Source of the DNA: a virus
Length of the DNA stretch: 64,000 nucleotides
Reading direction: 5' to 3' (one strand)
Virus record (IMG/VR): IMGVR_UViG_3300025881_000010
Span: 1-64,000 of that record
Shown: in pieces, positions 1 through 64,000 of the stretch
Position numbering within the stretch: the first letter of the stretch is position 1
Layout of the letters: each line of letters begins with the position of its first letter
The notes under the pieces: generated by a model
Seen by the model: the letters and a program-made list of their open reading frames with translations, nothing else
What the model was told of the DNA's origin: nothing
Databases searched by the model: none
Translations under genes and position numbers: made by a program

Positions 1-360
1 AATGAATATAGTATTGAAACTTACTTCGCAAATATTGAAGGAAGACAAGGAGATATTTGCATTGCACCTACAGAAGTAGGTGAAGAACAATTAAAAGAAG
101 CACTGGAAGAAATTGCTCAAATGGTTTATCGTAAGATATTGCATTGGGGAAATTTCTGGTCAGTAAAAAAAGCTTTTTGTAAATATTCTTATGGATATGC
201 TACAACAGCTTACAAAGCTCAGGGGAGTACATATGATACAGTTTATGTTGACTTGGAAGATATTATGACAACAGGACCGTTAACTCCTAAGAGAAAGCTT
301 CAAACGATTTACACCGCTTTAACTAGAGCCAGAAAAGATGTTTGGTTCTTAAAATCTTAA
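1..360 (+). CDS. SF1 (Dda/RecD-like) helicase, C-terminal part (5' truncated by window)
   Basis: Frame open from base 1; motifs YATTAYKAQGSTYD and YTALTRA match SF1 helicase motifs V/VI. Confidence 0.85.
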   Translation, partial: NEYSIETYFANIEGRQGDICIAPTEVGEEQLKEALEEIAQMVYRKILHWGNFWSVKKAFCKYSYGYATTAYKAQGSTYDTVYVDLEDIMTTGPLTPKRKLQTIYTALTRARKDVWFLKS

Positions 361-362
361 TA

Positions 363-638
363 ATGAACATTGAAGAATATATCAATCAAGACTCCCCACG
401 TAGGGGAGTCAAAGTTGATTTGAAAGATGAAGATTATGTAGTTTGGTTTTCATGGCCGGAGTTTGATACTTCAGAATGTGAACGTAGATTTTATAATATT
501 AAAGTCAATGCTTATCCTGAGTACACATATTTACTTAAAGGAGAAAGTGGTGTTTTATGGTCAACAGATTCTGATGGGAACCCAAAGAGTCCAAGTGTAT
601 TTTATATTGAAAAATTAAAACAAAATGGCAAAGACTAA
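363..638 (+). CDS. hypothetical phage protein
   Basis: ATG at 363 just after the helicase stop; overlaps next gene. Confidence 0.6.
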   Translation: MNIEEYINQDSPRRGVKVDLKDEDYVVWFSWPEFDTSECERRFYNIKVNAYPEYTYLLKGESGVLWSTDSDGNPKSPSVFYIEKLKQNGKD

Positions 639-831
639 TCATTTTATAGCTAAAGTAGAAGATTCTATTAATGGCTATGATTTAATCGGAGAAGTTTACA
701 CAGATGCGAACACTCCAAAGCAAGCTGAAAAAGCTTTTAAAAAAGATCCTTTTATTAAAAGGCATCTTGGTAATAAGAGATACAAAATTTCATTTCGCCA
801 AAATGCTATTCTAATACAAGATTCAGAATGA
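625..831 (+). CDS. hypothetical phage protein
   Basis: Tightly packed ORF; ATGA overlap with next gene. Confidence 0.6.
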   Translation: MAKTNHFIAKVEDSINGYDLIGEVYTDANTPKQAEKAFKKDPFIKRHLGNKRYKISFRQNAILIQDSE

Positions 832-1031
832 TAACTAAAGCTCAAAAAGTTGCAATATTTGAAGCTTGGAATTATTGTGATGAAGAAGATAAAAGCACTG
901 AATTCATGTTTCAATATATGTCAGATGTTTCAAAAGTTGATTATGATGATATAGTAGATTATATCTGTACAGATGAATCTACAGAAGAAAGGAGTGCTTA
1001 TAATAAGAAAACTTATGGAAATGGAGAATAA
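828..1031 (+). CDS. hypothetical acidic phage protein
   Basis: Translationally coupled ORF. Confidence 0.6.
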   Translation: MITKAQKVAIFEAWNYCDEEDKSTEFMFQYMSDVSKVDYDDIVDYICTDESTEERSAYNKKTYGNGE

Positions 1032-1872
1032 ACCATTTACCGCTAATTCTGCAAGTCAATGGAATAAGAAAGACTTTTCAGATAAGGTGGCTTTAATCGA
1101 TGCTGACTTTTTTAAGTATATTGTAACCTCAAGAGTTTACAAAGACCTTGAAAACGGTTATAAGAGAGATCAGGCTTTAGTAGAAAAACACATAGAAGAT
1201 GCTTTATATGATTCCATATTTAGCAATTTTGATGCTAAAGCTTTTGTATTTTGTTTCTCAGCTCCTACAGGAAAAGTGTTCCGTAGTTCAATAGCTCAAG
1301 AAAAGAAATACAAGGGTAGCAGAGCCAAGCGTGATGATCCTAATGATTATGAAGGTAAGTACAAAGACATGATATATGTTGCTGAATATGTTGAACGCAA
1401 ATATGGAATGTTAATGTTCGCAGATTTAGAAGCTGATGATATCTTATCTATGCTTCAAGATCCACATAAGACTTTCATTTATTCTAAGGATAAGGATTTA
1501 ATGCAAGTTACCGGATATCATTATGACATGAATAGTCGTAATTTGACATACACTACAGAAGAAGAAGGATTTTTTATGTTGATCAAACAAATTCTAACTG
1601 GAGATACAGTAGATGAAATTCCAGGATTGTTTGGTTTTGGTAAAGCAGCTTTAGCAAAATTCTGTAGAGAGCATGAAGGACTTCCTAACGAAAGTAAATT
1701 GATTGGGGCAATCAAACAATATACTGACAAGCATGGCCTATTAATAGGAATGGATATGTTTGTAGAAATGTGGAGTTTAATATCTATGAAAATTAATCGG
1801 GGCGATTACTTACGAGAAAAATACTCTAAAGGTTTTGCTTTGATTGAAAACCTTTTAAATGGAGAGAGCTAA
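1015..1872 (+). CDS. 5'-3' exonuclease / flap endonuclease (T7 gp6/T5 FEN-like)
   Basis: Motifs LIDAD, YKGSR, EADD, DKDLMQ, GDTVDEIPGLFGFG; start 1015 or 1021 more likely than 973. Confidence 0.9.
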   Translation: MEMENKPFTANSASQWNKKDFSDKVALIDADFFKYIVTSRVYKDLENGYKRDQALVEKHIEDALYDSIFSNFDAKAFVFCFSAPTGKVFRSSIAQEKKYKGSRAKRDDPNDYEGKYKDMIYVAEYVERKYGMLMFADLEADDILSMLQDPHKTFIYSKDKDLMQVTGYHYDMNSRNLTYTTEEEGFFMLIKQILTGDTVDEIPGLFGFGKAALAKFCREHEGLPNESKLIGAIKQYTDKHGLLIGMDMFVEMWSLISMKINRGDYLREKYSKGFALIENLLNGES

Positions 1873-2164
1873 TATAAGAGATCTATTCTTTCTAACTAAT
1901 GACGAGCAACCAGAACTGGAGATGCCGAATATGTTTCAATGTTGGAACATATTCAAGCATCATCCAAATTTGTCATTTACCACAATCAGAGATTTCAACA
2001 CGTATAAATATTGTGCTGTACTTAGTTCCTGTTATGATGGAATAGATAGACAAACTTTGTTCAGTTTTTCAAATTTCTCATTTGATACTGAACAACAAGC
2101 TGGAGAAGCTATGAAATCCGTAGTCTCCGAGATCAAAAGAAAGATAACCATCGAATGTAATTAG
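1859..2164 (+). CDS. hypothetical protein
   Basis: ORF overlapping the exonuclease stop. Confidence 0.55.
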   Translation: MERANIRDLFFLTNDEQPELEMPNMFQCWNIFKHHPNLSFTTIRDFNTYKYCAVLSSCYDGIDRQTLFSFSNFSFDTEQQAGEAMKSVVSEIKRKITIECN

Positions 2165-2167
2165 ATT

Positions 2168-2347
2168 ATGAAAAAATGTAATGCTTGTGAATTATATCCA
2201 GCAATAAAAGGAAAAAATAAATGTAAAAGTTGCATAGGAATAATTAATCATATTAAAGAACAGAATTTAAAACAAAATTTCACTGAATGTTCTAAGTGTG
2301 AAACACTATTTCCAAAAGGAACTGAATGTCCAGTATGTAGATTTTAA
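2168..2347 (+). CDS. 59-aa double zinc-ribbon microprotein (not in ORF track)
   Basis: MKKCNAC...CKSC...CSKC...CPVCRF*: four CxxC pairs; fills the intergenic gap. Confidence 0.7.
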   Translation: MKKCNACELYPAIKGKNKCKSCIGIINHIKEQNLKQNFTECSKCETLFPKGTECPVCRF

Positions 2348-2368
2348 TTAACCCCTTAAAACAAATTC

Positions 2369-3466
2369 ATGGGAACAAATCAAGAAGAAGTACAGGAAAT
2401 TACTGTATTAACAGAAGAACAGATTAATCAACTTCCAGACACGGTTAAGAAAAATGTAGTTTTTCTAACCGAAGAAGCTCGTCCTAAAGAGCTGATGAAA
2501 TTAAATCCATTAGCTACAGAGCTATTGAATTTAAGAGATAAAGTATCTAAATTAGAATTGAAACGTGATGACAAAAATAATATCACTAAAGAATCTATTG
2601 ATGCTTATAAAGAGTTGAAAGCTGAACAACGTACTTTCAATGGTAAGCTTACAGCTACAGCTAAAATACTTCAAAAACCTTATCAGGATATCAATAAGGG
2701 ATTCTTAGAAATTAAGAAAACTTTCAAGGAAGAATCTGATAAAGTCAAAGATGAAGCTGAAAAAATATTTGCTGATTACGAAACTGAGAAAGCTAAGAAA
2801 GCTGCAGAAAAACAAGCCAAGAAAGATGCTGAAATGAACGCTAAAATTGAAGCGGCCAATGAGCAGACAGCTGAGATTACAACAACAATGAAAAAATCGA
2901 ATGCTATCAATGCGATAAAATATGATCGTATTAAAGATGGCATTTCTTCATTAGTAACTAAATCTATACTGGATGCAAATGAGCAAGCTTTATTTAGATT
3001 GAAAGCTCAACTTGCTCAACATACTATAGAGAGTGTTTCTGAAGGAGTGGAAAATAAAGATTTACTTACTCCAGAAGATTTAGAATCACTTCAGAAAATA
3101 TTAGATGAAGCAAAGCAAGATGGTATCAGATTGATTGATGATAAGATTGATCAGTATGAAAATAATCGTCAAGCAATGATTAAAGAAAATGCTCCTGGTC
3201 CAGTTCCACCACCTCCAGTTGGAGATGGATATATGAGTGGAGTAGAAAATCCGGAACAAGCATTTTCTAATTCTAGCGATATAGAACAATCATTTTCACA
3301 TGAAGCTTTACCGGTAAACCTAAGATGGAAAACTAACGGAGAGTTTGTAGATAAGATAAAATCTATGGTAACAGCTTTAGAGTTTGCTGTAGATATGAGA
3401 TTGAAAGAATTTAAAGATCCTTCAATCTTAGAATTGAAAAATCGTTTTAACCAATTTAATTCTTAA
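2369..3466 (+). CDS. long coiled-coil protein (possibly DUF1351-like)
   Basis: E/K/A-rich heptads and Pro-rich linker; family call is recollection only. Confidence 0.6.
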   Translation: MGTNQEEVQEITVLTEEQINQLPDTVKKNVVFLTEEARPKELMKLNPLATELLNLRDKVSKLELKRDDKNNITKESIDAYKELKAEQRTFNGKLTATAKILQKPYQDINKGFLEIKKTFKEESDKVKDEAEKIFADYETEKAKKAAEKQAKKDAEMNAKIEAANEQTAEITTTMKKSNAINAIKYDRIKDGISSLVTKSILDANEQALFRLKAQLAQHTIESVSEGVENKDLLTPEDLESLQKILDEAKQDGIRLIDDKIDQYENNRQAMIKENAPGPVPPPPVGDGYMSGVENPEQAFSNSSDIEQSFSHEALPVNLRWKTNGEFVDKIKSMVTALEFAVDMRLKEFKDPSILELKNRFNQFNS

Positions 3467-3469
3467 CAT

Positions 3470-4231
3470 ATGATTACATTACAATTCCCCAAACTGGAAA
3501 CTGCGCTTTCCAAAAACAAAAAATCAATGACTGATGATGATCCTCGAAAGGGGATTATTGTCATACAAAACAATGCTATTGTATTTTCAGAAGATTTCTG
3601 TTTAGTGATAGACTTGTATGAGTATTTCACCATTGATTGTATGATTAATGATGATGGAGAACTCGCTGAATTAAAGCGTATTCTTTATTACATGAATGAA
3701 AAAGTATTCAGTGCAGAGTATTGGGCTGAACTTACTAAAGGAGCCAATATGCAAATGTCTAACGGAATGTTAGCTATTGAAACTCCAAAGTATGCTAAAG
3801 ACTTACACTACAAGCATATTGATGTAAGTTTAGTAGCACCATTAAAGCAATTAATAGATACTGGTAAATCTACAAATGCTATGGTACCAAATATTTCATT
3901 ACCATTTTCAGCTATTAATTCTATCTATTCTATTTTAAAGACTGACTTCAAAACTGATCATATCATTTTTGAATTCCTTTCTCAGAACAGAAACGTAAAG
4001 TTTACTTTCAAAAATAGAAAGCATGTTTATGGATTTATAATTCCAGATTATGATTCAGCAGTAGAGAGCTGGAAGTTCCATACGTGGGAAAACTTTATTA
4101 GCAATAAAGATGTATTTGACCTTTATCAAAAAGAGAAGGAAAAATCGGTACCACCACCACCTATAACATCTATGGAAGTGGTTGAAGATGATGAACCTGA
4201 AAACACTTTATTCGATGCAGCAAAAGAGTAG
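3470..4231 (+). CDS. replication-module protein, possible sliding (beta) clamp-like fold
   Basis: C-terminal IIFEF..NRNVKF..VYGFIIP resembles the end of a beta-clamp domain; acidic tail; weak. Confidence 0.4.
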   Translation: MITLQFPKLETALSKNKKSMTDDDPRKGIIVIQNNAIVFSEDFCLVIDLYEYFTIDCMINDDGELAELKRILYYMNEKVFSAEYWAELTKGANMQMSNGMLAIETPKYAKDLHYKHIDVSLVAPLKQLIDTGKSTNAMVPNISLPFSAINSIYSILKTDFKTDHIIFEFLSQNRNVKFTFKNRKHVYGFIIPDYDSAVESWKFHTWENFISNKDVFDLYQKEKEKSVPPPPITSMEVVEDDEPENTLFDAAKE

Positions 4232-4235
4232 AGAT

Positions 4236-4895
4236 ATGAATGACTACGAAATGTACTTTACCTGGTACATGGAAGAGTTAATTCAACACGGCTATTTAAA
4301 AAGCTATCAATGGGAACCAGAGAAGATTATTATTCTTCCGGACTACGTTCATAAACGTGAGAAACATTATAAGGTAAGACCTAACGAGTTAGAGAACTTC
4401 ACTTTATTACCGAAAGCTACATATACTTATGACTTTAGAATGATTTGGAATGAAAGTGCTATAGATATTTTCACCAATCTATTTGATAAGAAAAGTCATT
4501 TTCCTTTCGGTATTCCAACGTTTGTTTCTCATTACGTCAAAATTAATGACGAGTTAGAAATAGCTTCTTATGTGGATATAAAGCCACATTCTACAGCTGC
4601 AGCTTTTAGTGGATCTATGGCATCTTATTTCACTTTTCCTTTCGTGCAGAAAATATTATTAGCAACCAGAGGATTGTATATAAATAAGATTGTACCTATT
4701 CCTTCAGGAAAAAAAGGAATAGCTAATTGTCTTTTTAATAAAACGTTTACTCCTAATCGGTATAAAATGACTGATGGCGGTGGACAGAAAAGAACAATCA
4801 AATTTCCTACGACACCAATTGTTTCATACGCAAAAAGACAAAGAGGAATCATTGATGATCTAAGGTCTAAATCCAGTCAACAAACGCTTCTATGA
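4236..4895 (+). CDS. PD-(D/E)XK nuclease, T7 endonuclease I/resolvase-like
   Basis: Conserved E, YQWEP, YTYDF, YVDIKP pattern; ATG at 4236 follows the previous stop. Confidence 0.6.
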   Translation: MNDYEMYFTWYMEELIQHGYLKSYQWEPEKIIILPDYVHKREKHYKVRPNELENFTLLPKATYTYDFRMIWNESAIDIFTNLFDKKSHFPFGIPTFVSHYVKINDELEIASYVDIKPHSTAAAFSGSMASYFTFPFVQKILLATRGLYINKIVPIPSGKKGIANCLFNKTFTPNRYKMTDGGGQKRTIKFPTTPIVSYAKRQRGIIDDLRSKSSQQTLL

Positions 4896-5113
4896 TGAAA
4901 ATAGCATGGCGAAAAGTGGTACCAAATATGACCACAAGAAATGCAAAGAAATTGGCTTTAAAAATGTATGCCTCCAATTGTGGAGGCATCATTTTAACTA
5001 AAGAGCCATTTGAATATTTAAGAATTTTAAGAACATACGGAATATCAGCAAGTGCTAAACCTATTCTTAGAGATAAGAAGCTTGTTGGTTATAAATTCGT
5101 TCAAACATTTTAA
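4892..5113 (+). CDS. hypothetical basic protein
   Basis: ATGA-coupled ORF. Confidence 0.55.
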
Positions 5114-5115
5114 TA

Positions 5116-5541
5116 ATGAAAGTAGAAATTAAATTAGCCCCAGGAGTACAAGCACCAACCTATGAAAGCGAAGGTGCTGCAGGAATGGATATCAGATCCA
5201 ATGAAACTATTTCAATGCCACCTAACAGTAGAAGATTAGTAAAGACAGGAATGTTTTTAAGCATATCTAAAGGATATGAAGCTCAAATTCGCCCACGTTC
5301 AGGGATGGCTTACAAACAAGGTATTACTGTTTTAAATGCACCAGGCACCATTGACAGCGATTATCGCGGAGAAGTTGGAGTCATACTACACAACACTTCT
5401 AATATTGGAGTGCTTATCTCTAAAGGAGATCGTATTGCTCAAATGGTATTTGCGAAATGTGAACAAGCAGAGTTTGTAACCGTAGAATCTTTAGAAGAAA
5501 CCGAAAGAGGTACTGGAGGTTTTGGATCAACAGGAAAATAA
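5116..5541 (+). CDS. dut: trimeric dUTPase
   Basis: All five motifs: [36 protein letters not shown]. Confidence 0.97.
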
Positions 5542-5666
5542 TGACAACTTTAGAAAAGAACACTCCCCACTTTTGCAAAGCCAAAATAAGCAATGGCTTT
5601 ATCGTAACAGTTTGTGATCAACAATGTAAACAATGCAATTCTATAGAACATGGAGAAACAAATTAA
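5541..5666 (+). CDS. 41-aa Cys-rich microprotein (not in ORF track)
   Basis: TAATG overlap with dut; [12 protein letters not shown]...CDQQCKQC. Confidence 0.5.
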   Translation: MTTLEKNTPHFCKAKISNGFIVTVCDQQCKQCNSIEHGETN

Positions 5667-6045
5667 ATTACCTTATCAAGAGTATGTTGAGATGCAGGAA
5701 ACCATTAAGAACCTCAACAGAAAAATGAATACTGCGATCATGCATGAAGGCAATATGATCATTGATAATCGGGCAACACCTTCCTATGATGGAGTAAAAT
5801 TGCTTCCAAAAATATCAGGTAAGATTCCAGAAGCTTTTACAAAATACAGTGAAGAATTTGAAAAGCAATCAGCACGTATTGCAGAGATCTATAATTCTTC
5901 CAGAGAAGCTGAATTGGCTTTAGATAGAAAGCATCAAAAGCTAGATGATCAATTAGATAAGAAACATTATTATAAAGATCTTTTTATTGGTATGGTTTTC
6001 TTTTGGATCACTTCTATGTATTTAGTTTTTGAATTTTTTGTATAA
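5650..6045 (+). CDS. coiled-coil protein with C-terminal TM helix
   Basis: C-terminal LFIGMVFFWITSMYLVFEFFV. Confidence 0.65.
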   Translation: MEKQIKLPYQEYVEMQETIKNLNRKMNTAIMHEGNMIIDNRATPSYDGVKLLPKISGKIPEAFTKYSEEFEKQSARIAEIYNSSREAELALDRKHQKLDDQLDKKHYYKDLFIGMVFFWITSMYLVFEFFV

Positions 6046-6115
6046 AATTTAACTAATCTGAACGCTATAGTAAATAAAGGGCGTTTGGACATAATGACTA
6101 AAATAAATCAGATAT

Positions 6116-6370
6116 ATGAAAACACCATTTTTAGACGAAATGATAAAGGAATTAGGTGGCTATGAAGGAGCTGACCAATCCTACTTATCAAAAACAGGAA
6201 AACAAAAACTTAAGGAGTTTGAAGCAATAAAAGAGCAATTGGAGTTAACCGCAGTTGTGCAGGCGAAGCCAGAAAAAGATGTGTTCGAAAAGCTACATTC
6301 TTATGAAGGACCGATACCATACGGAAAATGCTACAAATGTGGTAAAGAAAAATGGGAACACGACTTTTGA
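6116..6370 (+). CDS. hypothetical protein with C-terminal CxxC..H; reads through a cassette right-end motif
   Basis: Contains GTTAACCGCAGTT at 6244-6256. Confidence 0.6.
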   Translation: MKTPFLDEMIKELGGYEGADQSYLSKTGKQKLKEFEAIKEQLELTAVVQAKPEKDVFEKLHSYEGPIPYGKCYKCGKEKWEHDF

Positions 6371-6497
6371 GCAGTTTTAAGCAAACGCCACATCTTATAA
6401 TCATTTGCGTACTGATCGGTTCTGTCAGATGTAGTTTTAAACCACGTTGCTTAAAATTGTGCCCAACTACGCAGTATAACCGCAGTAAAAAAAATAG

Positions 6498-6531
6498 GGC
6501 GTGGCTTTGAAAAAGCCAAATGAGTATGAGT
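6498..6531 (+). repeat. duplicated 5' leader, copy 1 (copy 2 at 8011-8044)
   Basis: GGCGTGGCTTTGAAAAA(G/T)CCAAATGAGTATGAGT, 33/34 identical between copies. Confidence 0.9.
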
Positions 6532-6556
6532 GAGTATTAACCTAAAAATAGAAATA

Positions 6557-6853
6557 ATGAAGAAAATATTTAAATATGAATTGAGCATTAAGGAAAAACA
6601 AGAAATTGAATTACCGTTAAATGCTGAAATTATTAGAGTTGATGATGTTGAAGGTAGGTTTTTCCTGTGGGCAATGGTTGATGTACAGATTGAAAGCGAA
6701 CCAGAAGTAGAATTTGAAAAAAGATTCCTTGAATTTTATAAGACTGGACAACCAATTAAAACTCCAAGTGAAAACTTAAAATATATTGGTTTTTGTAAAT
6801 TATTTATTATGCAGGAATTAGGATTATATGTATTTGAAAATATATCAAAATGA
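6557..6853 (+). CDS. conserved small phage protein (KIFKY..LP..AEI..LWAMVD..TGQ type)
   Basis: ATG 6557; ATGA-coupled to next gene. Confidence 0.7.
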   Translation: MKKIFKYELSIKEKQEIELPLNAEIIRVDDVEGRFFLWAMVDVQIESEPEVEFEKRFLEFYKTGQPIKTPSENLKYIGFCKLFIMQELGLYVFENISK

Positions 6854-7482
6854 AATACGGAACACTACCAAAGTATATAGGTCAACACGAAATTATATGT
6901 GATGAAATGCTATTTTATCAATATTTGCCTATTAAACTAAAAGATGGAATTGAGCCAATAATGGAAGAAAGGTTAAAGCCTTTTAAAGATTTGGTTGGAA
7001 ATATATGTTGTGATTTCGTTGGAGAATTTGGACTTGATCGTTTTATTAATAGCTATGTTTACTTAACTGCTAAGAAAATGTATCAAATGCCGGGATGCTC
7101 TTTTAATAGAGAAGGATATCATTCAGATGGATTTATGACTGATGATATAAATTATGTATGGTGCGATAAAAACCCAACTATCTTTAACTTTTCTCCTTTT
7201 AATCTAACTTTGGATGATAAAGTTTCTATGAAAGAAATGGAAGAACAAGCTAATCCAGAAGCTATTGAAATATACCCTGAAAATAGTTTATTACGATTAG
7301 ATCAGTTTCAAATTCATAAAGTTTCCGAAATCACAAAGTTAGTTCTAAGGACTTTTATTAAAGTTTCTTTTAGCTCAGATGTTTATGATTTAAAAGGTAA
7401 TTCAAAAAACTATCTTATCGATTATGATTGGGAAATGAGGGATCGTTCTATTACCAGAAATATTCCACAAAAAATAAACTAA
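6850..7482 (+). CDS. putative Fe(II)/2-oxoglutarate-dependent dioxygenase
   Basis: HxD (GYHSDG) ... distal H (IHKV) ... R (RTFIKVS), typical of the DSBH oxygenase fold. Confidence 0.6.
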   Translation: MKYGTLPKYIGQHEIICDEMLFYQYLPIKLKDGIEPIMEERLKPFKDLVGNICCDFVGEFGLDRFINSYVYLTAKKMYQMPGCSFNREGYHSDGFMTDDINYVWCDKNPTIFNFSPFNLTLDDKVSMKEMEEQANPEAIEIYPENSLLRLDQFQIHKVSEITKLVLRTFIKVSFSSDVYDLKGNSKNYLIDYDWEMRDRSITRNIPQKIN

Positions 7483-7494
7483 AAAACAAACAAA

Positions 7495-8007
7495 ATGAAA
7501 AACCTAACCTTAACACTATTATTAATTTTACCATTATCACTAGCAGCTCAATCGGATGTTTACGCCTCTTTTGAGTTTGATCCAAACAAAGCATTTAGTA
7601 TTATTGATAATCCCAGAACCGAAATGGATCACAACGGATTAGACTTTGATTTTGAAATTGGAGCAAGAGGAAATAAAATAGGAATGTATATTTTTTACGG
7701 TCGCTTCGAGAATGCTAACTATCAAAATTACGGTGTAGGATTAGATTACTATCTTGCAAAAGGTTATCGCTATGATATTGGAGTAGGTGCAAACATTCAC
7801 AATATAATGAGGCATCAAACAATTGGAAATGCATCTAACATGGCTTGGGCAACTTATTTAGGTTGGTCGGTTCGTAGTAGATATACTTATTGGATATTAC
7901 CTAAAATTGGAGTATCCGGAGTAATTCAATATACTAGAAGACCTGATATTAATGTAGGTGGAATAGTAGAGGGTAGAGTTGGAGTTGTGGTTAAAGTGGG
8001 GCGGTAG
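7495..8007 (+). CDS. small outer-membrane beta-barrel protein
   Basis: Signal peptide cleaved LAA|Q; repeated amphipathic Gly/Tyr-rich strands (YGVGLDYY, IGVGANI, GRVGVVVKV). Confidence 0.7.
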   Translation: MKNLTLTLLLILPLSLAAQSDVYASFEFDPNKAFSIIDNPRTEMDHNGLDFDFEIGARGNKIGMYIFYGRFENANYQNYGVGLDYYLAKGYRYDIGVGANIHNIMRHQTIGNASNMAWATYLGWSVRSRYTYWILPKIGVSGVIQYTRRPDINVGGIVEGRVGVVVKVGR

Positions 8008-8010
8008 GAT

Positions 8011-8044
8011 GGCGTGGCTTTGAAAAATCCAAATGAGTATGAGT
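8011..8044 (+). repeat. duplicated 5' leader, copy 2
   Basis: Near-identical to 6498-6531. Confidence 0.9.
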
Positions 8045-8072
8045 AAGAATACTAACAATTAAAATAATAATT

Positions 8073-8564
8073 ATGAAATTAATATCAATGACAGACTTTG
8101 TAGAGAAAATCAGGAAAGAATCAAATGTTTCTCCATTTAATGATGAACAAAAAGAAATGGATAATGCTGAATTATATAAGATATTTAATTATGCTCATTT
8201 CCTAAAACAACCACTAAAACTTGAAATGTTTGTGCCATGTGATGAGAAAGGTAATGTTTTGGAAAAGCCTAAGGATTATCAAAAATATATTAAACATAAT
8301 TTTTACGCTTCTAAAGTTTGTAAAACCTATCAAGAAGCCAAAGAAAAAGTGTTGTTTGAAAGTTTTGAAATTGACCTTGAAGAAGGGTGTGGATTTCCTT
8401 TTTTAAATAATCACCCACCTTTTTTCTTTTCAATAGACAATAAATGGGATATTTCTTCTTGTTTTAAAATAATAGAAGATTTGGAAGGCTATAATATTCA
8501 ATTAACAAATACAGCACTAAAACAATTAGGACTTGAAACAAGTATGAACGTCAGCGCCATTTAA
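8073..8564 (+). CDS. hypothetical phage protein (cassette cargo)
   Basis: ORF with A-rich leader; ends at a cassette right arm. Confidence 0.75.
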   Translation: MKLISMTDFVEKIRKESNVSPFNDEQKEMDNAELYKIFNYAHFLKQPLKLEMFVPCDEKGNVLEKPKDYQKYIKHNFYASKVCKTYQEAKEKVLFESFEIDLEEGCGFPFLNNHPPFFFSIDNKWDISSCFKIIEDLEGYNIQLTNTALKQLGLETSMNVSAI

Positions 8565-8779
8565 AAAATTGCGGTTATGCGCAGTTGGCTACTTTGTTTT
8601 GCAAACGTATCTCGTTAATACTTAAAGCGTACAGATCGGCTTATTTTCGGATTACGATTAACACAATGCAAAATATTGTTGCCAACTACGCTGTATAAGA
8701 GCAGAGCCTTTTAAAAACTAACAAAATTAAAAACTATAAACATTAACAGCTTCTTGATTGAAGCCCTAAAATTAAAATT

Positions 8780-9010
8780 ATGACTGAATTTAAAGATTAC
8801 TTAGTAGAATGTAACAATCCTAAATCCTTCGATGAAACTATACAACAACTTGGAAAAGCTGTGTTACATCAAAATCACAAAGGTGAATATGAAAAACACG
8901 AAGGTTATTATTTGATGAGAATAATAGGAGATCCTGGTTATGTAAAATTTGCTATACAAAATCAAGGATATGGTAGAATTATAAAAGAAGCTGAAACGCC
9001 AAATTCTTAA
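8780..9010 (+). CDS. hypothetical protein (single-gene cassette cargo)
   Basis: ORF enclosed by IR arms 8684-8707 / 9025-9045. Confidence 0.75.
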   Translation: MTEFKDYLVECNNPKSFDETIQQLGKAVLHQNHKGEYEKHEGYYLMRIIGDPGYVKFAIQNQGYGRIIKEAETPNS

Positions 9011-9223
9011 AAAACGGAATCTAAGCTTTGCTCTTATACGCAGTTCTTTACAGTTGTGGTGTACGCTAAAAATCTTAAGACAAATGTGCTATGGTGCGTT
9101 AGACTCATTCAGCACCACTATTGTATAGAACTACGCGGGTTAACAAATGAGCCTTTGAAACGAAATTACCTTATTGAAAACGAATTATAAACCGCTTCTT
9201 ATTGGAGCAGAAAAAATCATAAT

Positions 9224-9427
9224 ATGGATATTTTAATACAAATGAAAAAACAATCTTTAAAGAATTATGAAAAAGATTTAGAGAAGAATCTAGGAGAATT
9301 TTATGATGCTTGTGAAGATAATGATGAAGAAAAAATGCTGAAAGTTGCTAAAAAAGGAGCAGGTATAAAAATGATGATTGATTATTTAAAAAAAGATCTT
9401 AAAGAAGCGGAAAACTCTAATTATTAG
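9224..9427 (+). CDS. hypothetical helical protein (single-gene cassette cargo)
   Basis: ORF enclosed by IR arms 9129-9152 / 9440-9460. Confidence 0.75.
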   Translation: MDILIQMKKQSLKNYEKDLEKNLGEFYDACEDNDEEKMLKVAKKGAGIKMMIDYLKKDLKEAENSNY

Positions 9428-9607
9428 AAATTTATACGAGCTTTTTTGTTAACCGCAGTTCTTGCCAGTTTTTTGCAAACGTATTATTCTGAATATCTCC
9501 CGCGCACAAATCGGTTATTATTCGGATAAGTTGGATCTTAAAGCAAAATATTGGCTGGAACTCGGAATAAGCGCAACTTTTTCCTAAATAACTGCGTTTA
9601 TTTTGAC

Positions 9608-9639
9608 AAAAAAAAGCCATCTCGTAGGGAGATGGCTTT
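9608..9639. terminator. intrinsic terminator at the convergence of the + and - gene blocks
   Basis: AAAGCCATCTC-GTAGG-GAGATGGCTTT with A8 run (U-tail on - strand). Confidence 0.85.
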
Positions 9640-9688
9640 AATCTAGAAAACTAAATTGACAGTTAGTAAGAATAGCATTGCTAATATA

Positions 9689-12600
9689 CTAAAACAATTC
9701 AGATATAAAATTATTTGTAGATTGAATTGCCGGAGGAATCATTTTATTAGAAAGTTTTGGGTGATTTATATAGTAATTTGCATCTCCAAATAGATTAGTT
9801 GCTAAATTACTACTTAATGCAGCACCCGCAAATCCAATTACAGTACTCATAGCCATGCCTCTAAGACCGCTATCAAGTTTAGCTCTTTCTTCTTTAGAAA
9901 GCTTATTACGATATTCAACGAATCCACTCGGATCGTTTACCACCTCTCTTACCATATTACCGACAGCTCTAAGGCTACCAATTGTTTCTTGTCCGTAAAT
10001 ATTGACATCTTTTTTAGCAAACCTATCTTGTATCATTGTAGGTATAAATTTGCTAAACTGCATCATCATATTACCCCAAGAATACATCTGCACAGCTCTC
10101 TGATCAGTAGGTTGATAACCTCTTCCATGTGATTGCTTCACTTTATCTTCTAATTGAACAAGCAATTCATTATCAACTTCAGACTCACCTTTTTTATAAT
10201 TTCCTTCATCGTCAAACTTGTTCAATATATCTTCATTTAATAGACCTATCATATGAACACGTTGAATCCACTCTTCACTTTTAGTCATTGGCATAAGCGC
10301 CAGTTCGGAAAACACTTTATCTAAACCATTTTGTTTTTCGATATTCACTTCATCGTAAACATTTATGTCCATGAAATTCAAATTCTTCATTATTCTAGAC
10401 ATACGCTTATGACGATTCAAGACTCCTTCAATTCCACCTTCAAAACCTTTATCTAACCCCCAATATTTCAGCTCTCCATTTATCCAAGTCTTACCACCAA
10501 CATCTTTAATGTTATGGTATTTCCCCACTGCAATATTTCCTAAGACATATAATCCACCTGTATTTTTATTCGCTTGATATCCAAGCGCATAAAATAAGTT
10601 GAGGTTAGTAAGTGTTCTAATCACTTTATCAGTCTTTTCACCCAATAGAGAAGTTTGCCTTTTACCTCTGGTAAAGTAATCTTTCCATACTGTTTGAACA
10701 TGTTCATTCATATATTGAAAGTTATTATCTCTATTGAATGCAAGCACTCCATCAATATAGCTTTGCAACTTCTCCATTCCTTTAAACTTACTGTTTCCAT
10801 TGACAAATAAAGTAGCGTGAACATAATCACTCAAAGCTTTATTTAAGTCCATAGAAGGCAGTTCTTCCGCAGTAACAGAACGGTTATTGGTAAATCTATT
10901 TATAGCGCCAAAACCTAAAGCTGTTTCAATTCCAACTCTATCATATTTGATAGGAGTTCCATCTTCATTTTTTCCTTCCTTCAGTAACTTTAAAGCTTTC
11001 TTTTTAAGATTACGATATTCTACGATTTTACCAATATCGTTTTTGTACTTATCTTGACCTGAATACCTTTTAAAGCTATCTTCAATTTGTCTAAAACTCA
11101 TAAGTTTCTCTTCTCCATATTCATCCTTGAAATTCATTTTAACATCACTCAAAGCTTCATTTTCAGATCTGGAGTTCGCCATTAATCCTAATAAACCTCT
11201 AGCTGAAAATTTTTCAAGTCTTGTCATAGAAGTATGAGGAATATAATCTTCTTTCCTTTTTTCGATTACTTTGGCCGGCATCAACTCACTGGTTGTTTTT
11301 TTGAAAACATTGTAAAAATCATTTTCAGCTTTAGATATTTCACCTCTAGCAAAAGCCGCGGCGATATCTTCTTTTGACTTTAATTTAAAATCGTAAGTGA
11401 TATTACCTTTTTTATCTTCAACACGCTGACGTACTACTAAATTACCATACAGTTTATCGTAAACATTTTGAGCACCGATACCAAAGAAATCTTTCAGTCT
11501 AAAGATTACATTTTTCAAACTTCTATTGGTACCATAACCAAGACGATCTTTATATAAAGCATCAGTAGCTTTATTAATTTCAGTCATGTACTTACGTTTT
11601 TCTCCAATGAAAGTTTTGTATTCTTTCTCTAAAATTCTAGCCATTGCTTGTGCTGAAGGATGATTTGATGGAATTGTAGATCCTGTCATCATATAAGCTT
11701 GTAATCTATTTACATCTTTACCATCATATCCCTTTCCTTCTGTTCCATCTTTCCATAGTTCAGATTGGCTAATCGCTAAACGACTAGCCAATTCTTGTAC
11801 TATTGGAGTAATAACAATTGAGTAAGCATACACATCTTTATTTCCATGGTCCTGATATAATTCCATAAGATCTTCTTCAGATAGATTTGGAATATTAGGA
11901 ACCAATTCTTGAGCAATTCTATTAGCTTCTTTTTTGCTTTTAAGGTATTGCTCATACATTCCAGTTCTAGTAGAATTAGGAACAAGCGAATTAAACTCCA
12001 TTGATCTCTCATACTCTTGCTGAGTGAGCGCTTGTTCTTTTCTGAACAATGGGATATCAAAATCCTCTCTGGCATCCATTCCGGAAACCACAGAAGATTT
12101 TGTCATTTTATCTTTCAGCCTATTTGCTCTATCCTGATAACTCAAATTTGCTTCAACCAATCCTTCTACATTTTTTTTCTTACTATAGTCTGGAGTAGTT
12201 TTATAAGGGCTATAAGTATTGGCAATATCTTCAATCATTGCGATATCTATCTCAGGATTGTAGATACGAGATTTTTTACCATTACGAGTATTCTCATTAT
12301 AAGAAAGTGTATTTGGTATATGGCGTATTTTTTCAGCAGCCATTTTCAATACCTCAACATTTCTACGTCCTGAATCATTGATAGCTTGTAATTGCATAAT
12401 CTCTCTAGCATCAAACTGAGGAAGCTCATATAAAGCTGTTTTTCCTTGTTGACGAACATTGATATACATTGGTTGCCAATTCTCAGTAATAGCTTTCTGG
12501 ATAGCTTTATTCTGTATTATTTGACGAATCACATCGTTAGTAGCTCTAAAGTCTGTTTGGGATTTTAAATAAACTTTAGGGAAACTATTATTCTTAGACA

Positions 12601-15600
12601 TTGATTGTTTCAATGCTATTATAGTTTCCAATTTATCTGTAATCTCTTTAGGAACTTTAGCTACATTCTTATTGACAGCATCTTCATTTGAAGCATAGCT
12701 AATCCAATCACTTGTTTCACGGCCAAAGAATGGAGCCATAGACCTTTTATCTTTCCAGCCATGTTGAACCATGTCATAAAGAATAAGATCATCTTGAAGG
12801 CTTGTAGGGAGTTCTTCGAATTCTTCTTGAATTCGAGTTCTCTCTTCAGCAGTAAAGCTTTCATCTACCATAGAACTACTTGCTGAGATGTATTGATTAT
12901 CTCCAGATAAGTTCATGTTCAAAGCTTTTCTAAAAAGAACACTATTATGAAACCTTGAAACTGTTTTGCTAGGATCATCAACATTCTCTTCTTGAGCCAT
13001 TTTTAAATCATTCACAAATTCAGTCATTTTCTTAAAGATAGAAGTTTCACTTTTTTCATTAAGTAAATCCTGAACGTATGCTTTAGAAATGTTGTTCAAG
13101 CCTATAAGTCTGGAAGTATTGAACTTTAATAAATCTTTAGATATGTTCTCTATTTCCATTGTACTCAACTCCCCACCTAATTTACGTGTTAATGCTTCCA
13201 GCACCTTTTTAGTAGCCGGACGATAAACAGGATTTAGTTTCTCAGAATGTTTTAATGCTTCTTCAGCAGTTCTAAGATATTGTTGAATATCAGGGTTTTT
13301 ACCAAATTCTGAATTGAAAGTAAGATGCTCACTTTCTTTTAGAGTTTTAGAGAAGTCTTGAATCTGTTGGTTCAGAACAAATGGATTAACGTGAATCTTA
13401 TTGTGCCCGGACATGATAGCAGATATCTTTTGTAAATCTCCATTTACTTGAGATAGATTAATCAACGTTTCAAGTATTGCTGGTTGTTGACTTTTATCTT
13501 TGATGTTCTCTATATTGATTTTAAGATCTACATTTTTAGGTCTCTTTTTGAATCCTAATTTTTGATACACATCATTGATAAGTGCAGATGTTTTTTTGCT
13601 AGAATGAAACAAACTACTATTATTTCTATTTGCTTCACTCCATGCTTTAGCTGCATCTGAGTTCAAGATTAAAGCCGTATCTTCTAAAGACACTCCTAAG
13701 TTGATTAGAAGTGTAGCTTGAGCCATATTGTGTTCATCAAAACCAAAAGCATCAGCATAACCATGTTTGGCGTTATCCAATATGATGTTAGCTAATACAG
13801 CAGATTGTTGGTTTCTTGATAAATCTCCACTTACAGTATCTCTAAAAGTATTGTACTTGTTATTACCGATTACGAATCCTTTTTTCAAAGGAGTTTCGTA
13901 AGCGGCTAATAAGTTTGCAATCTTATGTAGATTAAAAATCTTTCCAATATTACGTTTAGAAACCATAGTATTACTATAATCTTGTCTACGTTGCTCTGGA
14001 GAGAAAGGAGCTTTATCTTTTGCAGATTGAGAAAATACTGATTGTACTTTTTCTAAAGCTGGCTGAGCTACTTTTTTAATATCCATTTTAGTTTGGATTT
14101 GTTCAGCCATTTTAGGAGATAACCAATATTGAGTAAGCTTATCAAATGCTTTGTTCCAATCAGCGTATTCTTTTTTATCACCTCTTTTTTGAATGAATAA
14201 AGAATCTCCATCATTATCAGAACCAATGATTTCATTAAATTCTCCGGGAACCATTACCTGATTACCATCAGAACTTTCATCAAACCCTATTACTTCAAAT
14301 ACTCCAGTAGAAGATGGACCATGACCAGGAACACGAGAAGCCATTACAGTTTCACCTTTAACGTAAAACCCTATTGGAACACCACTTTTATTATTGACAG
14401 CACCCATGAATTTTTCATAGTTGTCTTGATTACCGGTTTCTTGGAAAGCTCTTCTTTTAGCTTTTCTAACTGTAAGGCTTTTTAAAGCATCTAATTCTTG
14501 TTCTTTAGTAAAGTCATTCTTATAACTTTTACGTATTCTATCAAGTTCAGATTTATGAGTGTACCGAGTTACATCTTCTCTGGCTTCAGCTTCCTGAGCC
14601 ATGTGCTTAGGTAAAATCATATGTGCAGGACTAAGACTACCATCTATGTTCTTCTCATAACCTAATAAAGTAGGTACAGATGAAACAGTAGCATTTAGAT
14701 TATATCCTGTATCTGGTTTTTGATGTGCATTTGTTCCGGGCGTTTTAAGCTTGTTTCCGGCACGCAAAATCATTTTAGCTAATTGGTTAACGGCAATCTC
14801 ATTTACGTAAGGGTGTGCCACAGAACCAAGCTTATCTTCAAGAATATGACGCTGAGCCTGATCCATATCTTCTTTGTTCAGCTCTCTATCAATAATTTCC
14901 TTGTACTTATCAATTTGACCACTAGCAAGATCTTTAGATATCACATCTAAAGCTTTCATTTTTTGATCAGAAAGATGTTGTTGGATTTCAATAGCTAAAT
15001 CCATTTCTCCATTTAGTGCAGCATTAACCATTATAGAATTAACCATTTGCACAGGAGTATTTGAAGATTTAGTAATCTTATCCATTACTTGTTGAGGTCC
15101 GAAGTTATAAGTTTCAAGACCTACGAAATTTCCTTTATCATCATAATAAAGATCATCTTGCATTTTATCTACATGAGACCAATCTTGTTTTAATGAAGAT
15201 GGGGCCATTCTTTGACCTTCTTCAGTGTATTCCATAGTATCATCATTGTAGAATTTTTGCTTAGCAAAATTCGACTTATCAGAAGATTGAGGCATAGCAA
15301 TAATCAAATGGTTAGGAGTACCATCATTATAATTGTCTGAAGGTAATTGACCATATTGCTTTTCATGCCATTGGTTATACTTATCCATTCTGGCTTTCAT
15401 CATAGGGTAAGCCCAATGATTTTCATCTACGATAGTAGTATATCCTTTTAAGTAACCAAGCTTTCCTTCAAAATTAGGATTGTTCTTTTCAATATGAGAG
15501 TTCAATAGTTTGAAACCATTATTCATATCAAATACACCTTGACCTACTTTTTGCAATTTTTCAGCTTGTTCTTTAAGAATGTACATTCCTGAATCACTTC

Positions 15601-18600
15601 CGGCAATAGATCCATTTACAATTTCATCAGCAAAGAATAAAAATTCACTTTTGAATTCAGGATTTTTTATAGATAATATTGGAGAAGAATTAGCTTTCAT
15701 TCTTTTTAAGATTCCTTTTCCAGTTACACCAGGAAGGAATACATCAGCCACATTAAGACCATGAACAATATTGTTCATCACGTATTCACCAACCATCTTT
15801 TTACCTTCTTTATTCAGAATGTAATTTCCATTTCCTTTATCCCGGATATAAGGTTTTAATGATTTTACATTAGACAACTCATTCAAGTTATCTTCTATAA
15901 ATTTCACTTCATTTTGCATTGCTTCAATAATACTTTTCTTGAAAGCTGCCTTATTATTTGTAACGCTATTATCAGGAAACATAGCACTGGCAAGATTGAA
16001 AGCATTGTTCAATATTTTACCATCAGTTTGCCAATGTCCATTTTCGTCAAATACTTGATCGTATTTAATACGGTTCATGTTCATAAAGAACTTTCTAGGT
16101 GAATCTGAAAATGTTCCCATATTACCTAAGTATTGACGTAATCTTTTACCGTTATCTCCAGTTGAAGTATTTAAAAAAGTAAGTAGATCTTCAACACCTT
16201 GTTCTAAAGCTGTACTGTTTTTAAATAAACTACTTTTCTTATTGTCGATATCTTCAAGTCCATGATATTGACTTATTTGAGGTATCTGGCCATTTTGGAA
16301 GTTGTTGTAAATGTTTACAAGGAACTCATTATTATGATAAGCTTTATTATCTCTGTTTTCGAAAATAGAATCTTTGAATTCTTTATTGAAAGCAGCTTCA
16401 GATACACGAGAACCTTTTTTGTCTTTCAACAAAAATGTTCTCATTTTTTTAATATCATTCTTATCTATTTGAGGAAATTGTTCTTGAAGTGTAGTTTCTG
16501 AAGGAACTCTTTTAATTCCATTAGGATCTACAGCTTTATAGATTTTACTCAATGAAGCTTCTCCCATAGCTGTAGTAGATTTTCTCTTTTTGAATTTACT
16601 ACCGGTATGAGAATACCTATCCATGAATTGATCTAATGTAGGTTTACCAGCTCCATCTTGTCCATGAAGATATTCAACCATATTATCAATCTCATTTGTC
16701 ATGTGATTGTTAGCAATTCTGGATTGCTCCATATTACCTTCAGCATTTAATACTGAACTATATTCAGTGTACTTGCGATTGGTATTTTGTAAAGCTTCAA
16801 CTAGATTACGGAAACCATAAACATATAAACTCTCTTTATTGTAAGTTCCATTTTCAAATCTGTTGTACACATAATCTCTTTTTAGATATCCGGAAACTAA
16901 AGTTTCAATTGGGATATTAAGACCATCATAAGTAATATAACCACTCTTCCAAAATCTAGCTTCATTAAAACTACCATCAGTTAGATTATTGATCACATTG
17001 AAATAATCACTTTCAGTTTCTACACCTTTTTGAATGTTTAAAACTGATTGCCTGAAATTGGCCCATTGCTCTGTTTTACCATCAAGTTTTTCACGAAGAT
17101 TGGCAATAACATTGTTGGTGATGTTCTTTTCTCTAATAGATAAAGAATCATGCATCTCATGTATGATTTCTCCATCTGAACCTTTCTTGATTACATTTCG
17201 AATACCATTAACGTGCTTCGCATTTGAAAACACGAAGTACATACCATTAAGCAATTGTAGCTTATCATCTTTTTTAGTTTTATCTAAAAAGTCATTAAAG
17301 TCTATCATTTCTTTAATAGCGGAGTTTTCAACTTGATAAATGAAATCTACTGCAGATTTGGATTCTTTAGCAAGATTGTACATTTCAGATTCAAATAGAT
17401 GTCTTTCAAATAAAGGCTCTTCATTAAGATCTACATCTCTTCTTGATACATTGTCTTTAAGGAATTTTCTACGAATAGATTTATTGTAGATAATACCAAA
17501 CCTCTTAATGATTTTTGAAGCACCTTTAGCTTGTTGCTTGAATTCTTTAGCAGAAAATGGATTTCCAGTTTCTTCTAATTCATCTTCATATTCATCCATG
17601 TAATCTTGGTCAAACTTTTCTTCCCAAAGTTTGTCAGGATCTTTCTTGATTGTCTTAGACATTCTTTGACGAATATCATCAAGCTTAGCAGCACGTTGAG
17701 TTTTAATCTTTCCAACTCTGGCATCCATTCCGATACCATCCATTTTTATACCTTCAGTAACAGCCTTAAAAGTATCAAGTATGAAATTCTTAGGATTTCC
17801 TTTAGGAACATTAGTTTGATCATCAGCTAATTTTCTAATCATTTGCTGAACACCATTTTCACCATCTTCAATTACTTCTCCCTTACGTCTAAGCATGCCC
17901 CAAAACTTCTTAACTTCTTTTTGGCGCTTCGCTTCTTTTTGGCTGAAAATTTTATCGAAATTATCAGCTAAAGGATTTTGCAATGCTCTGGTGAACATTT
18001 CTTCTAATAAGTAATGTTGTTCATTTAATGGAACTGTAGAAATACCATCATCTTCTAAACTAAGATATTTAGCAAGTTCACTTTCTAAATCTTCATCTTT
18101 AACTCCATCAGATTTGAACATCTCAAAGAATTGACCTTTAGTATATCTTTCGTTTCCTAATTGATATAAAGTCAAATCATCATACTTACTTCTTATCTCA
18201 CGAACAAGTTCTTTATTGGCTAATGCCATTTTTAATATTTCTTGAGTTTCTGGAGCATCTTTAGCTAACTTGTAATAGATGTGTGAAAGCTCATGCATAA
18301 AAACCCAATCTTGTTCCCAGGCTTTTTCATCAATGAACATTGTAGCCGCAAGTGAATGACCTACACCTACAGAACCGATAGCTTCATACATGTTTTTCAC
18401 AATAATTACTTGTGCCGGATCTTTTAGATTCTCAGGAAACATTCTTTTTAATTGGTGATTTACCAATACCATTTTATCTAAGTTGGAAGGACCCATCTCA
18501 TTATACATGGTAGAACTATTCAAGTAATTGTCTAGTTCATTTTGAGAAATGTTAGTTTGAGTGCTAATTCTACTACGAGATAATTTACTTAGAAACTTCA

Positions 18601-21598
18601 TTTTCTTAATGAAGCTTCTATAGTTTTTAGCGAAAATTGTACTTGTTTGATCTCGGGCATCCATTCCAAGATTCTCTTCTGAACCTTTAGTTTTATTACG
18701 ATCAATCTTCCAAGCAGATTTTGCATTATCAGCTTTATTACGAGCATCCATTCCTAAAGAAGATGCTTTTTTATACTTCTTAGTTTTGCGAGATTTTATG
18801 AATTCTTTTTCATCATCTGAAACATCTTCATCATCAATATCGTCTGAAGTATCATCATCCTGATTATCTATACTATCATCCGGATTATCGGGATTGTTGT
18901 CTGGATTTTCGGGATTATCAGGATCTATATTATCATCAGTATTAATAGGATTTACTTTATCAATACCAAGCATTTTATTGACGATAGCATTTTTAACAGC
19001 ATCTCTATTTTTAACTCTGATATCTTCTTGACGATTGGTAAGCTCTCCATTATTCATGATAGCTTCAGCAATACCATTTAAAGTTTCAGGACTTACTTCT
19101 CCAGTCTCTTCAAATTGCTTGAAATCTTCATCTGATACTGTTTCATTTTCATCTGTAACAACAGCTTCCTCAGCCATCTGTTCAGCTTCAGCTTCCGCAG
19201 CTTGTTGAGCTTCTTTAGATTTCTTACCTGTTACATTATCAACTTGATCACTTTGAAATTTCTTTTTAGCAACTTTTAGTTCTTCATCAAACCTAGCATT
19301 GATTTCTTTGATATCGGTTTCATCTTCGACACCTTCAAGTTCTGCAGCACGTTGTTCTTCAATACCGGCTTTCGCTTTTTTGAATTCATCATAACCTTTA
19401 GTAGCGTTGTCAATTTTTTCTTCAGCATTCTTCATGAAAGGACTGGTAATATTTTTCAGCCATTTATTGAAGTTAGATCCTGCAGATTTGATTTCTGGCA
19501 ATACACTACTTTTCTCTCCAGCTTTTGTAAAAGCTTTAAAGTCTTTACGAGATAAACCAGTAACAACTATTTCATTCCCAAATTGATCATATTCTACTTC
19601 TACATCAATTGGGTTTGCACGTTTACCTAAAATAAGATTACGTTGATTCTGCATTGCTTCTTGTTGCATTTGACCTAAACCAAAAGCACGTTTTTTGAAC
19701 AAGTCTTTTTCTTGTTGAATCTTCTTTAGAATTTCATTTTGTTCTGATTTGATTTTAGCAGCTTCTTCTCTGGAAACTTTTCCTTCCGGACGAAGACTGT
19801 CAATCATCATATTTAATTTCTCAATACGCTTATTTGCTTGTACCTGATAAGTTTCAATTTGAGATTGAGCATATCCTTCTTCAGCTTTGTTTTGTAACAA
19901 AGCTTGAAGTCCTTTGACATTTAGAAGTTTTCCTTCTTGTTTAACCTTGTCAAATTCTTCATACATCTGATCAAAACGTTTCTTTTCTTCTTCATTGATA
20001 TTTTCGTTTTCTATCAATTTATTCATGAAGTTGTTGTAAACATCTTTTCCTGTTTTTTCATCAATAACAAGATCAGCTATTTGCTTACGAACATGCATTT
20101 CTTGAAATGTAAGTTCTTTTTCAGTTCCTTGCTTTTTAGTTATTTCTTCAAAATTTTTGATTCTATTATGAAGCTTATGAGATTCATCAGCTTTCTTATC
20201 TATAAGATCTCCAATATTAAATACAGAACCACCAAGCGCACCCATAGCTGCAGAAAGAACTATAGTACCTCTGTTTTCTTTAGACTTATAGAATTCCCAA
20301 AAACCTCCCGGATTAAATAGCTTATCATCTCCCTCACCTGTAACCTCAGCAATAGCTTTCTTTTTAGACCATTCTTCAAATGATTCTTGGAAAGTTTCTT
20401 CCAATCCTTCAAATCCAGCTTTACCCGCAACCTTAGCAATACCTTTGATAATAGGAGCAACATCATAACTAAACATTTTAGCAATAGTAGCACTAGAACC
20501 ATTTTTAGCCATATTCATGCCCTTAGTGATAGGGTTAAGTCCTTTAAGTGCTTTCCATCCACCACCGAAAGTAAGTCCAAAAGAAGCCATATCTACAGCC
20601 ATCCAAGCTGCATTGTTTCTAATAGTAGAAGCAGCCATTTGTGAAAGATCATCTTCATTGAAGATTAAATTTCCTTGAGCATCTTTTAAGTCTTTATTAG
20701 AGTTTACAACCTCAGCAGCATTTAATACTCCAGATAAAATGTTACCTGTAAAACCACCACCAATTGCTTCTACTCCCATTCCAGCAGCTTTAGTCAATCC
20801 TTGATCAGAAACAAGCTTACCAATAATACCTTGTCCACTACCAAAAACTTCTTTACCTAAAGCATTTCTTGTAGCATTTTTAGCTACTGTTTTTGCCACT
20901 CCCTCAGCACCTTCTTGAAGACCTTTTTCAACAATACCTTTAGCGATACCACTAGCTGTTCTTTTAGCTAAAGCACCACCACCTTTTGATAAGAATATAA
21001 ATTCTGCAAGTTGAGGTATCATTTCTGCAGCATGAATACTCCAAAATTTAGGATCCATCATAGAACCAAATGTCAAATTCTCAGACATTAGTTCTTCTGG
21101 AATATATGCTTTGTATTTAGATTCTATTTCGGCACCAGTTTCTTGAAGATATCTTGAAAATGGATTTCCTGTAGCAATACTTTGTCCAGGAACAATTGCG
21201 GAAGCAACTTGGATTAAATCTCCAGTTCCTTTTACAATATGTTTACCAACACCTCTGGCTATACTTTTTGCTGATTCTTCCCAAAAATCACGCATGGTAA
21301 ATTCAGCAGACCAAGCATTATTTCCTTTTTCAAGCTCTCCAGTACTTGCTACAGAAACACCACCTAATTGCTCTGAAGCAACTTTAGTATTTCTATTGAC
21401 TTCATTTTCTTGGGGAGTTCCTAAGTCGTCAGGCATTGGCATAGCTTGACCAGCTTGTTGTTGTCCTTGATTTCTATATCTAGGATCTAAATACCTTTCA
21501 TCCGTTCTTTCTTCAGCTAACGACGGGTTTTCGGGGGGAGCTTGCGAACTGGCTTTTTGGGTTTGAGCCTTATTCACAATGTCTAAAAAATCAGGCAT
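9689..21598 (-). CDS. virion-packaged two-barrel RNA polymerase polyprotein with zincin protease domain (crAss-like vRNAP)
   Basis: 3969 aa; SRVP..G and catalytic GSDNDGD (14204-14218); HELSH zincin motif (18281-18295); Gly/Ala hydrophobic N-terminal region; last gene after the ejection genes, as in crAss-like phages. Confidence 0.85.
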   Translation of the reverse strand: MPDFLDIVNKAQTQKASSQAPPENPSLAEERTDERYLDPRYRNQGQQQAGQAMPMPDDLGTPQENEVNRNTKVASEQLGGVSVASTGELEKGNNAWSAEFTMRDFWEESAKSIARGVGKHIVKGTGDLIQVASAIVPGQSIATGNPFSRYLQETGAEIESKYKAYIPEELMSENLTFGSMMDPKFWSIHAAEMIPQLAEFIFLSKGGGALAKRTASGIAKGIVEKGLQEGAEGVAKTVAKNATRNALGKEVFGSGQGIIGKLVSDQGLTKAAGMGVEAIGGGFTGNILSGVLNAAEVVNSNKDLKDAQGNLIFNEDDLSQMAASTIRNNAAWMAVDMASFGLTFGGGWKALKGLNPITKGMNMAKNGSSATIAKMFSYDVAPIIKGIAKVAGKAGFEGLEETFQESFEEWSKKKAIAEVTGEGDDKLFNPGGFWEFYKSKENRGTIVLSAAMGALGGSVFNIGDLIDKKADESHKLHNRIKNFEEITKKQGTEKELTFQEMHVRKQIADLVIDEKTGKDVYNNFMNKLIENENINEEEKKRFDQMYEEFDKVKQEGKLLNVKGLQALLQNKAEEGYAQSQIETYQVQANKRIEKLNMMIDSLRPEGKVSREEAAKIKSEQNEILKKIQQEKDLFKKRAFGLGQMQQEAMQNQRNLILGKRANPIDVEVEYDQFGNEIVVTGLSRKDFKAFTKAGEKSSVLPEIKSAGSNFNKWLKNITSPFMKNAEEKIDNATKGYDEFKKAKAGIEEQRAAELEGVEDETDIKEINARFDEELKVAKKKFQSDQVDNVTGKKSKEAQQAAEAEAEQMAEEAVVTDENETVSDEDFKQFEETGEVSPETLNGIAEAIMNNGELTNRQEDIRVKNRDAVKNAIVNKMLGIDKVNPINTDDNIDPDNPENPDNNPDNPDDSIDNQDDDTSDDIDDEDVSDDEKEFIKSRKTKKYKKASSLGMDARNKADNAKSAWKIDRNKTKGSEENLGMDARDQTSTIFAKNYRSFIKKMKFLSKLSRSRISTQTNISQNELDNYLNSSTMYNEMGPSNLDKMVLVNHQLKRMFPENLKDPAQVIIVKNMYEAIGSVGVGHSLAATMFIDEKAWEQDWVFMHELSHIYYKLAKDAPETQEILKMALANKELVREIRSKYDDLTLYQLGNERYTKGQFFEMFKSDGVKDEDLESELAKYLSLEDDGISTVPLNEQHYLLEEMFTRALQNPLADNFDKIFSQKEAKRQKEVKKFWGMLRRKGEVIEDGENGVQQMIRKLADDQTNVPKGNPKNFILDTFKAVTEGIKMDGIGMDARVGKIKTQRAAKLDDIRQRMSKTIKKDPDKLWEEKFDQDYMDEYEDELEETGNPFSAKEFKQQAKGASKIIKRFGIIYNKSIRRKFLKDNVSRRDVDLNEEPLFERHLFESEMYNLAKESKSAVDFIYQVENSAIKEMIDFNDFLDKTKKDDKLQLLNGMYFVFSNAKHVNGIRNVIKKGSDGEIIHEMHDSLSIREKNITNNVIANLREKLDGKTEQWANFRQSVLNIQKGVETESDYFNVINNLTDGSFNEARFWKSGYITYDGLNIPIETLVSGYLKRDYVYNRFENGTYNKESLYVYGFRNLVEALQNTNRKYTEYSSVLNAEGNMEQSRIANNHMTNEIDNMVEYLHGQDGAGKPTLDQFMDRYSHTGSKFKKRKSTTAMGEASLSKIYKAVDPNGIKRVPSETTLQEQFPQIDKNDIKKMRTFLLKDKKGSRVSEAAFNKEFKDSIFENRDNKAYHNNEFLVNIYNNFQNGQIPQISQYHGLEDIDNKKSSLFKNSTALEQGVEDLLTFLNTSTGDNGKRLRQYLGNMGTFSDSPRKFFMNMNRIKYDQVFDENGHWQTDGKILNNAFNLASAMFPDNSVTNNKAAFKKSIIEAMQNEVKFIEDNLNELSNVKSLKPYIRDKGNGNYILNKEGKKMVGEYVMNNIVHGLNVADVFLPGVTGKGILKRMKANSSPILSIKNPEFKSEFLFFADEIVNGSIAGSDSGMYILKEQAEKLQKVGQGVFDMNNGFKLLNSHIEKNNPNFEGKLGYLKGYTTIVDENHWAYPMMKARMDKYNQWHEKQYGQLPSDNYNDGTPNHLIIAMPQSSDKSNFAKQKFYNDDTMEYTEEGQRMAPSSLKQDWSHVDKMQDDLYYDDKGNFVGLETYNFGPQQVMDKITKSSNTPVQMVNSIMVNAALNGEMDLAIEIQQHLSDQKMKALDVISKDLASGQIDKYKEIIDRELNKEDMDQAQRHILEDKLGSVAHPYVNEIAVNQLAKMILRAGNKLKTPGTNAHQKPDTGYNLNATVSSVPTLLGYEKNIDGSLSPAHMILPKHMAQEAEAREDVTRYTHKSELDRIRKSYKNDFTKEQELDALKSLTVRKAKRRAFQETGNQDNYEKFMGAVNNKSGVPIGFYVKGETVMASRVPGHGPSSTGVFEVIGFDESSDGNQVMVPGEFNEIIGSDNDGDSLFIQKRGDKKEYADWNKAFDKLTQYWLSPKMAEQIQTKMDIKKVAQPALEKVQSVFSQSAKDKAPFSPEQRRQDYSNTMVSKRNIGKIFNLHKIANLLAAYETPLKKGFVIGNNKYNTFRDTVSGDLSRNQQSAVLANIILDNAKHGYADAFGFDEHNMAQATLLINLGVSLEDTALILNSDAAKAWSEANRNNSSLFHSSKKTSALINDVYQKLGFKKRPKNVDLKINIENIKDKSQQPAILETLINLSQVNGDLQKISAIMSGHNKIHVNPFVLNQQIQDFSKTLKESEHLTFNSEFGKNPDIQQYLRTAEEALKHSEKLNPVYRPATKKVLEALTRKLGGELSTMEIENISKDLLKFNTSRLIGLNNISKAYVQDLLNEKSETSIFKKMTEFVNDLKMAQEENVDDPSKTVSRFHNSVLFRKALNMNLSGDNQYISASSSMVDESFTAEERTRIQEEFEELPTSLQDDLILYDMVQHGWKDKRSMAPFFGRETSDWISYASNEDAVNKNVAKVPKEITDKLETIIALKQSMSKNNSFPKVYLKSQTDFRATNDVIRQIIQNKAIQKAITENWQPMYINVRQQGKTALYELPQFDAREIMQLQAINDSGRRNVEVLKMAAEKIRHIPNTLSYNENTRNGKKSRIYNPEIDIAMIEDIANTYSPYKTTPDYSKKKNVEGLVEANLSYQDRANRLKDKMTKSSVVSGMDAREDFDIPLFRKEQALTQQEYERSMEFNSLVPNSTRTGMYEQYLKSKKEANRIAQELVPNIPNLSEEDLMELYQDHGNKDVYAYSIVITPIVQELASRLAISQSELWKDGTEGKGYDGKDVNRLQAYMMTGSTIPSNHPSAQAMARILEKEYKTFIGEKRKYMTEINKATDALYKDRLGYGTNRSLKNVIFRLKDFFGIGAQNVYDKLYGNLVVRQRVEDKKGNITYDFKLKSKEDIAAAFARGEISKAENDFYNVFKKTTSELMPAKVIEKRKEDYIPHTSMTRLEKFSARGLLGLMANSRSENEALSDVKMNFKDEYGEEKLMSFRQIEDSFKRYSGQDKYKNDIGKIVEYRNLKKKALKLLKEGKNEDGTPIKYDRVGIETALGFGAINRFTNNRSVTAEELPSMDLNKALSDYVHATLFVNGNSKFKGMEKLQSYIDGVLAFNRDNNFQYMNEHVQTVWKDYFTRGKRQTSLLGEKTDKVIRTLTNLNLFYALGYQANKNTGGLYVLGNIAVGKYHNIKDVGGKTWINGELKYWGLDKGFEGGIEGVLNRHKRMSRIMKNLNFMDINVYDEVNIEKQNGLDKVFSELALMPMTKSEEWIQRVHMIGLLNEDILNKFDDEGNYKKGESEVDNELLVQLEDKVKQSHGRGYQPTDQRAVQMYSWGNMMMQFSKFIPTMIQDRFAKKDVNIYGQETIGSLRAVGNMVREVVNDPSGFVEYRNKLSKEERAKLDSGLRGMAMSTVIGFAGAALSSNLATNLFGDANYYINHPKLSNKMIPPAIQSTNNFISELF

Positions 21599-21627
21599 AG
21601 TGTTATTGGGTTTAATTTATGTTAAAA

Positions 21628-21635
21628 CAAATATA
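21628..21635 (-). promoter_or_regulatory. Bacteroidota-type -7 promoter element TATATTTG upstream of vRNAP
   Basis: Matches TAnnTTTG; followed by TTTTAAC as at 49113 and 54276. Confidence 0.65.
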
Positions 21636-21665
21636 AAAAAAGCAACCTACAAAGGGTTGCTTTTC
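21635..21665. terminator. intrinsic terminator
   Basis: AAAAAGCAACC-TACAAAG-GGTTGCTTTTT. Confidence 0.75.
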
Positions 21666-21691
21666 ATATATATACTATAAGAAAGCAAATA

Positions 21692-23602
21692 TTAGAGTAT
21701 GCCTAAAATTTGTTTCCATTTTTGTGCTAATTCTAAGTTACGTTTATATCCAAGTGAACCTTCTTCTTGATCGCTATTCATAGTATCTAGCCATGATGCG
21801 ATAATAGTTTCAGGAGAATTACCTTGCTCATATTTTTTAAGCAATTCATTAATTCCTCCTTGTGCTGCAGCTACACTAAAAATATTGTTGTCAACACTTT
21901 TTTGTACTCTGGTAGGATCTACATTACCATCTCCACCACTTAAATGATCAAAAGCCATGTAGAATGATTTCATCATATCATAACGATTACTTTGTCCAGC
22001 ACTATTAGCACCAAAGTATTCTTCACCTTCACCTTTGAAAGCATCATTATTGAAAACTTTAGTTTCCAACATGTTCTTAGCAGATTCAAATTGAACTTGT
22101 TGTTCAGTTTCAAGATTTTTAGCGCTATTAATAAGTTGTAAACCTTCATTCTGCATCTGGACAGTTTCAGTAATATCGTCTGCAGGCATTAATTGAGAAA
22201 GTTTAGTTTGCATCATAGGATCTGCGATATCTACTTTCTTATAAAAAATTTCGCCATCTTCATCTTGAAGGGCAATAACCGTAGCCATTTTTACATTGTT
22301 AGTATATCCAGCTTCCATTTTAGCATTAGACTTTTTATCAATTTTTCCATCAGATTCATATCGGTCCATAAGCAAAGCATCAGTTTCATCACTATCCATA
22401 TAAGATTCTAAAGCTGTAGAAACTCCAAGAATTTTAAAGTTACCTCTGTAATCTTCAGGATCTATAGAATTGTTACCGGTAACTTTCACACCATCTTCAC
22501 GATACATATCTTCAGTAGGTGCAAATCCCATTACCATTCCGTTCTTAATTTCAAATCCCGGAAGTACACTACTTACAATTTCATTTTCATGCCCTGGGAA
22601 TACATGATATCCTTCTTTAAGACCTAACCATTCATCATCTATCCAATCTGAATCTTTAGACTTAGCAGTAAATTTATCTTTGATCATTACTGCAGCGGCC
22701 TTATTAGTTCTTTTTAAGTTTTCTATTAACTTACCATCATAGCCACCTTCAGAACTTGGTTGGTTAATACGAGATACATTAATATCGCGATCAACTCCAG
22801 CGACAAAAGTATTGTACATATTAAGATAACTTTTACGTTTTGGATCCGATTCTTTTGCATATTTAGCTTTTGCGGCAGCTTCAGTAGCGGCAGCTTTAAT
22901 TTTAGCAGTGTTACTTCCTAAACCACCATATCCCATTTTTTTACCAAACTGAACTAATTGCTCCCATGTTGGTTCTGGACGATCAGGATATGTGATACCA
23001 TAATTGGCACGAACTTTCATCATGTTACTCTTATGAGTAAGTATATTTTCTATTGGCATTTCAGTACCATAATCAAATAATTCTGAAGGTGGTATTTCTA
23101 CCTCAGCCATCATACCTTTATAACTAATTTCAGAACCATCATCTAAATTATAATAATCCTCCACTGATTTTAAATCAGTAGGAGAGATTAAATGACCTAA
23201 TCCTTTCTCCTGAGCCATTCTTATTTTAGCAAGATTTTCAGAATTTTGACGATAGCGTTGAGCTTCTTCTGATTCTAAAATACCGTTTTTAATTTTATTG
23301 GTATATGAAGCACCACCATTAGCCATAAAATCAGCTTTAGAACCACCATATTTTGCCATCTGATCTCTAAGTTCAGATTGCATAATTTTAGCTCTATTGT
23401 TAATTCTATTGCGATCCTTTTCAAGCATGCCACGAGATTCCTCATATATTTTTTGAAAGGATTCTTCTTGCATTCTTTGTGCTTCAACACTAGCTGCCTT
23501 GTCTTGATTGACACGCTGATCCATTCTTTCTAATACAGAAAGTTGTTGAACCGCAGCTTCACGTTTATCAGGGCTTTGAGCCAGTCCTTGAAGTCCGTAC
23601 AT
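21692..23602 (-). CDS. putative ejection (cargo) protein
   Basis: Helical, M/Q/G-rich; lies between muzzle and vRNAP. Confidence 0.6.
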   Translation of the reverse strand: MYGLQGLAQSPDKREAAVQQLSVLERMDQRVNQDKAASVEAQRMQEESFQKIYEESRGMLEKDRNRINNRAKIMQSELRDQMAKYGGSKADFMANGGASYTNKIKNGILESEEAQRYRQNSENLAKIRMAQEKGLGHLISPTDLKSVEDYYNLDDGSEISYKGMMAEVEIPPSELFDYGTEMPIENILTHKSNMMKVRANYGITYPDRPEPTWEQLVQFGKKMGYGGLGSNTAKIKAAATEAAAKAKYAKESDPKRKSYLNMYNTFVAGVDRDINVSRINQPSSEGGYDGKLIENLKRTNKAAAVMIKDKFTAKSKDSDWIDDEWLGLKEGYHVFPGHENEIVSSVLPGFEIKNGMVMGFAPTEDMYREDGVKVTGNNSIDPEDYRGNFKILGVSTALESYMDSDETDALLMDRYESDGKIDKKSNAKMEAGYTNNVKMATVIALQDEDGEIFYKKVDIADPMMQTKLSQLMPADDITETVQMQNEGLQLINSAKNLETEQQVQFESAKNMLETKVFNNDAFKGEGEEYFGANSAGQSNRYDMMKSFYMAFDHLSGGDGNVDPTRVQKSVDNNIFSVAAAQGGINELLKKYEQGNSPETIIASWLDTMNSDQEEGSLGYKRNLELAQKWKQILGIL

Positions 23603-23603
23603 A

Positions 23604-26018
23604 TTATTGGGTTTTATAGTAATCGTTCATACTTGCTATTTGATTTTCTAAACCTGAAGCTAAACCGGGAGGGGCAATTCCCGGCGTAGCAAGCTGTGGA
23701 GCAACACCTCGATTCTGGGGCGAATTCGGTTGAGGCATTGTTTCTGCTTTTAATTCAGGCTGAGCAAGACCATTCATAGGTAGGGTTACTGGATTAACCG
23801 TTGCTCTTTGGAGTTGGGGAGAAGGGGGCAGATTAAGTTGTAATGGTTCATCAGTAAAAGGTTTAGGTTGAGGTAATGTAGAAGCTACTTCTTCTACAGG
23901 ACGTTTACCACCGGCCAAAGCTTCTTCTCTACTCATTGCTAATAAACCATAATTTCCAGTTTGTTTAGCTAGATCTATATTATCCATGTTGATACTAGCT
24001 AAATCTATCTCGGGATTTTGTTGCATGAAATCTATCATCTTTTCTGCATTACCAAAATCTCTACTTCCATTAGCCATTAAATTATCCACAACACTTTGTT
24101 GTGTAGAATTTAAATTACGGAAACGTTTATCGAATTTTTCTGCTTGCATCTTTTCATCTGCAAGAATACCAATATTTTTTTCATAATGACTACGAGTTCC
24201 TTTTTTTGTTCCACTACCATCATCTTTCATGTTAGGATCAAAACCAAACATATCTTGCATCAAATAACTTTTGTACATATGATTGGCACTTCCAGGACCA
24301 TTCTCTCTCGCATATTGTAAATCATTAATCATGCTTGCAAATCCAGCGTTAGCAACTTGCTCACCTCGATTTCTTTTAAGCATAGCTTCTTGATATTTAA
24401 TACCATGATTAGCTACATCTCTATTGGTATCAAAATCATTGATATACTTTACCGCTTCACCATATTGCTGAAATGCTTTTTCTTTAGCTTCATAATCAGC
24501 AATTTCCATATCTATAATACCTCTAGTTTTAGCAACTTCAAGCATTCCTTGATTACCAAGAATTGTAGCTCTGTTCCCAGCTGAAGCATTGACAATATTT
24601 CTAAGACCACCATCATAAGCTTCAGTAATATTATTTGCCATTTGAGCTTCTTTCTCAGGTGGCAATCCTATTTTAGATCTTCTTGCTAATTCTGCAGTAA
24701 GGTTTTTTACAGCTTCAGAAACTTGTTCTTCTCTTAAAGGTATATCTACCTCAGAAGCCATTTTATTACCTATTAATCCCATTGCCATTCCAGATACAGC
24801 ATCTAAAGGCAACATTGGATTAAAATTCTTTTTATCATAACCAAGTCCACTTGGTTCTGGAGCATTTAATCGAGCGTCTAAAATATCAGAAGTAAGACCT
24901 TTATTATTTTCAGAAACTTTAATCTTAGAACTTGTAGTTTCATCTCCAGTTTTTGCCGCACTTGTTTCCGAAGTACTCTTATCTGCAGGAACATCTTCAA
25001 CAACTGTTTGTTTTGCTTGAGGTGGAAATTCTGAAGGATTTATTAAAGTACGTGGAGTATAATCTTCTTGATTAACTTTTAATTGTGTGGAAGATTTATT
25101 TTTTCCTACAGCTGTTGATTCTGTTACTGTTTTTGGAAATATATTTTTATCGTTTTTATTTTTAGAACGATTTTTCCAAGACTCTAAGTCTTTATCTAAA
25201 TTGGATTTTTCTCTACCAGATTTAGATAAAGCTTTATCTTTTTCTTTCTGACTGTTTTGCTCTTTTATATAATCATTGAAAATCTCAACATCTCCGTTGT
25301 TTGAGATTTCCTGATACAATTCTCTTCTTGCTAATTCTTTAGTTTTTGTATCAACATCCATATTACTGATTGCTGAATCTCTTTTAACATAATCTGACTT
25401 TCGCTGATCAATTGTTTTTACAATTTTTTTTTCAGCCTCAGTAAGCACATCACCTCTTTTAGATCTTGCCATTACATCTTTAGTAACATCAATCTTATCT
25501 AAACCTTTTTCTGATAAAGCAGAATTATAAGTATCAAGATATTTTTGCATTGCTACATTATCTACAGTAGCACCATCTACACCTTTTTCAGTAGATTTTC
25601 TGTATGCAGATTTACCTTGTGTAATAGCTCTTTTAGCAACTTCCGGAGATTGGAAATGATAAAACATTGTCATTTCCTCTAAGCTTAAATTTTCAGGATT
25701 TTTACCACTATCATATACTTCCATTGCTTTAGGAAGAATATCATTCTTTACATAGTGTTCAAAATAAGATTCTTGGAAAGCTGGAGAATTTATGAAATCT
25801 TCATAATTATCAGCTTTAAATCCATTGGCTTTACCAAATTTGGTAATTTCTTTCCACCAATATTTAGGAACAAATTGATATTTACCTAACGCATTGGATT
25901 GTTCATTAATAGCTTGATATCCCTTTCTAGGAGATTCAACTTTACTGATTCCAATTTTTAAATTTTGGACGATACGGTTAAGTGCTTGAGGACTTAAATT
26001 GAATGAAGGTTTCGGCAT
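23604..26018 (-). CDS. ejection protein with N-terminal lysozyme/lytic transglycosylase-like domain
   Basis: ISKVES..YQAIN..NALGKYQF motif; Pro/Gln-rich C-terminus. Confidence 0.75.
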   Translation of the reverse strand: MPKPSFNLSPQALNRIVQNLKIGISKVESPRKGYQAINEQSNALGKYQFVPKYWWKEITKFGKANGFKADNYEDFINSPAFQESYFEHYVKNDILPKAMEVYDSGKNPENLSLEEMTMFYHFQSPEVAKRAITQGKSAYRKSTEKGVDGATVDNVAMQKYLDTYNSALSEKGLDKIDVTKDVMARSKRGDVLTEAEKKIVKTIDQRKSDYVKRDSAISNMDVDTKTKELARRELYQEISNNGDVEIFNDYIKEQNSQKEKDKALSKSGREKSNLDKDLESWKNRSKNKNDKNIFPKTVTESTAVGKNKSSTQLKVNQEDYTPRTLINPSEFPPQAKQTVVEDVPADKSTSETSAAKTGDETTSSKIKVSENNKGLTSDILDARLNAPEPSGLGYDKKNFNPMLPLDAVSGMAMGLIGNKMASEVDIPLREEQVSEAVKNLTAELARRSKIGLPPEKEAQMANNITEAYDGGLRNIVNASAGNRATILGNQGMLEVAKTRGIIDMEIADYEAKEKAFQQYGEAVKYINDFDTNRDVANHGIKYQEAMLKRNRGEQVANAGFASMINDLQYARENGPGSANHMYKSYLMQDMFGFDPNMKDDGSGTKKGTRSHYEKNIGILADEKMQAEKFDKRFRNLNSTQQSVVDNLMANGSRDFGNAEKMIDFMQQNPEIDLASINMDNIDLAKQTGNYGLLAMSREEALAGGKRPVEEVASTLPQPKPFTDEPLQLNLPPSPQLQRATVNPVTLPMNGLAQPELKAETMPQPNSPQNRGVAPQLATPGIAPPGLASGLENQIASMNDYYKTQ

Positions 26019-26030
26019 GATATGAGGGGT

Positions 26031-26750
26031 TTATCCTAGTAATCCTAATTGTTTTTTATTTTGTGATTTCATAGCTTCAAGGGTATCTAATCCTTCAGCC
26101 ATACGATATTCATCTTCACGTTTTTTCTTTTCAAAGTAACTTTCTTTTGCCCCCTTTTCTTTAGCTACTCTTAATCTTCCACGATTTCTTGCTTTCCCGG
26201 CAATTACTCCAGATAAAAATGGAGCCGCTATTGTTAGACCTTTTTCAAAATCTGTAGCATCTTCACTTTTAAGTGTTTCTAATTGTCCTGAAAATGGATC
26301 TACAATTCCAGAAGCTATATCTCCACCGCTTTCACCCCCCATAGCAGTACCGATATTCTTAGCTCCTTTTTCTACAGCTCTACCCGCAGCCATCCAAGGA
26401 TTTGTTTGAGCAGCCATATCTTTAACTCCTTCCATTGCCATCATTTGATTTTGCAATTTAGGATCATAATCATATCTATTCATAAAACCTGCATTACTGC
26501 CACCGGAACTCTCTGAAAGAGTTCCAACGGCATCTCCTAATAAACCACCAATTTTACTTTGTGGTTTAGCAGCATTAGCAATTTTATTCTGTTGACTCAT
26601 TTCTAAACCAGAAGTATCAATTTGATTTAATTCAGGTTTAGAAAATGATAGTGAATTAGTTTTTAAAGAAGATACGGATTGAACCTGATCTCTTTGAGCT
26701 TCGGGTTGTCCGAACCTATCAAAAAATTCATTTAAGGCTGTATCGTACAT
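26031..26750 (-). CDS. small ejection protein
   Basis: Gly/Ala/Met-rich amphipathic segments; position. Confidence 0.55.
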   Translation of the reverse strand: MYDTALNEFFDRFGQPEAQRDQVQSVSSLKTNSLSFSKPELNQIDTSGLEMSQQNKIANAAKPQSKIGGLLGDAVGTLSESSGGSNAGFMNRYDYDPKLQNQMMAMEGVKDMAAQTNPWMAAGRAVEKGAKNIGTAMGGESGGDIASGIVDPFSGQLETLKSEDATDFEKGLTIAAPFLSGVIAGKARNRGRLRVAKEKGAKESYFEKKKREDEYRMAEGLDTLEAMKSQNKKQLGLLG

Positions 26751-26758
26751 ATTGTAGG

Positions 26759-29700
26759 TTATTGGTGGCTAAATCTAAGGTGGTTTATAATTGCTAAGAT
26801 ATCAACTTTATTTTTGTTTAAGCTCTCTGCAGTAACTTCAACATATACCCAATTACCTCTAAGGTCTGCATATTCTTCAGGTATCTCACTTTCATTCTTA
26901 GCTGGTATAGTATGATTCCCTTCTCTAATTTTGTACCATCCATGAGTACCAGGAACAATTCTATATTGTTTTAAACTTGATCTATAAATTACTTGTTTTA
27001 TTGGATAATCCAAAGAGGTAATTATAGAAATTCCTTTATGGATAAAAACTTTATCTAATTGAGCATTTACATAGAATCCTATCTTCAATTCTTTTTGCTC
27101 GCCAAATAAATTTAAGTAATCTCCTTCATTAAGTTCATGTAGCTTATTAGGGCTTCCGTTTACTGGAGAATAAATCTTCTTGTCAAAGTTAATATAAAGA
27201 TCGTTATTATACTCATATTCACCATTAAAGACATTCAACATTTCATTCAATGAAAGTAATATGGATTTTCCACTTTTAGTACGAATCCTAATATTACTTT
27301 CTTTCATCTCATGATCATAGTAAGCTTCAGTATCAATAATTGGATCCTTTTTAAACATTTCAAAATAATCCATGTGAAGCAATTTCATAGCTAACATAGG
27401 TTTATCTAATTTGATAAACTCTACATTTTTTTCATCAAAAAAGACAAATCCATAATCGCTTTCAGCTACAGCTCTACGTATAGAAGTTCCATAATCTGAA
27501 ATGATTCTATGACCATCTACAACTTGTCCAGAACCTTGTTTAATATTGATTGGTTGTCCTGATTGATCAGTAAGTATTCTATCAGTTCCTATATATATCA
27601 ATGAAGTTTGACCTTCTTGAATAGCATAGATTTCTTCTTTATGTCTAAAGATGTTAGATACATCACCTTTATTTTTTTCTAATTCAGCATAGAAATTATT
27701 AGGCTTGAACATTGTCCATGCATCATAGATCTCTCCAGCAATTTTTACATTTGAAACAGCAATTACATTTCCTAAATTAGGATCGTCTTTATACTGAAAT
27801 GGTTTTGGTATAAATTGCTTTAATGACTTAGAATTAAAGTATGCCGGATTGATCATTTCAGTTCTATTAATCTGAAAATTATGAGAACCTGAATCTTTGT
27901 AAAATTCATATCCATAAGTTTGCTTTGGCTCTACTTGCGTTTCTAAAACATTTACATAAGCCCAAGCTCCTTCTCTAAGCCATGTTTTAATTTCACCTTT
28001 AGCTCTACCACCTCCAGCATTATCAAATTCTATTTCTTCAATTTCATTTTCTCCGGAATCATTTTTTGTTCTTATGTTAAGCGTAACATAGGTATCAGCA
28101 CCACAGTCAAAAAATTGAGCTCCGCTATTTTTTGAGACTGGAATGGTTTTACTTAAAGGAATATATTTGTTATTGCTATAAGCTTGTTCAGTTCTACCAC
28201 CATACACAGCTTCTCTATTGTTCCTAAAAATATTTATCAAAGGATAAGTCTCATAAACAATATGATTGTTGATAGGTCCTCCTAATCTTATTTCTGAATC
28301 AATTTTATAGATATCTCCACCTATAAATTCATCAGTAAATAAATCTTCTTCTGTTTTAATTATTGTAGTAGGATAACCAGGAGAAGGAATTACATGATTA
28401 AAAAGATCAGCTCTAGGTCTTCCACCTTGTAAATCCCATCTTCTTTGATAATCACTAAAGAACCAAGGCATACAAGGAAGTACTACAGCATTATTAGAAA
28501 CATCGTGATTTATACCAAAAGCAGCTCCCGAGATTATTTCTCCACGATTTAAAGTTTCTGCAGCTTCTATAGAAAATTCTTTTTTAGCGTATTCTGTATT
28601 TTTAGCAAAAACAGAAACATTGATAAAGTAAGTTTCATGAGTACCACTTTCTCTATCTTCTCTAGCTCTTCTTGGTAATTCATCAGTATGATTATCTCCA
28701 GCTACTTCATTCTCTAAAATTTTTCTTGAGAACTTAGGATATATTTCTGGAGAAAAACCATTAAAGCCGCCATGTTCCATAATTGTTTTTGGAGAATGAT
28801 CAGTATTTAATTTAGATACTACAGATAACTTTGAAGTTTTTATATGTTGATCGGAAATCTTATTAAAATATAAGTCCGGAGAATCAAAATACATTAATCC
28901 TCTATGAGTAATTATACGTTCACTAGAACCATCACCTTCATAATTGAAGTTTTCTCCATTGGCATCATATTGTTGTAACCCTCTTTTTTCATAAACCGGA
29001 CCGCCGTAATAAGGAAGATTCCATTTGTTTTTTAAAGGAACTGGAACATCATAATGAATTGAATCGTTATTATGCTGCATCCTGTTTAAAGGCGCTGCAA
29101 TACCTTGACAAAGAATAGTTCTATCGTTCTCTGTTCTTTCTACATATAAAATTTGATACATAGAAATTAGATTTTGAATTTCACAGCTTAAACGAACTTC
29201 AAAATGCATTTTAATTCCATGACCATAAAGAATACCATTCTCTACGGATTGATTTACGTACTTCTTAGAAGTTATTACAGGATTTCCTTGATCATCTATG
29301 TAAGATATTAAATCGTTGATTTCAGGTATCATTAAATCACCAATAGGAATAGCAAAATATCTACTTGATGCAGTATCATAAGATTGAAACGATAATCGGT
29401 AGATCTCACCTTTCATATTATACTTCTCTCCTGAAGGTTTTATGTAATCTAATATAGGCCCGTTACCATCGTATTTAGATTGAGCTTGATTTAATAAAGG
29501 CTCTTTGAATTCTCTATAAGTAACTCTAATTCCATTTCCTTGATTGAAACCAATTGATTCAGCACCATGAATAAAATTAGATTGATTTACTCCAGGATCT
29601 AAAAATTTAATGTCATTTTGAAAAGTTTCAATGAATTGATCATTATTAGATTCAAAAACATAATTACTAAAATCAGTAGCTATATTTTCATCTAAATAGG

Positions 29701-31369
29701 TAAACAATAACTGACCGTTATTGTCTACTATTTTTAAGTTTGGAAATACCGCTGGAAAATAATTTTGTTCTTGTTCAGCGACAAGCCAAGCAATAACTCT
29801 AGATAATACATTAGTATATTCTTCAACTGATAAATTTGGAAAAGGGTATGTAATATCATTACCGGTAAGTTTATTTCTTAACGTTAAAGTAAACGGCCCG
29901 AAAGAAGAAATGTTATCATATTTCTTTTGACGAATTCTAATAAGTGGATTAGTATTCTTAGGATCTATAAATCTATAATTCCATGGTTCCGGATTCATGA
30001 TAGACTCAAAAGTATTTCCTTGAGCATCCCAGGCATGTAATGGTAATAGATATTCTAAATCTCCAATACTTGTAGGTATAGGAGAGTTTCTTAGTCCAGC
30101 TGGAATTAATTTATTTTTTTTAGAAGTGTAATCATTACAATATTTAAAAGTGTTCTTGAATTCAAGAATGTCTTGAATAGTTATGTTATCTGAGAATTGA
30201 GGTTCATTTCCTAAATGCTTAAATTCTACAACACTTCTTACTGGCTCCAGTCCTAAATTTTTAATACCTGTAGGAACACCTAAAGCCTCAAATTCTAATG
30301 CTATGCATTCAATTTGAGCTGAAGGTTCAGGATTAATAATATTGCATTTTATAGTAACTACTTTATCTGTAGTTTCATCAACATTTCCACCTCTATATTT
30401 TATAGCATCTTCTTCTGGAAGTATTGTGGCAAAATCTGAAAAAGGAGAGAATTCAGATACTTGTCCATTTTTAGAGATTATTCTATACAAGTACAAAGCT
30501 TTCATAGCTTTAAGTTGACCACCACTACTTATGTCTGAAACTATAGGCTGTAATAATACGTTGTCAAGAATTTGATTAAACTCTTTAGCGCTTCTACTAA
30601 ATAATGAAAGATCTTTAAGGTTTACTACTCTTCTTGGATTTACAGCATCACTATAATAAACTCGTTTATAAAATTCATTTTCTTCAACTCCCTCACAAGT
30701 AATCTTTCCATTTAGCGGCCAGTTTTGTGCTCCAGTCCAAATTCTAGTTCCAGTAAGATTTCCTTGACTATCTTTTTTGAAACTAATGATTGTATCATAA
30801 TATTCTAAATTACTGATAGGAACTTCCCCAATGTTTATTGAGCACAGTTCAAAGTTGGCAACATTAAATCTTTCTTTATAATATTCTCCAAAATCTAAAC
30901 TTACAGTTTCAGTATCAACTTCAGTATAGTTTACTTGAAAATCAGTAGGATCTTCTACCGGTTTGGTAATAGTATAGCAGCTTATAGATTGTTCGCTATT
31001 TTCAGATATCTTATTTCCTATAAATAATTTTTCTTGAGCTGCAGCACTATCAATTACTGTAAATGATTCAGCTATGATAACATCTTTACAAACTTGTTGT
31101 TCTGTAGTTTGTCCACTACCTGTAGGTTTTAAACATTTAGCAAAAATAATAGCCTCATCTCTAAAGGAATATACTCCTAACCATTTTACTATATCATCAT
31201 TTTGATAGACAAGCTTGCTACCCTTAATCGCACTAAACGAAAAAACTCCATCTCTTGAATAAATACGTCCATTCAAAGGATTAGAGTAGGTGTTTTTCTT
31301 TTCTATATTGTTGGTCAACTCTTTTGAGTAGCCGCCATCGAAAGTATTTTCGCGTGGAAAGTTTAACAT
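26759..31369 (-). CDS. tail muzzle / stabilisation protein (P22 gp10-like, crAss Tstab)
   Basis: 1536 aa; N-terminal NTFDGG..NGRI, VYYSD.VNP.R.VN, C-terminal DYG..FVFFD propeller-like region. Confidence 0.75.
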   Translation of the reverse strand: MLNFPRENTFDGGYSKELTNNIEKKNTYSNPLNGRIYSRDGVFSFSAIKGSKLVYQNDDIVKWLGVYSFRDEAIIFAKCLKPTGSGQTTEQQVCKDVIIAESFTVIDSAAAQEKLFIGNKISENSEQSISCYTITKPVEDPTDFQVNYTEVDTETVSLDFGEYYKERFNVANFELCSINIGEVPISNLEYYDTIISFKKDSQGNLTGTRIWTGAQNWPLNGKITCEGVEENEFYKRVYYSDAVNPRRVVNLKDLSLFSRSAKEFNQILDNVLLQPIVSDISSGGQLKAMKALYLYRIISKNGQVSEFSPFSDFATILPEEDAIKYRGGNVDETTDKVVTIKCNIINPEPSAQIECIALEFEALGVPTGIKNLGLEPVRSVVEFKHLGNEPQFSDNITIQDILEFKNTFKYCNDYTSKKNKLIPAGLRNSPIPTSIGDLEYLLPLHAWDAQGNTFESIMNPEPWNYRFIDPKNTNPLIRIRQKKYDNISSFGPFTLTLRNKLTGNDITYPFPNLSVEEYTNVLSRVIAWLVAEQEQNYFPAVFPNLKIVDNNGQLLFTYLDENIATDFSNYVFESNNDQFIETFQNDIKFLDPGVNQSNFIHGAESIGFNQGNGIRVTYREFKEPLLNQAQSKYDGNGPILDYIKPSGEKYNMKGEIYRLSFQSYDTASSRYFAIPIGDLMIPEINDLISYIDDQGNPVITSKKYVNQSVENGILYGHGIKMHFEVRLSCEIQNLISMYQILYVERTENDRTILCQGIAAPLNRMQHNNDSIHYDVPVPLKNKWNLPYYGGPVYEKRGLQQYDANGENFNYEGDGSSERIITHRGLMYFDSPDLYFNKISDQHIKTSKLSVVSKLNTDHSPKTIMEHGGFNGFSPEIYPKFSRKILENEVAGDNHTDELPRRAREDRESGTHETYFINVSVFAKNTEYAKKEFSIEAAETLNRGEIISGAAFGINHDVSNNAVVLPCMPWFFSDYQRRWDLQGGRPRADLFNHVIPSPGYPTTIIKTEEDLFTDEFIGGDIYKIDSEIRLGGPINNHIVYETYPLINIFRNNREAVYGGRTEQAYSNNKYIPLSKTIPVSKNSGAQFFDCGADTYVTLNIRTKNDSGENEIEEIEFDNAGGGRAKGEIKTWLREGAWAYVNVLETQVEPKQTYGYEFYKDSGSHNFQINRTEMINPAYFNSKSLKQFIPKPFQYKDDPNLGNVIAVSNVKIAGEIYDAWTMFKPNNFYAELEKNKGDVSNIFRHKEEIYAIQEGQTSLIYIGTDRILTDQSGQPINIKQGSGQVVDGHRIISDYGTSIRRAVAESDYGFVFFDEKNVEFIKLDKPMLAMKLLHMDYFEMFKKDPIIDTEAYYDHEMKESNIRIRTKSGKSILLSLNEMLNVFNGEYEYNNDLYINFDKKIYSPVNGSPNKLHELNEGDYLNLFGEQKELKIGFYVNAQLDKVFIHKGISIITSLDYPIKQVIYRSSLKQYRIVPGTHGWYKIREGNHTIPAKNESEIPEEYADLRGNWVYVEVTAESLNKNKVDILAIINHLRFSHQ

Positions 31370-31381
31370 AATTAAGGGGCT

Positions 31382-31900
31382 TTAAAATATCTTTAATCCA
31401 ATTCCGGCTCTAAGATTGAACTTATTAAGTTCGGATTGTCCTACTGTAAAAATATAAACTTTTTTAATGTCATAAGTCAATCTACCTCGAAGTCTAAAAT
31501 CATTTATCTTGGAAACATCAGTATCAGCTTCAACCTTAAATGTAAGTCTTGAAAATAGGTTTGAAGCTATTTTTATTTCTTCTTTAGAAATATCATCTAT
31601 CTCTTGATTACTGTCTTTTATAAAAGAAGTAAGCTCATTAATGCGATTAGAGAGAACTTTAGAAGTTTTAGCTAGTTGTTGTATAGTATTTTCTTTGACA
31701 GCTATCACGCTATCCTGATAGGCTACAACGACTAATAATCGTTCATATTCATCAGCCATTATTGAATAATCAATATAAGCTTCTGGTGCTACCTCAACTT
31801 TATTTGTTCTTTTGTTGTAGGAATCTTTGTCTTGCCCTTGGCAAACGATTAAGGGCAGTATCAAGACTGCGATTAACATAAATGATTTTTTCGTAAACAT
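31382..31900 (-). CDS. exported coiled-coil protein with C-terminal beta-strands; putative outer spanin-like
   Basis: Signal peptide, coiled coil, ends LRAGIGLKIF; overlaps upstream gene by ~100 nt. Confidence 0.5.
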   Translation of the reverse strand: MFTKKSFMLIAVLILPLIVCQGQDKDSYNKRTNKVEVAPEAYIDYSIMADEYERLLVVVAYQDSVIAVKENTIQQLAKTSKVLSNRINELTSFIKDSNQEIDDISKEEIKIASNLFSRLTFKVEADTDVSKINDFRLRGRLTYDIKKVYIFTVGQSELNKFNLRAGIGLKIF

Positions 31901-32150
31901 AGGGGCTGTATTTGATTTTAGAATTTTCTTCGAGTATAGAATCTATTTTTTTATTATAATCTTCAGTTACATCTTCTAACTCTTTAATGTAGTTGTCTCG
32001 TTCTACTTTTTTAAGCTCTTTTTTTTCTTTCAGAAAATCAAGCTTTTGTTCTGTGCTATCATCAAGATTTATTTTAATGATCACTCCCATTATAATAACA
32101 GCAATGATCAAAATTATAATTAGATAATATTTCCAGTTAAGTCTAAACAT
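31800..32150 (-). CDS. putative inner-membrane spanin (Rz-like)
   Basis: Single N-terminal TM plus coiled coil, near the endolysin. Confidence 0.55.
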   Translation of the reverse strand: MFRLNWKYYLIIILIIAVIIMGVIIKINLDDSTEQKLDFLKEKKELKKVERDNYIKELEDVTEDYNKKIDSILEENSKIKYSPYVYEKIIYVNRSLDTALNRLPRARQRFLQQKNK

Positions 32151-33138
32151 CTGTTGAAAGTGTTACACTATCATTGGCTGAAACTAAAGAGAGATCTTCA
32201 TTAATACTATTTAAGAGAATAGTTGTAGAACCTATTTCATTAGCATCATCTTTAATAACTTCATGAGTTACTTTAATATAAGCACTTCCGTTATCATCTA
32301 AGTTTGCTACTAAATTAAAAATTTCATCTGCTGATTTGATATCTTCGATTCCATTAACTTCCACATAAATATAACTTTGAGTACTTACTAAAATGGTATC
32401 TAAGAAGTCGGCATTGATAGTAACTTCAATTTCTGCAGTTCCATTTTGATAACCTTTAGTGATCATTACTTCGTAAACTTCTCTAATCACATCGTAGTTT
32501 ACAATTCCTCCAGCACCATCATCAAATTCTTCATTAGTAGTTGAGGTCTTAGTATCGATTAAATTTATCTCTGCAGAACTCATAACATTTACAGTGTAAT
32601 TGTAAATAGTTGCTTCTAAAGTTTTACCTCTTCCAACTTTATAACTTAGATTAAAATAAGGTTCACCACCACCAAATTCATTTACATTAAATGTTGCAGA
32701 TAATAAATCTGAAGTTTCAATTCTGTTTCCAGGAATCAACTTAATATTATTTAGCTTTAAATTTTTAACTCCATCAATAGCTGTTATCTCAATAAATTCT
32801 ACTCCAGAATTAAGCGGCAGCACTTCTAATAAAATCTTTTCATCTAAACTATTTAAAGTCTCTTCAAAATCTGCAGATGCCGGAATAACATCTGCATTTT
32901 TGAAAACTATATTTCCTACAGCTTCATTGCTGTCAAGATTTAAATTAGAATCATGAGTTTTATACATAAAGCTTTCACTTACGTAAAAATCATCAAGTGC
33001 ATCTATTCTTTTAAAATTCAATGTGCTTTCATCCTCGATAGGATAAAGCACATTTTGTTGAACAGGTATTAATCCTAATAAAGAAATGATCTTGTTCTCG
33101 TCAGGTAATTTGGTTATTTTAAAGTGAGTCGTTGCCAT
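32143..33138 (-). CDS. acidic beta-rich protein, probably structural
   Basis: 331-aa ORF in the late block. Confidence 0.55.
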   Translation of the reverse strand: MATTHFKITKLPDENKIISLLGLIPVQQNVLYPIEDESTLNFKRIDALDDFYVSESFMYKTHDSNLNLDSNEAVGNIVFKNADVIPASADFEETLNSLDEKILLEVLPLNSGVEFIEITAIDGVKNLKLNNIKLIPGNRIETSDLLSATFNVNEFGGGEPYFNLSYKVGRGKTLEATIYNYTVNVMSSAEINLIDTKTSTTNEEFDDGAGGIVNYDVIREVYEVMITKGYQNGTAEIEVTINADFLDTILVSTQSYIYVEVNGIEDIKSADEIFNLVANLDDNGSAYIKVTHEVIKDDANEIGSTTILLNSINEDLSLVSANDSVTLSTDV

Positions 33139-33210
33139 AATTTATTATTATCAATATCAGTAAAAGAATAGATGCTATTGTCAAAACTATTAAAGTTTTG
33201 ATATGCCTTT

Positions 33211-33756
33211 TCATCTATTATGAGGCAAAGTCTGAATAGAATTAGTTGCTCCATAAATGATGTTGTATTCTGGAATAGCATCAAAACTAGGACATTCTTT
33301 AATTCTTTCGTTAGACTGAATAACATTATCGTGATTTCTATCAGTAGAAAAATCTCTATGACCTAATACCATAAGATCTTTCTTAATATCCTTGCCATTA
33401 TCTCTGAGCCAGTAAACAGCTTCAGATATGCATTTATGAATACCTACTTTTTGTAAATCAGTTCTGGTATCTTCAGCAATATAAATTCCTGATTTTGATT
33501 TCTCATAATTGATACCACCAACATAAGAGATATGAATACATTGAGAGTTGAATCCACCAACTCCATTTGTTACTCTATTAAAATCATATAGCTCGGCAAT
33601 CTGACCACCTCTTTCTACAATACGATGATAACCTCCAGTATGCCATCCTCGGCCACCTTTAGTTTTAGGTCTTAAAAAATAATCTTCAACTGCAAGTGCA
33701 GATTTAAAACCTGCAGTACAGTGAATAACAATGTACTTAATCTGGGGGGCTCTCAT
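33211..33756 (-). CDS. endolysin, N-acetylmuramoyl-L-alanine amidase (T7 lysozyme/Amidase_2)
   Basis: IVIHCTA, GYH, ISYVGG, GHRD, KECPSFD zinc-binding motifs. Confidence 0.93.
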   Translation of the reverse strand: MRAPQIKYIVIHCTAGFKSALAVEDYFLRPKTKGGRGWHTGGYHRIVERGGQIAELYDFNRVTNGVGGFNSQCIHISYVGGINYEKSKSGIYIAEDTRTDLQKVGIHKCISEAVYWLRDNGKDIKKDLMVLGHRDFSTDRNHDNVIQSNERIKECPSFDAIPEYNIIYGATNSIQTLPHNR

Positions 33757-34408
33757 TTTCGTAGTCTTTTAAATGTTCATATGATTTGTTCTTTTTTTCA
33801 AAGATATCTTTACCTTCAAAAAATTTTAAGATTTTTAATTCAAATATTGCTTCAACAATAGTAAAGATAGAAGCTTTTTTGTCATAGATCACAGTGGAGT
33901 TCTCTCCAATGCTTTTAAACTCATAGTACCAAAATATAGCTACAGGAGCTTTACATAAAGCTTCTGTTGTAAAATCAAAAAAAGTTCCATTGTCTTCTAA
34001 TAGTTTTGTAACAAAATATAGATATCCAAGAAGCGACATACATTTAAAAAAAACGAACTGAAGTCTTTTTGCACTAAAAGCGTTTCTCTGCATTTTAGCA
34101 ATAAATAGATCTACTTGTTTTTCTTCAATCTCGGTATCTAAAGCTCTTTGTTCATAGTAACGAAATAAAACTTTACTTTTTCTTACTCCGTAATAAGTAT
34201 TAAAAAATACTGTCAAAAAAACTAAGGAAAGAACCATATTGGTAGTTCCAAAGTATTCTTGTTTCATAAAAATCTCTATGAATTCTCCACTTAAAGTAAC
34301 TCCTATTGCGGCAAATGTGGTTTTATATCCATTGGCGTAGGCTAAAGCACCAATTTTTTTTAACCACTGCGTAAGTAGTAGAATTCTTATACTGTCTGCA
34401 TTCAACAT
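33737..34408 (-). CDS. putative holin
   Basis: Several TM segments, YEFKSIGEN motif, directly upstream of the endolysin. Confidence 0.6.
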   Translation of the reverse strand: MLNADSIRILLLTQWLKKIGALAYANGYKTTFAAIGVTLSGEFIEIFMKQEYFGTTNMVLSLVFLTVFFNTYYGVRKSKVLFRYYEQRALDTEIEEKQVDLFIAKMQRNAFSAKRLQFVFFKCMSLLGYLYFVTKLLEDNGTFFDFTTEALCKAPVAIFWYYEFKSIGENSTVIYDKKASIFTIVEAIFELKILKFFEGKDIFEKKNKSYEHLKDYENESPPD

Positions 34409-34480
34409 ATTGGGGGCTGTTGGGGGGTTCGTATCTTATTGTTTTTTAATATAATGCTAATAATGAAAGCAGTACAGTAC

Positions 34481-35098
34481 TTATTTTAAAATGAACCATA
34501 AAAATGTGAATAAGATTAATAATAAAGGCCAGATAGGAGTCAGCATACATTTGAAACGATCTCCACCACTTCCAATTTGAAAAGTAAACCAAGAGTTAGC
34601 GTAAGAAATTCTACCGCATACAATACCTTTAGTTTCATAATAGATTACTCTCCATCCATAAAGCTTATCTCCACTATTGGACCATTTCATTTTATCAGCA
34701 TATTCATCTATATTATTAGGATCATTTAGATGTGCTGGATATAAAACATTGACTTTACTTTTATCTGAAGTTCCGGGTTGAGGATAAGAATTAAGATAGT
34801 TATCACATGGATTTCTTAACCACCAACGAATAGCACTCCAAGTACCAGGTTTTAATTTATATTTTATAAGCCACCATTCAGCGCCATAATCTCCATCTGG
34901 ACCATCATTTAAAAACGGTGAATGATCATTTTTACCCATATGGTGCTTACGATAAAAATCTATAAACACCATCAATGTAAGTACTCCAAAAAAGCTATAG
35001 GAGAACCACGCTAGTAGCACTCCTATATATTTTTTCCAATACTGTAATTTAATATCCACCATGTCCTGAAAAGAATATTGAAAGGGCAATGTAAACAC
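34481..35098 (-). CDS. membrane protein (WWLRNP motif)
   Basis: N- and C-terminal TM helices. Confidence 0.65.
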   Translation of the reverse strand: MFTLPFQYSFQDMVDIKLQYWKKYIGVLLAWFSYSFFGVLTLMVFIDFYRKHHMGKNDHSPFLNDGPDGDYGAEWWLIKYKLKPGTWSAIRWWLRNPCDNYLNSYPQPGTSDKSKVNVLYPAHLNDPNNIDEYADKMKWSNSGDKLYGWRVIYYETKGIVCGRISYANSWFTFQIGSGGDRFKCMLTPIWPLLLILFTFLWFILK

Positions 35099-35555
35099 CT
35101 ATTCCTGTTATTATAAAAGGCAATAATCCAAGAACAACATTTACGTTTTTCTTTCCATTAAATTTAGCATCATGCCATATTTTCAATTTTTTGTATTCTT
35201 CTTGATATCTAAAACCTTCAGGATAGGATTTATCTTTAATACCAATACCCGGTAATTTATTAAGCATCTGCCATTTTTGTTCTTTACTTCTAAGTTCTGC
35301 GTAGGTAATTGGATTTTTTCCAAAATATCCAATTCCAAACCAAGGAAAACCATAGTAAACAGGTATTGAAAATATAGCCCATATTAATAATAAAAGAAAT
35401 CCATTTTCAGTATAAAGACTAAGACATATACTAATGAACATTGCTATTAAACATGGAATTACAGCTCGTAAGTATTTACCTGTTGGACCTATGTTCTTTC
35501 CTAGAACTCTGGTTTCATAGCTTAGTGCAAAATATTTAATAAGGGAATTTCTCAT
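35049..35555 (-). CDS. membrane protein, ~3 TM
   Basis: Hydrophobic segments. Confidence 0.65.
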   Translation of the reverse strand: MRNSLIKYFALSYETRVLGKNIGPTGKYLRAVIPCLIAMFISICLSLYTENGFLLLLIWAIFSIPVYYGFPWFGIGYFGKNPITYAELRSKEQKWQMLNKLPGIGIKDKSYPEGFRYQEEYKKLKIWHDAKFNGKKNVNVVLGLLPFIITGIGVYIALSIFFSGHGGY

Positions 35556-36025
35556 TTTTCAATTTTTGAAGTTAAGGTTCTTAATGTGTAGTTGGAACGG
35601 TTTTGTTTATAAAAAATAATTTCAGTATCAGGACTGACTTTAAAATTTGATAATACAGAAGGTCTTTTTTCATTATCAATTTTACCTCCAGTAAGTAAAT
35701 ATATTTCTTGCCATATAGCTACTTGCTTAGTATAAGGAAAGCTATTTAATCGGCTATTGAGATAAATAGTTCCATCTTCAAAAGAACTAACAAATTCTCG
35801 ATCTTTATTTATTATCTGAATATTAGAAATCTTTCTAAGTATCGGTTCATAATTAAAGTTGCTTTCTTCCATGTTTGCTATAAATCTTTTTACAGCAATT
35901 TCACTAATACTATCAGGAGTATTGATCTGGTGTTGGATTTCTCCAGTAATTTTAACCATACCTTCAATTTGAGAGAATGAAGTAGCATAGATTAAAAAAA
36001 AGAAGAAAAAAAGTGGGAGCTTCAT
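35552..36025 (-). CDS. exported protein
   Basis: Signal peptide SFS|Q (Bacteroidota Q-rule). Confidence 0.6.
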   Translation of the reverse strand: MKLPLFFFFFLIYATSFSQIEGMVKITGEIQHQINTPDSISEIAVKRFIANMEESNFNYEPILRKISNIQIINKDREFVSSFEDGTIYLNSRLNSFPYTKQVAIWQEIYLLTGGKIDNEKRPSVLSNFKVSPDTEIIFYKQNRSNYTLRTLTSKIEK

Positions 36026-36089
36026 TTTTTCTAGGTTTTAAGTTAATTTTAAGATAAAGATAATAGAAAGAATTAAACCAACAATTATA

Positions 36090-36587
36090 CTATGTTGAAG
36101 CTTTTAAAATTGCAGAATTCAATTCTATTATTTTTATAGCTTGATCAATTTCAACTTGCACCGATTTATTACAATGGTCTTTTTCTAAAAATTCCAATAA
36201 TTTATATAATCTCATTCCAGATTTAGAAAGGTTATTTATTAAGTAATTCCATTGTATTACAGAGCTTATTCTTTGCCCAGCTATTCCAAAAGGAAACTGT
36301 TTTACCTCTTTAAGGAATAACCAATTAAAAACTCCTGAACCCGAAATGCATCCTAAAATATCGATACCAATAGCCACCATTTTTGCAAAGCTTCCATTGC
36401 TTAAAAGGATTTCTTTTGCTGAAAGTTTTCTACTCCATACGGTTATTAAGTAATGAGCAGCATTTGATAAGCACACAACCACAAAAACAAAGGCTGCTAA
36501 AAAAATTAAAAACACCCCTAATACAAACCGCCACACATTGGTAGCAGCTTCTTTGATCCAGTTTAAAAGGGGGGATAGTTTTTTCAT
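36090..36587 (-). CDS. membrane protein
   Basis: TM helix; ISS..L..LE.DHC motif recurrent in phage membrane proteins. Confidence 0.6.
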   Translation of the reverse strand: MKKLSPLLNWIKEAATNVWRFVLGVFLIFLAAFVFVVVCLSNAAHYLITVWSRKLSAKEILLSNGSFAKMVAIGIDILGCISGSGVFNWLFLKEVKQFPFGIAGQRISSVIQWNYLINNLSKSGMRLYKLLEFLEKDHCNKSVQVEIDQAIKIIELNSAILKAST

Positions 36588-36955
36588 TATTCAGTATCTA
36601 TTTCCCAATCGCTTGGATTAGTTCCATAATTATCTCCCGACTCTTGTTGTAGCTGAAGCATTACAAATTCTTCCAAACGCTGCGAGATGTTAGCGTATAG
36701 GTTTTGAGTATTATTAAGTGCTGGCAAATTGTTATTTTCTACCTGCTCTACAATTACCCATTGTTTTTGGGCATTACTTCCAAGATCATCAAGCTTTATA
36801 ATTTGTCCATTTTCATCTATGTAGTAGTAATAACCCTTAGGAGTAATGTTATTCTTATCTAAAAAAATACCATCAATAATTAATCTAACTATTGCTGTTT
36901 TGACTGCTCTAGGAGCAGGTATTTGAAACTCTGTTTTTGTTCTTAGTTTTAGCAT
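36587..36955 (-). CDS. hypothetical protein, possible tail-fibre chaperone
   Basis: Immediately downstream of the fibre genes. Confidence 0.5.
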   Translation of the reverse strand: MLKLRTKTEFQIPAPRAVKTAIVRLIIDGIFLDKNNITPKGYYYYIDENGQIIKLDDLGSNAQKQWVIVEQVENNNLPALNNTQNLYANISQRLEEFVMLQLQQESGDNYGTNPSDWEIDTE

Positions 36956-36961
36956 GATTTT

Positions 36962-38539
36962 TTATATTAAGGATTGTCCTGAATTTCCTTTAGCAAATAT
37001 TTCTGAAACTTCTGCAGCAGTTAATTCTTTATTAAAAATTGGCATTTCATCTAATTGCCCGTTTAATTTAAAGTTAGCATCTGCCTGATAATTTCCTATC
37101 CATAATTCATTATTTGTATTTGCCATTTTAACATAAGTACCGGTCATTATACTGGCAGAAGAAACTAAAGTTCCATTTATATATGTTTTCATACCTCCAT
37201 TTCCTAATCCGTTATAAGTATGAACTACATGAACCCAAGCACCAGAAATAATAGCGTTTGTAGTGATATTTTGAGTAATATTATCGTATGAACCGTTACT
37301 AAATAATCTCCAAGTTAAAACTCCACCATTATAATAACCGAAATATTCATTATTGGAATAGCTTGAATTCAGCTTAGAGAAAATCATAAATTTAGTATCC
37401 GTAGTTTTTATCCAATATGAAATACTAAAAGGCTTATCGTTTGTGCCATCTATAAAACTCAAACTATCAGTATCGCCTAAATTTATAAAACTAGTTGAAC
37501 CATTTAATACTGCTGCCTGTCCTACTAATCCGGCTGCATAAGTAATTGCTGTTGGCGTTCCATTATTCGCTCCGAAACTATCTAAAACATTCCCTTCCAT
37601 TTTGTAGTAGGAAATAATACTACTTACTGGATAAGGCTCACTAGCATTTGTTTTTTGCGATACTGTATTACTTGTAGATTTATTATAGTAAATATCTACT
37701 GGCTTCACTTCAAAAGTATAAGTGGTATCAAGACTTAAACCTATACAATATCCACCTGATTGTATTTTTCCTTTATAAACTCCATTAGCATATACCTCAT
37801 AAAACTCAATTGCATTTGTGCTTCCTGTGGGTGCGGTAAAATTAAGTTGAACGGCTGATCCGTAAACATTGCTTATACTTAGGTCTGTAATAGGATTTGG
37901 TAAAAGTTGATCGTAGGTATAAATATCTCCAGTTACCCACTCGACTTCTAGCATATCGTTTGCAATTCCATGAGCTATTGTTGCATTTACACCCCCTGAA
38001 TTACTTGTTTTATTAAAAATATTTGCATAAATCTTTTGTTTTACATCGCCTAATCCAAACATTGTTGTATCTGCAACAGATGGGTCTCCGCCTATATTCG
38101 TTGCTAAAGGAAAGTATAAAATACGAGGTGCTAAATCAGTATAATTCGAATGATAAAATGAACTATTATTAATAGTTAAACAACCAGGGAAATAAAACAT
38201 TGCTGTATTGTTACTAACATAAAATGATGCCGGTAATAATTTACATTTTTTTGCTATATCTATCCAATAAGTTGGACTTGAAATTGTGTTTGCAGTATTT
38301 TTGAATGCATATGGTCTAAGGTTATAATCCAAATCAATAAAGCATTCAATATTATCACCAACAATAGTAAAATTATAAATATTAGAGGGTGAAAAATCTG
38401 AACCGCTAGGATAATTTAAAAGTTTTGCAGCCAAGAGAGATGGTGTATTTATTATAGATGCAACCCCACCAATAAAAGTATTAGGCTGCAACGCCTGAAT
38501 ACTACTTTTCCCATATTCAAAATACTGTACTGGATTCAT
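36962..38539 (-). CDS. receptor-binding/tail-fibre protein with FN3 and LamG (ConA-like) domains
   Basis: FN3: PITDL..VQLNFTAP..YEVY..GLSLDTTYTFEVKPVD; LamG: FSISYWIK, WVHVVHTY, YING, LWIG, GQLDE..FNKELT. Confidence 0.85.
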   Translation of the reverse strand: MNPVQYFEYGKSSIQALQPNTFIGGVASIINTPSLLAAKLLNYPSGSDFSPSNIYNFTIVGDNIECFIDLDYNLRPYAFKNTANTISSPTYWIDIAKKCKLLPASFYVSNNTAMFYFPGCLTINNSSFYHSNYTDLAPRILYFPLATNIGGDPSVADTTMFGLGDVKQKIYANIFNKTSNSGGVNATIAHGIANDMLEVEWVTGDIYTYDQLLPNPITDLSISNVYGSAVQLNFTAPTGSTNAIEFYEVYANGVYKGKIQSGGYCIGLSLDTTYTFEVKPVDIYYNKSTSNTVSQKTNASEPYPVSSIISYYKMEGNVLDSFGANNGTPTAITYAAGLVGQAAVLNGSTSFINLGDTDSLSFIDGTNDKPFSISYWIKTTDTKFMIFSKLNSSYSNNEYFGYYNGGVLTWRLFSNGSYDNITQNITTNAIISGAWVHVVHTYNGLGNGGMKTYINGTLVSSASIMTGTYVKMANTNNELWIGNYQADANFKLNGQLDEMPIFNKELTAAEVSEIFAKGNSGQSLI

Positions 38540-38540
38540 A

Positions 38541-41531
38541 TTATACGTCGTTTGAAATTCTTACGTTAATAACATTCCCTACTACACTTACAGCAGCGGT
38601 ACTTCCTAAAGCTCCATCAAGCACTTTATTGGTTTGCCTTATCGTTTTCCCTGCGCTTGCAACAAATGTGATGTTCCCAGTTCCTTCTTTTTGGTAGGTA
38701 GCTATAAAATTATCTGTAGCTCCAAGGGTGATATTGATGGCATTCGTACTGTGCTTAATAACATTGTTTCTACCATTTTGAGAATAACCACCATCGCTTA
38801 AAGTTTCAGAAGTGATACTTACTTCAGTAGTAATGGTTGTCTGGCGAATGTCTGTGTAATTCTTTGCAGCAGTAATTGCTTCAGCTTTGGCGGTGGCGAT
38901 TTCAGCAGTGGTTGCATAATCTGAAGATTCTAAAGTACTAATTCTAGCTTCATAATCATTATCTAAATCAACACTTTCCTCTTCAGAATATTTGTAGTAG
39001 TCATCAATAGTTCCTAAAGTAGTGCCTAAATATTCATAGTTAGCACGTCCAGCTGTTACTGTTGGATCTGAGGAAGCATCATTTACTCTAAATTGATCTA
39101 AATCAAATTGAGTATTTTGATCAGCAATCATATCAGAAATAGTAGCATACACTTTAGTAAGCCCAGAACCTCCAGAAGAACCTCCTAGTAAGCTTGAATC
39201 TAAAAAAGGACGTTTATCCCATCCTAACTTCAAGGCGTTAAAAGACTGTCTAGAAACACCTGAATCACCTTTAAAACAATGTATTCTGTCTGTCTGATCT
39301 ACAAAATAATATTTATCAAATAGATCTGTATAAACAAATCTATTTCTAAAAAAGTCTTTGGCATAAATAGTTTGTGGGTCCTGAAGAATGAATAACGCTT
39401 GATCTTTATTCCATTCAAAAACTTCATAAGAAAAATCTTCTTTAGGCCAGAATATATATTTTGTAAGTCCTGTAAAATTAATATTACTGAACTTTGCATC
39501 TTGCTGTGATCTTGCAGCAAACCCAACTTGTCCAAAATTTTTGAATGGTTCTAATTCTGGAAAATCAACAATCATAGCATCAATATCTACAATTATTTCT
39601 GTAGCTTCATCTATAACTGTACTTCCAAATTGAGAGGTTTTAAATGTAAAAACATTTCCTGTTCTATTGATAGAACCTTTTGAAGGACCGTTTGTAGTCC
39701 AACCTCCATTAGCTCCATTAGGATATGGAGCTAAATCAGTTCCTTCAACTATTACTTTTTGATTTGTTTGAGCAAAATTATAATATATTCTATAAGTCCA
39801 ATCTCCTTGACCTGAATTTTCAATCATACATCTAATTAAAGATAAAGTATATTCATATCCTGTTTCTGGATCTTTATAAAACGCAGCGATTAAAGCAATA
39901 AAATCATCATCATCATTACTTGAAGACATTATAGCTTCAAAATCATAATTTCCAAAAGGTCTTGGTGAAATATAACCTGTATAGCAATGATAATTTCTAT
40001 TAAGACTGATAGAATCATCTGCAGCATTATAATTCCAAGCTGTTTTATTATAAAATTCTTCAGCAGTTAAACTTACTCCAGGTCCATCATTAGGGTTTAA
40101 CGCTGGAAAGTTTGGTGGTGATTTAGCACCTGTTCCTCCATTAGCTCCATGTTCACCATTATAATGAGAAAACATTTCCCAAGTATCAAAGACTTTTTCT
40201 AAAGTAAATCCTTCAGCTGTAGCTATGTCAAATTCTTCTTGACTTTGAACTATAATATTTTCTAATAATAACCAATCTGGAATTACCTTATTAGTTCCTT
40301 CTTCAGATATAAAATAGATTTGATCTTTTAATCCTTTAGGCAAACCAAAAGGACTAGGAATTACAGGTAGTTGATCTAAATCATAATAGTTGTTTGTTTG
40401 TCCAGCAAGACCTACAGTAAATAATTGATTACCTCCTTGACTAATTGTTATAGCTCCTGTTTCTGGATCTACAGAAACAGATGCTACATATTTAGAAAGA
40501 TTTATTTCATGTGGAGTTCCATCAGTTTCATAAACTACCCATACATCTGCATCATCTGGATCAGGTTCTATTTTATCAATATTAATATCTAATACTGCAG
40601 CAGGAATTAATGGGGTAAAATCAAATTCTCTATAATATTCTACTCCAGTTTCATTTCTGTAAAACCAACGTACTTTTTTTGTGCCGGCAACATGTTCAAT
40701 TTTAGTTAGATCTGTAATTGTTTCAAAAAACTTTTTCAAGTTTATTTGACCAATTTCATTTCTATTAGCTCTATTATTTAAATCTGTAACTGTAATGCTT
40801 GTTGAATCACCTCTTTGATCTTCATAAGATTGTTGGAATTCTTGACCGTTAACAAGTCTTAGTGTTAATGTTATGATTCTTTTACCATTAACATCTACAG
40901 ATGGAGATACGTCAAAATAATTAAGAGGATTATCTATAGGGGTACCATCTCCACCATTAGGCTGTAAAACAAAATTCTTTTTGACGTTTACATTTTCCCA
41001 CGGAATAGGACAAAATATTTGTGTTGCTGTTTCTAATTGAGATACAGTAGATCTCACAGAAAACTTGAATTCTAAATCAGAATTACGAATACCAATTCCT
41101 TGAATGGTAATCATATCTGCAGTGTTATTAGGATCAACAAATACAAGCAAACCATTATAGTTTGCTATCATTTTATATCCTAAATCATTTTGAGTTTGAA
41201 TTATTGTATCTAATTCATTTTCAAAACGATAAAGAACTCCATTATGAATAACATAATTTGAAGGAACTCTAAATTCTAAATTCTGAGCATTTACAGAAAA
41301 AAATGTATCATTAATTTGTAATGGATTTTCATTTAAATAAAGAAAATTATTTTCTATTGGTAAACTTTTTATAGTTACCAATCCCGGATTCCCATTTAAT
41401 AGATCTTGCCAATTTTTAGAAAATGAATTTTGATCAAAAACATTAATAGGATATTTTATCAATAAAGAATTCTTCTCTACTGAAGGTTTATATTTTGATT
41501 CTCCGGATTGATGAAATCTTGCTAATGCCAT
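38541..41531 (-). CDS. tail fibre protein with lectin-like beta-sandwich domain
   Basis: 996 aa, mosaic; SSNDDDDFIALI..GQVGFAARSQ lectin-like segment; position. Confidence 0.65.
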   Translation of the reverse strand: MALARFHQSGESKYKPSVEKNSLLIKYPINVFDQNSFSKNWQDLLNGNPGLVTIKSLPIENNFLYLNENPLQINDTFFSVNAQNLEFRVPSNYVIHNGVLYRFENELDTIIQTQNDLGYKMIANYNGLLVFVDPNNTADMITIQGIGIRNSDLEFKFSVRSTVSQLETATQIFCPIPWENVNVKKNFVLQPNGGDGTPIDNPLNYFDVSPSVDVNGKRIITLTLRLVNGQEFQQSYEDQRGDSTSITVTDLNNRANRNEIGQINLKKFFETITDLTKIEHVAGTKKVRWFYRNETGVEYYREFDFTPLIPAAVLDINIDKIEPDPDDADVWVVYETDGTPHEINLSKYVASVSVDPETGAITISQGGNQLFTVGLAGQTNNYYDLDQLPVIPSPFGLPKGLKDQIYFISEEGTNKVIPDWLLLENIIVQSQEEFDIATAEGFTLEKVFDTWEMFSHYNGEHGANGGTGAKSPPNFPALNPNDGPGVSLTAEEFYNKTAWNYNAADDSISLNRNYHCYTGYISPRPFGNYDFEAIMSSSNDDDDFIALIAAFYKDPETGYEYTLSLIRCMIENSGQGDWTYRIYYNFAQTNQKVIVEGTDLAPYPNGANGGWTTNGPSKGSINRTGNVFTFKTSQFGSTVIDEATEIIVDIDAMIVDFPELEPFKNFGQVGFAARSQQDAKFSNINFTGLTKYIFWPKEDFSYEVFEWNKDQALFILQDPQTIYAKDFFRNRFVYTDLFDKYYFVDQTDRIHCFKGDSGVSRQSFNALKLGWDKRPFLDSSLLGGSSGGSGLTKVYATISDMIADQNTQFDLDQFRVNDASSDPTVTAGRANYEYLGTTLGTIDDYYKYSEEESVDLDNDYEARISTLESSDYATTAEIATAKAEAITAAKNYTDIRQTTITTEVSITSETLSDGGYSQNGRNNVIKHSTNAINITLGATDNFIATYQKEGTGNITFVASAGKTIRQTNKVLDGALGSTAAVSVVGNVINVRISNDV

Positions 41532-41532
41532 A

Positions 41533-42009
41533 TTAATTTACCCATTGTCCGTTTACAGCATCTCTAATTGAAAAATCAAATACATCTATTTCTGAAGAAC
41601 CAGGAACACCGTAATGAGAGAAATCAAAATTAGGATCTAATAACTGTAAGCGAGTGATTATTGTATCTTTTGTAATTGGTTGATTATTTATTAAAAAGTA
41701 ACCTATGTTGGTTTTATAAGGATCTAAGTCTTTTAATAATACAGCATCCAATAAGTCATTTTCTTTATCGTTATATGGAGGTGCAGCTATAGATGTGAAA
41801 TAATCTAAAGTGATTCTTGTCTTTACTCCTGAAGGAATATAAACATCAATATTTCCTATTGTAGGTGCTTCGTTACTTTCCGGATCTGGACCATTACCAT
41901 TATCATTCGTGAAATCTAAAACAAGTACTCTGTTTAGATACCCTTTAGAATATGATATTCCATTGTGGAATGCTCCACCTATTTTTATTTTATTTAAATA
42001 GCCAGCCAT
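41533..42009 (-). CDS. tail-associated Ig/cadherin-like protein
   Basis: NEAPT..YND.END..FSIRD pattern. Confidence 0.5.
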   Translation of the reverse strand: MAGYLNKIKIGGAFHNGISYSKGYLNRVLVLDFTNDNGNGPDPESNEAPTIGNIDVYIPSGVKTRITLDYFTSIAAPPYNDKENDLLDAVLLKDLDPYKTNIGYFLINNQPITKDTIITRLQLLDPNFDFSHYGVPGSSEIDVFDFSIRDAVNGQWVN

Positions 42010-42470
42010 TCCGGTTGTATTGCTTCTGGAGTTAAATAAAGAATTTTAGGATCATCTTCATCTGCATTGATCAAATCAATATATTCTTGTTCACTTGCAA
42101 GAAATTTGATTTCACTTAAATCAGCGCTTTCAATCATATTGACAATATCTTGTGTTGTCAATTTATCTTCTTGAAAGAAGTTAAAAGTTCTACCTGAATA
42201 ATCTATACCTATCGCTTGGCTTCCGGCAGGATAAGTAAAATGAGTTGCAAGAAGACCAGGGCCATCATCGATTTTTACTTCTCTCCACTGATAACGTGTT
42301 TTATTTTCGTTCACATAAGCAAGCATACCTTCGTAATACTTGAATGCATTATTATTTCCGGCTCCTAAATTTTTAATATCAGTAAGCGTTAAAAAAAAGG
42401 TTTTTCCATCCAATGGTATTTGACCATTAGAAATAAGCGCGGTAAGAATATTGGAGGCAGTTCCTATCAT
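41994..42470 (-). CDS. tail-associated protein
   Basis: PLD..YEGMLAYV..RYQW and D.KILYL patterns seen in fibre-attachment modules. Confidence 0.5.
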   Translation of the reverse strand: MIGTASNILTALISNGQIPLDGKTFFLTLTDIKNLGAGNNNAFKYYEGMLAYVNENKTRYQWREVKIDDGPGLLATHFTYPAGSQAIGIDYSGRTFNFFQEDKLTTQDIVNMIESADLSEIKFLASEQEYIDLINADEDDPKILYLTPEAIQPEWLAI

Positions 42471-43486
42471 AATTTAATGAATTTGTAGAATACGTTTGAA
42501 GTAGTGTAATATTCCTTAGAGATAAAAATCTCAAAAGTTCCATCATAAATTCTATTGAAAGCAGTTTCATTTACAATGTTCCCAATAATATCAGTTATTT
42601 GAAATTGGTTATCTGTATTGGTTTTTATAGCAAAACCAATACGGCCAGTAGTTTGATACATTACAAATTTACCAGCTTCTAAATCTGATTGTAAATGAAG
42701 CTCAGCATTTAAATCTAAATAAGCTTGATCAATTAAATTGCTTTGATTGATATCGTCAGTTAGATTTTGAAATTGAAATGAATAAATTGGTATTTGTTCT
42801 CCTTCCACGGTTCCAGTATTTGATGAATATTCAGTTTCTTTTACATTGCAAAAACATCTATTGATGTGAGAATACAATAGCGCTTCCATAGTACTATACT
42901 TCCAAGTATTGGCTATTCTTTCCCATTCTTCAGGAGTGCTTGGCATAACATCATCTCCTATAGCTTCAGCAAGTCTATTTTCATATTCTATTTCCATATC
43001 AAGATATACTTGCTTACCGATTTCTCGATTATAATATCTTGGACGATTTATAAAATAAGTTACTCCAGCAGTGATCGCTTCAGCATGATTTTCAGGAATA
43101 ACAGGATTACCATTTCCATCTAATAGCAAAGCATAATAAATAAGATTGAATTCATCTCTGGAGAAACCTTCACAGAAGAAAAGGTAATTACCTTGAATGA
43201 TATAATCATCCGGACACATTCCCTGAGTACACATTCCAACGGCTTCTAGTGAAACTACATCTGCAGGAATTTTAACTTTAAAACGTTTTCCATCAGTAAC
43301 GATACCACCGTTAAGCTTGCTGAATTTTATTTTTTTGAGAATTACTGAAGCTCCATAACCAAGATCTTTTTCGATTCTTGATATATGCCGTAGAATAGCC
43401 GGCTTCATTGAATTGATATTATCAATTCCGTTATCATCTTGAATTTGTTGCAAAATGGTTTCGAATGGAACTAAATTGGAGTACAT
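42467..43486 (-). CDS. tail tubular/ring protein (crAss Ttub-like)
   Basis: YIIQGNYL..IYYA..D.NGNPVIP..AI..Y motif; synteny. Confidence 0.65.
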   Translation of the reverse strand: MYSNLVPFETILQQIQDDNGIDNINSMKPAILRHISRIEKDLGYGASVILKKIKFSKLNGGIVTDGKRFKVKIPADVVSLEAVGMCTQGMCPDDYIIQGNYLFFCEGFSRDEFNLIYYALLLDGNGNPVIPENHAEAITAGVTYFINRPRYYNREIGKQVYLDMEIEYENRLAEAIGDDVMPSTPEEWERIANTWKYSTMEALLYSHINRCFCNVKETEYSSNTGTVEGEQIPIYSFQFQNLTDDINQSNLIDQAYLDLNAELHLQSDLEAGKFVMYQTTGRIGFAIKTNTDNQFQITDIIGNIVNETAFNRIYDGTFEIFISKEYYTTSNVFYKFIKL

Positions 43487-44013
43487 ATATATAACGTTTT
43501 ATTAAGTTTGCCCCTCTTAAATTCCGAGCTAAATATAGGCAATAAATCTTTGTTAAAATTATCTTTATATAAATTTTCGATCTCTGGTAGTCGATTGCTT
43601 GAGCCTGTAAGCTTTTTTATCTTGACCATATAGAACATTTTTTGACTAGCTCTCATGTACCAATATAAACCTATAGCACCATCACTTCTACTGAATTTCT
43701 TTTCAGCTTTTCCTTTGGCCATTTTTCGAGCCCATTTTTTATAAATTACTTTCTTTAAAAATCCACCAAGAAAAAAATATATTGGAGATTCATTCATATA
43801 GAAATCATAGAAGTAAACTTTAAAATATTCTAATATGATTTTTTTATATAATGAAAGTGGTACCGGTTGAGGTTTCTTTTTTCTAGTCTTTTCACCAAGA
43901 CAAAAAAGAGAAGGCGGGTACCTTCTCTTTTCAAGTTGAAACATGTCAAAAAAATATTTTACACTAAGTACTTCAATTTTAGATTTCTCTTTTTTCTTGA
44001 TCATCTTTAGCAT
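43471..44013 (-). CDS. basic protein, probable crAss IHF/HU-like structural-module gene
   Basis: Lys-rich, YKKII..F..LGG; synteny between ring genes. Confidence 0.5.
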   Translation of the reverse strand: MLKMIKKKEKSKIEVLSVKYFFDMFQLEKRRYPPSLFCLGEKTRKKKPQPVPLSLYKKIILEYFKVYFYDFYMNESPIYFFLGGFLKKVIYKKWARKMAKGKAEKKFSRSDGAIGLYWYMRASQKMFYMVKIKKLTGSSNRLPEIENLYKDNFNKDLLPIFSSEFKRGKLNKTLYICTPI

Positions 44014-44686
44014 CGTTTTTCATATCTCCAACATCATCAGTTCTTGCTCTTAAAAATATGTTGAACTCACGAGCATTTACAGAATTAATTAGATCTTCGG
44101 TTAATTCATCAGGAAATGGATAAGGAGATTTTCTAAAGTTATATCCAGCTTCATCATCAGGATTTACAAGTACAGCTTTTACATTTACTGAAACTTGTTT
44201 TTGAGTGAATGACTTGGCTAATTTTCTAACTATGATATTCAATTCTGATTGAGAATCATCATTGAAATCATTAGGCTGAATTAGTCCAGGATATAATTCT
44301 AATTTATTATTTACATACTGCAGCATAGGTTGATATTTATTAAATCTATGCTTCTGATTGTTTCTAAATTCTCCGGGGGGAACTATCGCAATTGGATAGG
44401 TATCTATATCAGCTATTAACCCGAAGTAATTTTCAAAACGGATAGTCTTGGGGAGCGCCGGTGATAAGTAAACTTCGGATTGTAAGCTGAATGGAATAGG
44501 ACCTAAGTCTTGATAGACTTCGATAGGCATGTTCTTACCATTCTTGTAATTTCTGGCAAGATGCTTACCTCTATGAATTCTAAGAAATGCGCGTAGCAAT
44601 CTCTCATTTATAGGATCATCTTGGTTGTACTGACCACCTCTGACAATCTCATGAATTCCGTATATGATTTCTAATTCTGTTTTCAT
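43979..44686 (-). CDS. head-tail ring protein
   Basis: AVLVNP..SPYPFP motif; synteny downstream of MCP. Confidence 0.6.
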   Translation of the reverse strand: MKTELEIIYGIHEIVRGGQYNQDDPINERLLRAFLRIHRGKHLARNYKNGKNMPIEVYQDLGPIPFSLQSEVYLSPALPKTIRFENYFGLIADIDTYPIAIVPPGEFRNNQKHRFNKYQPMLQYVNNKLELYPGLIQPNDFNDDSQSELNIIVRKLAKSFTQKQVSVNVKAVLVNPDDEAGYNFRKSPYPFPDELTEDLINSVNAREFNIFLRARTDDVGDMKNDAKDDQEKREI

Positions 44687-45330
44687 TATTTAAATACTTT
44701 AGCGAAAGATTCTTCTAAACTATTATTTACTTGCACTCTTTCATCTCCAGTACTTTTAAATACATGAGTACAGACTTTTAGAATAATTTCTTCAATACTA
44801 TCATCAGGCAAATCAACAATTCTATTGTCTTTTTTTCCTGTAGTAGCAAAGCTTGGTTTTTTACAGTAAACCAACTTTAAATATTCTGGAACATAGATTC
44901 CAGATCTAATACCAAATAAATTTGCTTCTTGAACAATTTCAGGATAATCCTTTGTAGCTTCTCTATAAGGATTGTTTCTATCCATGTTAGAGCGTGCGTG
45001 TTGCTTTAAATCTGCACGGATGCACTTAGAGCCATCTTTGTAAATAACGTCATAAGCGACAAGCCTATGGTAATTTACAGGAAGAGGTGTGATAAACCTT
45101 TCGGTATCATTTTCATCTCTAATGGCAATAACTTTTTTATTCTTAATTAGTGGCCGAATTGCTTCGACCACTTCTTGAGTTTTTTCTATGACTTTAAGCT
45201 GACTATTTACAAAGTCGTAAGTTGAGGTTTCAAAATACATAAGTAGCACCTTCATAACAAAGTAATCAGATCCTATTTTATCACAAAAGACTTTCATCTT
45301 TTCGTCAATTCCGGCTAGTGAATAGTCCAT
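44686..45330 (-). CDS. head-tail ring protein
   Basis: LP.NY, NPY, YCKKP, LPD..EEI motifs; synteny. Confidence 0.6.
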   Translation of the reverse strand: MDYSLAGIDEKMKVFCDKIGSDYFVMKVLLMYFETSTYDFVNSQLKVIEKTQEVVEAIRPLIKNKKVIAIRDENDTERFITPLPVNYHRLVAYDVIYKDGSKCIRADLKQHARSNMDRNNPYREATKDYPEIVQEANLFGIRSGIYVPEYLKLVYCKKPSFATTGKKDNRIVDLPDDSIEEIILKVCTHVFKSTGDERVQVNNSLEESFAKVFK

Positions 45331-45343
45331 ACTTAAAGGGAGA

Positions 45344-46186
45344 TTATTTTCTTAGTTCAGTGTATAATTCTTCAACTAATTGCTGATAGAAATCAGGATT
45401 CTTTTCAAAGTAGTCAACTACTCTTTCTTTAGAAATACCAATGTTTCTACCTCTATACTTGAATACAGCTCCATCAATATCTATGATGTTGATACGTACC
45501 ATTTCTGTAATTTCGAAATTGTACTGAGCTTCTTTCATGTTGTCAAGAATTCTATTCACGTTTTCAGCATTCTTATAAGAACTACGTACATACTTCTTCA
45601 GAATACTTTTAAGTTTTAATAATTCTTTCCCAGGATCATTCATCAACTTCTCTTCACGATATTGCAATCCAAGAGCATTTAAAATGTATCTGGTTCTATC
45701 TAATCCTAAAGTTTTACCTTTTTCAGAAGAGATGTAACCTACAAGTTGATCAATATAATTTTCTTGTTCGATATCTTCAACATCTTGATGGTCAAGATTT
45801 TTTAGCGTATAAAGCGGATTGCTTCTTTTCTTGCTATATCTTTTGTCGTCCAAGTGGACTTGCTCATTGTTGATACCTATTTCCGGATGCTTGATTAAGT
45901 GATCAAGGTCCAATAGATCTTGTCTATTTTCTGAAGGCTTGTAATTCTTAATTACTTTGTCAATCCAAACACCGTGTTTATGTCCACCTTGAGCATTCTC
46001 AGGATAAACATCTTTACCGGAAGTTGGATCCTTATAGCTACCGATCATACGGCCACTAAATCCTTCAATTCCTAACTTGTTAGTTAGCTTAACTCTTAAT
46101 TGCCAAGTACCTCGCATAATTCCTTCGCGAAGCATCTGGTCTCTTTTCTTCAATTTTTCAATTTTGTCTTCGTGTAATGTTTCCAT
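45344..46186 (-). CDS. conserved crAss-like structural-module protein downstream of MCP
   Basis: Synteny; FKY..IG..VV.YF..NP C-terminus. Confidence 0.6.
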   Translation of the reverse strand: METLHEDKIEKLKKRDQMLREGIMRGTWQLRVKLTNKLGIEGFSGRMIGSYKDPTSGKDVYPENAQGGHKHGVWIDKVIKNYKPSENRQDLLDLDHLIKHPEIGINNEQVHLDDKRYSKKRSNPLYTLKNLDHQDVEDIEQENYIDQLVGYISSEKGKTLGLDRTRYILNALGLQYREEKLMNDPGKELLKLKSILKKYVRSSYKNAENVNRILDNMKEAQYNFEITEMVRINIIDIDGAVFKYRGRNIGISKERVVDYFEKNPDFYQQLVEELYTELRK

Positions 46187-46196
46187 GGTTATAATA

Positions 46197-46228
46197 ATAA
46201 AAAGCTACCTCCAGTGCGGAGGTAGCTT
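46197..46228 (-). terminator. terminator after MCP
   Basis: AAGCTACCTCC-AGTGC-GGAGGTAGCTT preceded by an A-run. Confidence 0.8.
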
Positions 46229-46244
46229 GATTAATAAAAACTAT

Positions 46245-47912
46245 CTAAAAAATGAAATCAGTAGCTTTTTGTCCAGCGATAGTAGTACCGTTAAGATCTC
46301 CACCATCCCAAACTGCTGAAGCTTTTAAGATACCACAAGAACGAGTATCATAAAGAACAGCCATTTGCTCAGAAAGCATATGCACAGCGCATCCATCAAA
46401 ACCACTTGCCGCATGGCTAGAGTTTTTGCTAGAAGGATCGAAAGATGTCATACCATCTACAAACTTACGTTTGTGCTCTCTTTCTTGACGAGATATGATC
46501 TCGAAGTTACCAACTCCATCTACAGAAGTCGTGTTGATTATGTAGATGTTACCAGTACCCACAAGTCCACCGTTTGTAGGAAATAAACCTGGGTGGTTGA
46601 AGATTTCATCTTCGATGATAGTAATCTTGTTGTTCAAGTACTCATAAGTAGTAACATTGAATCCAAGAGTAACATCTTGTCCAGTTGTGATGTTGTAAAC
46701 AATATTGTTTCCACCACCATTTCCTGAATCAAATTGAAGAAGTTTCTTCATACCTCTATCAAAAGCTGTTCTACCAATACGGTCAGTTACAGCTAAGAAC
46801 TCATTGTTATCAGTTCCCGCAGGGGAACGAGTAGCAAGTACGTTCAATAACGCTTCGATAAGTGTATGAACTAATCCGTTGTTAGGATTATAATCGAATG
46901 TTGCGTTGTCTTGAATTTGAGGGATCCAACCTTCTCCGATTATCGGAGCTGTCATACCTGACTCAGCACGGAAACCAGAAAGCGAAAGCTTATTGGTACC
47001 GTAGTTTTCATACCAAGAATGAGTTTCAGGGTTCATGGTAGTTCTAGAGAAACGTAAAGAAAGTTCGTTGAACATTCTGAACATTTCATCAGCCTTCATA
47101 ACCTCAGCAAATTCCCAAGAACTTTCGTTTTGGTTTTTACCGTTCCAGATCTTAGCTACTTTTTGACTTGCAGCTGAACCAGTCATAGTTAATGTGTAAC
47201 GAGAGATAACTGAATAGTTAATTCTCCATTTGTTACGAGAAGTTCTTTGGCTACCTTTCATAGACCCTTCACCAAATGCAGAACCACCTTCACCAAGAAC
47301 GTTTCCGTCAGCTAAGTGTGCTTCGTCAAAAAGTGGAGCTTCACCAATAAACTTACCATCGTAAACAACGTTGGTTTTATCTGCAGATGCTCTACCAGGT
47401 TTCTGAATTAAGAATTGAAGACCAAGACCATTGTCTAAGTTCATTCTATCGTTAGGGTTGAATTTGTCTCCAAAAACACCATTATCAGGATCATGAGCAA
47501 TAGCAATAGAACCTGGAACATCAGTTTCTACTTTAGTTGCATCAATACCTCCTGTGTATGCTACTGCGCCAGCTTGTCCAGAAATATCCGGACTTGGATT
47601 GGCAGCATCAAAATATCCTCCGATATAAGCTTTCCCAAAAGAGTAAGCTGGAAGAATATTCATTCCTTCATAAGAAATACGGTAAGCATTATCATTAATG
47701 CTTTTATCTCTTTTCATTTTACCAGACTGAACCCCTTGGTTCACTCGGCCAGTATTATAAATCCATGACTGGAATTTATTGTACTTTTTAAATAAGTCGA
47801 AAGTCTTTCTTTCAACTGCGAAGTCTTTTGCCATCAAAGTAGTCAGCGAGTTGTCTTCGGTGTGGATTTGGGGATTGAACCTTTCTACAGGTCCACGCAT
47901 AAGTAATGCCAT
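46245..47912 (-). CDS. major capsid protein (HK97-fold, crAss-like)
   Basis: 555 aa after portal and scaffold; GEGS.KG, IGEGWIPQI, FDG..VHML motifs; own terminator. Confidence 0.85.
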   Translation of the reverse strand: MALLMRGPVERFNPQIHTEDNSLTTLMAKDFAVERKTFDLFKKYNKFQSWIYNTGRVNQGVQSGKMKRDKSINDNAYRISYEGMNILPAYSFGKAYIGGYFDAANPSPDISGQAGAVAYTGGIDATKVETDVPGSIAIAHDPDNGVFGDKFNPNDRMNLDNGLGLQFLIQKPGRASADKTNVVYDGKFIGEAPLFDEAHLADGNVLGEGGSAFGEGSMKGSQRTSRNKWRINYSVISRYTLTMTGSAASQKVAKIWNGKNQNESSWEFAEVMKADEMFRMFNELSLRFSRTTMNPETHSWYENYGTNKLSLSGFRAESGMTAPIIGEGWIPQIQDNATFDYNPNNGLVHTLIEALLNVLATRSPAGTDNNEFLAVTDRIGRTAFDRGMKKLLQFDSGNGGGNNIVYNITTGQDVTLGFNVTTYEYLNNKITIIEDEIFNHPGLFPTNGGLVGTGNIYIINTTSVDGVGNFEIISRQEREHKRKFVDGMTSFDPSSKNSSHAASGFDGCAVHMLSEQMAVLYDTRSCGILKASAVWDGGDLNGTTIAGQKATDFIF

Positions 47913-48036
47913 TTTTTTAAATTTTAAGGTTATAAAAATTTGTTTTTATAGTCCTTAAACTTCACTACCATTGGCTGATCGGTTAAAGGGGGTAATTGTA
48001 ATAAACATAATTTCAAACGGCTTTGCCTGTTATCCA

Positions 48037-49092
48037 TTACTTGTCGCTTGTTAAAGCGGAAATTAATCCTTGTTGTGTAGATGCTGAACCACTGGTGCCT
48101 CTTCTTTGGGCTTTAGTTAATGTAGAAGCAGTATTGTTTTCTTCGTTCTTTTCAAACGCATCAATAGCAGCCTTCAGTCCATCACTATAGGTTAATCCGG
48201 AACTTTTTTTATAGATTTCTTCTCTATACTCCAGTATCGCGGCTAACTCTGTGGCTAATTTAGGATCACCTTTCACTTTTTCAAGGAACTCCCCAGAATT
48301 TACAGATTTATAAACCTTGGAAAGTGTCTTTTTATCAGGATTGATACCAAAAAAACTCTTAGAGTTATGGATATCAACCACTGCATTTTCAATATTTTCT
48401 TTTCTAGTACGCTTTAAAGCATTCTCAGCTTCTTCTTTACGTTTTACAATTTCTTGCTTGGTATTAAGAGCTGGATCTATTTTCAGTTCTTTAATATCTC
48501 TACGTAAATTTTTGGCATGAAGACCGATAGTTCTATTATCAATGATTTCTTGAAGTTGATTTTCAATTTCATATTGAACATCTTCATCATTAAGATCTTT
48601 ACCTTCTTGAGCTGCAACCATTTCATATTGCTTTCTCATAAGACCTTCATCATTCATCACTTGAGGATCTACCAATTTCTGATAATAATCTAAAGTGGTT
48701 TCCGCACTTTCTAATTTTTGTTCATCAGTTTTATCATCAGCTTTGTTGTCCTGAGCTTTTAATGCAGTTCTAAATTCTTCAGCGGATTTGAAATCCGTTC
48801 CGAATTTAGCATTTAAAGAGGCTAGATCTTCATCAGTAATATCTCCTTCCGCTTGCTCTTCTTCTTCTTCTCCGAAGTTAAAAGAATCTTCCTCTTCCTC
48901 TTCCTTTTCTTCTTCAGCAGTTTGTTCAGCCGGTGGATTAGCTGGTGCTGTAGGTGCAGGAATTTCCTCTGCGGGAGTGTTGTCATTTCTAAATTCTGAT
49001 GTGTCAAAATCATCATCATCAGTTTCAGTCTCGTTTAAATTACGGCGAAACATTTGATTTTCATCGATAGTATTTTCTTCTGGTCCAGGCAT
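48037..49092 (-). CDS. putative capsid scaffolding protein
   Basis: Very acidic N-terminus plus coiled coil, between portal and MCP; ATG 49092. Confidence 0.65.
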   Translation of the reverse strand: MPGPEENTIDENQMFRRNLNETETDDDDFDTSEFRNDNTPAEEIPAPTAPANPPAEQTAEEEKEEEEEDSFNFGEEEEEQAEGDITDEDLASLNAKFGTDFKSAEEFRTALKAQDNKADDKTDEQKLESAETTLDYYQKLVDPQVMNDEGLMRKQYEMVAAQEGKDLNDEDVQYEIENQLQEIIDNRTIGLHAKNLRRDIKELKIDPALNTKQEIVKRKEEAENALKRTRKENIENAVVDIHNSKSFFGINPDKKTLSKVYKSVNSGEFLEKVKGDPKLATELAAILEYREEIYKKSSGLTYSDGLKAAIDAFEKNEENNTASTLTKAQRRGTSGSASTQQGLISALTSDK

Positions 49093-49112
49093 TTTCAAAA
49101 ATTTATGTTAAA

Positions 49113-49120
49113 CAAATCTA
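49113..49120 (-). promoter_or_regulatory. -7 element TAGATTTG for the scaffold/MCP transcript
   Basis: TAnnTTTG followed by TTTAAC. Confidence 0.6.
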
Positions 49121-49146
49121 TAAAAAAATATTAATTATTAAGCTAT

Positions 49147-51384
49147 TTAAGCTTTTTGAGGTGTCTTTTTTGTATCACTTCGATCTTTTTGTTCTAATTC
49201 AGCAGCTTTTACTCTTTCGGTTGTAGTAGCTTTCATACCTTCTGTGATAGCTTTATTGTTAGCATATGTATCAGCAATTCTTTCTTGAGAAGCATTTCTA
49301 TCATCAGCAATTTGTTTTGTCTGTTCTAGTTTAGCTTGTTCGGTTTGAGCTTCTAATTTAGCTTGTTCCTCAGCAGCTTTTCTATTTGCTTCTTGCAATT
49401 CCATATAAGATTTCATGGTTCTTTTGAAAACCGCTTTTTTCTCTGAAGCTGTTTCAGCTTCGAGAACATCAATTAAACCTTCCATCATTTCAATAGCATT
49501 TGAAGATGATAAAGCTTGTTCTGCAGCGGCATCAATTCTTTGAGCTTTTTCTTTATCCTTACGGCTATCAGATAAATAAATACCTAAATCAGATTCAAAA
49601 AACTCTTTGTAAATCTTAATGAATTTAGCTTCTAAATCTCCAAAAGCCATTTGTAATACTTCTCCTTCAGAATAATCATGTTTAGATTTCATGATCACTC
49701 GCTCAATAAGCGTTTGCACAAATTCATCAAAAGGAGTGAATACAACTTCTGTACGTGCAGCTGAACCCGCGATTGCGGCATTAGTTCCTCCGGCAGTTTG
49801 GTATTGTCCAACTTGACCTTCACGCTCTGGAGATATCCCTACAAACTTACTAGCCATATCTTCAATCATTGCCAAAGCAGTAAACATATCTTGCATAGTT
49901 CCTTTTGCAGATAAGTCAAGTGAATTGAATTGATTGAAAGTATTTTTTTGTTGAGCTCTATCTTTAGAGTTTATGAACATGATCTTATCTTTCTTGATGT
50001 GGTGCATTACTCTATCAAGTGCAGAATCATATCCTTTTTTAGAAACATCTTTAGGAGTTTGAGCAACATCATATATTAAAATACGACTATCTCCCATGTG
50101 CTTTACAGCAAGTCTAATTTCGAAAAGAATTTCAGAAGCTAATTGTTGTAGTTGATACAATTTAGCAGCTGGTGATTTTATTTGAGAACTTCCAGTAGCA
50201 ATATCTCTAACTAAAGAAACTACCGGTAATTTACAAATATATGGATTGTCAATAGAAGAGAAACGTTGTTTCATAATTCCAAAATCCAAGCATATTTCAG
50301 GACCTAACATTTGAACAAATCTTGGCACTTCACCATAGATTTCTTTTATGTTATCGTTCTCTCTGGCTTTTTCATCTATACCTAGTTTCTTATAAAAAAC
50401 TTTTTGAGTTTTTTTGCTTTCAGAAACTTTGATAGAAACTTTTTTCTGAGATTTCCACATACCGCTAACCACTCTCATACGTGTAGTTTTGTTATCGGTA
50501 TTTACCCAGCCATCATACTTCTTAGCGTTTTTTAAAGGCTCACTATTATTGGTATTATCTCCAGTAGTAAAAGCACTAAAGATAGCATTTACAGCATCTT
50601 TCTTTTTCTTATCTAATTTGAAAATATTGAAAATCTCATTTTTCGTCAACCAATAGTTTTCGAAAAAATATTCATGATCATCTTGAATAGCTTGATAAGG
50701 ATCTGTATCATGGTCAGCATCTAAAGGATGCACTTTTCTTGCAATAGTATGGCCTTTCATTTTATCAACTATTGCATGGCATTGATCAGCAATACAAAAG
50801 TCAGTGAACATTTCCGGTATTCTATTTTTACCTTTATTCACTTCAAGCCAAAGCTGTGCTAAATTATCAGCTACATCTTCAGCAATCATTTTGAACTTCT
50901 TAGTCATGAACTCTTCTACATCTGGAGGAAGCTCAACATCTTTGTGTTGAGTTTCAATCTCAAATCCAAGTTCTTCTTTAGTTTCTTGCGATACCCCACG
51001 CATTACTTCTTCAGTAAGAAGATCTAATTTTTTATCTAACTTTTTTGAAATTGATTTTTTATCTATAACGTAAGCTTTTTTCCTAAGTGGTCGGCTCATG
51101 TATTCCCCAACAATTTGCTCGATCTTAGTTTGAATCAAAGGATAAACAATAAATTGAACTCCCAAATTAACTCCATTAGGACAAGTGATGGATTTTACAA
51201 GTCCTTCTTGTTCTGGAGATAGTTCAGCAAAGTAAGCTCGATAAAGCTTTTCAATTTCTTTTTTTCTATCATCTGCAGTTCCAGGATTAGAAAATCTAGC
51301 ATACTCTATAGCATGCTTAATGTGAAATTCCTCGTTCTTCTGATTTTCAGGAATTGTTTGGTCGGGGAGTGCAAAGTAACTCAT
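49147..51384 (-). CDS. portal protein
   Basis: YPLIQTKIEQIVGE..RP, GISPEREGQ, C-terminal coiled-coil barrel; follows TerL. Confidence 0.9.
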   Translation of the reverse strand: MSYFALPDQTIPENQKNEEFHIKHAIEYARFSNPGTADDRKKEIEKLYRAYFAELSPEQEGLVKSITCPNGVNLGVQFIVYPLIQTKIEQIVGEYMSRPLRKKAYVIDKKSISKKLDKKLDLLTEEVMRGVSQETKEELGFEIETQHKDVELPPDVEEFMTKKFKMIAEDVADNLAQLWLEVNKGKNRIPEMFTDFCIADQCHAIVDKMKGHTIARKVHPLDADHDTDPYQAIQDDHEYFFENYWLTKNEIFNIFKLDKKKKDAVNAIFSAFTTGDNTNNSEPLKNAKKYDGWVNTDNKTTRMRVVSGMWKSQKKVSIKVSESKKTQKVFYKKLGIDEKARENDNIKEIYGEVPRFVQMLGPEICLDFGIMKQRFSSIDNPYICKLPVVSLVRDIATGSSQIKSPAAKLYQLQQLASEILFEIRLAVKHMGDSRILIYDVAQTPKDVSKKGYDSALDRVMHHIKKDKIMFINSKDRAQQKNTFNQFNSLDLSAKGTMQDMFTALAMIEDMASKFVGISPEREGQVGQYQTAGGTNAAIAGSAARTEVVFTPFDEFVQTLIERVIMKSKHDYSEGEVLQMAFGDLEAKFIKIYKEFFESDLGIYLSDSRKDKEKAQRIDAAAEQALSSSNAIEMMEGLIDVLEAETASEKKAVFKRTMKSYMELQEANRKAAEEQAKLEAQTEQAKLEQTKQIADDRNASQERIADTYANNKAITEGMKATTTERVKAAELEQKDRSDTKKTPQKA

Positions 51385-51408
51385 TGGGGATATTTTAAGA
51401 TAAAAATA

Positions 51409-53616
51409 TTAATTATTATTTATTTTCTTATGATGTTCGTTCAAAATGAATGACATAGGATCATGACCGTATTTGTCAAGTATATCTTGTCGCTCTTTCT
51501 CAATGTATCTTTGATTCTCTACAATAGTACTTTCATACTTTTCTTTTTCATATCCTTCAAGATCATATTCTGGTTTGAATTGAATTAAATCTTCATCGTA
51601 AGAATAAGGATCTTTCTTGTTTGTTAATTGTCCAAAGGTTTGATATTCGTATTGTCCGTTTTCATTTACAACCCAAGTTCCTGCACCATCTAATTCAGAA
51701 ACATCATTATGGTCTTCTTCTATACCATCGGTAAGATCTCCGAAAATACTCATTTTATAAATCATTGCCATTGCAAAAGCAGAACCTAAATCTGAGTTTT
51801 CTTCTCCGAAGTCAATAAGATGCAACAATATTTCTTCAAACCAGATATTATTCCAGAAATTATTAACCTCAGCTTTTAAAAGCTTCGCAGATAATTTCCA
51901 TGAATGCTGATTGGACATTTTAAATCCATATGTATTCGCAGCATTAGAACTATAACCATCTATATCAGGTCTTCCGGCAAGATGCTTAGTACCACCACAA
52001 TCAATGAAATGTTGCTTGATAGCAATCTTAGTATATTCCAGTAGCATTTCTGAACCATAATATACCGTTAGTCTGAATGTTTGAGAATAGAAGACATCAT
52101 CTTCATCTGAAGTTCCACGATCTAGTATATACGCGATAGGGAGATTGCAAACTTTATTTATACTGTAGAAACAGCGATACACAATCGTTGCACCTTCAGA
52201 ACCAGTACCTTCTTTTACTTCATCATCATAACTATCACAAGCAACTAAGTCAGGACAGTAAGGAAGATTTTTGGAATCAATAGGATCCATAATCTTCTTA
52301 ACAGTACCAAATTCTTTATCATCTACAAAAACAGCTTTAGAACCTCTAGTGAAATGTATCTTGTCATATTCTTTCAAGTTTTTGGCTCTGGCCGCAAGCT
52401 TTTCAGTTATAGGATCATTAGTCTTCCACTCAATTCTACCTGTCTTAATTTCGTAAGGGCAGTTATCAAGATTTGCTAATTGAGCATTAAGTTTTTGGCG
52501 ATTTAAATAACCACCTGAATTCTTAATGAAAATATCAGCTTCTTTAAGTGGGTATGATTGAATATGTTTTACATAACCTTCAGAACCTTCTTTTTCTAAA
52601 CGCTCTTTAATGATGTGCTCATGAGCAGCTTTAGAATTTGTTCTACCTGTACGGAAATCAAAGAATGATATTTTTTCTCCTGTTTCTTCATCAGGAATTC
52701 CATCTCCAGGATAGTAATCAGTAGCAGAAACAAAAACTTTTTTAAGGTTGTAAGTTTCTTTACGGCTATGCCACATGCTCTTATATCCTTTAGAACCTTT
52801 ATCAATTTCTCCACCGGTACCATATACAAGTGGTGTTCCAAATTGAATAGATCCTTCTTTGAAACATGGTTCGGTAGATTTGTATGCAGCAATTAAATCT
52901 TCGAAAAGTCCAGCTTCTTCAAAGATTACCATAGAAAGCGATTTACCCTCAAAACCTGTTGGTTTTGCGTACATCGTTTTCATGTACATACTGGATTTTA
53001 AACCACCTTCTTTTTTCTGTTTGTTCTCTGTGTATTGGTAAGATAATCTGATTTCATCAGCATTACGAACACTGATACTGGACCTGTATTCAGGTCTAAT
53101 ATTGTCAAGTAGATATTGCACTTTCTCATAGAAATCTTGTGCTTTATCATCTTGTCCGGCAGCTACTCCAATTTTGTTTCCTTTGTAGAATAATAATTCA
53201 TAAGCTGAAGAAGTAGAACCTACCCACGATAAACCTACTCGACGTGGTTTACCAATAACAAGTCCATAATGACCTCTTTTAGCTTGATGTATTTCATCGA
53301 ATAATCTCCTATCTAATTCTCTGTAGAATGGAGAACCCATGCTTTTTCTTGTTGCTCCTGGTTCCAGAAGCTCAATGTTACACATGTTTAGGTAAAAGTA
53401 ATGTTCACCTGTGATTGAAGGCATGTAAGCTCTAGGCTTATAACCATTGATACAACGGTTATCTTGTTCATCCCAAAAATCATCATATGCGATAGTTCCC
53501 GGATTATAGTCAGGAATTTCTTCCTCTATAAGCGGACGATAGTATGTACTATCAAAACGATCCCAATTGATATTTACTTCCATAAGTAGGTTATTAAAAA
53601 AGGCACCGGTATTCAT
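51409..53616 (-). CDS. terL: terminase large subunit
   Basis: GKPRRVGLSW (Walker A-like), FEEAG (Walker B), YGTGG, nuclease CDSYD. Confidence 0.92.
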   Translation of the reverse strand: MNTGAFFNNLLMEVNINWDRFDSTYYRPLIEEEIPDYNPGTIAYDDFWDEQDNRCINGYKPRAYMPSITGEHYFYLNMCNIELLEPGATRKSMGSPFYRELDRRLFDEIHQAKRGHYGLVIGKPRRVGLSWVGSTSSAYELLFYKGNKIGVAAGQDDKAQDFYEKVQYLLDNIRPEYRSSISVRNADEIRLSYQYTENKQKKEGGLKSSMYMKTMYAKPTGFEGKSLSMVIFEEAGLFEDLIAAYKSTEPCFKEGSIQFGTPLVYGTGGEIDKGSKGYKSMWHSRKETYNLKKVFVSATDYYPGDGIPDEETGEKISFFDFRTGRTNSKAAHEHIIKERLEKEGSEGYVKHIQSYPLKEADIFIKNSGGYLNRQKLNAQLANLDNCPYEIKTGRIEWKTNDPITEKLAARAKNLKEYDKIHFTRGSKAVFVDDKEFGTVKKIMDPIDSKNLPYCPDLVACDSYDDEVKEGTGSEGATIVYRCFYSINKVCNLPIAYILDRGTSDEDDVFYSQTFRLTVYYGSEMLLEYTKIAIKQHFIDCGGTKHLAGRPDIDGYSSNAANTYGFKMSNQHSWKLSAKLLKAEVNNFWNNIWFEEILLHLIDFGEENSDLGSAFAMAMIYKMSIFGDLTDGIEEDHNDVSELDGAGTWVVNENGQYEYQTFGQLTNKKDPYSYDEDLIQFKPEYDLEGYEKEKYESTIVENQRYIEKERQDILDKYGHDPMSFILNEHHKKINNN

Positions 53617-53662
53617 TTCTGAATATTCGATACCTTTTCATGGAAACAGAAGATTTGTTAAG

Positions 53663-54268
53663 CTACCTTTTATCTTGATAAAAAGTATTCTTCTTTTTTT
53701 CTGCTTTTTGTTCTAGTCTTGAAAGTTTGTACCCACCACGCGATGGCGAATTCTCGTAAACATCATTTCCTTGGATATACTCATTGTACTTTTTCAAATC
53801 TTCGTTAATCTTACGAAGTCGAATAGATATCTTCTCCGGATTCTCGAAAATCATTTTTTCTCCATCTGAATTTTGTCGATTATGGGGCTTACCAAAATAA
53901 CGTTCAGATTCTTTAAGATCTTCTAAAGCTGTGAGTTTTCTTTGGAAATGAATTTTACCTTCTTCTACAGTTAAATCAAATTGAAGTTCATCATACTTGA
54001 TCAAAGCTGCTTGAATTTTTTCAAGGTTCCAATTAAAGGCACTTCTATCACCAATTACTTCTTCCATTGCTTTTTTTGGACGATCTGCATCGGAATAAAA
54101 ACGTAAAGGAGATTTGTAATCTGCGGTGAGAGCAATTGCTGTAAAACATTTAAGACCTAATTCCTCGTCATAGATTACTTCACGGAATTCCTTGATGGAT
54201 AATACTCCATCATCTTCTTCGGAAAGTTTTATCAATCCGGTTTTCGTGTCTATTGGGGTTAGATACAT
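53663..54268 (-). CDS. conserved protein upstream of TerL (possible small terminase)
   Basis: DYKSP motif, helical; position. Confidence 0.55.
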   Translation of the reverse strand: MYLTPIDTKTGLIKLSEEDDGVLSIKEFREVIYDEELGLKCFTAIALTADYKSPLRFYSDADRPKKAMEEVIGDRSAFNWNLEKIQAALIKYDELQFDLTVEEGKIHFQRKLTALEDLKESERYFGKPHNRQNSDGEKMIFENPEKISIRLRKINEDLKKYNEYIQGNDVYENSPSRGGYKLSRLEQKAEKKKNTFYQDKR

Positions 54269-54275
54269 ATGTTAA

Positions 54276-54283
54276 CAAATGTA
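54276..54283 (-). promoter_or_regulatory. -7 element TACATTTG, near-leaderless start for the packaging operon
   Basis: TAnnTTTG 7 nt upstream of ATG 54268. Confidence 0.6.
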
Positions 54284-54284
54284 T

Positions 54285-54317
54285 AAAAAAAAGAGGATGC
54301 AATTGCACCCTCTTTTT
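54285..54317. terminator. intrinsic terminator
   Basis: AAAAAGAGG...CCTCTTTTT. Confidence 0.7.
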
Positions 54318-54319
54318 AA

Positions 54320-54637
54320 TTAGTGATATTTTTCGTTTTCAAGGTAAGCTTTAATCTTCCGTTCCATGGTTCGCCTTGCTGAAAACAAGTGATAACGATT
54401 GTTCATTATCTTGTAAATATCCTCTGGCTTTTTCTGAGGATATACCTTGCGTAGAAACTCACTAAGAAATCCGGTTTTATATACAGCCTTCTCCGTATTT
54501 GTCTTGAATTTTTCAGGTACGAAAAAAGATAATTTTGAAGAAGACTCCGCTTTCTGTAGGTCCTCCAGTTCGAAGTCTCGATAATCTAAAACTTCGGAAG
54601 GATTCTCTATCATAGCGCCATCTTCATAAACTATCAT
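54320..54637 (-). CDS. hypothetical protein
   Basis: Coupled ORF. Confidence 0.6.
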   Translation of the reverse strand: MIVYEDGAMIENPSEVLDYRDFELEDLQKAESSSKLSFFVPEKFKTNTEKAVYKTGFLSEFLRKVYPQKKPEDIYKIMNNRYHLFSARRTMERKIKAYLENEKYH

Positions 54638-55023
54638 TTTTTCACTCTGGCTTTAGTATTCATTGTACGTACTGCACTTTTTGGCTTTTCTTCAGGTTTC
54701 AATTTTTGAAATCTTGCAACTTCTTGATTGTGCTTTTCATGAAGTATATCAACATACCTACTTGTTGTAGCATCTGGAAAATCTCGGGCAATTCTTCGCA
54801 TTAATTCATCATCAACTGACTTGATTATTTTATTATTCCTGTCAATTTTTTTCTGAAGAATTTCTTCTTGCTCTTTTAAGAATTCATCTGAAACGATTTT
54901 CTTTTCAGCTTGTTGCCCTTCAATTCTATTGTGGTAGGTGTACATTTCTCTACTAGCCATAGCCACCATAGACTGAGCTGTGATTAAGTATTGAGTTGAT
55001 AGTTTGGATAAATCTTTTCCCAT
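54634..55023 (-). CDS. hypothetical coiled-coil protein
   Basis: Coupled ORF. Confidence 0.6.
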   Translation of the reverse strand: MGKDLSKLSTQYLITAQSMVAMASREMYTYHNRIEGQQAEKKIVSDEFLKEQEEILQKKIDRNNKIIKSVDDELMRRIARDFPDATTSRYVDILHEKHNQEVARFQKLKPEEKPKSAVRTMNTKARVKK

Positions 55024-55024
55024 A

Positions 55025-55276
55025 TTATACTTTGTTACATTTTAGGTTTTTTTTATTCTTTATGTGATTACTAAAATAACCACCTACACTCGGAGAGTCC
55101 GCTAACTTGTCGTAATCTTTTCGCTCTAATGGAGCATAAGCATAGACAGTATCATTCGTTTTGAAATGAACGTAAAGTGTTTTCTTTTCAGGATAATAAG
55201 CGATCTCTTGAATAAGACCGCTATTTTTCACTTTAGTTCTAGGCCATGATGGATTAATTGGTAATATGTGATCCAT
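55025..55276 (-). CDS. KTSC domain protein
   Basis: S..I..IAY...LYVHF...YAY...SPSVGGYF...IK. Confidence 0.9.
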   Translation of the reverse strand: MDHILPINPSWPRTKVKNSGLIQEIAYYPEKKTLYVHFKTNDTVYAYAPLERKDYDKLADSPSVGGYFSNHIKNKKNLKCNKV

Positions 55277-55599
55277 TATGATTCTATTTTAAATTCTTCC
55301 CAGTCTTCAGCCATGATATCAGTTTGACTTGCTAACCATCCGTTTACGATAGTATCATCAGCTGCTTTCATACAGATGTATGAAGTTACTTTTACAAATT
55401 CAAAAACTTCTTTACGCCCAAGATGTTTTCTATCATAATATCTTTTCACTTCATCAGGAATTGATACTGCATTAAAAAATACATGTGCTGGAAGTTTATC
55501 TTCAGGACGTGAAAAAAGAAACATATCTTTTCCGTTCCAACCTTTACGAGTTACGAGCTTTCCTTCTTTAAGTAGCTCTATTGCTTGTCCAAAATTCAT
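55276..55599 (-). CDS. DUF2829 / Tad2-family protein (putative immune-signal sponge)
   Basis: MNFGQAIELLKEG..V.RKGWNGK.MF ... GWLASQTDIMAEDW. Confidence 0.85.
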   Translation of the reverse strand: MNFGQAIELLKEGKLVTRKGWNGKDMFLFSRPEDKLPAHVFFNAVSIPDEVKRYYDRKHLGRKEVFEFVKVTSYICMKAADDTIVNGWLASQTDIMAEDWEEFKIES

Positions 55600-55600
55600 A

Positions 55601-57253
55601 TTAATATTGTTGAGGTTTGTAGATATCTGGATCTACGATTACTGATTCCGTTGTTAATATCATTCCCATAATTGAGACAGCGCTTTCTAAAGCTACACGA
55701 GTAACTTTCTTTGGGTCCATAATTCCAGCTTTGATCATATCATCTACATACTTGATCTCACGAGCATCAAATCCCATATTGAAATTCGATTCCATTTCCT
55801 GAATTCTTTCAATAGGAATATTATATCCTACATTTTCTACAATTTGTTCAAATGGTTTTCTTATTGCTTTAAGTAATACCTCAGCGCCTTTCTTACGATC
55901 TTCGTTATTACTAATGCTTCCAATATTCATTTGACTTAAACTAAGAAGTGCAGTACCACCACCCGGGATAACACCTTCTTCGTATGCCGCTTTAATTGCA
56001 TAAAGCGCATCCGTTACACGAGCTTGCTTCTCTAATAATTCTGTATCACTAAGACCTCCAATATGAATAAATGATAAACCTTCAGTCAATCTAGAAATTC
56101 TAGAATTGATTATTGATTTTTGATATCCATCAAGATTTTTAGTTTTCAATTTATCGCGAAGTTCTGAAGCTCTCTTTTCAGTATGAGCATCAATTTTTTC
56201 ATACTCTTCATCTTTAAGACCAATCGGCCCTTTAAGAGAACTTGTATGTTGACCGATAGTGATCTCTTCAGATTGTGGTAAATAATCTAAAATGTTTTCA
56301 TTGTCCAAAGAATAGAAATCTAATCCTTCATCAGTGAAAATTTCTTTTCCCATTACAATTGAAAGATCATTAAGAATATCAATCTTATCATTTCCGAAAC
56401 CAGGAACACGACAAACACAAATTTTGAAATTCTTTTTGACTTTATTCTCAGCCATAATATTCAAAACAAATTCGTCGATATCTTCACAAATGATCAATAA
56501 CGATTTATCACCTTCATGAATCTGAGTAAGCAAGATATCTAAATTGTCATAAGGCTCAATGTTCGTAATCTTTTTATCTGTAATGTAGATATACGGATTT
56601 TCAAGAACACAAACTTCTTCTTCTTTTCTGTTCATGAATACTCTGGACTTATAACCCATAGGTAAAGTCAATCCATCTACAGTACTTAAAAAAGTTTTCT
56701 CAGTATGAGATCTTTTGATATTTACAATTCCCTGTTTTCCGGAAGTCTTGAAAGCATCAAAAACTACATTTGCAATTTCTTCATCATTGTTAGAAGATAT
56801 CAAGGCAACTTGTTTTAGAATTTTATTATTCTCTTTGTTGTCCTCGGTAACATCTTTAGATAATTTTGCCAATTGATCAACAATCAATCTTGCCATATCA
56901 TCCATTCCTCTTTTCATTTCTAAGAGGTTTGTATCTGGAGCTTGCTTTAATCCTTCAATAAGAATAGCTTCTCCAATAACCGTAGCGGTAGTGGTACCAT
57001 CTCCAGCTTTACTATCAGAACTATTTGCAATATCCTGGATTGATTCAATAGCAATCATTTCAAAAGGATCTTCAGAAGCCATGTGTCCAGCAACGGTAAC
57101 ACCATCTTTTGTTGAGAATGGTCTTTCATCCTTATTTCTAATTAGCACATTTCGTCCACTTGGACCTAATGTCGCTTTAACTGCTTTCGCAATTGAAGAA
57201 ACCCCGGAAGCTAATTTCTTCCGGGCATCTTCACCATATAGTACTTTATTCAT
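55601..57253 (-). CDS. groEL: GroEL-like chaperonin
   Basis: TLGPSGRNV, TKDGVTVA, GDGTTTAT, GVIPGGG, GIMDP.KV. Confidence 0.96.
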   Translation of the reverse strand: MNKVLYGEDARKKLASGVSSIAKAVKATLGPSGRNVLIRNKDERPFSTKDGVTVAGHMASEDPFEMIAIESIQDIANSSDSKAGDGTTTATVIGEAILIEGLKQAPDTNLLEMKRGMDDMARLIVDQLAKLSKDVTEDNKENNKILKQVALISSNNDEEIANVVFDAFKTSGKQGIVNIKRSHTEKTFLSTVDGLTLPMGYKSRVFMNRKEEEVCVLENPYIYITDKKITNIEPYDNLDILLTQIHEGDKSLLIICEDIDEFVLNIMAENKVKKNFKICVCRVPGFGNDKIDILNDLSIVMGKEIFTDEGLDFYSLDNENILDYLPQSEEITIGQHTSSLKGPIGLKDEEYEKIDAHTEKRASELRDKLKTKNLDGYQKSIINSRISRLTEGLSFIHIGGLSDTELLEKQARVTDALYAIKAAYEEGVIPGGGTALLSLSQMNIGSISNNEDRKKGAEVLLKAIRKPFEQIVENVGYNIPIERIQEMESNFNMGFDAREIKYVDDMIKAGIMDPKKVTRVALESAVSIMGMILTTESVIVDPDIYKPQQY

Positions 57254-57259
57254 AAATAA

Positions 57260-58231
57260 TTAATCTTTTCTTATTTCTGATAACACTCTTCCTAACTCAA
57301 ATTTAGCTTCACACGTATAATTGTAAGCATTTGTTCTAGCAATAGAAGCTTCTCTTGAAACGTCAAAAGTTTCAATACCTTTCAACCACTCTGCAACTTC
57401 TTCATAATCATCACGAAGTTGATTCACAGCCACTAATACATCAAGCAATCCAAATTGATTCAACTCTGCATAGTTCTCACGCTCTTCGTAAACATCTGCA
57501 GTTTTTGGAATCTCACGTAAGTTGGTAGCTTTCTTGTATGGATTAGCTGCACCAAATTCTGCAAGTAATTTTCCTAACCAAGCTTTAGCATAGAATGTTT
57601 TCTCAGTAACATCATCACTAACTCTAAAATGCTTCTTAGCCATTTTAGATAGCTTATCCAATTTCTTACGATAGTCTTTTATCTCTAAAATCATATCATC
57701 ATTACTCTTACCCTCTTCACTACTTTCACCATTCCCCTGTTCAGTATTGAGTTCTTCAAGTCTAGCGTCAATAATTGCAAAAGCACCTTTTCGGTGATCA
57801 TCTCTGAATTCGATTTTTCGTAGTTCTTCTAAAGCATCTCTACTATCAATTTTAGCAACTTCATCTGCAAATTCTGGAAGATATTCATCTTGAATATCTT
57901 CTAAATTATTTTTACTTTCAATTGGGACCGCCGGAGTTTCATTCGTATCTGTAGGAGTAGGAAGATCTCTTGGGGCTGGAGGTGTTTGAGTGTTGTTGTC
58001 TACAGGAGTGGTTCCTTTATCTTCAGTAGTAGAACCAGCTTCATTATTTTGAACTTCTATAAGTTCTAATCGCTTAGTTTCAATTGCAGCTAAAACCGTT
58101 TTTCTTGGTTTTTCCTGATTAGATTCAAGTGTAAAAATTTGACTTAAAAATTGTAAGCTTGTAACATCAGCTACTTTCGCTATGAAATCTGTAGCATTTA
58201 ATCCTTCAAAATCTTTTGTTGTCATAATCAT
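57260..58231 (-). CDS. multi-domain protein: two E..RKxx..AI repeats plus tandem Acb2/Tad1-like helical hairpins (tentative)
   Basis: PRKTVLAAIE / HRKGAFAIID repeats; AKAWLGKLL..G..NPY and SREASIART..EAKFELG. Confidence 0.5.
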   Translation of the reverse strand: MIMTTKDFEGLNATDFIAKVADVTSLQFLSQIFTLESNQEKPRKTVLAAIETKRLELIEVQNNEAGSTTEDKGTTPVDNNTQTPPAPRDLPTPTDTNETPAVPIESKNNLEDIQDEYLPEFADEVAKIDSRDALEELRKIEFRDDHRKGAFAIIDARLEELNTEQGNGESSEEGKSNDDMILEIKDYRKKLDKLSKMAKKHFRVSDDVTEKTFYAKAWLGKLLAEFGAANPYKKATNLREIPKTADVYEERENYAELNQFGLLDVLVAVNQLRDDYEEVAEWLKGIETFDVSREASIARTNAYNYTCEAKFELGRVLSEIRKD

Positions 58232-58244
58232 TAAATTAAATTAG

Positions 58245-58511
58245 TTATTGTTTCGGTTCAATCGTCAACCAACCACCATCCGGTAACAACTTCAGGTTTT
58301 CAGTTTTTTTAATAATAATATCATCTGCAAGAACCTCATTGTAGATAATAATTTTTCCTACAAATTTTGGATCAAGATCCTTCCCAACTTTTAAAATTTC
58401 TGCAGCAGTTAATAAAACTCGATTAGATGCAAAATTGCTTTTAAAATAATCTGAAATAGGTTTGATCAAAAATTTTTTGGAAGGAATTTCAATGTCATTG
58501 TAGTCTTTCAT
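58245..58511 (-). CDS. divergent GroES-like co-chaperonin
   Basis: KFLIKP..AEILKVG..VG..IIY pattern, 88 aa, near groEL. Confidence 0.6.
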   Translation of the reverse strand: MKDYNDIEIPSKKFLIKPISDYFKSNFASNRVLLTAAEILKVGKDLDPKFVGKIIIYNEVLADDIIIKKTENLKLLPDGGWLTIEPKQ

Positions 58512-58526
58512 GTATATATAAATAAC

Positions 58527-58553
58527 GTAAACCCGCTGATAGTGCGGGTTTAC
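58527..58553. terminator. GC-rich hairpin / possible terminator
   Basis: GTAAACCCGC-TGATAGT-GCGGGTTTAC. Confidence 0.55.
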
Positions 58554-58672
58554 AGGTGATTAATAAAATAAGTTAATAAATAATTATGTGGGGGGTAGCA
58601 TGTAGTCATAGATTATTATCGCTTTATGGGATTGCTAATCTAGTCAAAACGTCAAAATGGCGCAAGTATTAT

Positions 58673-58912
58673 TTAAGAAAATTTCGGCATTAAAGTCAAA
58701 GCATGTTGTTTTGCCATTTCCAAAGACTCTCTCATTCTTTTTTGAAAATTTAATTTTCTTTGTTCTATCATTTCTTCAGTAGCATATATTGGTTGTGGAT
58801 CTATAACAAATATTCCATATCCATGCAACGATGCTATTGTATGAATAAAACCCCAATCATATCCTTTATCTAAAAGAATTTCATAAAATCTTTGATCTTG
58901 CCATTGTGCCAT
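58673..58912 (-). CDS. hypothetical protein
   Basis: ATG 58912 follows the upstream stop. Confidence 0.6.
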   Translation of the reverse strand: MAQWQDQRFYEILLDKGYDWGFIHTIASLHGYGIFVIDPQPIYATEEMIEQRKLNFQKRMRESLEMAKQHALTLMPKFS

Positions 58913-58914
58913 AT

Positions 58915-59235
58915 CTAAAAGTTTGAGAATATAAATCCACAATCATTTGGATTGCGTTCTTTGCTATTAATAAACATAATTTTGTCTCGCTTTATATGAT
59001 GCATCAATCTATCCAGATCTTCTTTACTTACGCTAGGCAAAAAGTCTATATCGTAAACTAAAACTCTTGGCGGTTCTACAAAATACTGTAATCCCAATAT
59101 AGGATCATAGTTGAATACCATCGTTGTCTGAATTGAATTTTTTAATTCTTCTGGATAAGGATTTACAGAAATCTTCTTATGAGTAATAGGAATTAAACCA
59201 GTCTCAATAGCCATCCTTCTTAATTCTTCGATCAT
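58915..59235 (-). CDS. small protein containing a portal-like segment
   Basis: DRLMHHIKRDKIMFINSKER versus portal DRVMHHIKKDKIMFINSKDR; ATG 59235. Confidence 0.75.
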   Translation of the reverse strand: MIEELRRMAIETGLIPITHKKISVNPYPEELKNSIQTTMVFNYDPILGLQYFVEPPRVLVYDIDFLPSVSKEDLDRLMHHIKRDKIMFINSKERNPNDCGFIFSNF

Positions 59236-59236
59236 A

Positions 59237-59422
59237 TCAATTTTGAATTTCTTTTTTAATAAATCTTTTTTGAAATTCTTGATTTTCCATAGCAAATAAA
59301 TAATCAAATACTTTTCGCTTATAAACTACAATTGTTATTCCTAATAATTTTTCACCCATTCCTGCAGTCATAGAATCAATTACTTCTATTTCTTCTTTAT
59401 TTTTTTTATCAGTATATATCAT
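59237..59422 (-). CDS. small SH3-like phage protein (VVY..F..E..EF..RF, DUF1653-like)
   Basis: Motif pattern. Confidence 0.5.
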   Translation of the reverse strand: MIYTDKKNKEEIEVIDSMTAGMGEKLLGITIVVYKRKVFDYLFAMENQEFQKRFIKKEIQN

Positions 59423-59608
59423 ATCATTTGAAAGTTATATAAAAAAAAAGCCGGCAATATTTCTATCACCGGCGCCCCCAATACCGAGAATAGTCCTACA
59501 CTACTCTCTGCACTATTTCAATCTCTTTCAAATGCCTTTCTCAAGGTGGACATCAGTAAGTGTCTCATCATTACCATATCTGAAATAATACTTCTACAAA
59601 TATATACT

Positions 59609-59623
59609 ACGTCATTTTGACGT
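59609..59623. promoter_or_regulatory. palindromic operator ACGTCA-N3-TGACGT inside a - strand TTG-N20-TATATTTG promoter
   Basis: Perfect palindrome; variants at 58649-58663 and 60595-60609. Confidence 0.65.
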
Positions 59624-59628
59624 GCAAG

Positions 59629-59657
59629 AAAAAAGCCTACTTTTTTAAGTAGGCTTT
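59629..59657. terminator. intrinsic terminator
   Basis: AAAGCCTACTT-TTTT-AAGTAGGCTTT. Confidence 0.75.
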
Positions 59658-59666
59658 AATTTTTTA

Positions 59667-59966
59667 TTAAGTGTAGACCAAATCATCCCGAATCCGAGGT
59701 TTTGTCCTCGAATCCAATAAGATCTCCGTACTAAGGAATCCCACAGTCTTAGAATAATCACCTTTTAATATCGCTACATGGTTGTCTACAAGAACAGCAT
59801 GAGAGATTAAACGGTAATCAAAATCTAACACAGAAATTACTTCCGGGCCTACGCTTAACTCTTTGTGAACAGATGCAACATCATCAACATGAACAATACT
59901 AACCTCGGGGAGAGTTAACAAAGCCAAGCCAATCATTCCGCATCCTACAATCAGAATCTTACGCAT
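59667..59966 (-). CDS. hypothetical protein with hydrophobic N-terminus
   Basis: ORF bounded by terminators. Confidence 0.55.
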   Translation of the reverse strand: MRKILIVGCGMIGLALLTLPEVSIVHVDDVASVHKELSVGPEVISVLDFDYRLISHAVLVDNHVAILKGDYSKTVGFLSTEILLDSRTKPRIRDDLVYT

Positions 59967-60106
59967 AATTGAAATAGTTGGTTAAACATTTATCGAAATA
60001 CCAAGATAGTAATTTTTTTCAATTAAAAAACCCAGCCTGTAGGGAGCCGGGTTTTATAATCTAGATGGGGGTTTCATTTATTTATCTGGAAGCAAATATA
60101 TAAAAA

Positions 60107-60562
60107 TTATCCATTACAACCATTACACTGAAACGCACACCTTTCATTATGATCAATATCATCACCACAATAAAAATCCTCGCCAGTTACAATAGGAGTT
60201 TTGAAAGTCATTCGGAATTCTCGATCACGCCTAACCTTATTCTCCCAAGCAGTATAATCAGCAACTACTTTTCCGTTAGGAATTTTTTGCCCAAAAGGCT
60301 TCTTACAACTAAAGCACTTAGCTTCTCCATTAATATCAAAAAGAATACCTAAAGATTCAGAAGGTGCACACTCACAATATCTGCTTTCAAAGCATTCTAC
60401 TTTTGGTAACGAATCTTTGCTTTTTTTATAAATAATCTTCTTTTGCTTTACATGCATACTGCCCTCTTCCATAATTAATGTGAAAGATTCTTTCCTCCAG
60501 TAAAATCTCCAGAAAATCAAAGTGTCCTCAGCCAACCAAAATTGCTTCTCACAATCATTCAT
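60107..60562 (-). CDS. Cys-rich zinc-binding protein, first gene of the - strand block
   Basis: CxC..CxxC and C..CxxQCxxC; ATG 60562 downstream of TATATTTG at 60583-60590. Confidence 0.65.
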   Translation of the reverse strand: MNDCEKQFWLAEDTLIFWRFYWRKESFTLIMEEGSMHVKQKKIIYKKSKDSLPKVECFESRYCECAPSESLGILFDINGEAKCFSCKKPFGQKIPNGKVVADYTAWENKVRRDREFRMTFKTPIVTGEDFYCGDDIDHNERCAFQCNGCNG

Positions 60563-60801
60563 AATATCAAGGTTTAATATCACAAATATAGTGAACGCCA
60601 AATTGACGTGTTCGCGTAACTCCGAAAAATTTTCAGAAAAAATTAAAAATTGGATTCACGGTTGCTTAATAGGGTTTTACCCCCTCCCCCCTTCGGGGTT
60701 TCGGGGGCCGCCCCCCTCTTGCGGAAATTCAAAAAAGAGAGTCCGTTTAGGCTCATAGGCAGGTAGACTATTCTCCAACTAAATCCTTAATACATATAAT
60801 C

Positions 60802-61059
60802 ATGGGATCATTTAAATCTATTACGTTCAAAGCAGTATCAATCGTAAGTGGCGAACTGCACTTTATGGCACAATCAACAGCTGATTCAATCAAGCACGCT
60901 GAAGGCTATCTAGGTCACAAGCTCACAGGAGCCAACAAGCAAGACATCATGTCTAAGCGAGTACAACTAACCAAGGCTCAACAAGCAGACTACAAGAAGT
61001 GTGCACAAACCTTGAGAGGTACTATGTCCAACAAGTTTAAGGCTATAACACTAGACTAA
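60802..61059 (+). CDS. hypothetical (probable early) protein
   Basis: First ORF after the strand switch. Confidence 0.65.
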   Translation: MGSFKSITFKAVSIVSGELHFMAQSTADSIKHAEGYLGHKLTGANKQDIMSKRVQLTKAQQADYKKCAQTLRGTMSNKFKAITLD

Positions 61060-61062
61060 GCT

Positions 61063-61146
61063 ATGACAACATTAGGCATCATCATCATCATCGTCCTAGC
61101 TATCTGGGAGAGCTACGAGTACTATCAACTACTAAGAAAGAAGTAA
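61063..61146 (+). CDS. 27-aa single-TM microprotein (not in ORF track)
   Basis: MTTLGIIIIIVLAIWESYEYYQLLRKK*; TAATG-coupled to next ORF. Confidence 0.6.
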   Translation: MTTLGIIIIIVLAIWESYEYYQLLRKK

Positions 61147-61280
61147 TGTACTACAAGATCCACGTTATCACCAATGTAATGCGCACCCGCAAGTGTGGTG
61201 TGCAAGAAGCTATCGCTTGGCTGGAACACAGACCAAGTGAAGGAGAATTCAAGTTTAACCCTCAAAACAAACAGTTATGA
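61146..61280 (+). CDS. 44-aa microprotein (not in ORF track)
   Basis: Start/stop overlaps at both ends. Confidence 0.6.
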   Translation: MYYKIHVITNVMRTRKCGVQEAIAWLEHRPSEGEFKFNPQNKQL

Positions 61281-61429
61281 GACCACGTATCTACAGACCG
61301 ATCAAAGCATCGGAAGATCACAAAGCAAAACGCGCTATTCAAGTAAGGCGTGAACTCAACGCCGGAAATTCAACAAATGATGTTGTATGGCGTAACATTC
61401 AACGAGATTGCGCTAGACTTAGCGCATAA
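61277..61429 (+). CDS. 50-aa basic microprotein (not in ORF track)
   Basis: ATGA overlap. Confidence 0.6.
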   Translation: MRPRIYRPIKASEDHKAKRAIQVRRELNAGNSTNDVVWRNIQRDCARLSA

Positions 61430-61454
61430 TTATTAATCAATTAAATTCAAGATT

Positions 61455-61772
61455 ATGTCAAGATTACGTATTACCAAGACCACAGTTGCCGCCCGTTCAA
61501 AGAACTATTGTACTGATAAAGTACAAGTAGGCAACCTCAACCCAACTCGTGAAGTTTACTACCACGATGTTGCAGACTTCTATGAACTACCATGGTGTAG
61601 ATTCAAGAAACAACTAATAGCTGCTATCTATGTGCAGCGAACACAGTTCAAAACTGATAAGGAGCATGCTACAGAACTCTATCAGCAGTTCAAGCAAAGC
61701 GTCAAAGTCATGCGACGTAGAATAGCAAGAGCCCAGTCCGAAGACCAGGCTCAATTTGATATAGCTTGCTAA
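61455..61772 (+). CDS. hypothetical basic protein
   Basis: ORF with A-rich leader. Confidence 0.6.
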   Translation: MSRLRITKTTVAARSKNYCTDKVQVGNLNPTREVYYHDVADFYELPWCRFKKQLIAAIYVQRTQFKTDKEHATELYQQFKQSVKVMRRRIARAQSEDQAQFDIAC

Positions 61773-61816
61773 TTAATAACCAATAGATCATTAATGCTGA
61801 CAAGCAAATATATGGA

Positions 61817-62230
61817 TTATTTATCACCGAAGTTTACTTCTGGCTTCTTTTTAAGGCCAAAAAGTGATTTTAACCAATCCATTTGTCGGCGATTATGATA
61901 GTTTATCATATTGGGATTGATATAATGATCACTCAGATCATATTGCAAGAATCCAGCTACCACAAGTTCCTTACGGTATCGACTGAATAGATTTCGGTCC
62001 ATGCTGAGGTCTTTGTAGGTAGCATTAACTACAATAGACTCCAGATCACAGCCGGCATTTACCTTATCAAGTAATGCCCACAGCAAGCTTCGAGCACTAG
62101 GCTTCAAGCTAGCGTATGCTTCAAGTGATTCCCGAGTAAGTTCATAAGTACGTGTGTATTCAATAGAGTGCTCACGGATTAGAGCTTTGATGGTATTAGT
62201 CATTAAGTCAAGTATTGGGTTAATTGTCAA
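61817..62230 (-). CDS. RepL-like winged-helix DNA-binding/replication protein
   Basis: A..LL..LL, HTH (MDRNLFSRYRKELV..GFL), Y.INP signature; start TTG 62230 or ATG 62203. Confidence 0.7.
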   Translation of the reverse strand: MTINPILDLMTNTIKALIREHSIEYTRTYELTRESLEAYASLKPSARSLLWALLDKVNAGCDLESIVVNATYKDLSMDRNLFSRYRKELVVAGFLQYDLSDHYINPNMINYHNRRQMDWLKSLFGLKKKPEVNFGDK

Positions 62231-62255
62231 GTTATATCATTGCAAACATAATAAA

Positions 62256-62347
62256 TTGTAGCCTAAGTCAGGCTACATTTATTCAAAAATTGTAGCCTAA
62301 GTCAGGCTACATTCTAAGGTACGTTGTAGCCTAAGTCAGGCTACATT
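62256..62347. repeat. three identical 24-bp palindromic repeats at 34-bp period (iterons/operators)
   Basis: TTGTAGCCTAAGTCAGGCTACATT at 62256, 62290, 62324. Confidence 0.95.
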
Positions 62348-62681
62348 TTCTTTTCTAACTATCTCATTACTATAGAGTTAAGTGAAAAGTCTGTACCAGT
62401 ATTACTATATAGTACGTGTACAAGCTATCAAAATTATGTACACACAATTACTATTACGTGTACTTGAACATTGACTCGGTAACGCTACGACGCCTTAATA
62501 CTATGCGTTCTGTAGCTGTAATACCGTTGTTACGTGATAATTTACTCTATCGCGTACTTTACAATTTCATTCTACAAGTAATACTAAGCAATCTCGATAA
62601 AAAGAGAGATTGTCTTAGAGAGGTACGATATCGTATTGTTATCTCATTCAAACAAATATTTAAGTTTAAAACTACAAGATT

Positions 62682-63164
62682 ATGAAGACAGTAAATTATT
62701 CAACAGTTGTTGTATCGTTCAAGGTTACAAAGTTCTTTGAAGCAAGAAGAGAGGCTAATGTAACAGTATCATTCATCAGTACTGATGGGGAAGTGATTTC
62801 GGAGAAGTCGCTACGTAAAGTTAAAGTAAGTGCATTATTGGGGTGGAGATTAACTCACAATGATGCTAGTGGTACTAAGTTCATTGAACTAAATAAGATC
62901 TATACTTCGAGTAATAATGAGAAGTTCAGAAAGACAAATCCATTGCAATTGGTACAATATGCTGTGGAAGGTAACTTGGAATACAAGTTGGCATGTGTTG
63001 AAGAGAGATCGCCAAAAGTAACTAAGCATTCATCTCCATTTGGAGGTGCAGATATGTTGGAGTTTAAGACAAGGTATCATTATGCTGAACATTACAGAAG
63101 ATTTAGAATTGCTTATAGTGCGAGAGTATTGAAGCAGAAAAGTAAAGAAGCTGTTACAGCTTAG
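62682..63164 (+). CDS. hypothetical protein
   Basis: ORF followed by a hairpin at ~63175-63206. Confidence 0.65.
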   Translation: MKTVNYSTVVVSFKVTKFFEARREANVTVSFISTDGEVISEKSLRKVKVSALLGWRLTHNDASGTKFIELNKIYTSSNNEKFRKTNPLQLVQYAVEGNLEYKLACVEERSPKVTKHSSPFGGADMLEFKTRYHYAEHYRRFRIAYSARVLKQKSKEAVTA

Positions 63165-63219
63165 TATAAATCATATCTCCCTTCTTCCTTAGCGGAAGAG
63201 GGAGATTAATATTTCATTT

Positions 63220-63621
63220 ATGAAAGTAGGAATGTTATGCAATAGAGGACATCAGTTTGTTGTTCAACAAAGTGAAGTAAACAAAACCATATTTAATAAT
63301 CTTGGTTTAAGCCAATGGCAGTATGATCAGAACTGTAATTTACAACGTGAATTAGAAGTTCTCAAAGTCATGCATCATGCTATTGACAAACATAAGGGTG
63401 AAGACTTGTCTGAATACAAAATGATTGCTGGAGTATATGATATACTTCAATCCTCACTCATGCGCAAAATTCAACAATACTCCGGTATTATTGAATTCAC
63501 TCATACTCAAAAGAAATGGCATTTAGTACCATTATCATTTGCGACTAAAACAAAATTAGGATTATTTATTAATCCGGAAGATGTAAGTGAATTCTTTATG
63601 GATTCATTTGTCTACATATAA
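63220..63621 (+). CDS. hypothetical protein
   Basis: ORF. Confidence 0.6.
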   Translation: MKVGMLCNRGHQFVVQQSEVNKTIFNNLGLSQWQYDQNCNLQRELEVLKVMHHAIDKHKGEDLSEYKMIAGVYDILQSSLMRKIQQYSGIIEFTHTQKKWHLVPLSFATKTKLGLFINPEDVSEFFMDSFVYI

Positions 63622-63629
63622 AAACAGTT

Positions 63630-63854
63630 ATGGCTAAAAGAAGATTCACAAGCGAGAAAAATGCTAGAGCATTTGCTAAGAAGATTAATGGAGAATTTAA
63701 AGATCTAAGGGACATACCTGGATCGATAAGTAAATTCGTAGTCAAGTATAACGGTACACCTAAAACTAAAAAGTTTTGGGATTCTGATCAATCTAATGAT
63801 TGGTCTCCAGAAGAAGGTAGAGATTTTGGTTATCCAAATGAATACTGGAAATAA
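63630..63854 (+). CDS. hypothetical protein
   Basis: ORF. Confidence 0.6.
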   Translation: MAKRRFTSEKNARAFAKKINGEFKDLRDIPGSISKFVVKYNGTPKTKKFWDSDQSNDWSPEEGRDFGYPNEYWK

Positions 63855-64000
63855 GAGCTTCTAAGCTAACATAATTACAACTTGGTAGGATTACATACAT
63901 CAAGCCAAAAACATTCAAGAGTACCTATAAGGATATACTGTATAGGTTTTAATCATTCAATTCAACAAACCTGATTGCAAGGGATTATAAAACGTGCTCA

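Follow-up and report, generated by a model that had tools for sequence, protein, structure and literature searches.

The window analysed here (64 kb) is part of the 82.5-kb genome of a marine crAss-type phage and carries, at the 3' end of a + strand operon, an array in which cargo ORFs are enclosed by complementary arms. Three units, U1 (6474-8580), U2 (8693-9039) and U3 (9138-9454), alternate with intergenic hairpins, and folding of the + strand gives a nearly linker-free succession of helices (hairpin, cargo helix, hairpin). The features of the locus were as follows.

6244..6256, + strand: orphan junction remnant (arm end and hairpin start) within ORF 6116-6370, an exact 13-nt copy of 9448-9460
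6371..6472, + strand: E0, first intergenic hairpin, GCAGTT...AACTACGC, with a 14-bp stem (6371-6384/6447-6460); begins right behind the stop codon of ORF 6116-6370
6474..6486, + strand: U1 left arm, 13 of 15 paired with 8568-8580, G:T at arm position 12 (in the register of the earlier note)
6498..6537, + strand: 40-nt leader repeat, copy 1 (small hairpin and AAATGAGTATGAGT), ahead of ORF 6557, 93% identical to 8011-8050
6557..8564, + strand: U1 cargo of four ORFs, namely 6557-6853 (DUF7352), 6850-7482 (phrog_1843), 7495-8007 (signal-peptide-like start) and 8073-8564 (phrog_12560)
8011..8050, + strand: 40-nt leader repeat, copy 2, ahead of ORF 8073, 93% identical to copy 1
8568..8580, + strand: U1 right arm, pairing in fixed register with 6474-6486
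8581..8691, + strand: E1 hairpin, 25-nt arms 80% complementary, DNA fold z -3.55
8693..8707, + strand: U2 left arm, 15 of 15 paired with 9025-9039, including one G:T
8780..9010, + strand: U2 cargo ORF, 76 aa, no family found
9025..9039, + strand: U2 right arm, pairing in fixed register with 8693-8707
9040..9136, + strand: E2 hairpin, fold z -2.48, top (non-significant) match to the canonical hairpin model R1
9138..9152, + strand: U3 left arm, of canonical form from 9139 (GTTAAC...G at position 11)
9224..9427, + strand: U3 cargo ORF, 67 aa, no family found
9440..9454, + strand: U3 right arm (end ...GTTAAC C), 14 of 15 paired, one G:T and one T:T
9455..9566, + strand: E3 hairpin, 3' base AACTCGG in place of AACTACGC, fold z -2.70
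9567..9603, + strand: possible empty terminal unit, 10-bp stem (9567-9576/9594-9603) with one G:T and a 17-nt loop, weak fold z -1.58
9613..9639, both strands: bidirectional intrinsic terminator common to the array operon, which ends there, and a convergent gene of 3969 aa

An earlier note on this DNA had described three units whose stems are complementary within each unit and differ between units. All the arms it quoted were found where it had placed them, and the pairing was confirmed in a fixed-register test (G:T allowed): cognate left and right arms paired at 13, 15 and 14 of 15 positions in U1, U2 and U3, compared with 6-11 of 15 for the non-cognate combinations. Pairing at 13 or more positions occurred in 43 of 200,000 random register pairs drawn from the window (2e-4 per pair), and three successive pairings of at least 13 at a fixed register beside conserved cores are therefore not due to chance. 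The significance of the arms comes from this fixed register, since the genome contains many inverted repeats of at least 13 nt (58 and 52 on the two strands). U1, U2 and U3 each contain a single G:T wobble, whose arm position is identical in all three, and all wobbles are G:T on the + strand, a strand specificity the earlier note had also recognized. The complementary strand would therefore have C:A mismatches and fold worse. That note also named two further sites. The orphan right arm at 6244-6256 is a 13-nt copy, for which about 0.002 chance copies are expected in 64 kb, and lies inside an ORF; the possible empty terminal site at 9559-9604 is a 10-bp hairpin with a weak fold (z -1.6).

The spacers E0-E3 are long imperfect hairpins of 97-112 nt, with DNA-fold z-scores of -1.3, -3.6, -2.5 and -2.7, respectively; the earlier note had missed them. 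Their base (GCGCAGTT/AACTACGC) pairs locally with one C:A mismatch, which explains the three extra bases that had been ascribed to every left arm without any bulge. An inner-stem G:T is kept in E0-E3, as read by hand and unscored from the aligned arms and the alignment of E2 to R1, and a loop sequence is common to E0, E1 and E3. Within 64 kb, AACTACGC occurs three times, always at the locus (0.55 expected), and CGCAGTT occurs four times on the + strand within the locus. The site edges read ...TTATGC / GTATAA... for E1, ...TTATAC / GGTTAA... for E2 and ...GTTAAC / AATAAG... for E3. The Bacteroidota -7 motif (TAnnTTTG) was absent from every spacer E0-E3, and sigma-70-like matches in the spacers stayed at shuffle level. 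With no promoter-like motifs in the spacers and one terminator behind the array, the cassettes therefore appear promoterless.

The same architecture, with 9-13 units, was observed in cultured Flavobacterium phages. In the four that we examined (MN812207, MN812208, MN812219 and MN812230; Lillamyvirus and Hattifnattvirus) all 17 distinct arm sequences had the form GTTA...TAAC with 13-15 bp and a G:T at position 11, and the arm pattern of the family in Flavobacterium phages and hosts can be written GTTA-N6-G ... T-N6-TAAC. In IMG/VR, 105 stretches matched the family motif and yielded 207 unique arms, most of them with the G:T at position 11; in the family the wobble is fixed at one position in more than 150 distinct arms. 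The cores of this wider family lie at the inner end of the cargo arms, in the order TAAC, hairpin, GTTA. The order of units differs among the cultured phages: modules consisting of a hairpin and a unit shift as a whole, with breakpoints between TAAC and GTT, that is, at the junction of one unit's right arm with the next hairpin. The hairpin ahead of unit G is identical over 67 nt behind three different upstream units, and the hairpin behind unit G varies with the downstream unit. Across 68 family hairpins the stems covary, with compensatory changes at 17 of 18 pairs (score 0.60 versus 0.14 for shuffles); two G:T pairs are invariant, and the inner-stem G:T is present in 68/68 sequences. In Lillamyvirus some ORFs begin within a hairpin loop and continue across the arms, and the helices are therefore certainly part of mRNAs. 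The gp001 protein of Lillamyvirus and its neighbours were considered as recombinases and ruled out.

Similar arrays were found in host chromosomes. The motif was detected in 151 of 401 Flavobacterium genomes, with up to 68 copies each, as against 0-2 for a reversed control pattern. The chromosomal arrays, among them those at G394:C4 and G150:C13, contain 10-17 or more units and lie next to tyrosine recombinases, at which three of them end (G394, G329:C26 and G150). In G394 a 405-aa Arm-type tyrosine recombinase adjoins the array, with the same geometry in G329:C26. The G150 enzyme scored 221.7 bits on the integron integrase model TIGR02249, its best solved relative being IntI4 (2A3V, E 3e-42); two different recombinase types thus flank host arrays. 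No recombinase was detected near the first array of G394 or near the units of G006, a genome with a short recombinase at a contig end that lacks an array. The cargo was sense to the G:T strand in all 105 decidable phage units and antisense to it in all 26 decidable host units. In hosts the conserved wobble thus sits on a strand that yields no mRNA, which points to a role at the DNA level.

Within this phage the locus is a variable region. Relatives (62-69% amino acid identity) share its genes up to 5113 and then differ; the array was absent from those found via the C-terminus of the giant protein, and a search with the neighbouring ORF 5650-6045 returned no relative. In the one public DNA sequencing run that contains this phage, probably its source, the contigs showed a single contiguous form with no joints; none of the runs listed for it was of RNA. 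The protein encoded at 8073-8564 shares homology with the unit G cargo of Lillamyvirus arrays, and its homologues in four bacterial genomes lie outside canonical units. The earlier note had seen no recombinase in the window, and this extends to the whole 82.5-kb genome, where searches with PF00589, PF01797 and PF00239 were all negative.

The window differs from the wider family in its cores (TTATRC/GTATAA and GCAGTT/AACTACGC as against TAAC/GTTA). The canonical arm form (GTTA-N6-G.../...T-N6-TAAC, 13-15 bp, G:T at 11) fits U3, with one extra T:T, and GTTAAC is present in the U3 arms only; those of U1 and U2 keep the canonical length and wobble position, but have TATA at positions 1-4 and no GTTA/TAAC core. 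The canonical hairpin model R1 (68 hairpins) matched E2 best at this locus, with 14.1 bits and an E-value of 0.85, below one unrelated match; E0, E1 and E3 were not among the matches listed. Rfam searches of the whole window gave nothing at the gathering score; relaxed-E matches were at chance level, the best being DUF805 RNA with 25.5 bits (gathering score 51). Comparison of the spacers with cultured phages by blastn gave short chance matches only. The pattern GCAGTT..AACTACGC had more than 120 matches in IMG/VR, all single and unspecific; a sharper pattern with ATTG had 34 single matches there, none of which resembled E0-E3 in flanks or fold; and the left-arm pattern had 28 matches in metagenome contigs, none with GCAGTT upstream. 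Judged by these pattern searches in IMG/VR and metagenome contigs, the GCAGTT...AACTACGC hairpin type is private to this window. Because the cores differ from the canonical ones, the cassettes probably stem from a source that has a site type of its own.

The array in the window is best read as a divergent copy of the integron-like design present in Flavobacterium phages and chromosomes. It shares with both the linker-free alternation of cargo helix and hairpin, the arm length, the arm position of the wobble, the inner hairpin G:T and a C:A mismatch near the hairpin base, and with the phage arrays also the placement of cargo on the G:T strand and one common cargo family (8073-8564). It differs in the TATAA core of U1 and U2 (GTTA in the family), in the hairpin base (GCAGTT/AACTACGC instead of GGCTTTG/CAAAACC), in lacking the unpaired GTTyy spacer behind TAAC and in scoring below significance with R1. 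The earlier note had taken the array as 'inside-out', with each gene lying within its own AAC...GTT repeat. The AAC and GTT that it used are, however, the two sides of the base of an intergenic hairpin, where they pair locally and in the order opposite to attC, and the wider family, with TAAC before and GTTA behind the hairpin, has the AAC-5'/GTT-3' topology of attC itself. The more general proposal of that note, a modular cassette array of the attC/integron kind, was supported.

In integrons, consecutive cassettes are separated by attC sites, imperfect hairpins of about 57-141 nt whose 5' edge carries R'' (RYYYAAC) and whose 3' edge carries R' (GTTRRRY). Each cassette begins with about 7 bp complementary to R'' of its own attC, and the cargo lies on the strand opposite the recombinogenic, better-folding strand. 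The array in the window resembles integrons and CALINs in its promoterless cassettes of one orientation with imperfect hairpins of around 100 nt between them (97-112 nt here), in the complementarity of the cassette start to the outer box of the site belonging to the same cassette (13, 15 and 14 of 15) and in strand-asymmetric folding; the sites of the wider family run from AAC 5' to GTT 3', and its host arrays adjoin tyrosine recombinases, of which one is IntI-like. It differs in that the cassette ends are complementary over 13-15 bp rather than about 7, that the strand is marked by fixed G:T wobbles and not (only) by extrahelical bases, and that the phage cargo lies on the folding strand, which puts the hairpin ahead of the gene and not behind it; host arrays are like integrons in this respect. 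The sites of this array lack the R''/R' edges, two of the three units lack an AAC/GTT core, and neither IntI nor attI was identified. With no PF00589 match in 82.5 kb, the phage array falls under the definition of a CALIN and is not a complete integron. CALINs, attC clusters that lack an integrase, are on record for virulent phages, a Polaribacter phage among them (Qi et al. 2023, PMC9892861). We found no paper describing the Flavobacterium arrays, the CALINs in that work being from other phages only. The attC sites of Polaribacter phage P12002L look classical but lack the long arms, and this phage was rejected as a member of the family.

We therefore read the locus as a short integron-like cassette array without a recombinase of its own (CALIN-like), with a probability of about 0.6. 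The cassette is best explained as a hairpin E followed by left arm, cargo and right arm, which gives C1 (6371-8580), C2 (8581-9039), C3 (9040-9454) and the empty C4 (9455-9603). By analogy with integron cassettes, a split and extended R box is the best reading of the arms, and on that reading the geometry is integron-like, with the gene between sites and not in the loop of a site. A host tyrosine recombinase (IntI/Xer-like) would bind the hairpin folded from ssDNA and exchange strands at its edge, the strand being selected by the fixed G:T wobbles. The excised cassette would be a circle in which both arms stack on the hairpin to form one long hairpin, and such stacking would account for the complementary cassette ends, that is, for an R box both split and lengthened.

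The cassette reading draws its support from the wider family (shifts of unit order with breakpoints between TAAC and GTT; covarying stems in 68 hairpins; tyrosine recombinases beside three host arrays) as well as from the anatomy of the locus; against it, this phage's relatives at 62-69% identity lack the array, its hairpins E0-E3 are missed by R1 and its genome has no recombinase. The last of these, which holds also for five other array-bearing phage records, is one reason to consider a device acting at the RNA level, in which each cistron of a polycistronic early transcript would be enclosed by a separate helix of 13-15 bp, with hairpins between the cistrons, the helices serving as ribonuclease substrates or shields, or as translation gates, so as to give stable single-gene mRNAs or set relative expression. 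The promoterless cassettes with their common terminator agree with such a device, as do the wobbles, which are G:U on the sense strand in the window and in 105/105 decidable phage units. The phage helices all lie on the mRNA strand, where an RNA function could be selected, and the Lillamyvirus ORFs that start in hairpin loops place the helices in mRNAs. RNase III stems are known from rRNA operons and T7 early mRNAs; they too surround a functional RNA as a long-range stem or stand as hairpins from one cistron to the next, and they tolerate G:U pairs, but the present family also occurs with its cargo antisense to the folding strand. We nevertheless regard the RNA device as unlikely. Host cargo is antisense to the G:T strand (26/26 units), so that the wobbles cannot serve host mRNA, and an RNA signal leaves the movement of modules between phages with breakpoints at the helix junctions unexplained. 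No Rfam family reached threshold, and this phage does not encode RNase III. The alternative of RNA stems raised in the earlier note may hold for the phages but is disfavoured for the family because of the antisense host cargo.

Repeated intergenic stem-loops also flank small accessory ORFs in a hyperplastic region of T4-type phages, where they are thought to mediate modular shuffling. These promoter-early stem-loops (PeSLs) were reportedly described by Arbiol et al. in 2010 as mobile regulatory cassettes. By the same route, the hairpins in the window could be regulatory or terminator-like elements between which homologous recombination takes place, with the arms as a by-product. The loop sequence common to E0, E1 and E3 fits this, as does the same or nearly the same hairpin ahead of units D and L in hemulen6-1, which demonstrates exchange or conversion among hairpins. 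PeSLs, however, have a promoter and no cassette-specific complementary ends, whereas the spacers E0-E3 have no promoter motif. Since shuffling between repeats would explain neither the covariation of 13-15 bp arms over distances of 0.3-2.1 kb, with its fixed wobble (>150 arms), nor the tyrosine recombinases beside host arrays, we consider it improbable. Still less probable, and in our judgement very improbable, is a functionless relic of a once canonical array whose sites have drifted, with TATAA cores, a private hairpin base and four genes fused in U1. The failure of R1, the four ORFs and duplicated leader of U1, as if internal sites had been lost, and the orphan junction within an ORF would suit such decay, but the arms are still paired at 13-15 of 15 positions with the wobble position kept in all three units, and the four hairpins still fold and keep the inner G:T, features that neutral drift would erase first.

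Extending the integron-like reading, it is conceivable, though doubtful, that Bacteroidota phages run a flipped integron-like system, in which the mRNA strand contains the recombination hairpins and the 15-bp cassette-end helices, and these also act in the transcript by closing each cistron; the private site type here would then reflect a host recombinase of different specificity or an RNA function independent of recombinase. If integron-type capture does operate here, it is not limited to bacterial chromosomes and plasmids and would also shape the accessory genes (methylase, anti-defence-like and of unknown function) of lytic Bacteroidota phages, including one crAss-type phage, and the site design (13-15 bp end helix, strand choice by G:T, flipped cargo) could inform the recognition of folded-DNA sites. 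The cassette boundaries are predicted exactly, at 6370/6371, 8580/8581, 9039/9040 and 9454/9455. Copy 2 of the leader repeat (8011-8050) may be the trace of an earlier boundary within U1.

The array that the earlier note described at 6244-9604 is real, and all of its arms were found where that note had placed them. What the note overlooked is that all four spacers (E0-E3) beside the arm-bounded cargo units (U1-U3) are themselves long imperfect hairpins. The locus is therefore set out as follows:

6371-6472, E0, spacer hairpin
6474-8580, U1, cargo unit
8581-8691, E1, spacer hairpin
8693-9039, U2, cargo unit
9040-9136, E2, spacer hairpin
9138-9454, U3, cargo unit
9455-9566, E3, spacer hairpin
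9613-9639, bidirectional terminator at the meeting point of the array operon and the giant gene

In a register set by the conserved cores, the cognate left and right arms of U1, U2 and U3 paired at 13, 15 and 14 of 15 positions, and non-cognate combinations of each left with each right arm in the same fixed register paired at 6-11. Thirteen or more pairs were reached by 43 of 200,000 random register pairs from the window. Inverted repeats of 13 nt are frequent in the window phage genome; the significance of the arms lies in the set register and in the specificity of cognate pairing, not in the 13-nt inverted repeats as such. Each unit has one G:T wobble, at the identical arm position in all three. 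The inner stems of E0-E3 diverge in sequence and keep their complementarity, and a loop sequence is common to E0, E1 and E3. At the base of each spacer the 3'-end AACTACGC, which occurs three times in the window and each time within the locus, pairs with the 5'-end GCGCAGTT of the same spacer with one C:A mismatch. Because of this local pairing, the three-base bulge that had been assigned to the left arm is unnecessary, and the + strand, with spacers and arms both paired, is a row of alternating hairpins and cargo helices, each separated from the next by 0-1 nt. The supposed orphan arm (6244-6256) is an exact 13-nt copy of 9448-9460, and the supposed empty site corresponds to a weak hairpin with a 10-bp stem.

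The cargo gene at 8073-8564 matches a gene of cultured Flavobacterium phages, where the same architecture was found. Four of these phages (hattifnatt9-1, morran9-1, sniff9-2 and hemulen6-1) carry 9-13 units each, with inter-unit hairpins of 56-67 or 111-122 nt; all 17 of their distinct arm sequences begin with GTTA, end with TAAC, measure 13-15 bp and have a G:T pair at position 11. The motif derived from their units matched 105 IMG/VR stretches and gave 207 unique arms, 141 of which had position 11 as the sole G:T wobble. In an alignment of 68 hairpins of this canonical family, 17 of the 18 pairs in the stem had changed in a compensatory manner, and two G:T pairs were invariant. The window shares with the family its chain architecture, arm length and wobble position, an inner G:T per hairpin, the C:A mismatch near the base, cargo on the folding strand and one cargo family. 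The cores of U3 are the canonical GTTAAC, whereas U1 and U2 differ, reading TATAA; the hairpin base in the window is GCAGTT/AACTACGC. The covariance model built from the 68 hairpins left the array hairpins undetected when run on the window (best 14.1 bits, E 0.85), and pattern searches of IMG/VR and metagenome contigs found this hairpin site type nowhere else. We estimate a probability of roughly 0.6 that the window array belongs, as a divergent member without a recombinase, to an integron-like cassette system common to Bacteroidota phages and their hosts. The loop sequence common to E0, E1 and E3 is of the sort seen among sites within a single sedentary array, and the cassettes may thus derive from one source. 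The top canonical-model match, non-significant at 15 bits, lies remote from the array at 43490-43557, reads TATAACGTTT...TTTGTTAAA and is probably due to chance.

A search of 401 Flavobacterium genomes found the family motif in 151 of them, with up to 68 copies per genome (0-2 for a reversed control pattern). One genome (G394) holds at least 17 canonical units in one array and at least 13 in another. A divergent tyrosine recombinase (405 aa; Arm-DNA-bind_5, SAM_5, Phage_integrase) lies at the array end, and the same geometry was seen in G329. A third genome (G150) has an array of 10 canonical units beside a recombinase (L265:2301-4043) whose best family was integron integrase TIGR02249 (221.7 bits, under the cut-off of 265) and whose best solved relative was IntI4 (PDB 2A3V). 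Between this IntI-like recombinase and the first cassette lies a Drt4/Drt3b-like reverse transcriptase (G150:C13, L265:4144-5673, + strand). No tyrosine or serine recombinase, Y1 transposase or RNase III was found in the window phage genome, and tyrosine recombinases were absent from five other array-bearing phage records. In contig G006:C10 an element of about 130 nt, resembling a tRNA 3' end and continuing ...TTATTTATAAC, occurs in three copies beside cassette-like genes (L247 13363-13852 and 18036-18666; L248 4605-4974), which points to tandem integration at a single site.

The four cultured phages do not share one unit order. One unit, G, is preceded by an unchanged 67-nt hairpin behind each of three different upstream units, and the hairpin after G varies with the downstream unit; the mobile module is therefore hairpin plus unit, with breakpoints at TAAC|GTT. 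Unit shuffling with AAC/GTT breakpoints, which the earlier note had proposed as a sign of mobility, was thus seen in the cultured relatives and not in the window phage. The relatives of the window phage compared at the locus lack the array, and the only sequencing run containing this phage showed a single form. In one relative without the array (L127), the matching variable region has three small genes in a row (about 2075-2390, minus strand), all of which end with the identical 18-nt motif ACAGATAACACGAACTAA; this may be another sort of shuffling repeat. In morran9-1 (L131) the arms around gp015 and those around gp010, two different cargo genes (8852-9171 and 10343-10583), are the same pair, so the match of arm and cargo is not strictly one-to-one. 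A DNA methyltransferase gene (10655-11632) and a small ORF (9991-10230) of the same phage start inside hairpin loops and continue across the 3' arm of the hairpin and on through the left arm of the unit; these sites therefore also serve as coding sequence.

Where the coding strand could be decided, cargo lay on the G:T strand in 105 phage units and on the other strand in none; in host arrays it lay opposite the G:T strand in 26 units and on it in none. Host arrays thus follow the classical integron arrangement, in which the top strand carries the genes and the bottom strand folds better. Their module boundary, read on the top strand as ...AAC|GTTA..., corresponds to the integron G|TT position, and the first bases of a cassette then complement the outer box of the site belonging to it. 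The 'inside-out' geometry was accordingly a misreading, gene-enclosing arms being a lengthened form of a known integron property; the integron-like reading holds in part. A primary role in phage RNA (processing, protection or translational gating) would agree with the placement of all helices on the mRNA strand in phages and with the apparent lack of promoters in the cassettes. We consider it unlikely: host mRNA does not contain the conserved wobbles, which makes a DNA-level role more economical for the family. Homologous recombination between repeats, in the fashion of T4 PeSL, leaves covarying arms with a fixed wobble unexplained, and a decayed relic, though possible, fits poorly with the preserved pairing. 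Virulent phages with clusters of attC sites that lack an integrase (CALINs) were reported by Qi et al. (2023, PMC9892861); a Polaribacter phage is among them, but no phage of Flavobacterium is. Our literature search found no description of Flavobacterium cassette arrays.

The window phage is tailed, with a crAss-type portal (phrog_6547) and a large terminase, and its 82.5-kb IMG/VR record, of which the window covers the first 64 kb, was rated complete by CheckV. The array occupies the 3' end of a + strand operon, convergent with the giant gene, whose ORF is 3969 aa. A full-length GroEL-like chaperonin is encoded at 55601-57253 on the minus strand (phrog_5725, E 7e-123). Within the array a 40-nt leader, comprising a small GGCTTTGAAAAAGCC hairpin and AAATGAGTATGAGT, occurs in two copies of 93% identity, at 6498-6537 before ORF 6557 and at 8011-8050 before ORF 8073; the former overlaps a weak, sub-threshold Rfam match to DUF805 RNA (25.5 bits versus 51).

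What the first reader, a model, noticed from the sequence alone, without database searches (positions are those of the whole stretch)
12068..18754. Four GMDAR motifs partition the 3969-aa vRNAP polyprotein: candidate self-cleavage sites for its zincin protease
Seen: the exact pentapeptide GMDAR occurs at aa ~949 (18740-18754), ~978 (18653-18667), ~1290 (17717-17731) and ~3173 (12068-12082), in dissimilar linker contexts. I did not see it in any other protein here. The sites define an N-terminal membrane/coiled-coil part, a ~310-aa segment with HELSH..EE (zincin), a ~1880-aa segment with the DxDGD polymerase centre, and a ~800-aa C-terminal part. Known: crAss-like vRNAP-region proteins often contain zincin domains and processing has been proposed. 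Inference: this is the recognition sequence that releases the mature RNAP and ejectosome pieces.
Basis: partly seen in the sequence, partly recalled or inferred. Interest (0 to 1): 0.8.

Follow-up and report, generated by a model that had tools for sequence, protein, structure and literature searches.

The report
Junction motifs in crAss-like polyprotein
A 3969-residue protein that a marine crAss-like phage packs into its particle carries the same five-residue peptide (GMDAR) at each seam between its modules. Relatives carry their own private peptide at the same seams, which is the pattern expected of cleavage sites that evolve together with a built-in protease, but no cutting has been measured.

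Summary
GMDAR occurs four times, at the stated coordinates and nowhere else in the window. None of 2000 shuffles gave any 5-mer four times. Three copies (aa 978, 1290, 3173) lie at orthologous junctions, A, B and C, that are conserved in more than 100 fused homologues. The copy at aa 949 is private to this phage.

The motif is specific to each lineage but repeated within each protein. Examples are G[LMF]D[AK]R, GNAS, GR[AFY]x, ARFKL, VREQR, RAKKA and KSKKLK, typically exactly three copies per roughly 4000 residues and none in flanking genes.

Junctions A and B bracket a 307-aa module with invariant HExxH...E. The modules run in the same order as the separate phi14:2 genes: N matches gp67, R matches gp66 (the RNAP) and C matches gp65. 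So the junctions fall between modules that are separate genes in phi14:2.

The best reading (about 0.55) is that these are self-processing sites of the embedded metallopeptidase. Three things are not shown: cleavage itself, the scissile bond, and a zincin fold (structure searches were inconclusive).

The general idea is already published (Drobysheva 2020/21; Iyer 2017). The sites and their co-variation were not in the literature I searched. This scan has noted analogous junction motifs in other crAss-like genomes (e1-6022186, e1-6078438, e1-5984760, e1-6078468).

The parts
9689..21598 (-). Polyprotein ORF of 3969 aa (P0001), a fused form of the crAss-like virion RNAP block
   Evidence: More than 100 fused homologues of 3.7-4.5 kaa.
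18755..21598 (-). N module (aa 1-948, ~104 kDa): conserved Gly-rich and hydrophobic segments followed by a charged, coiled-coil-like region. Homologous to the N-terminal part of phi14:2 gp67.
   Evidence: hhalign of A7 against gp67: prob 95.9, E 5.7e-9. No match to gp65. Hydropathy.
18740..18754 (-). Site A1, GMDAR at aa 949-953: an extra copy private to this phage
   Evidence: homologues have G[EK]S[IL]xD here, not the motif. AF2 pLDDT is below 50.
18668..18739 (-). 24-aa basic spacer between the two A copies (aa 954-977)
18653..18667 (-). Site A2, GMDAR at aa 978-982: conserved junction A between the N and Z modules
   Evidence: D980 and R982 are at least 90% conserved. Logo. Motif conservation is 0.69 against 0.40 in the flanks. 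pLDDT is below 50.
17732..18652 (-). Z module (aa 983-1289, ~34 kDa): putative metallopeptidase, bracketed by junctions A and B
   Evidence: H1102, E1103, H1106, Y1139, Q1194 and E1200 are invariant in 30 sequences down to 13% identity. The AF2 core has pLDDT 80.
18281..18295 (-). HELSH (aa 1102-1106), the HExxH motif
17999..18001 (-). E1200, an invariant Glu on a downstream helix and candidate third metal ligand
17717..17731 (-). Site B, GMDAR at aa 1290-1294: junction B between the Z and R modules
   Evidence: R1294 is invariant. Logo. Motif conservation is 0.74 against 0.45 in the flanks.
12083..17716 (-). R module (aa 1295-3172, ~207 kDa): virion RNA polymerase, homologous to phi14:2 gp66
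   Evidence: hhalign of A3 against gp66: prob 94.6, E 6.5e-8. GSDNDGD aligns to GSDFDID.
14204..14218 (-). DNDGD (aa 2461-2465), the catalytic DxDxD motif of the RNAP
12068..12082 (-). Site C, GMDAR at aa 3173-3177: junction C between the R and C modules
   Evidence: G3173 is the only invariant residue of the junction across three clades. Logo. Motif conservation is 0.75 against 0.49 in the flanks.
9692..12067 (-). C module (aa 3178-3969, ~87 kDa): homologous to the C-terminal part of phi14:2 gp65
   Evidence: hhalign of A6 against gp65: prob 96.2, E 2.5e-9. No match to gp67.

Best explanation
The 3969-aa protein is a self-processing cargo polyprotein of a Crassvirales-type phage. It is a colinear fusion of four modules: a gp67-like N module, a ~307-aa HExxH...E metallopeptidase-like module, the gp66-like virion RNA polymerase, and a gp65-like C module. 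The short peptide G-[M/L/F]-D-x-R, here GMDAR, marks each seam. The proposal is that the embedded peptidase recognises this peptide and cuts at or next to it. It would first cut at its own two flanks (junctions A and B, probably in cis) and then at junction C. The products would be about 104, 34, 207 and 87 kDa, plus a 29-residue peptide specific to this phage. Cutting would occur after packaging or on ejection, so that one translation product delivers equal amounts of all modules, which then pass through the tail separately.

Shown here: the motif is real, it is conserved at orthologous junctions, it co-varies within lineages, it is exclusive to the polyprotein, the putative catalytic residues are invariant, and the modules are colinear with separate genes in phi14:2.

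Inferred: that the motif is cut at all, that the HExxH module does the cutting, which bond is cut, and when.
For: (1) GMDAR occurs four times with 0.0015 expected, and 0 of 2000 shuffles match this. Codons differ between copies.
(2) In 26 core-clade homologues (36-52% identity), G, D and R of the motif are kept at three orthologous junctions. These are conservation islands (0.69-0.75) within poorly conserved linkers (0.40-0.49).
(3) More distant lineages carry a different peptide, yet the same one at their own three junctions. Examples are G.AS, GR[AFY]x, KSKKLK, [VI]MRRK, ARFKL, V[RV]EQR, [FYV]RE[KR]R, RAKK[AD], GK[HF][SF]K and GMA[LE][SA]. In most lineages tested there are exactly three copies against 0.00-0.5 expected.
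(4) The site-A hits in two clades were predicted from patterns derived only from sites B and C.
(5) In unbiased tests, 23 of 101 proteins reach at most 2 of 200 within-window shuffles. A protein's junction B resembles its own junction C more than the junction C of other family members (mean percentile 0.74; Wilcoxon p = 4e-10).
(6) L004 lost the Arg at both B (GMDAL) and C (GMDAV).
(7) The lineage motifs are absent from about 100,000 aa of flanking ORFs in 18 loci and from the rest of this genome.
(8) Junctions A and B bracket the module with invariant H1102, E1103, H1106 and E1200. The only other HExxH in a frame of at least 100 aa in the genome is an HEDVH in an 857-aa ORF that was not examined.
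(9) No S78, S77 or ClpP prohead protease was found in a genome rated 100% complete.
(10) Homology is specific and colinear: N to gp67, R to gp66, C to gp65.
(11) Published hypotheses fit this reading: fused crAss-like polyproteins are 'likely cleaved' (bioRxiv 10.1101/2020.03.07.982082), and zincin-like peptidases are proposed to autoprocess polyvalent virion proteins (PMC5512222).
Against: There is no experimental evidence of cleavage in this family.

The HExxH module matches no Pfam or PHROG family, no PDB sequence and no solved or viral predicted fold convincingly (best Z 6.1). Its predicted strands follow the HExxH helix rather than preceding it, unlike the canonical zincin core.

P0018 has EELSH instead of HExxH but keeps GFESR, GLESR and GQEAR. 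That implies either that Glu can substitute as a ligand or that something else reads the motif.

N4 vRNAP, which also carries an HExxH domain, is discussed in the literature as packaged full-length.

Site B is predicted at the start of a helix (pLDDT ~71), not in an obviously disordered loop.

For roughly 60% of homologues the unbiased statistic finds no significant repeat, because the motifs are short.

Many of the patterns were written after seeing the sites.
Confidence: 0.55

Rival explanations
1. The motifs are cleavage sites, but another protease cuts them. It could be an unrecognised phage-encoded maturation protease or a host protease. The HExxH module would then have a different job, such as peptidoglycan or host-protein cleavage, or encapsidation.
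For: P0018 lacks the first His of HExxH yet keeps all three motifs. A zincin fold is not confirmed. Many ORFs of this genome have no annotation. Drobysheva et al. also suggest peptidoglycan digestion as a role for the zincin.
Against: No S78, S77 or ClpP-type protease was found in a genome rated complete. The motifs are absent from the capsid, portal, scaffold-position and cargo-position proteins, unlike the substrates of T4- or phiKZ-type prohead proteases. Rapid lineage-specific motif turnover fits a co-inherited reader better than conserved host proteases. Two of the three sites flank the HExxH module.
Confidence: 0.15
2. The motifs are not cut. They are docking or recognition tags at module seams or module starts. 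A co-evolving phage partner such as the portal, the capsid interior, a chaperone or the ejection channel would read them, for loading or ordered ejection of the cargo.
For: Co-variation and exclusivity are equally expected for a binding tag. At junction C the motif runs directly into the conserved start of the C module. Stand-alone Crassvirales proteins gp66, gp65 and the cr271_1 giant protein share an N-terminal peptide, M[AS]CK[IL], which suggests an N-terminal tag function. An earlier scan note on other crAss cargo proteins (e1-6027295) favoured an uncut tag.
Against: The junctions fall between modules that are separate genes in phi14:2. A conserved HExxH...E module is always embedded between two of the motifs. 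A 440-kDa uncut chain would have to pass through a narrow tail, and crAss001 cargo is said to need partial unfolding.
Confidence: 0.2
3. The repeats have no shared function. They are chance, or a structural capping preference of linkers.
For: The motifs are short. Several lineage patterns were defined after the fact. About 60% of homologues give no significant 3-way repeat.
Against: 0 of 2000 shuffles reproduce the repeat. The motifs are conserved at orthologous junctions across more than 25 sequences. At least eight unrelated motif classes each recur at the same three junctions. The own-versus-other test gives p = 4e-10.
Confidence: 0.03

Closest known systems
Cellulophaga phage phi14:2 gp67 / gp66 (virion RNAP, PDB 6VR4) / gp65, and the 'huge polyprotein' of other crAss-like phages (Drobysheva et al., bioRxiv 10.1101/2020.03.07.982082; Nature 2021)
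   Same: The modules occur in the same order, with profile-level homology for all three. There is a DxDxD catalytic motif and an HExxH module within the block. The authors already proposed that fused forms are cleaved.
   Different: Here everything is one ORF. The HExxH module lies upstream of the RNAP, whereas in phi14:2 it is at the N-terminus of gp65, downstream of the RNAP. Identity is too low for HMM or BLAST detection. No cleavage sites were defined in that work.
Polyvalent proteins with zincin-like metallopeptidase domains (Iyer, Burroughs, Anand, de Souza, Aravind 2017, PMC5512222)
   Same: A giant multidomain protein delivered in the virion, with an embedded HExxH...E domain predicted to process it autoproteolytically. 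HExxxH variants also occur in both. The protein-atlas neighbours carry LPD23 and LPD1, domains associated with polyvalent proteins (a lead only).
   Different: No Pfam LPD or MPTase model matches. That paper predicts processing from domain architecture. It describes no junction motifs and no site/protease co-variation.
Self-processing polyproteins of eukaryotic RNA viruses (picornavirus 3C, potyvirus NIa, alphavirus nsP2); from general knowledge
   Same: One translation product. The protease is embedded and flanked by its own sites. A short consensus is repeated at every junction and differs between virus lineages.
   Different: The protease class differs (a presumed metallopeptidase rather than Cys/Ser). 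This is a DNA phage, the products are virion cargo rather than a replicase, and nothing is shown experimentally.
Prohead-protease maturation codes of T4 (gp21, L/I-x-E) and phiKZ (gp175, S/A/G-x-E, which also trims vRNAP subunits); from general knowledge
   Same: A short motif defines where packaged head proteins, including virion RNAP subunits, are cut.
   Different: In those systems a separate protease cuts many different head proteins. Here the motif is confined to one protein, and no such protease gene was found.
Phage N4 vRNAP gp50 (PMC13434306)
   Same: A giant ejected virion RNAP with an HExxH (zincin-like) subdomain.
   Different: It is an unrelated T7-like RNAP core. It is described as a single ~3500-residue chain, and no repeated junction motif is reported.

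Membership tests
Zincin-like metallopeptidase (gluzincin/MPTase) | HExxH motif on a helix | tested here: met
   HELSH at aa 1102-1106 lies in predicted helix 63-76 of the core model. It is conserved in about 100 of 105 full-length homologues. The exceptions are P0018 (EELSH) and two lineages with HExxxH.
Zincin-like metallopeptidase (gluzincin/MPTase) | Third metal ligand (Glu) on a downstream helix | tested here: inconclusive
   E1200 is invariant in 30 sequences down to 13% identity and lies in a predicted helix. Its geometry relative to the two His residues could not be inspected.
Zincin-like metallopeptidase (gluzincin/MPTase) | Zincin core fold (three-stranded sheet, N-terminal helix, two C-terminal helices) | tested here: inconclusive
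   The AF2 core model has pLDDT 80. Foldseek against PDB and BFVD and VIA-align gave no convincing match (best Z 6.1; lethal-factor/Certhrax rows at Z ~4). The predicted strands follow the HExxH helix.
Zincin-like metallopeptidase (gluzincin/MPTase) | Match to a curated peptidase family model | tested here: inconclusive
   No Pfam, PHROG or PDB-sequence hit. The LPD23 and LPD1 models did not match.
Zincin-like metallopeptidase (gluzincin/MPTase) | Proteolytic activity | not testable with these tools
   This needs expression and assay.
Crassvirales virion RNAP block (gp67/gp66/gp65-like) | Homology to the gp66 RNAP core with a DxDxD motif | tested here: met
   hhalign prob 94.6, E 6.5e-8, over 662 columns. 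GSDNDGD aligns to GSDFDID. D2461, D2463 and D2465 are invariant.
Crassvirales virion RNAP block (gp67/gp66/gp65-like) | Flanking modules homologous to gp67 and gp65, in the same order | tested here: met
   The cross-comparisons were negative.
Crassvirales virion RNAP block (gp67/gp66/gp65-like) | crAss-type virion gene context | tested here: met
   Pfam CrAss_Ring_1 on window 42467-43486. PHROG hits for portal, TerL and MCP. The gene order resembles phi14:2.
Self-processing viral polyprotein | The same short motif at every module junction, conserved at orthologous positions | tested here: met
Self-processing viral polyprotein | Sites change in concert within a lineage (co-variation with a co-inherited reader) | tested here: met
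Self-processing viral polyprotein | Junctions correspond to boundaries of independent products in relatives | tested here: met
   The module order matches separate phi14:2 genes. About 504 profile columns remain between the aligned RNAP core and junction C, against 518 residues to the C-terminus of gp66. This length match is only suggestive.
Self-processing viral polyprotein | Cleavage products observed | not testable with these tools
   No proteomic data are available for this family.
Prohead-protease maturation system (S78 / S77 / ClpP-S14 type) | A dedicated protease gene in the genome | tested here: not met
   PF04586, PF03420 and PF00574 gave no match in the 82.5-kb record rated 100% complete. 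The PF03420 control rang nowhere, so that one search carries little weight.
Prohead-protease maturation system (S78 / S77 / ClpP-S14 type) | The motif is also present in capsid, scaffold, portal or other head proteins | tested here: not met

The most novel reading that the evidence does not exclude
Crassvirales cargo polyproteins carry a private 'cleavage code'. Each lineage has its own 4-6-residue junction peptide that co-evolves with an embedded, previously unclassified HExxH...E peptidase. The peptidase would cut the ~440-kDa precursor into a channel/ejection module, the protease, the virion RNA polymerase and an RNAP-associated module. That would give dozens of naturally orthogonal protease/site pairs and the first defined maturation step for crAss-like virion RNAPs.
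Probability: 0.5. Interest if true: 0.8.

Novelty: new variant of a known kind. Interest (0 to 1): 0.68.

Why it matters
crAss-like phages are among the most abundant viruses in guts and oceans. How their giant virion RNA polymerase proteins are matured, packed and ejected is an open question, and cleavage has been proposed but never mapped.

This analysis gives exact, testable candidate sites at aa 949, 978, 1290 and 3173 here, and at the equivalent positions in more than 100 relatives. It names a candidate protease with specific residues to mutate (H1102, E1103, H1106, E1200). It also provides an evolutionary signature, lineage-private motifs repeated at all junctions, that would be hard to explain without a co-evolving reader.

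If confirmed, this would be a polyprotein strategy in a tailed DNA phage like that of RNA viruses. It would define the mature ends of the RNAP for structural work and offer a panel of orthogonal protease/site pairs.

Tried and rejected
Pfam and PHROG searches on the whole protein and on the HExxH core found no family.

PDB sequence and profile searches with the whole protein, A2 and A3 found nothing meaningful. gp66/6VR4 was not detected by HMM, only by hhalign.

Fold searches gave no convincing match. I ran Foldseek against PDB on the long model, VIA-align wide on both models, and Foldseek against BFVD on the core.

Complex prediction of the HExxH core with the junction-C segment scored 0.18, below the mark. 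That is no verdict, neither for nor against.

The protein atlas pointed to LPD23 and LPD1, but those Pfam models do not match the genome.

tblastn against INPHARED found nothing for aa 900-1700. For the RNAP core it found only a weak hit (E 4e-3) to the crAss-like phage cr271_1.

A metagenome-contig scan with a single protein found no relative.

The apparent 'split' forms ending at junction B (P0092, P0096, P0068, P0039) are rejected as evidence. A locus 89% identical to P0092 is fused. P0039, which ends ...FGAAARF, could not be verified.

hhalign of the HExxH core against gp65 and gp67 was not significant (E 0.23 and 0.13), so homology of the two HExxH modules is unproven.

The first 6-mer pairwise statistic was too noisy for the distant clades, and one script timed out.

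I looked for an association between broken HExxH spacing and loss of the motif. Only two lineages are affected, which is too few to say anything.
Full report
OBSERVATION. The window carries one ORF of 3969 aa on the minus strand, at 9689-21598. A six-frame scan finds no other copy in the window. From composition, 0.0015 copies are expected. In 2000 residue shuffles, no 5-mer ever reached four copies, and three copies occurred in 30. The four copies use different Ala and Arg codons, so selection acts on the peptide. HELSH (aa 1102) and DNDGD (aa 2461) are as stated, and the segments between sites measure 307, 1878 and 792 aa.

WHAT THE PHAGE IS. The window is part of an 82.5-kb virus record that CheckV rates 100% complete. 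It has PHROG hits for portal, large terminase and major head protein, and a Pfam CrAss_Ring_1 tail-ring protein. Its gene layout resembles that of Cellulophaga phage phi14:2, including a GroEL gene. It is a Crassvirales-type phage but is remote from catalogued ones: tblastn against INPHARED gives only a weak hit to a crAss-like giant protein.

CONSERVATION. A word-indexed search found 19 full-length homologues at 34-49% identity. An IMG/VR scan added 35 loci at 20-51% identity. An exhaustive profile search found 136 proteins. Essentially all complete members are fused proteins of 3.7-4.5 kaa. In the 26 core-clade sequences the motif sits at three orthologous junctions.
- Junction A is phi-G-[FLM]-D-[KA]-R.
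- Junction B is [FY]-G-[ML]-D-[AQ]-R-[AV].
- Junction C is G-[ML]-D-A-R-E-D-[FY].
G, D and R are kept in 17-25 of 25-26 sequences at each site. R1294 is invariant. D980, R982, A3176 and R3177 are at least 90% conserved. The motifs are conservation islands (0.69-0.75) in linkers that are less conserved (0.40-0.49) than the protein average of 0.58. The copy at aa 949 has no counterpart in other sequences, so the family has three sites and this phage has an extra one, 29 residues upstream of junction A.

CO-VARIATION, THE KEY RESULT. In more distant lineages the junction peptide is different, but it is again the same at all junctions of one protein.
- L007, L008 and L016 have GNAS / G[FH]AS / GNAS.
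- L010, L021, L025 and L027 have GR[AFYR][AFYS] three times.
- L023 and L038 have [KR]SK[KR][LM]K three times (0.00-0.01 expected).
- L035 and L036 have [VI][LM][RE][RKQ][RK] three times.
For the first two clades I wrote the pattern from junctions B and C only. It then located a third copy at the expected place upstream of the HExxH module, which is an out-of-sample confirmation.

Among the representatives, further unrelated classes appear. Each occurs exactly three times and only at the junctions: ARFKL (P0069), V[RV]EQR (P0086), [FYV]RE[KR]R (P0084), RAKK[AD] (P0087), GK[HF][SF]K (P0046), GMA[LE][SA] (P0053), and others.

Within the core clade, L004 replaced the Arg at both B (GMDAL) and C (GMDAV). 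P0018, P0020 and L018 use Glu for Asp at several sites.

Two tests without hand-made patterns agree.
- I ran a 3-way best-5-mer search in HMM-anchored windows, with within-window shuffles as the null. At most 2 of 200 shuffles matched the observed score for 23 of 101 proteins, where about 1 would be expected.
- A protein's junction B resembles its own junction C more than the junction C of other members. The mean percentile is 0.74, and 35% of proteins are above the 90th percentile. Wilcoxon p is 4e-10 for B-C, 6e-4 for A-C, and not significant for A-B.
Two caveats apply. The sequences are phylogenetically related, so these p-values overstate independence. The motifs are short, so about 60% of proteins give no significant signal on their own.

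EXCLUSIVITY. In this genome the relaxed motif occurs only at the four polyprotein sites and once in the GroEL-like gene. In 18 related loci the lineage motif never occurs in about 100,000 aa of flanking frames, which include the conserved upstream genes. No S78, S77 or ClpP-type prohead protease is detectable. The only other HExxH in a frame of at least 100 aa is an HEDVH in an 857-aa ORF that was not examined further.

THE MODULES. Junctions A and B bracket a 307-aa module. In it, H1102, E1103, H1106, Y1139, Q1194 and E1200 are invariant across 30 sequences down to 13% identity. AlphaFold2 with this alignment gives a confident core (pLDDT 80; 80-95 around the motif helices). Both A copies fall in a linker with pLDDT below 50, and site B falls at the start of a helix with pLDDT ~71.

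Profile-profile comparison shows that the four-part protein is colinear with three separate genes of phi14:2.
- The N module matches gp67 (prob 95.9, E 5.7e-9).
- The R module matches the gp66 RNAP (prob 94.6, E 6.5e-8, with GSDNDGD aligned to GSDFDID).
- The C module matches the C-terminal part of gp65 (prob 96.2, E 2.5e-9).
The cross-comparisons were negative. After the aligned RNAP core, about 504 profile columns remain to junction C, against 518 residues to the C-terminus of gp66. This agreement is suggestive only. So the junctions lie between units that are independent gene products elsewhere in the order. One difference stands out: the HExxH module lies upstream of the RNAP here, but at the N-terminus of gp65, downstream of the RNAP, in phi14:2.

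MECHANISM PROPOSED. The most economical reading is a self-processing polyprotein. The embedded metallopeptidase-like module recognises the lineage's junction peptide. It frees itself at A and B and separates the RNAP from the C module at C. The slightly different flavours of the three sites (Lys at position 4 of A, Glu-Asp-Phe after C) could set an order of cleavage, as in RNA-virus polyproteins. This last point is inference. Across clades the Gly is the only invariant junction residue at C, so the cut is probably adjacent to it, but the bond cannot be assigned computationally. A single precursor would guarantee equal amounts of the modules in the capsid. Cutting would let them pass one at a time through a tail that is narrow enough to need partial unfolding of cargo in crAss001 (PMC10172136).

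WHAT IS AGAINST OR MISSING. Nothing shows that any bond is cut. The HExxH module matches no curated family, no PDB sequence and no solved or viral predicted fold convincingly. Its predicted strand order differs from the canonical zincin core described by Iyer et al.. So it works like a gluzincin by signature, but membership is unproven. P0018 has EELSH yet keeps its three motifs. Two lineages have HExxxH, a variant that Iyer et al. also report. An uncut docking tag read by a co-evolving partner would produce the same evolutionary pattern. Stand-alone gp66, gp65 and the cr271_1 giant protein share an N-terminal M[AS]CK[IL] peptide, which keeps that rival alive. The apparent short forms ending at junction B turned out to be assembly fragments, or could not be verified.

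COMPARISON WITH WHAT IS KNOWN. [quoted passage not shown] Iyer et al. proposed that zincin-like peptidases autoprocess polyvalent virion proteins. Neither defines sites. A full-text search for crAss-like + polyprotein + RNA polymerase + cleavage site returned nothing, and 'GMDAR' appears in no relevant paper. The concept is therefore known. What is new here is the mapped sites, their orthology, the lineage-private co-variation and the colinearity with gp67/gp66/gp65.

Other windows of this scan report analogous junction motifs in other crAss-like vRNAP polyproteins: KFSS[FY], [FL]xDNF[QD][DE], [IV]H[PL]SP[LI] and [FY]xA[IL][TS]S. That fits the picture of lineage-private codes, but I did not check those notes here.

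VERDICT. My confidence is about 0.55 for self-processing by the embedded peptidase, 0.15 for another protease, 0.2 for an uncut tag, and 0.03 for no shared function. I class it as a new variant of a known kind, with interest 0.68.

Noticed in passing
L045 (phi14:2) 9266-15808(-) and 4998-9263(-); L003 6925-20787(+): Stand-alone Crassvirales RNAP-block proteins begin with a shared peptide: gp66 MACKIEN, gp65 MSCKLQT, the cr271_1 4620-aa protein MSCKIQV. Distant homologues P0105, P0131 and P0149 begin MACQL, MACEI and MSCKI. gp67 ends ...NTIC and gp66 ends ...KQECK. This may be a relic junction motif or an N-terminal tag.
   Followed up: partly
window 55601-57253 (-), aa 494: The GroEL-like protein carries GFDAR. 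It is the only other match to the relaxed junction motif in the 82.5-kb genome. It is probably the conserved chaperonin G-[FY]-[DN]-A element, but I did not check whether it co-varies with the motif in relatives.
   Followed up: no
window ~16349-16501 (-), aa ~1700-1750 of the polyprotein: A stretch of about 50 aa inside the RNAP module has no aligned counterpart in the 25 other core-clade homologues. It looks like a private insertion, rich in Lys.
   Followed up: no
P0018 aa ~1086; L026 and L031 (and P0076, P0064): There are active-site variants of the HExxH module: EELSH in P0018, and HEYGGH and HELTGH (HExxxH spacing) in two lineages. All keep Y1139, Q1194 and E1200. No repeated junction motif was detected in the two HExxxH lineages, but the sample is too small to interpret.
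   Followed up: partly
L008 aa 1499; L016 aa 1445: The GNAS-type clade has a fourth motif copy (G[IL]AS) about 125 aa downstream of junction B, inside what aligns to the start of the RNAP module. It is a possible extra processing site.
   Followed up: no
window 17732-18652 (-) compared with L045 4998-9263 (-): The HExxH module sits upstream of the RNAP in this family, but at the N-terminus of gp65, downstream of the RNAP, in phi14:2. The protease-like module may have moved as a cassette, flanked here by junction motifs.
   Followed up: partly
window 18740-18760 (-), aa 947-953: The private extra site (aa 949) arose where relatives have a conserved G-[EK]-S-[IL]-x-D element, with the Gly aligned to the motif's Gly.
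   Followed up: no
window 48037-49098 (-): A 353-aa ORF lies between the portal and major head protein genes, the usual position of a scaffold or protease. It has no Pfam or PHROG match.
   Followed up: partly

Follow-up and report, generated by a model that had tools for sequence, protein, structure and literature searches.

A putative portal-clip mimic encoded by a small accessory gene of a marine crAss-like phage

A marine crAss-like phage encodes a small protein of 106 amino acids, here called P0003, part of which closely reproduces the clip domain of the phage's own portal protein. Its gene (58915-59235 on the minus strand, including the TAG stop at 58915-58917) was found in the window, that is, the whole stretch of 64,000 nucleotides that was analysed (positions 1 to 64,000 of IMG/VR record IMGVR_UViG_3300025881_000010), which belongs to an uncultured viral record of 82.5 kb, classified as complete by CheckV. 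Judged by its reading frame, its relatives and its pattern of substitutions, P0003 is a real gene, accessory in character and subject to purifying selection. Its product probably stands in for the tip of the portal clip towards some partner that binds clips, and the reading placed first, as a possible rather than a probable one, is that of a soluble clip mimic acting as a putative decoy for an immune sensor or another host factor.

P0003 is the middle gene of a compact cassette. Its ATG at 59235 lies 1 nt past the TGA of the upstream gene (TGAtATG), which encodes 61 amino acids (59237-59422, minus strand), and 2 nt separate its own TAG from the ATG of the downstream gene, which from that codon encodes 79 amino acids (58673-58912, minus strand). 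Neither neighbour has a homologue in related phages, and Pfam gave no match for P0003 nor for its two partners. The downstream protein is not clip-like, as judged by BLASTP against the portal (E 3.5) and by hhalign against the family described below (Prob 0.2). On the same strand, terminator-like hairpins called by a consensus scan alone are located just upstream of the cassette (59450-59473, T-run included) and just downstream of it (58526-58554). The start of P0003 at 59235 was favoured over an internal ATG at 59121 on the basis of weak N-terminal similarity to the homologues P0004 and P0005, and the protein is on record in three contigs.

The portal-clip-like segment of P0003 covers R57-R94 (58954-59067, minus strand) and would be made up of a strand (RVLVYD), a helix (SKEDLDRLMHHIKRDK) and a second strand (IMFIN). 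When compared by BLASTP with the portal of the same phage in a single comparison, 26/44 positions are identical and 33/44 positive (E 1e-12), and a six-frame search of the whole 82.5-kb genome returned only the portal site (E 1.3e-10) and P0003 itself. Even allowing for an all-against-all reading of the window, this match is far beyond chance. P0003 aligns to the portal over residues 57-94 only, with no wing, stem or crown, and is therefore not itself a portal, a protein of this type having some 700-850 amino acids. In the core of the alignment, D75-R94 of P0003 (58954-59013) and D457-R476 of the portal (49957-50016), both encoded on the minus strand, share 17 of their 20 residues, and the stretch upstream of it, RVLVYD..P..VSK in P0003 and RILIYD..P.DVSK in the portal, falls inside the same BLASTP alignment.

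The two copies are written in different codons. Among the 15 identical residues of the core other than Met, 11 use different codons and 4 the same one, and for serine the change is between AGC and TCT. Calculated by the Nei-Gojobori method, synonymous differences between P0003 and the portal are saturated (pS of at least 1), against a dN of 0.14 for the core and of 0.30 when 38 codons are compared. Given that silent sites are saturated and dN is low, the copies have been separate for long enough that silent sites became randomised with the protein kept, and synonymous saturation rules out a recent DNA duplication or gene conversion between them. The preliminary description of this DNA, which had reported the similarity together with its recoding and had argued that it was maintained at the protein level and not newly duplicated, was thus confirmed on both points.

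As a side observation, the 4 codons shared in the core pair compare with 7.75 expected from independent draws on the phage's own codon usage, a post hoc comparison in which P(<=4) is about 0.04; this deficit could be due to chance, or to the avoidance of nucleotide identity between direct repeats.

The six clip residues that are invariant in the clade (portal Y438, D439, P444, H462, D466 and N472) are all present in P0003, and on helix 456-467 the eight residues that face the solvent (D, R, H, H, K, R/K, D, K) are all identical or conservatively replaced, the exposed side of this helix being assigned by helical periodicity and not from coordinates. The same exposed positions vary in family members from other phage lineages.

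The portal gene encodes 745 amino acids (49147-51384, minus strand) and was assigned by its match to the portal family phrog_6547 (E 3e-39). A profile built from this portal and its relatives matches the portal of crAss001, gp20 (7qog_A, E 1e-16), which is also the top Foldseek match (E 7e-27) of its AF2 model (pLDDT 71.5). In this model, a stem helix (405-430) is followed by a strand (434-439), a helix (452-465), two further strands (468-471 and 488-490) and a second stem helix (494-515). The portal of T4, gp20, has the order stem-clip-stem, with a clip made of three strands and one helix (PMC4493910). Taking into account that residues 433-476 (49957-50088, minus strand) lie between two long stem helices in this canonical order, the segment copied in P0003 is the clip domain, which agrees with the guess made in the preliminary description. 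The same sequence of strand, helix and strand between stem helices is found in the clips of crAss001 gp20 (PDB 7QOG/7QOI) and T4 gp20 (residues 279-358, PMC4493910), to which P0003 adds an N-terminal Y.YDPILGLQY motif and a C-terminal I.SNF tail. The clip segment is highly conserved among 49-65 portals of the clade. An origin in the opposite direction, with the portal segment derived from the small gene, was ruled out by the conservation of this segment in all 65+ clade portals.

The portal gene and that of the crAss-type large terminase, TerL (51409-53616, minus strand; phrog_6681), belong to a long leftward gene string. Elsewhere in the window, a single ORF of 3969 amino acids (9689-21598, minus strand) likely encodes the giant virion-associated protein typical of crAss-like phages.

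P0003 had been regarded as an orphan in the preliminary description; instead, it belongs to a family of at least 12 small proteins distributed over several phage lineages, including uncultured phages with crAss-type portals. A word-based homologue search with P0003 returned the protein itself only, and an exhaustive phmmer search retrieved P0004-P0006 (E 9e-10 to 4e-5). P0003 also matches phrog_35052 (E 4.2e-8, over residues 63-113 of the 130-amino-acid frame) and a local HMM of the family (E 1e-32). Homologues of 69 amino acids were detected by tblastn in the Cellulophaga phages phi17:2 (gp083) and phi4:1, amid helicase and RecA genes, and a pattern scan of IMG/VR and JGI metagenomes added those of G002, L022, L024-L026, L030 and L033. 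The phrog_35052 proteins of phi17:2 and phi4:1, which are recorded as hypothetical proteins, have the same N-terminal motif, LP..SKEDL and the ISNF C-terminus (HMM E 4e-8, tblastn E 1e-4); in contrast to P0003, they lack an N-terminal extension and are encoded among replication genes.

Members of the family are built from an N-terminal Y.YDPILGLQY motif, a putative strand-helix-strand part and an I.SNF tail. In P0003 the defining motif, MVFNYDPILGLQY, occupies residues 39-51 (59083-59121, minus strand) and is predicted to form a beta-hairpin (E41-44/E49-52 in an AF2 model, with low confidence); no second copy of it was found within the window. Seven residues (Y43, P45, I46, G48, L49, Y51 and P67) are invariant in the 12-member alignment and S91 is nearly so, and the conserved marks of the family are a Pro that follows the first strand, a Ser that follows the second and, usually, the I.SNF end. 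The C-terminal sequence is IFSNF in P0003, P0005 and phi17:2 gp083, and LP.VSKEDL is common to P0003 and the phi17:2 homologue. Because P0003 has the N-terminal motif and the tail of the family, together with the LP.VSKEDL of phi17:2, it is considered, on these sequence features, a member of the family by descent and no portal fragment.

The fold of the small protein would be that of a clip-like strand-helix-strand domain preceded by a hairpin, which its AF2 model, a poor one based on the 12-sequence alignment (pLDDT 59), reproduces in part: helix 71-83 and the N-terminal hairpin are predicted and the clip strands are not. In the ESM Atlas no usable feature match was obtained for P0003, its model being poor and its structure matches being unrelated folds with TM < 0.5. 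The family profile, run against PDB sequences, retrieved no portal and only a chance-level match to the BRD4 ET domain (E 0.4). One metagenomic member, P0006 (129 amino acids), has a C-terminal extension with four Cys in zinc-ribbon-like spacing, and in its clip-like part the signature NKVM...INSKQ, that of one subclade of portals, can be recognised.

The likeness to portal clips extends beyond P0003. With P0003 left out, P0004-P0006 still matched the clips of portals of the clade (E 8e-8, 6.4k sequences searched), and the copies of G002 and L022 align to the clips of their own portals at E 0.002 and 0.004, respectively. A profile of eight members that excluded the window's subgroup matched the clip of the L116 type, which belongs to a more distant portal clade, both in hmmsearch (E 1.2e-4) and in hhalign (E 1.5e-4, Prob 52%). 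The similarity of the small proteins of phi4:1, G006 and G008 to their own portals is not significant, the portals of G006 and G008 falling in the same PHROG as that of the window; the phi17:2 homologue likewise shows no significant similarity to its own portal, and the members from outside the crAss clade, searched alone, gave nothing significant against portal clips. On these profile comparisons, the strand-helix-strand core of the family appears to be descended from, or remodelled on, a crAss-type portal clip, and family-wide descent from a clip is likely, though short of proven. A pairwise alignment of the small gene of L024 (10001-10225) with the L116 portal (1245-3509; E 7.5e-6) runs the N-terminal motif into the end of the stem helix (MLYNITMYHIEL..), and the whole small protein may, according to this alignment, come from one contiguous piece of stem end plus clip.

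It had also been asked whether homologues track the portal of the phage that carries them. Ranked by Smith-Waterman score, P0003 places its own portal first among 70 clade portals (score 120, with the next at 111 and a median of 99) and also above some 70 further IMG/VR portals (best 103), which makes it first of about 140. For the L022 copy, its own portal ranks 1-2 of 70. However, the G002 copy ranks its own portal 46 of 70, and the copies of G002 and L024 are closer to the L116-type clip than to that of their own portals. Tracking of the cognate portal is therefore, by these scores, real in the phage of the window and no rule of the family.

Besides the window, only G002 and L022 have the full-length gene among relatives with enough upstream flank. 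G001, L009 and about a dozen further relatives with at least 8 kb of upstream flank lack it, and it is shortened to 20-38 amino acids in L004, L006, L008 and L071. This is the distribution of an accessory gene in a variable slot and not that of a core assembly factor. The remnants take different forms. In L004 (294-386), L006 (1892-1984) and L008 (429-521), all on the plus strand and from one related lineage, a 20-amino-acid ORF, MNFHYDLILSYSPEITSNAFF, has the N-terminal motif followed at once by the C-terminal tail, the clip-like middle being deleted in frame. The syntenic 38-amino-acid ORF of L071 (2414-2590, plus strand) lacks the N-terminal motif, retains no more than the clip-like strand and a portion of the helix, and matches the clip of its own portal at E 4e-4; it is located directly upstream of a 266-amino-acid gene whose N-terminus is like that of the 266-amino-acid gene near the G002 copy. 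In G009, at about 46.9 kb of its record, a 32-amino-acid ORF with only Y.YHPILGLQY (L027:9989-10105) lies immediately downstream of GroEL (45426-46901).

The cassette of P0003 is a variable small-gene slot upstream of a phage GroEL gene (55601-57253, minus strand; PF00118 E 1e-48, phrog_5725 E 7e-123) and of a Tad2-like, anti-Thoeris gene that directly follows it (55276-55599, minus strand; PF11195 E 7e-24). The Tad2-like gene is thus about 3.3 kb downstream of P0003 in the same leftward string, with GroEL between them. Downstream of the cassette, an 88-amino-acid gene (58245-58511, minus strand), a 323-amino-acid gene and GroEL are syntenic in relatives, as an o88/o323/GroEL module in which the 88-amino-acid gene is conserved upstream of the other two. 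A GroES-like identity for the 88-amino-acid protein was considered and not supported, as neither Pfam nor a profile search of PDB sequences gave a Cpn10 match. GroEL is present in all the clade members tested, including those in which the small gene is absent or shortened, and family members also occur in the GroEL-less phages phi4:1, G006 and G008. The occurrence of GroEL without the gene, and of the gene without GroEL, rules out a strict linkage of the two.

What is known about clips in other phages provides the frame in which a function can be proposed. Terminase docks on the clip, and so does the neck or tail (PMC4493910); in crAss001 it is in contact with the tail barrel (PMC10172136). 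In the assembled SPbeta portal, it is the clip helix on which the TIR sensor SpbK docks, and this docking activates the sensor (PMC12847820). A 24-residue peptide of the T4 gp20 clip (288-311) binds gp17 and inhibits DNA packaging (cited in PMC4493910). This peptide resembles P0003 in being a free piece of clip that competes for a clip-binding partner, and by this analogy it is the only experimental precedent found for the action of such a molecule; however, it is a laboratory reagent derived from an unrelated portal family, whereas P0003 is a natural, selected gene encoding a putative binder. A second likeness is with Nip of phi3T, a counter-defence to the portal sensor SpbK, and with anti-defence decoys and sponges, which are also small accessory phage proteins, patchily distributed and encoded in variable regions, and for which, as for P0003, neutralisation of the sensing of a conserved virion protein is proposed. 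Nip, however, binds the NADase SpbK itself, while in the case of P0003 the proposal is mimicry of the trigger. In a literature search, no natural free-standing portal clip protein was found described, and neither was a natural mimic of a portal or of any other structural-protein trigger.

Since all the clade-invariant and solvent-facing clip residues are kept, P0003 is read as a stand-in for the docking surface, and a function as decoy or as competitor, putative in both cases, is plausible by analogy and fits both the patchy accessory distribution and the published biology of clips. Thus, P0003 would be a soluble, probably monovalent copy of the docking surface of the portal, able to tie up a partner that binds clips. 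The favoured partner would be a factor of the host that recognises portal clips or docks on them, namely an SpbK- or Avs4-like immune sensor. Bait in monomeric form would fill such a sensor without offering the 12-fold platform on which it has to cluster in order to fire.

It is because the gene is dispensable, often lost, part of a variable cassette and, in this phage, matched to the phage's own portal that the decoy has been placed first, an immune decoy being slightly favoured over a competitor for terminase or tail docking. This reading is consistent with the patchy occurrence of the gene between terminator-like hairpins, with the Tad2-like anti-Thoeris gene in the same leftward string, with the retention of the match to the own-portal clip after silent saturation (6/6 invariant residues, own portal ranked first), and with the published case of SpbK, whose docking point on the SPbeta portal is the clip helix (PMC12847820). 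It is weakened by the failure of cognate tracking in G002 and L024 and by the members of phi4:1, G006 and G008, which have no significant similarity to their own portals. The proximity of Tad2, about 3.3 kb away and beyond GroEL, is weak evidence for an anti-defence island, and a free copy of the clip could equally bind the phage's own terminase. Extended to the free-standing clip proteins of phages with crAss-type portals as a whole, these would be monovalent baits for sensors that dock on assembled clips, the copy in the window being kept matched by selection; this wider proposal is regarded as doubtful.

The partner could also be a protein of the phage itself. P0003 would then bind TerL, or the first tail ring or adaptor protein, at the site that grips the clip, and so time or limit packaging and tail attachment, or disturb the packaging motor of a co-infecting relative. 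The T4 peptide and the role of the clip as docking site of terminase and neck (PMC4493910) speak in its favour, as do the contact of the crAss001 clip with the tail barrel (PMC10172136), the position of P0003 about 5 kb upstream of TerL and portal on the same strand, and the conservation of the exposed helix residues; the resemblance of the G002 and L024 copies to the clip of another portal clade would fit interference with other phages. Nevertheless, an inhibitor of the phage's own essential motor needs tight control, and none is evident; the phi17:2 homologue lies among replication genes; and, of the close relatives with the same TerL and portal, most have lost the gene or have it shortened, which places it outside the core packaging process. 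Such a role is unlikely, although it is the first alternative to be considered after the decoy.

Placed next, and also judged unlikely, is shared ancestry without shared function. According to this explanation, the small protein derives from a clip, by descent or by a one-time transfer of a patch, its present role is unrelated to the partners of the portal, and its conserved residues reflect the fold constraints of a small strand-helix-strand domain. Most members of the family are indeed weakly or not at all similar to their own portals, and what is invariant in the family is its N-terminal motif rather than the clip-like segment. However, the window's subgroup has kept the charged, solvent-facing residues of the helix no less than the hydrophobic ones although synonymous sites are saturated, the own portal of P0003 ranks first of about 140, and fold constraints alone rarely keep an identity of 17/20.

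A role in portal assembly seems improbable. It would consist of a clip-like cap that pairs with edge strands left exposed on unassembled portal subunits until the dodecamer forms, possibly together with the phage chaperonin. Clip strands of different subunits do join in a three-stranded sheet (PMC4493910), the gene is located upstream of the conserved o88/o323/GroEL module, and in G009 the motif-only ORF comes right after GroEL; but GroEL is kept where the small gene is missing or shortened, family members are found in the GroEL-less phages phi4:1, G006 and G008, and the distribution is patchy.

Finally, a decaying fragment of a portal gene or a chance ORF, the former being the case that the preliminary description had set against its own proposal provided that no conserved homologues existed, is highly improbable, for although shortened remnants exist in relatives, the 106-codon frame is intact and tightly coupled by stop and start codons on both sides, the N-terminal half does not come from the portal and is conserved throughout the family, dN falls far short of dS, and full-length homologues are present in several lineages.

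The portal clip is a hub for terminase, for the tail and for at least one characterised immune sensor, SpbK, and a natural, selected and soluble copy of it would be a ready-made probe for clip binders in crAss-like phages. The packaging and host interactions of these phages are almost unstudied. If P0003 acts as a decoy, it would represent a new principle of counter-defence, the mimicry of a structural-protein trigger by copying the sensed epitope itself, and the Bacteroidota hosts would be predicted to carry defences that sense clips. If, on the other hand, it binds terminase, it would be a natural regulator of packaging or a weapon between phages. In either case, the family, with its at least 12 members, constitutes a defined set of genes in which these possibilities can be tested.
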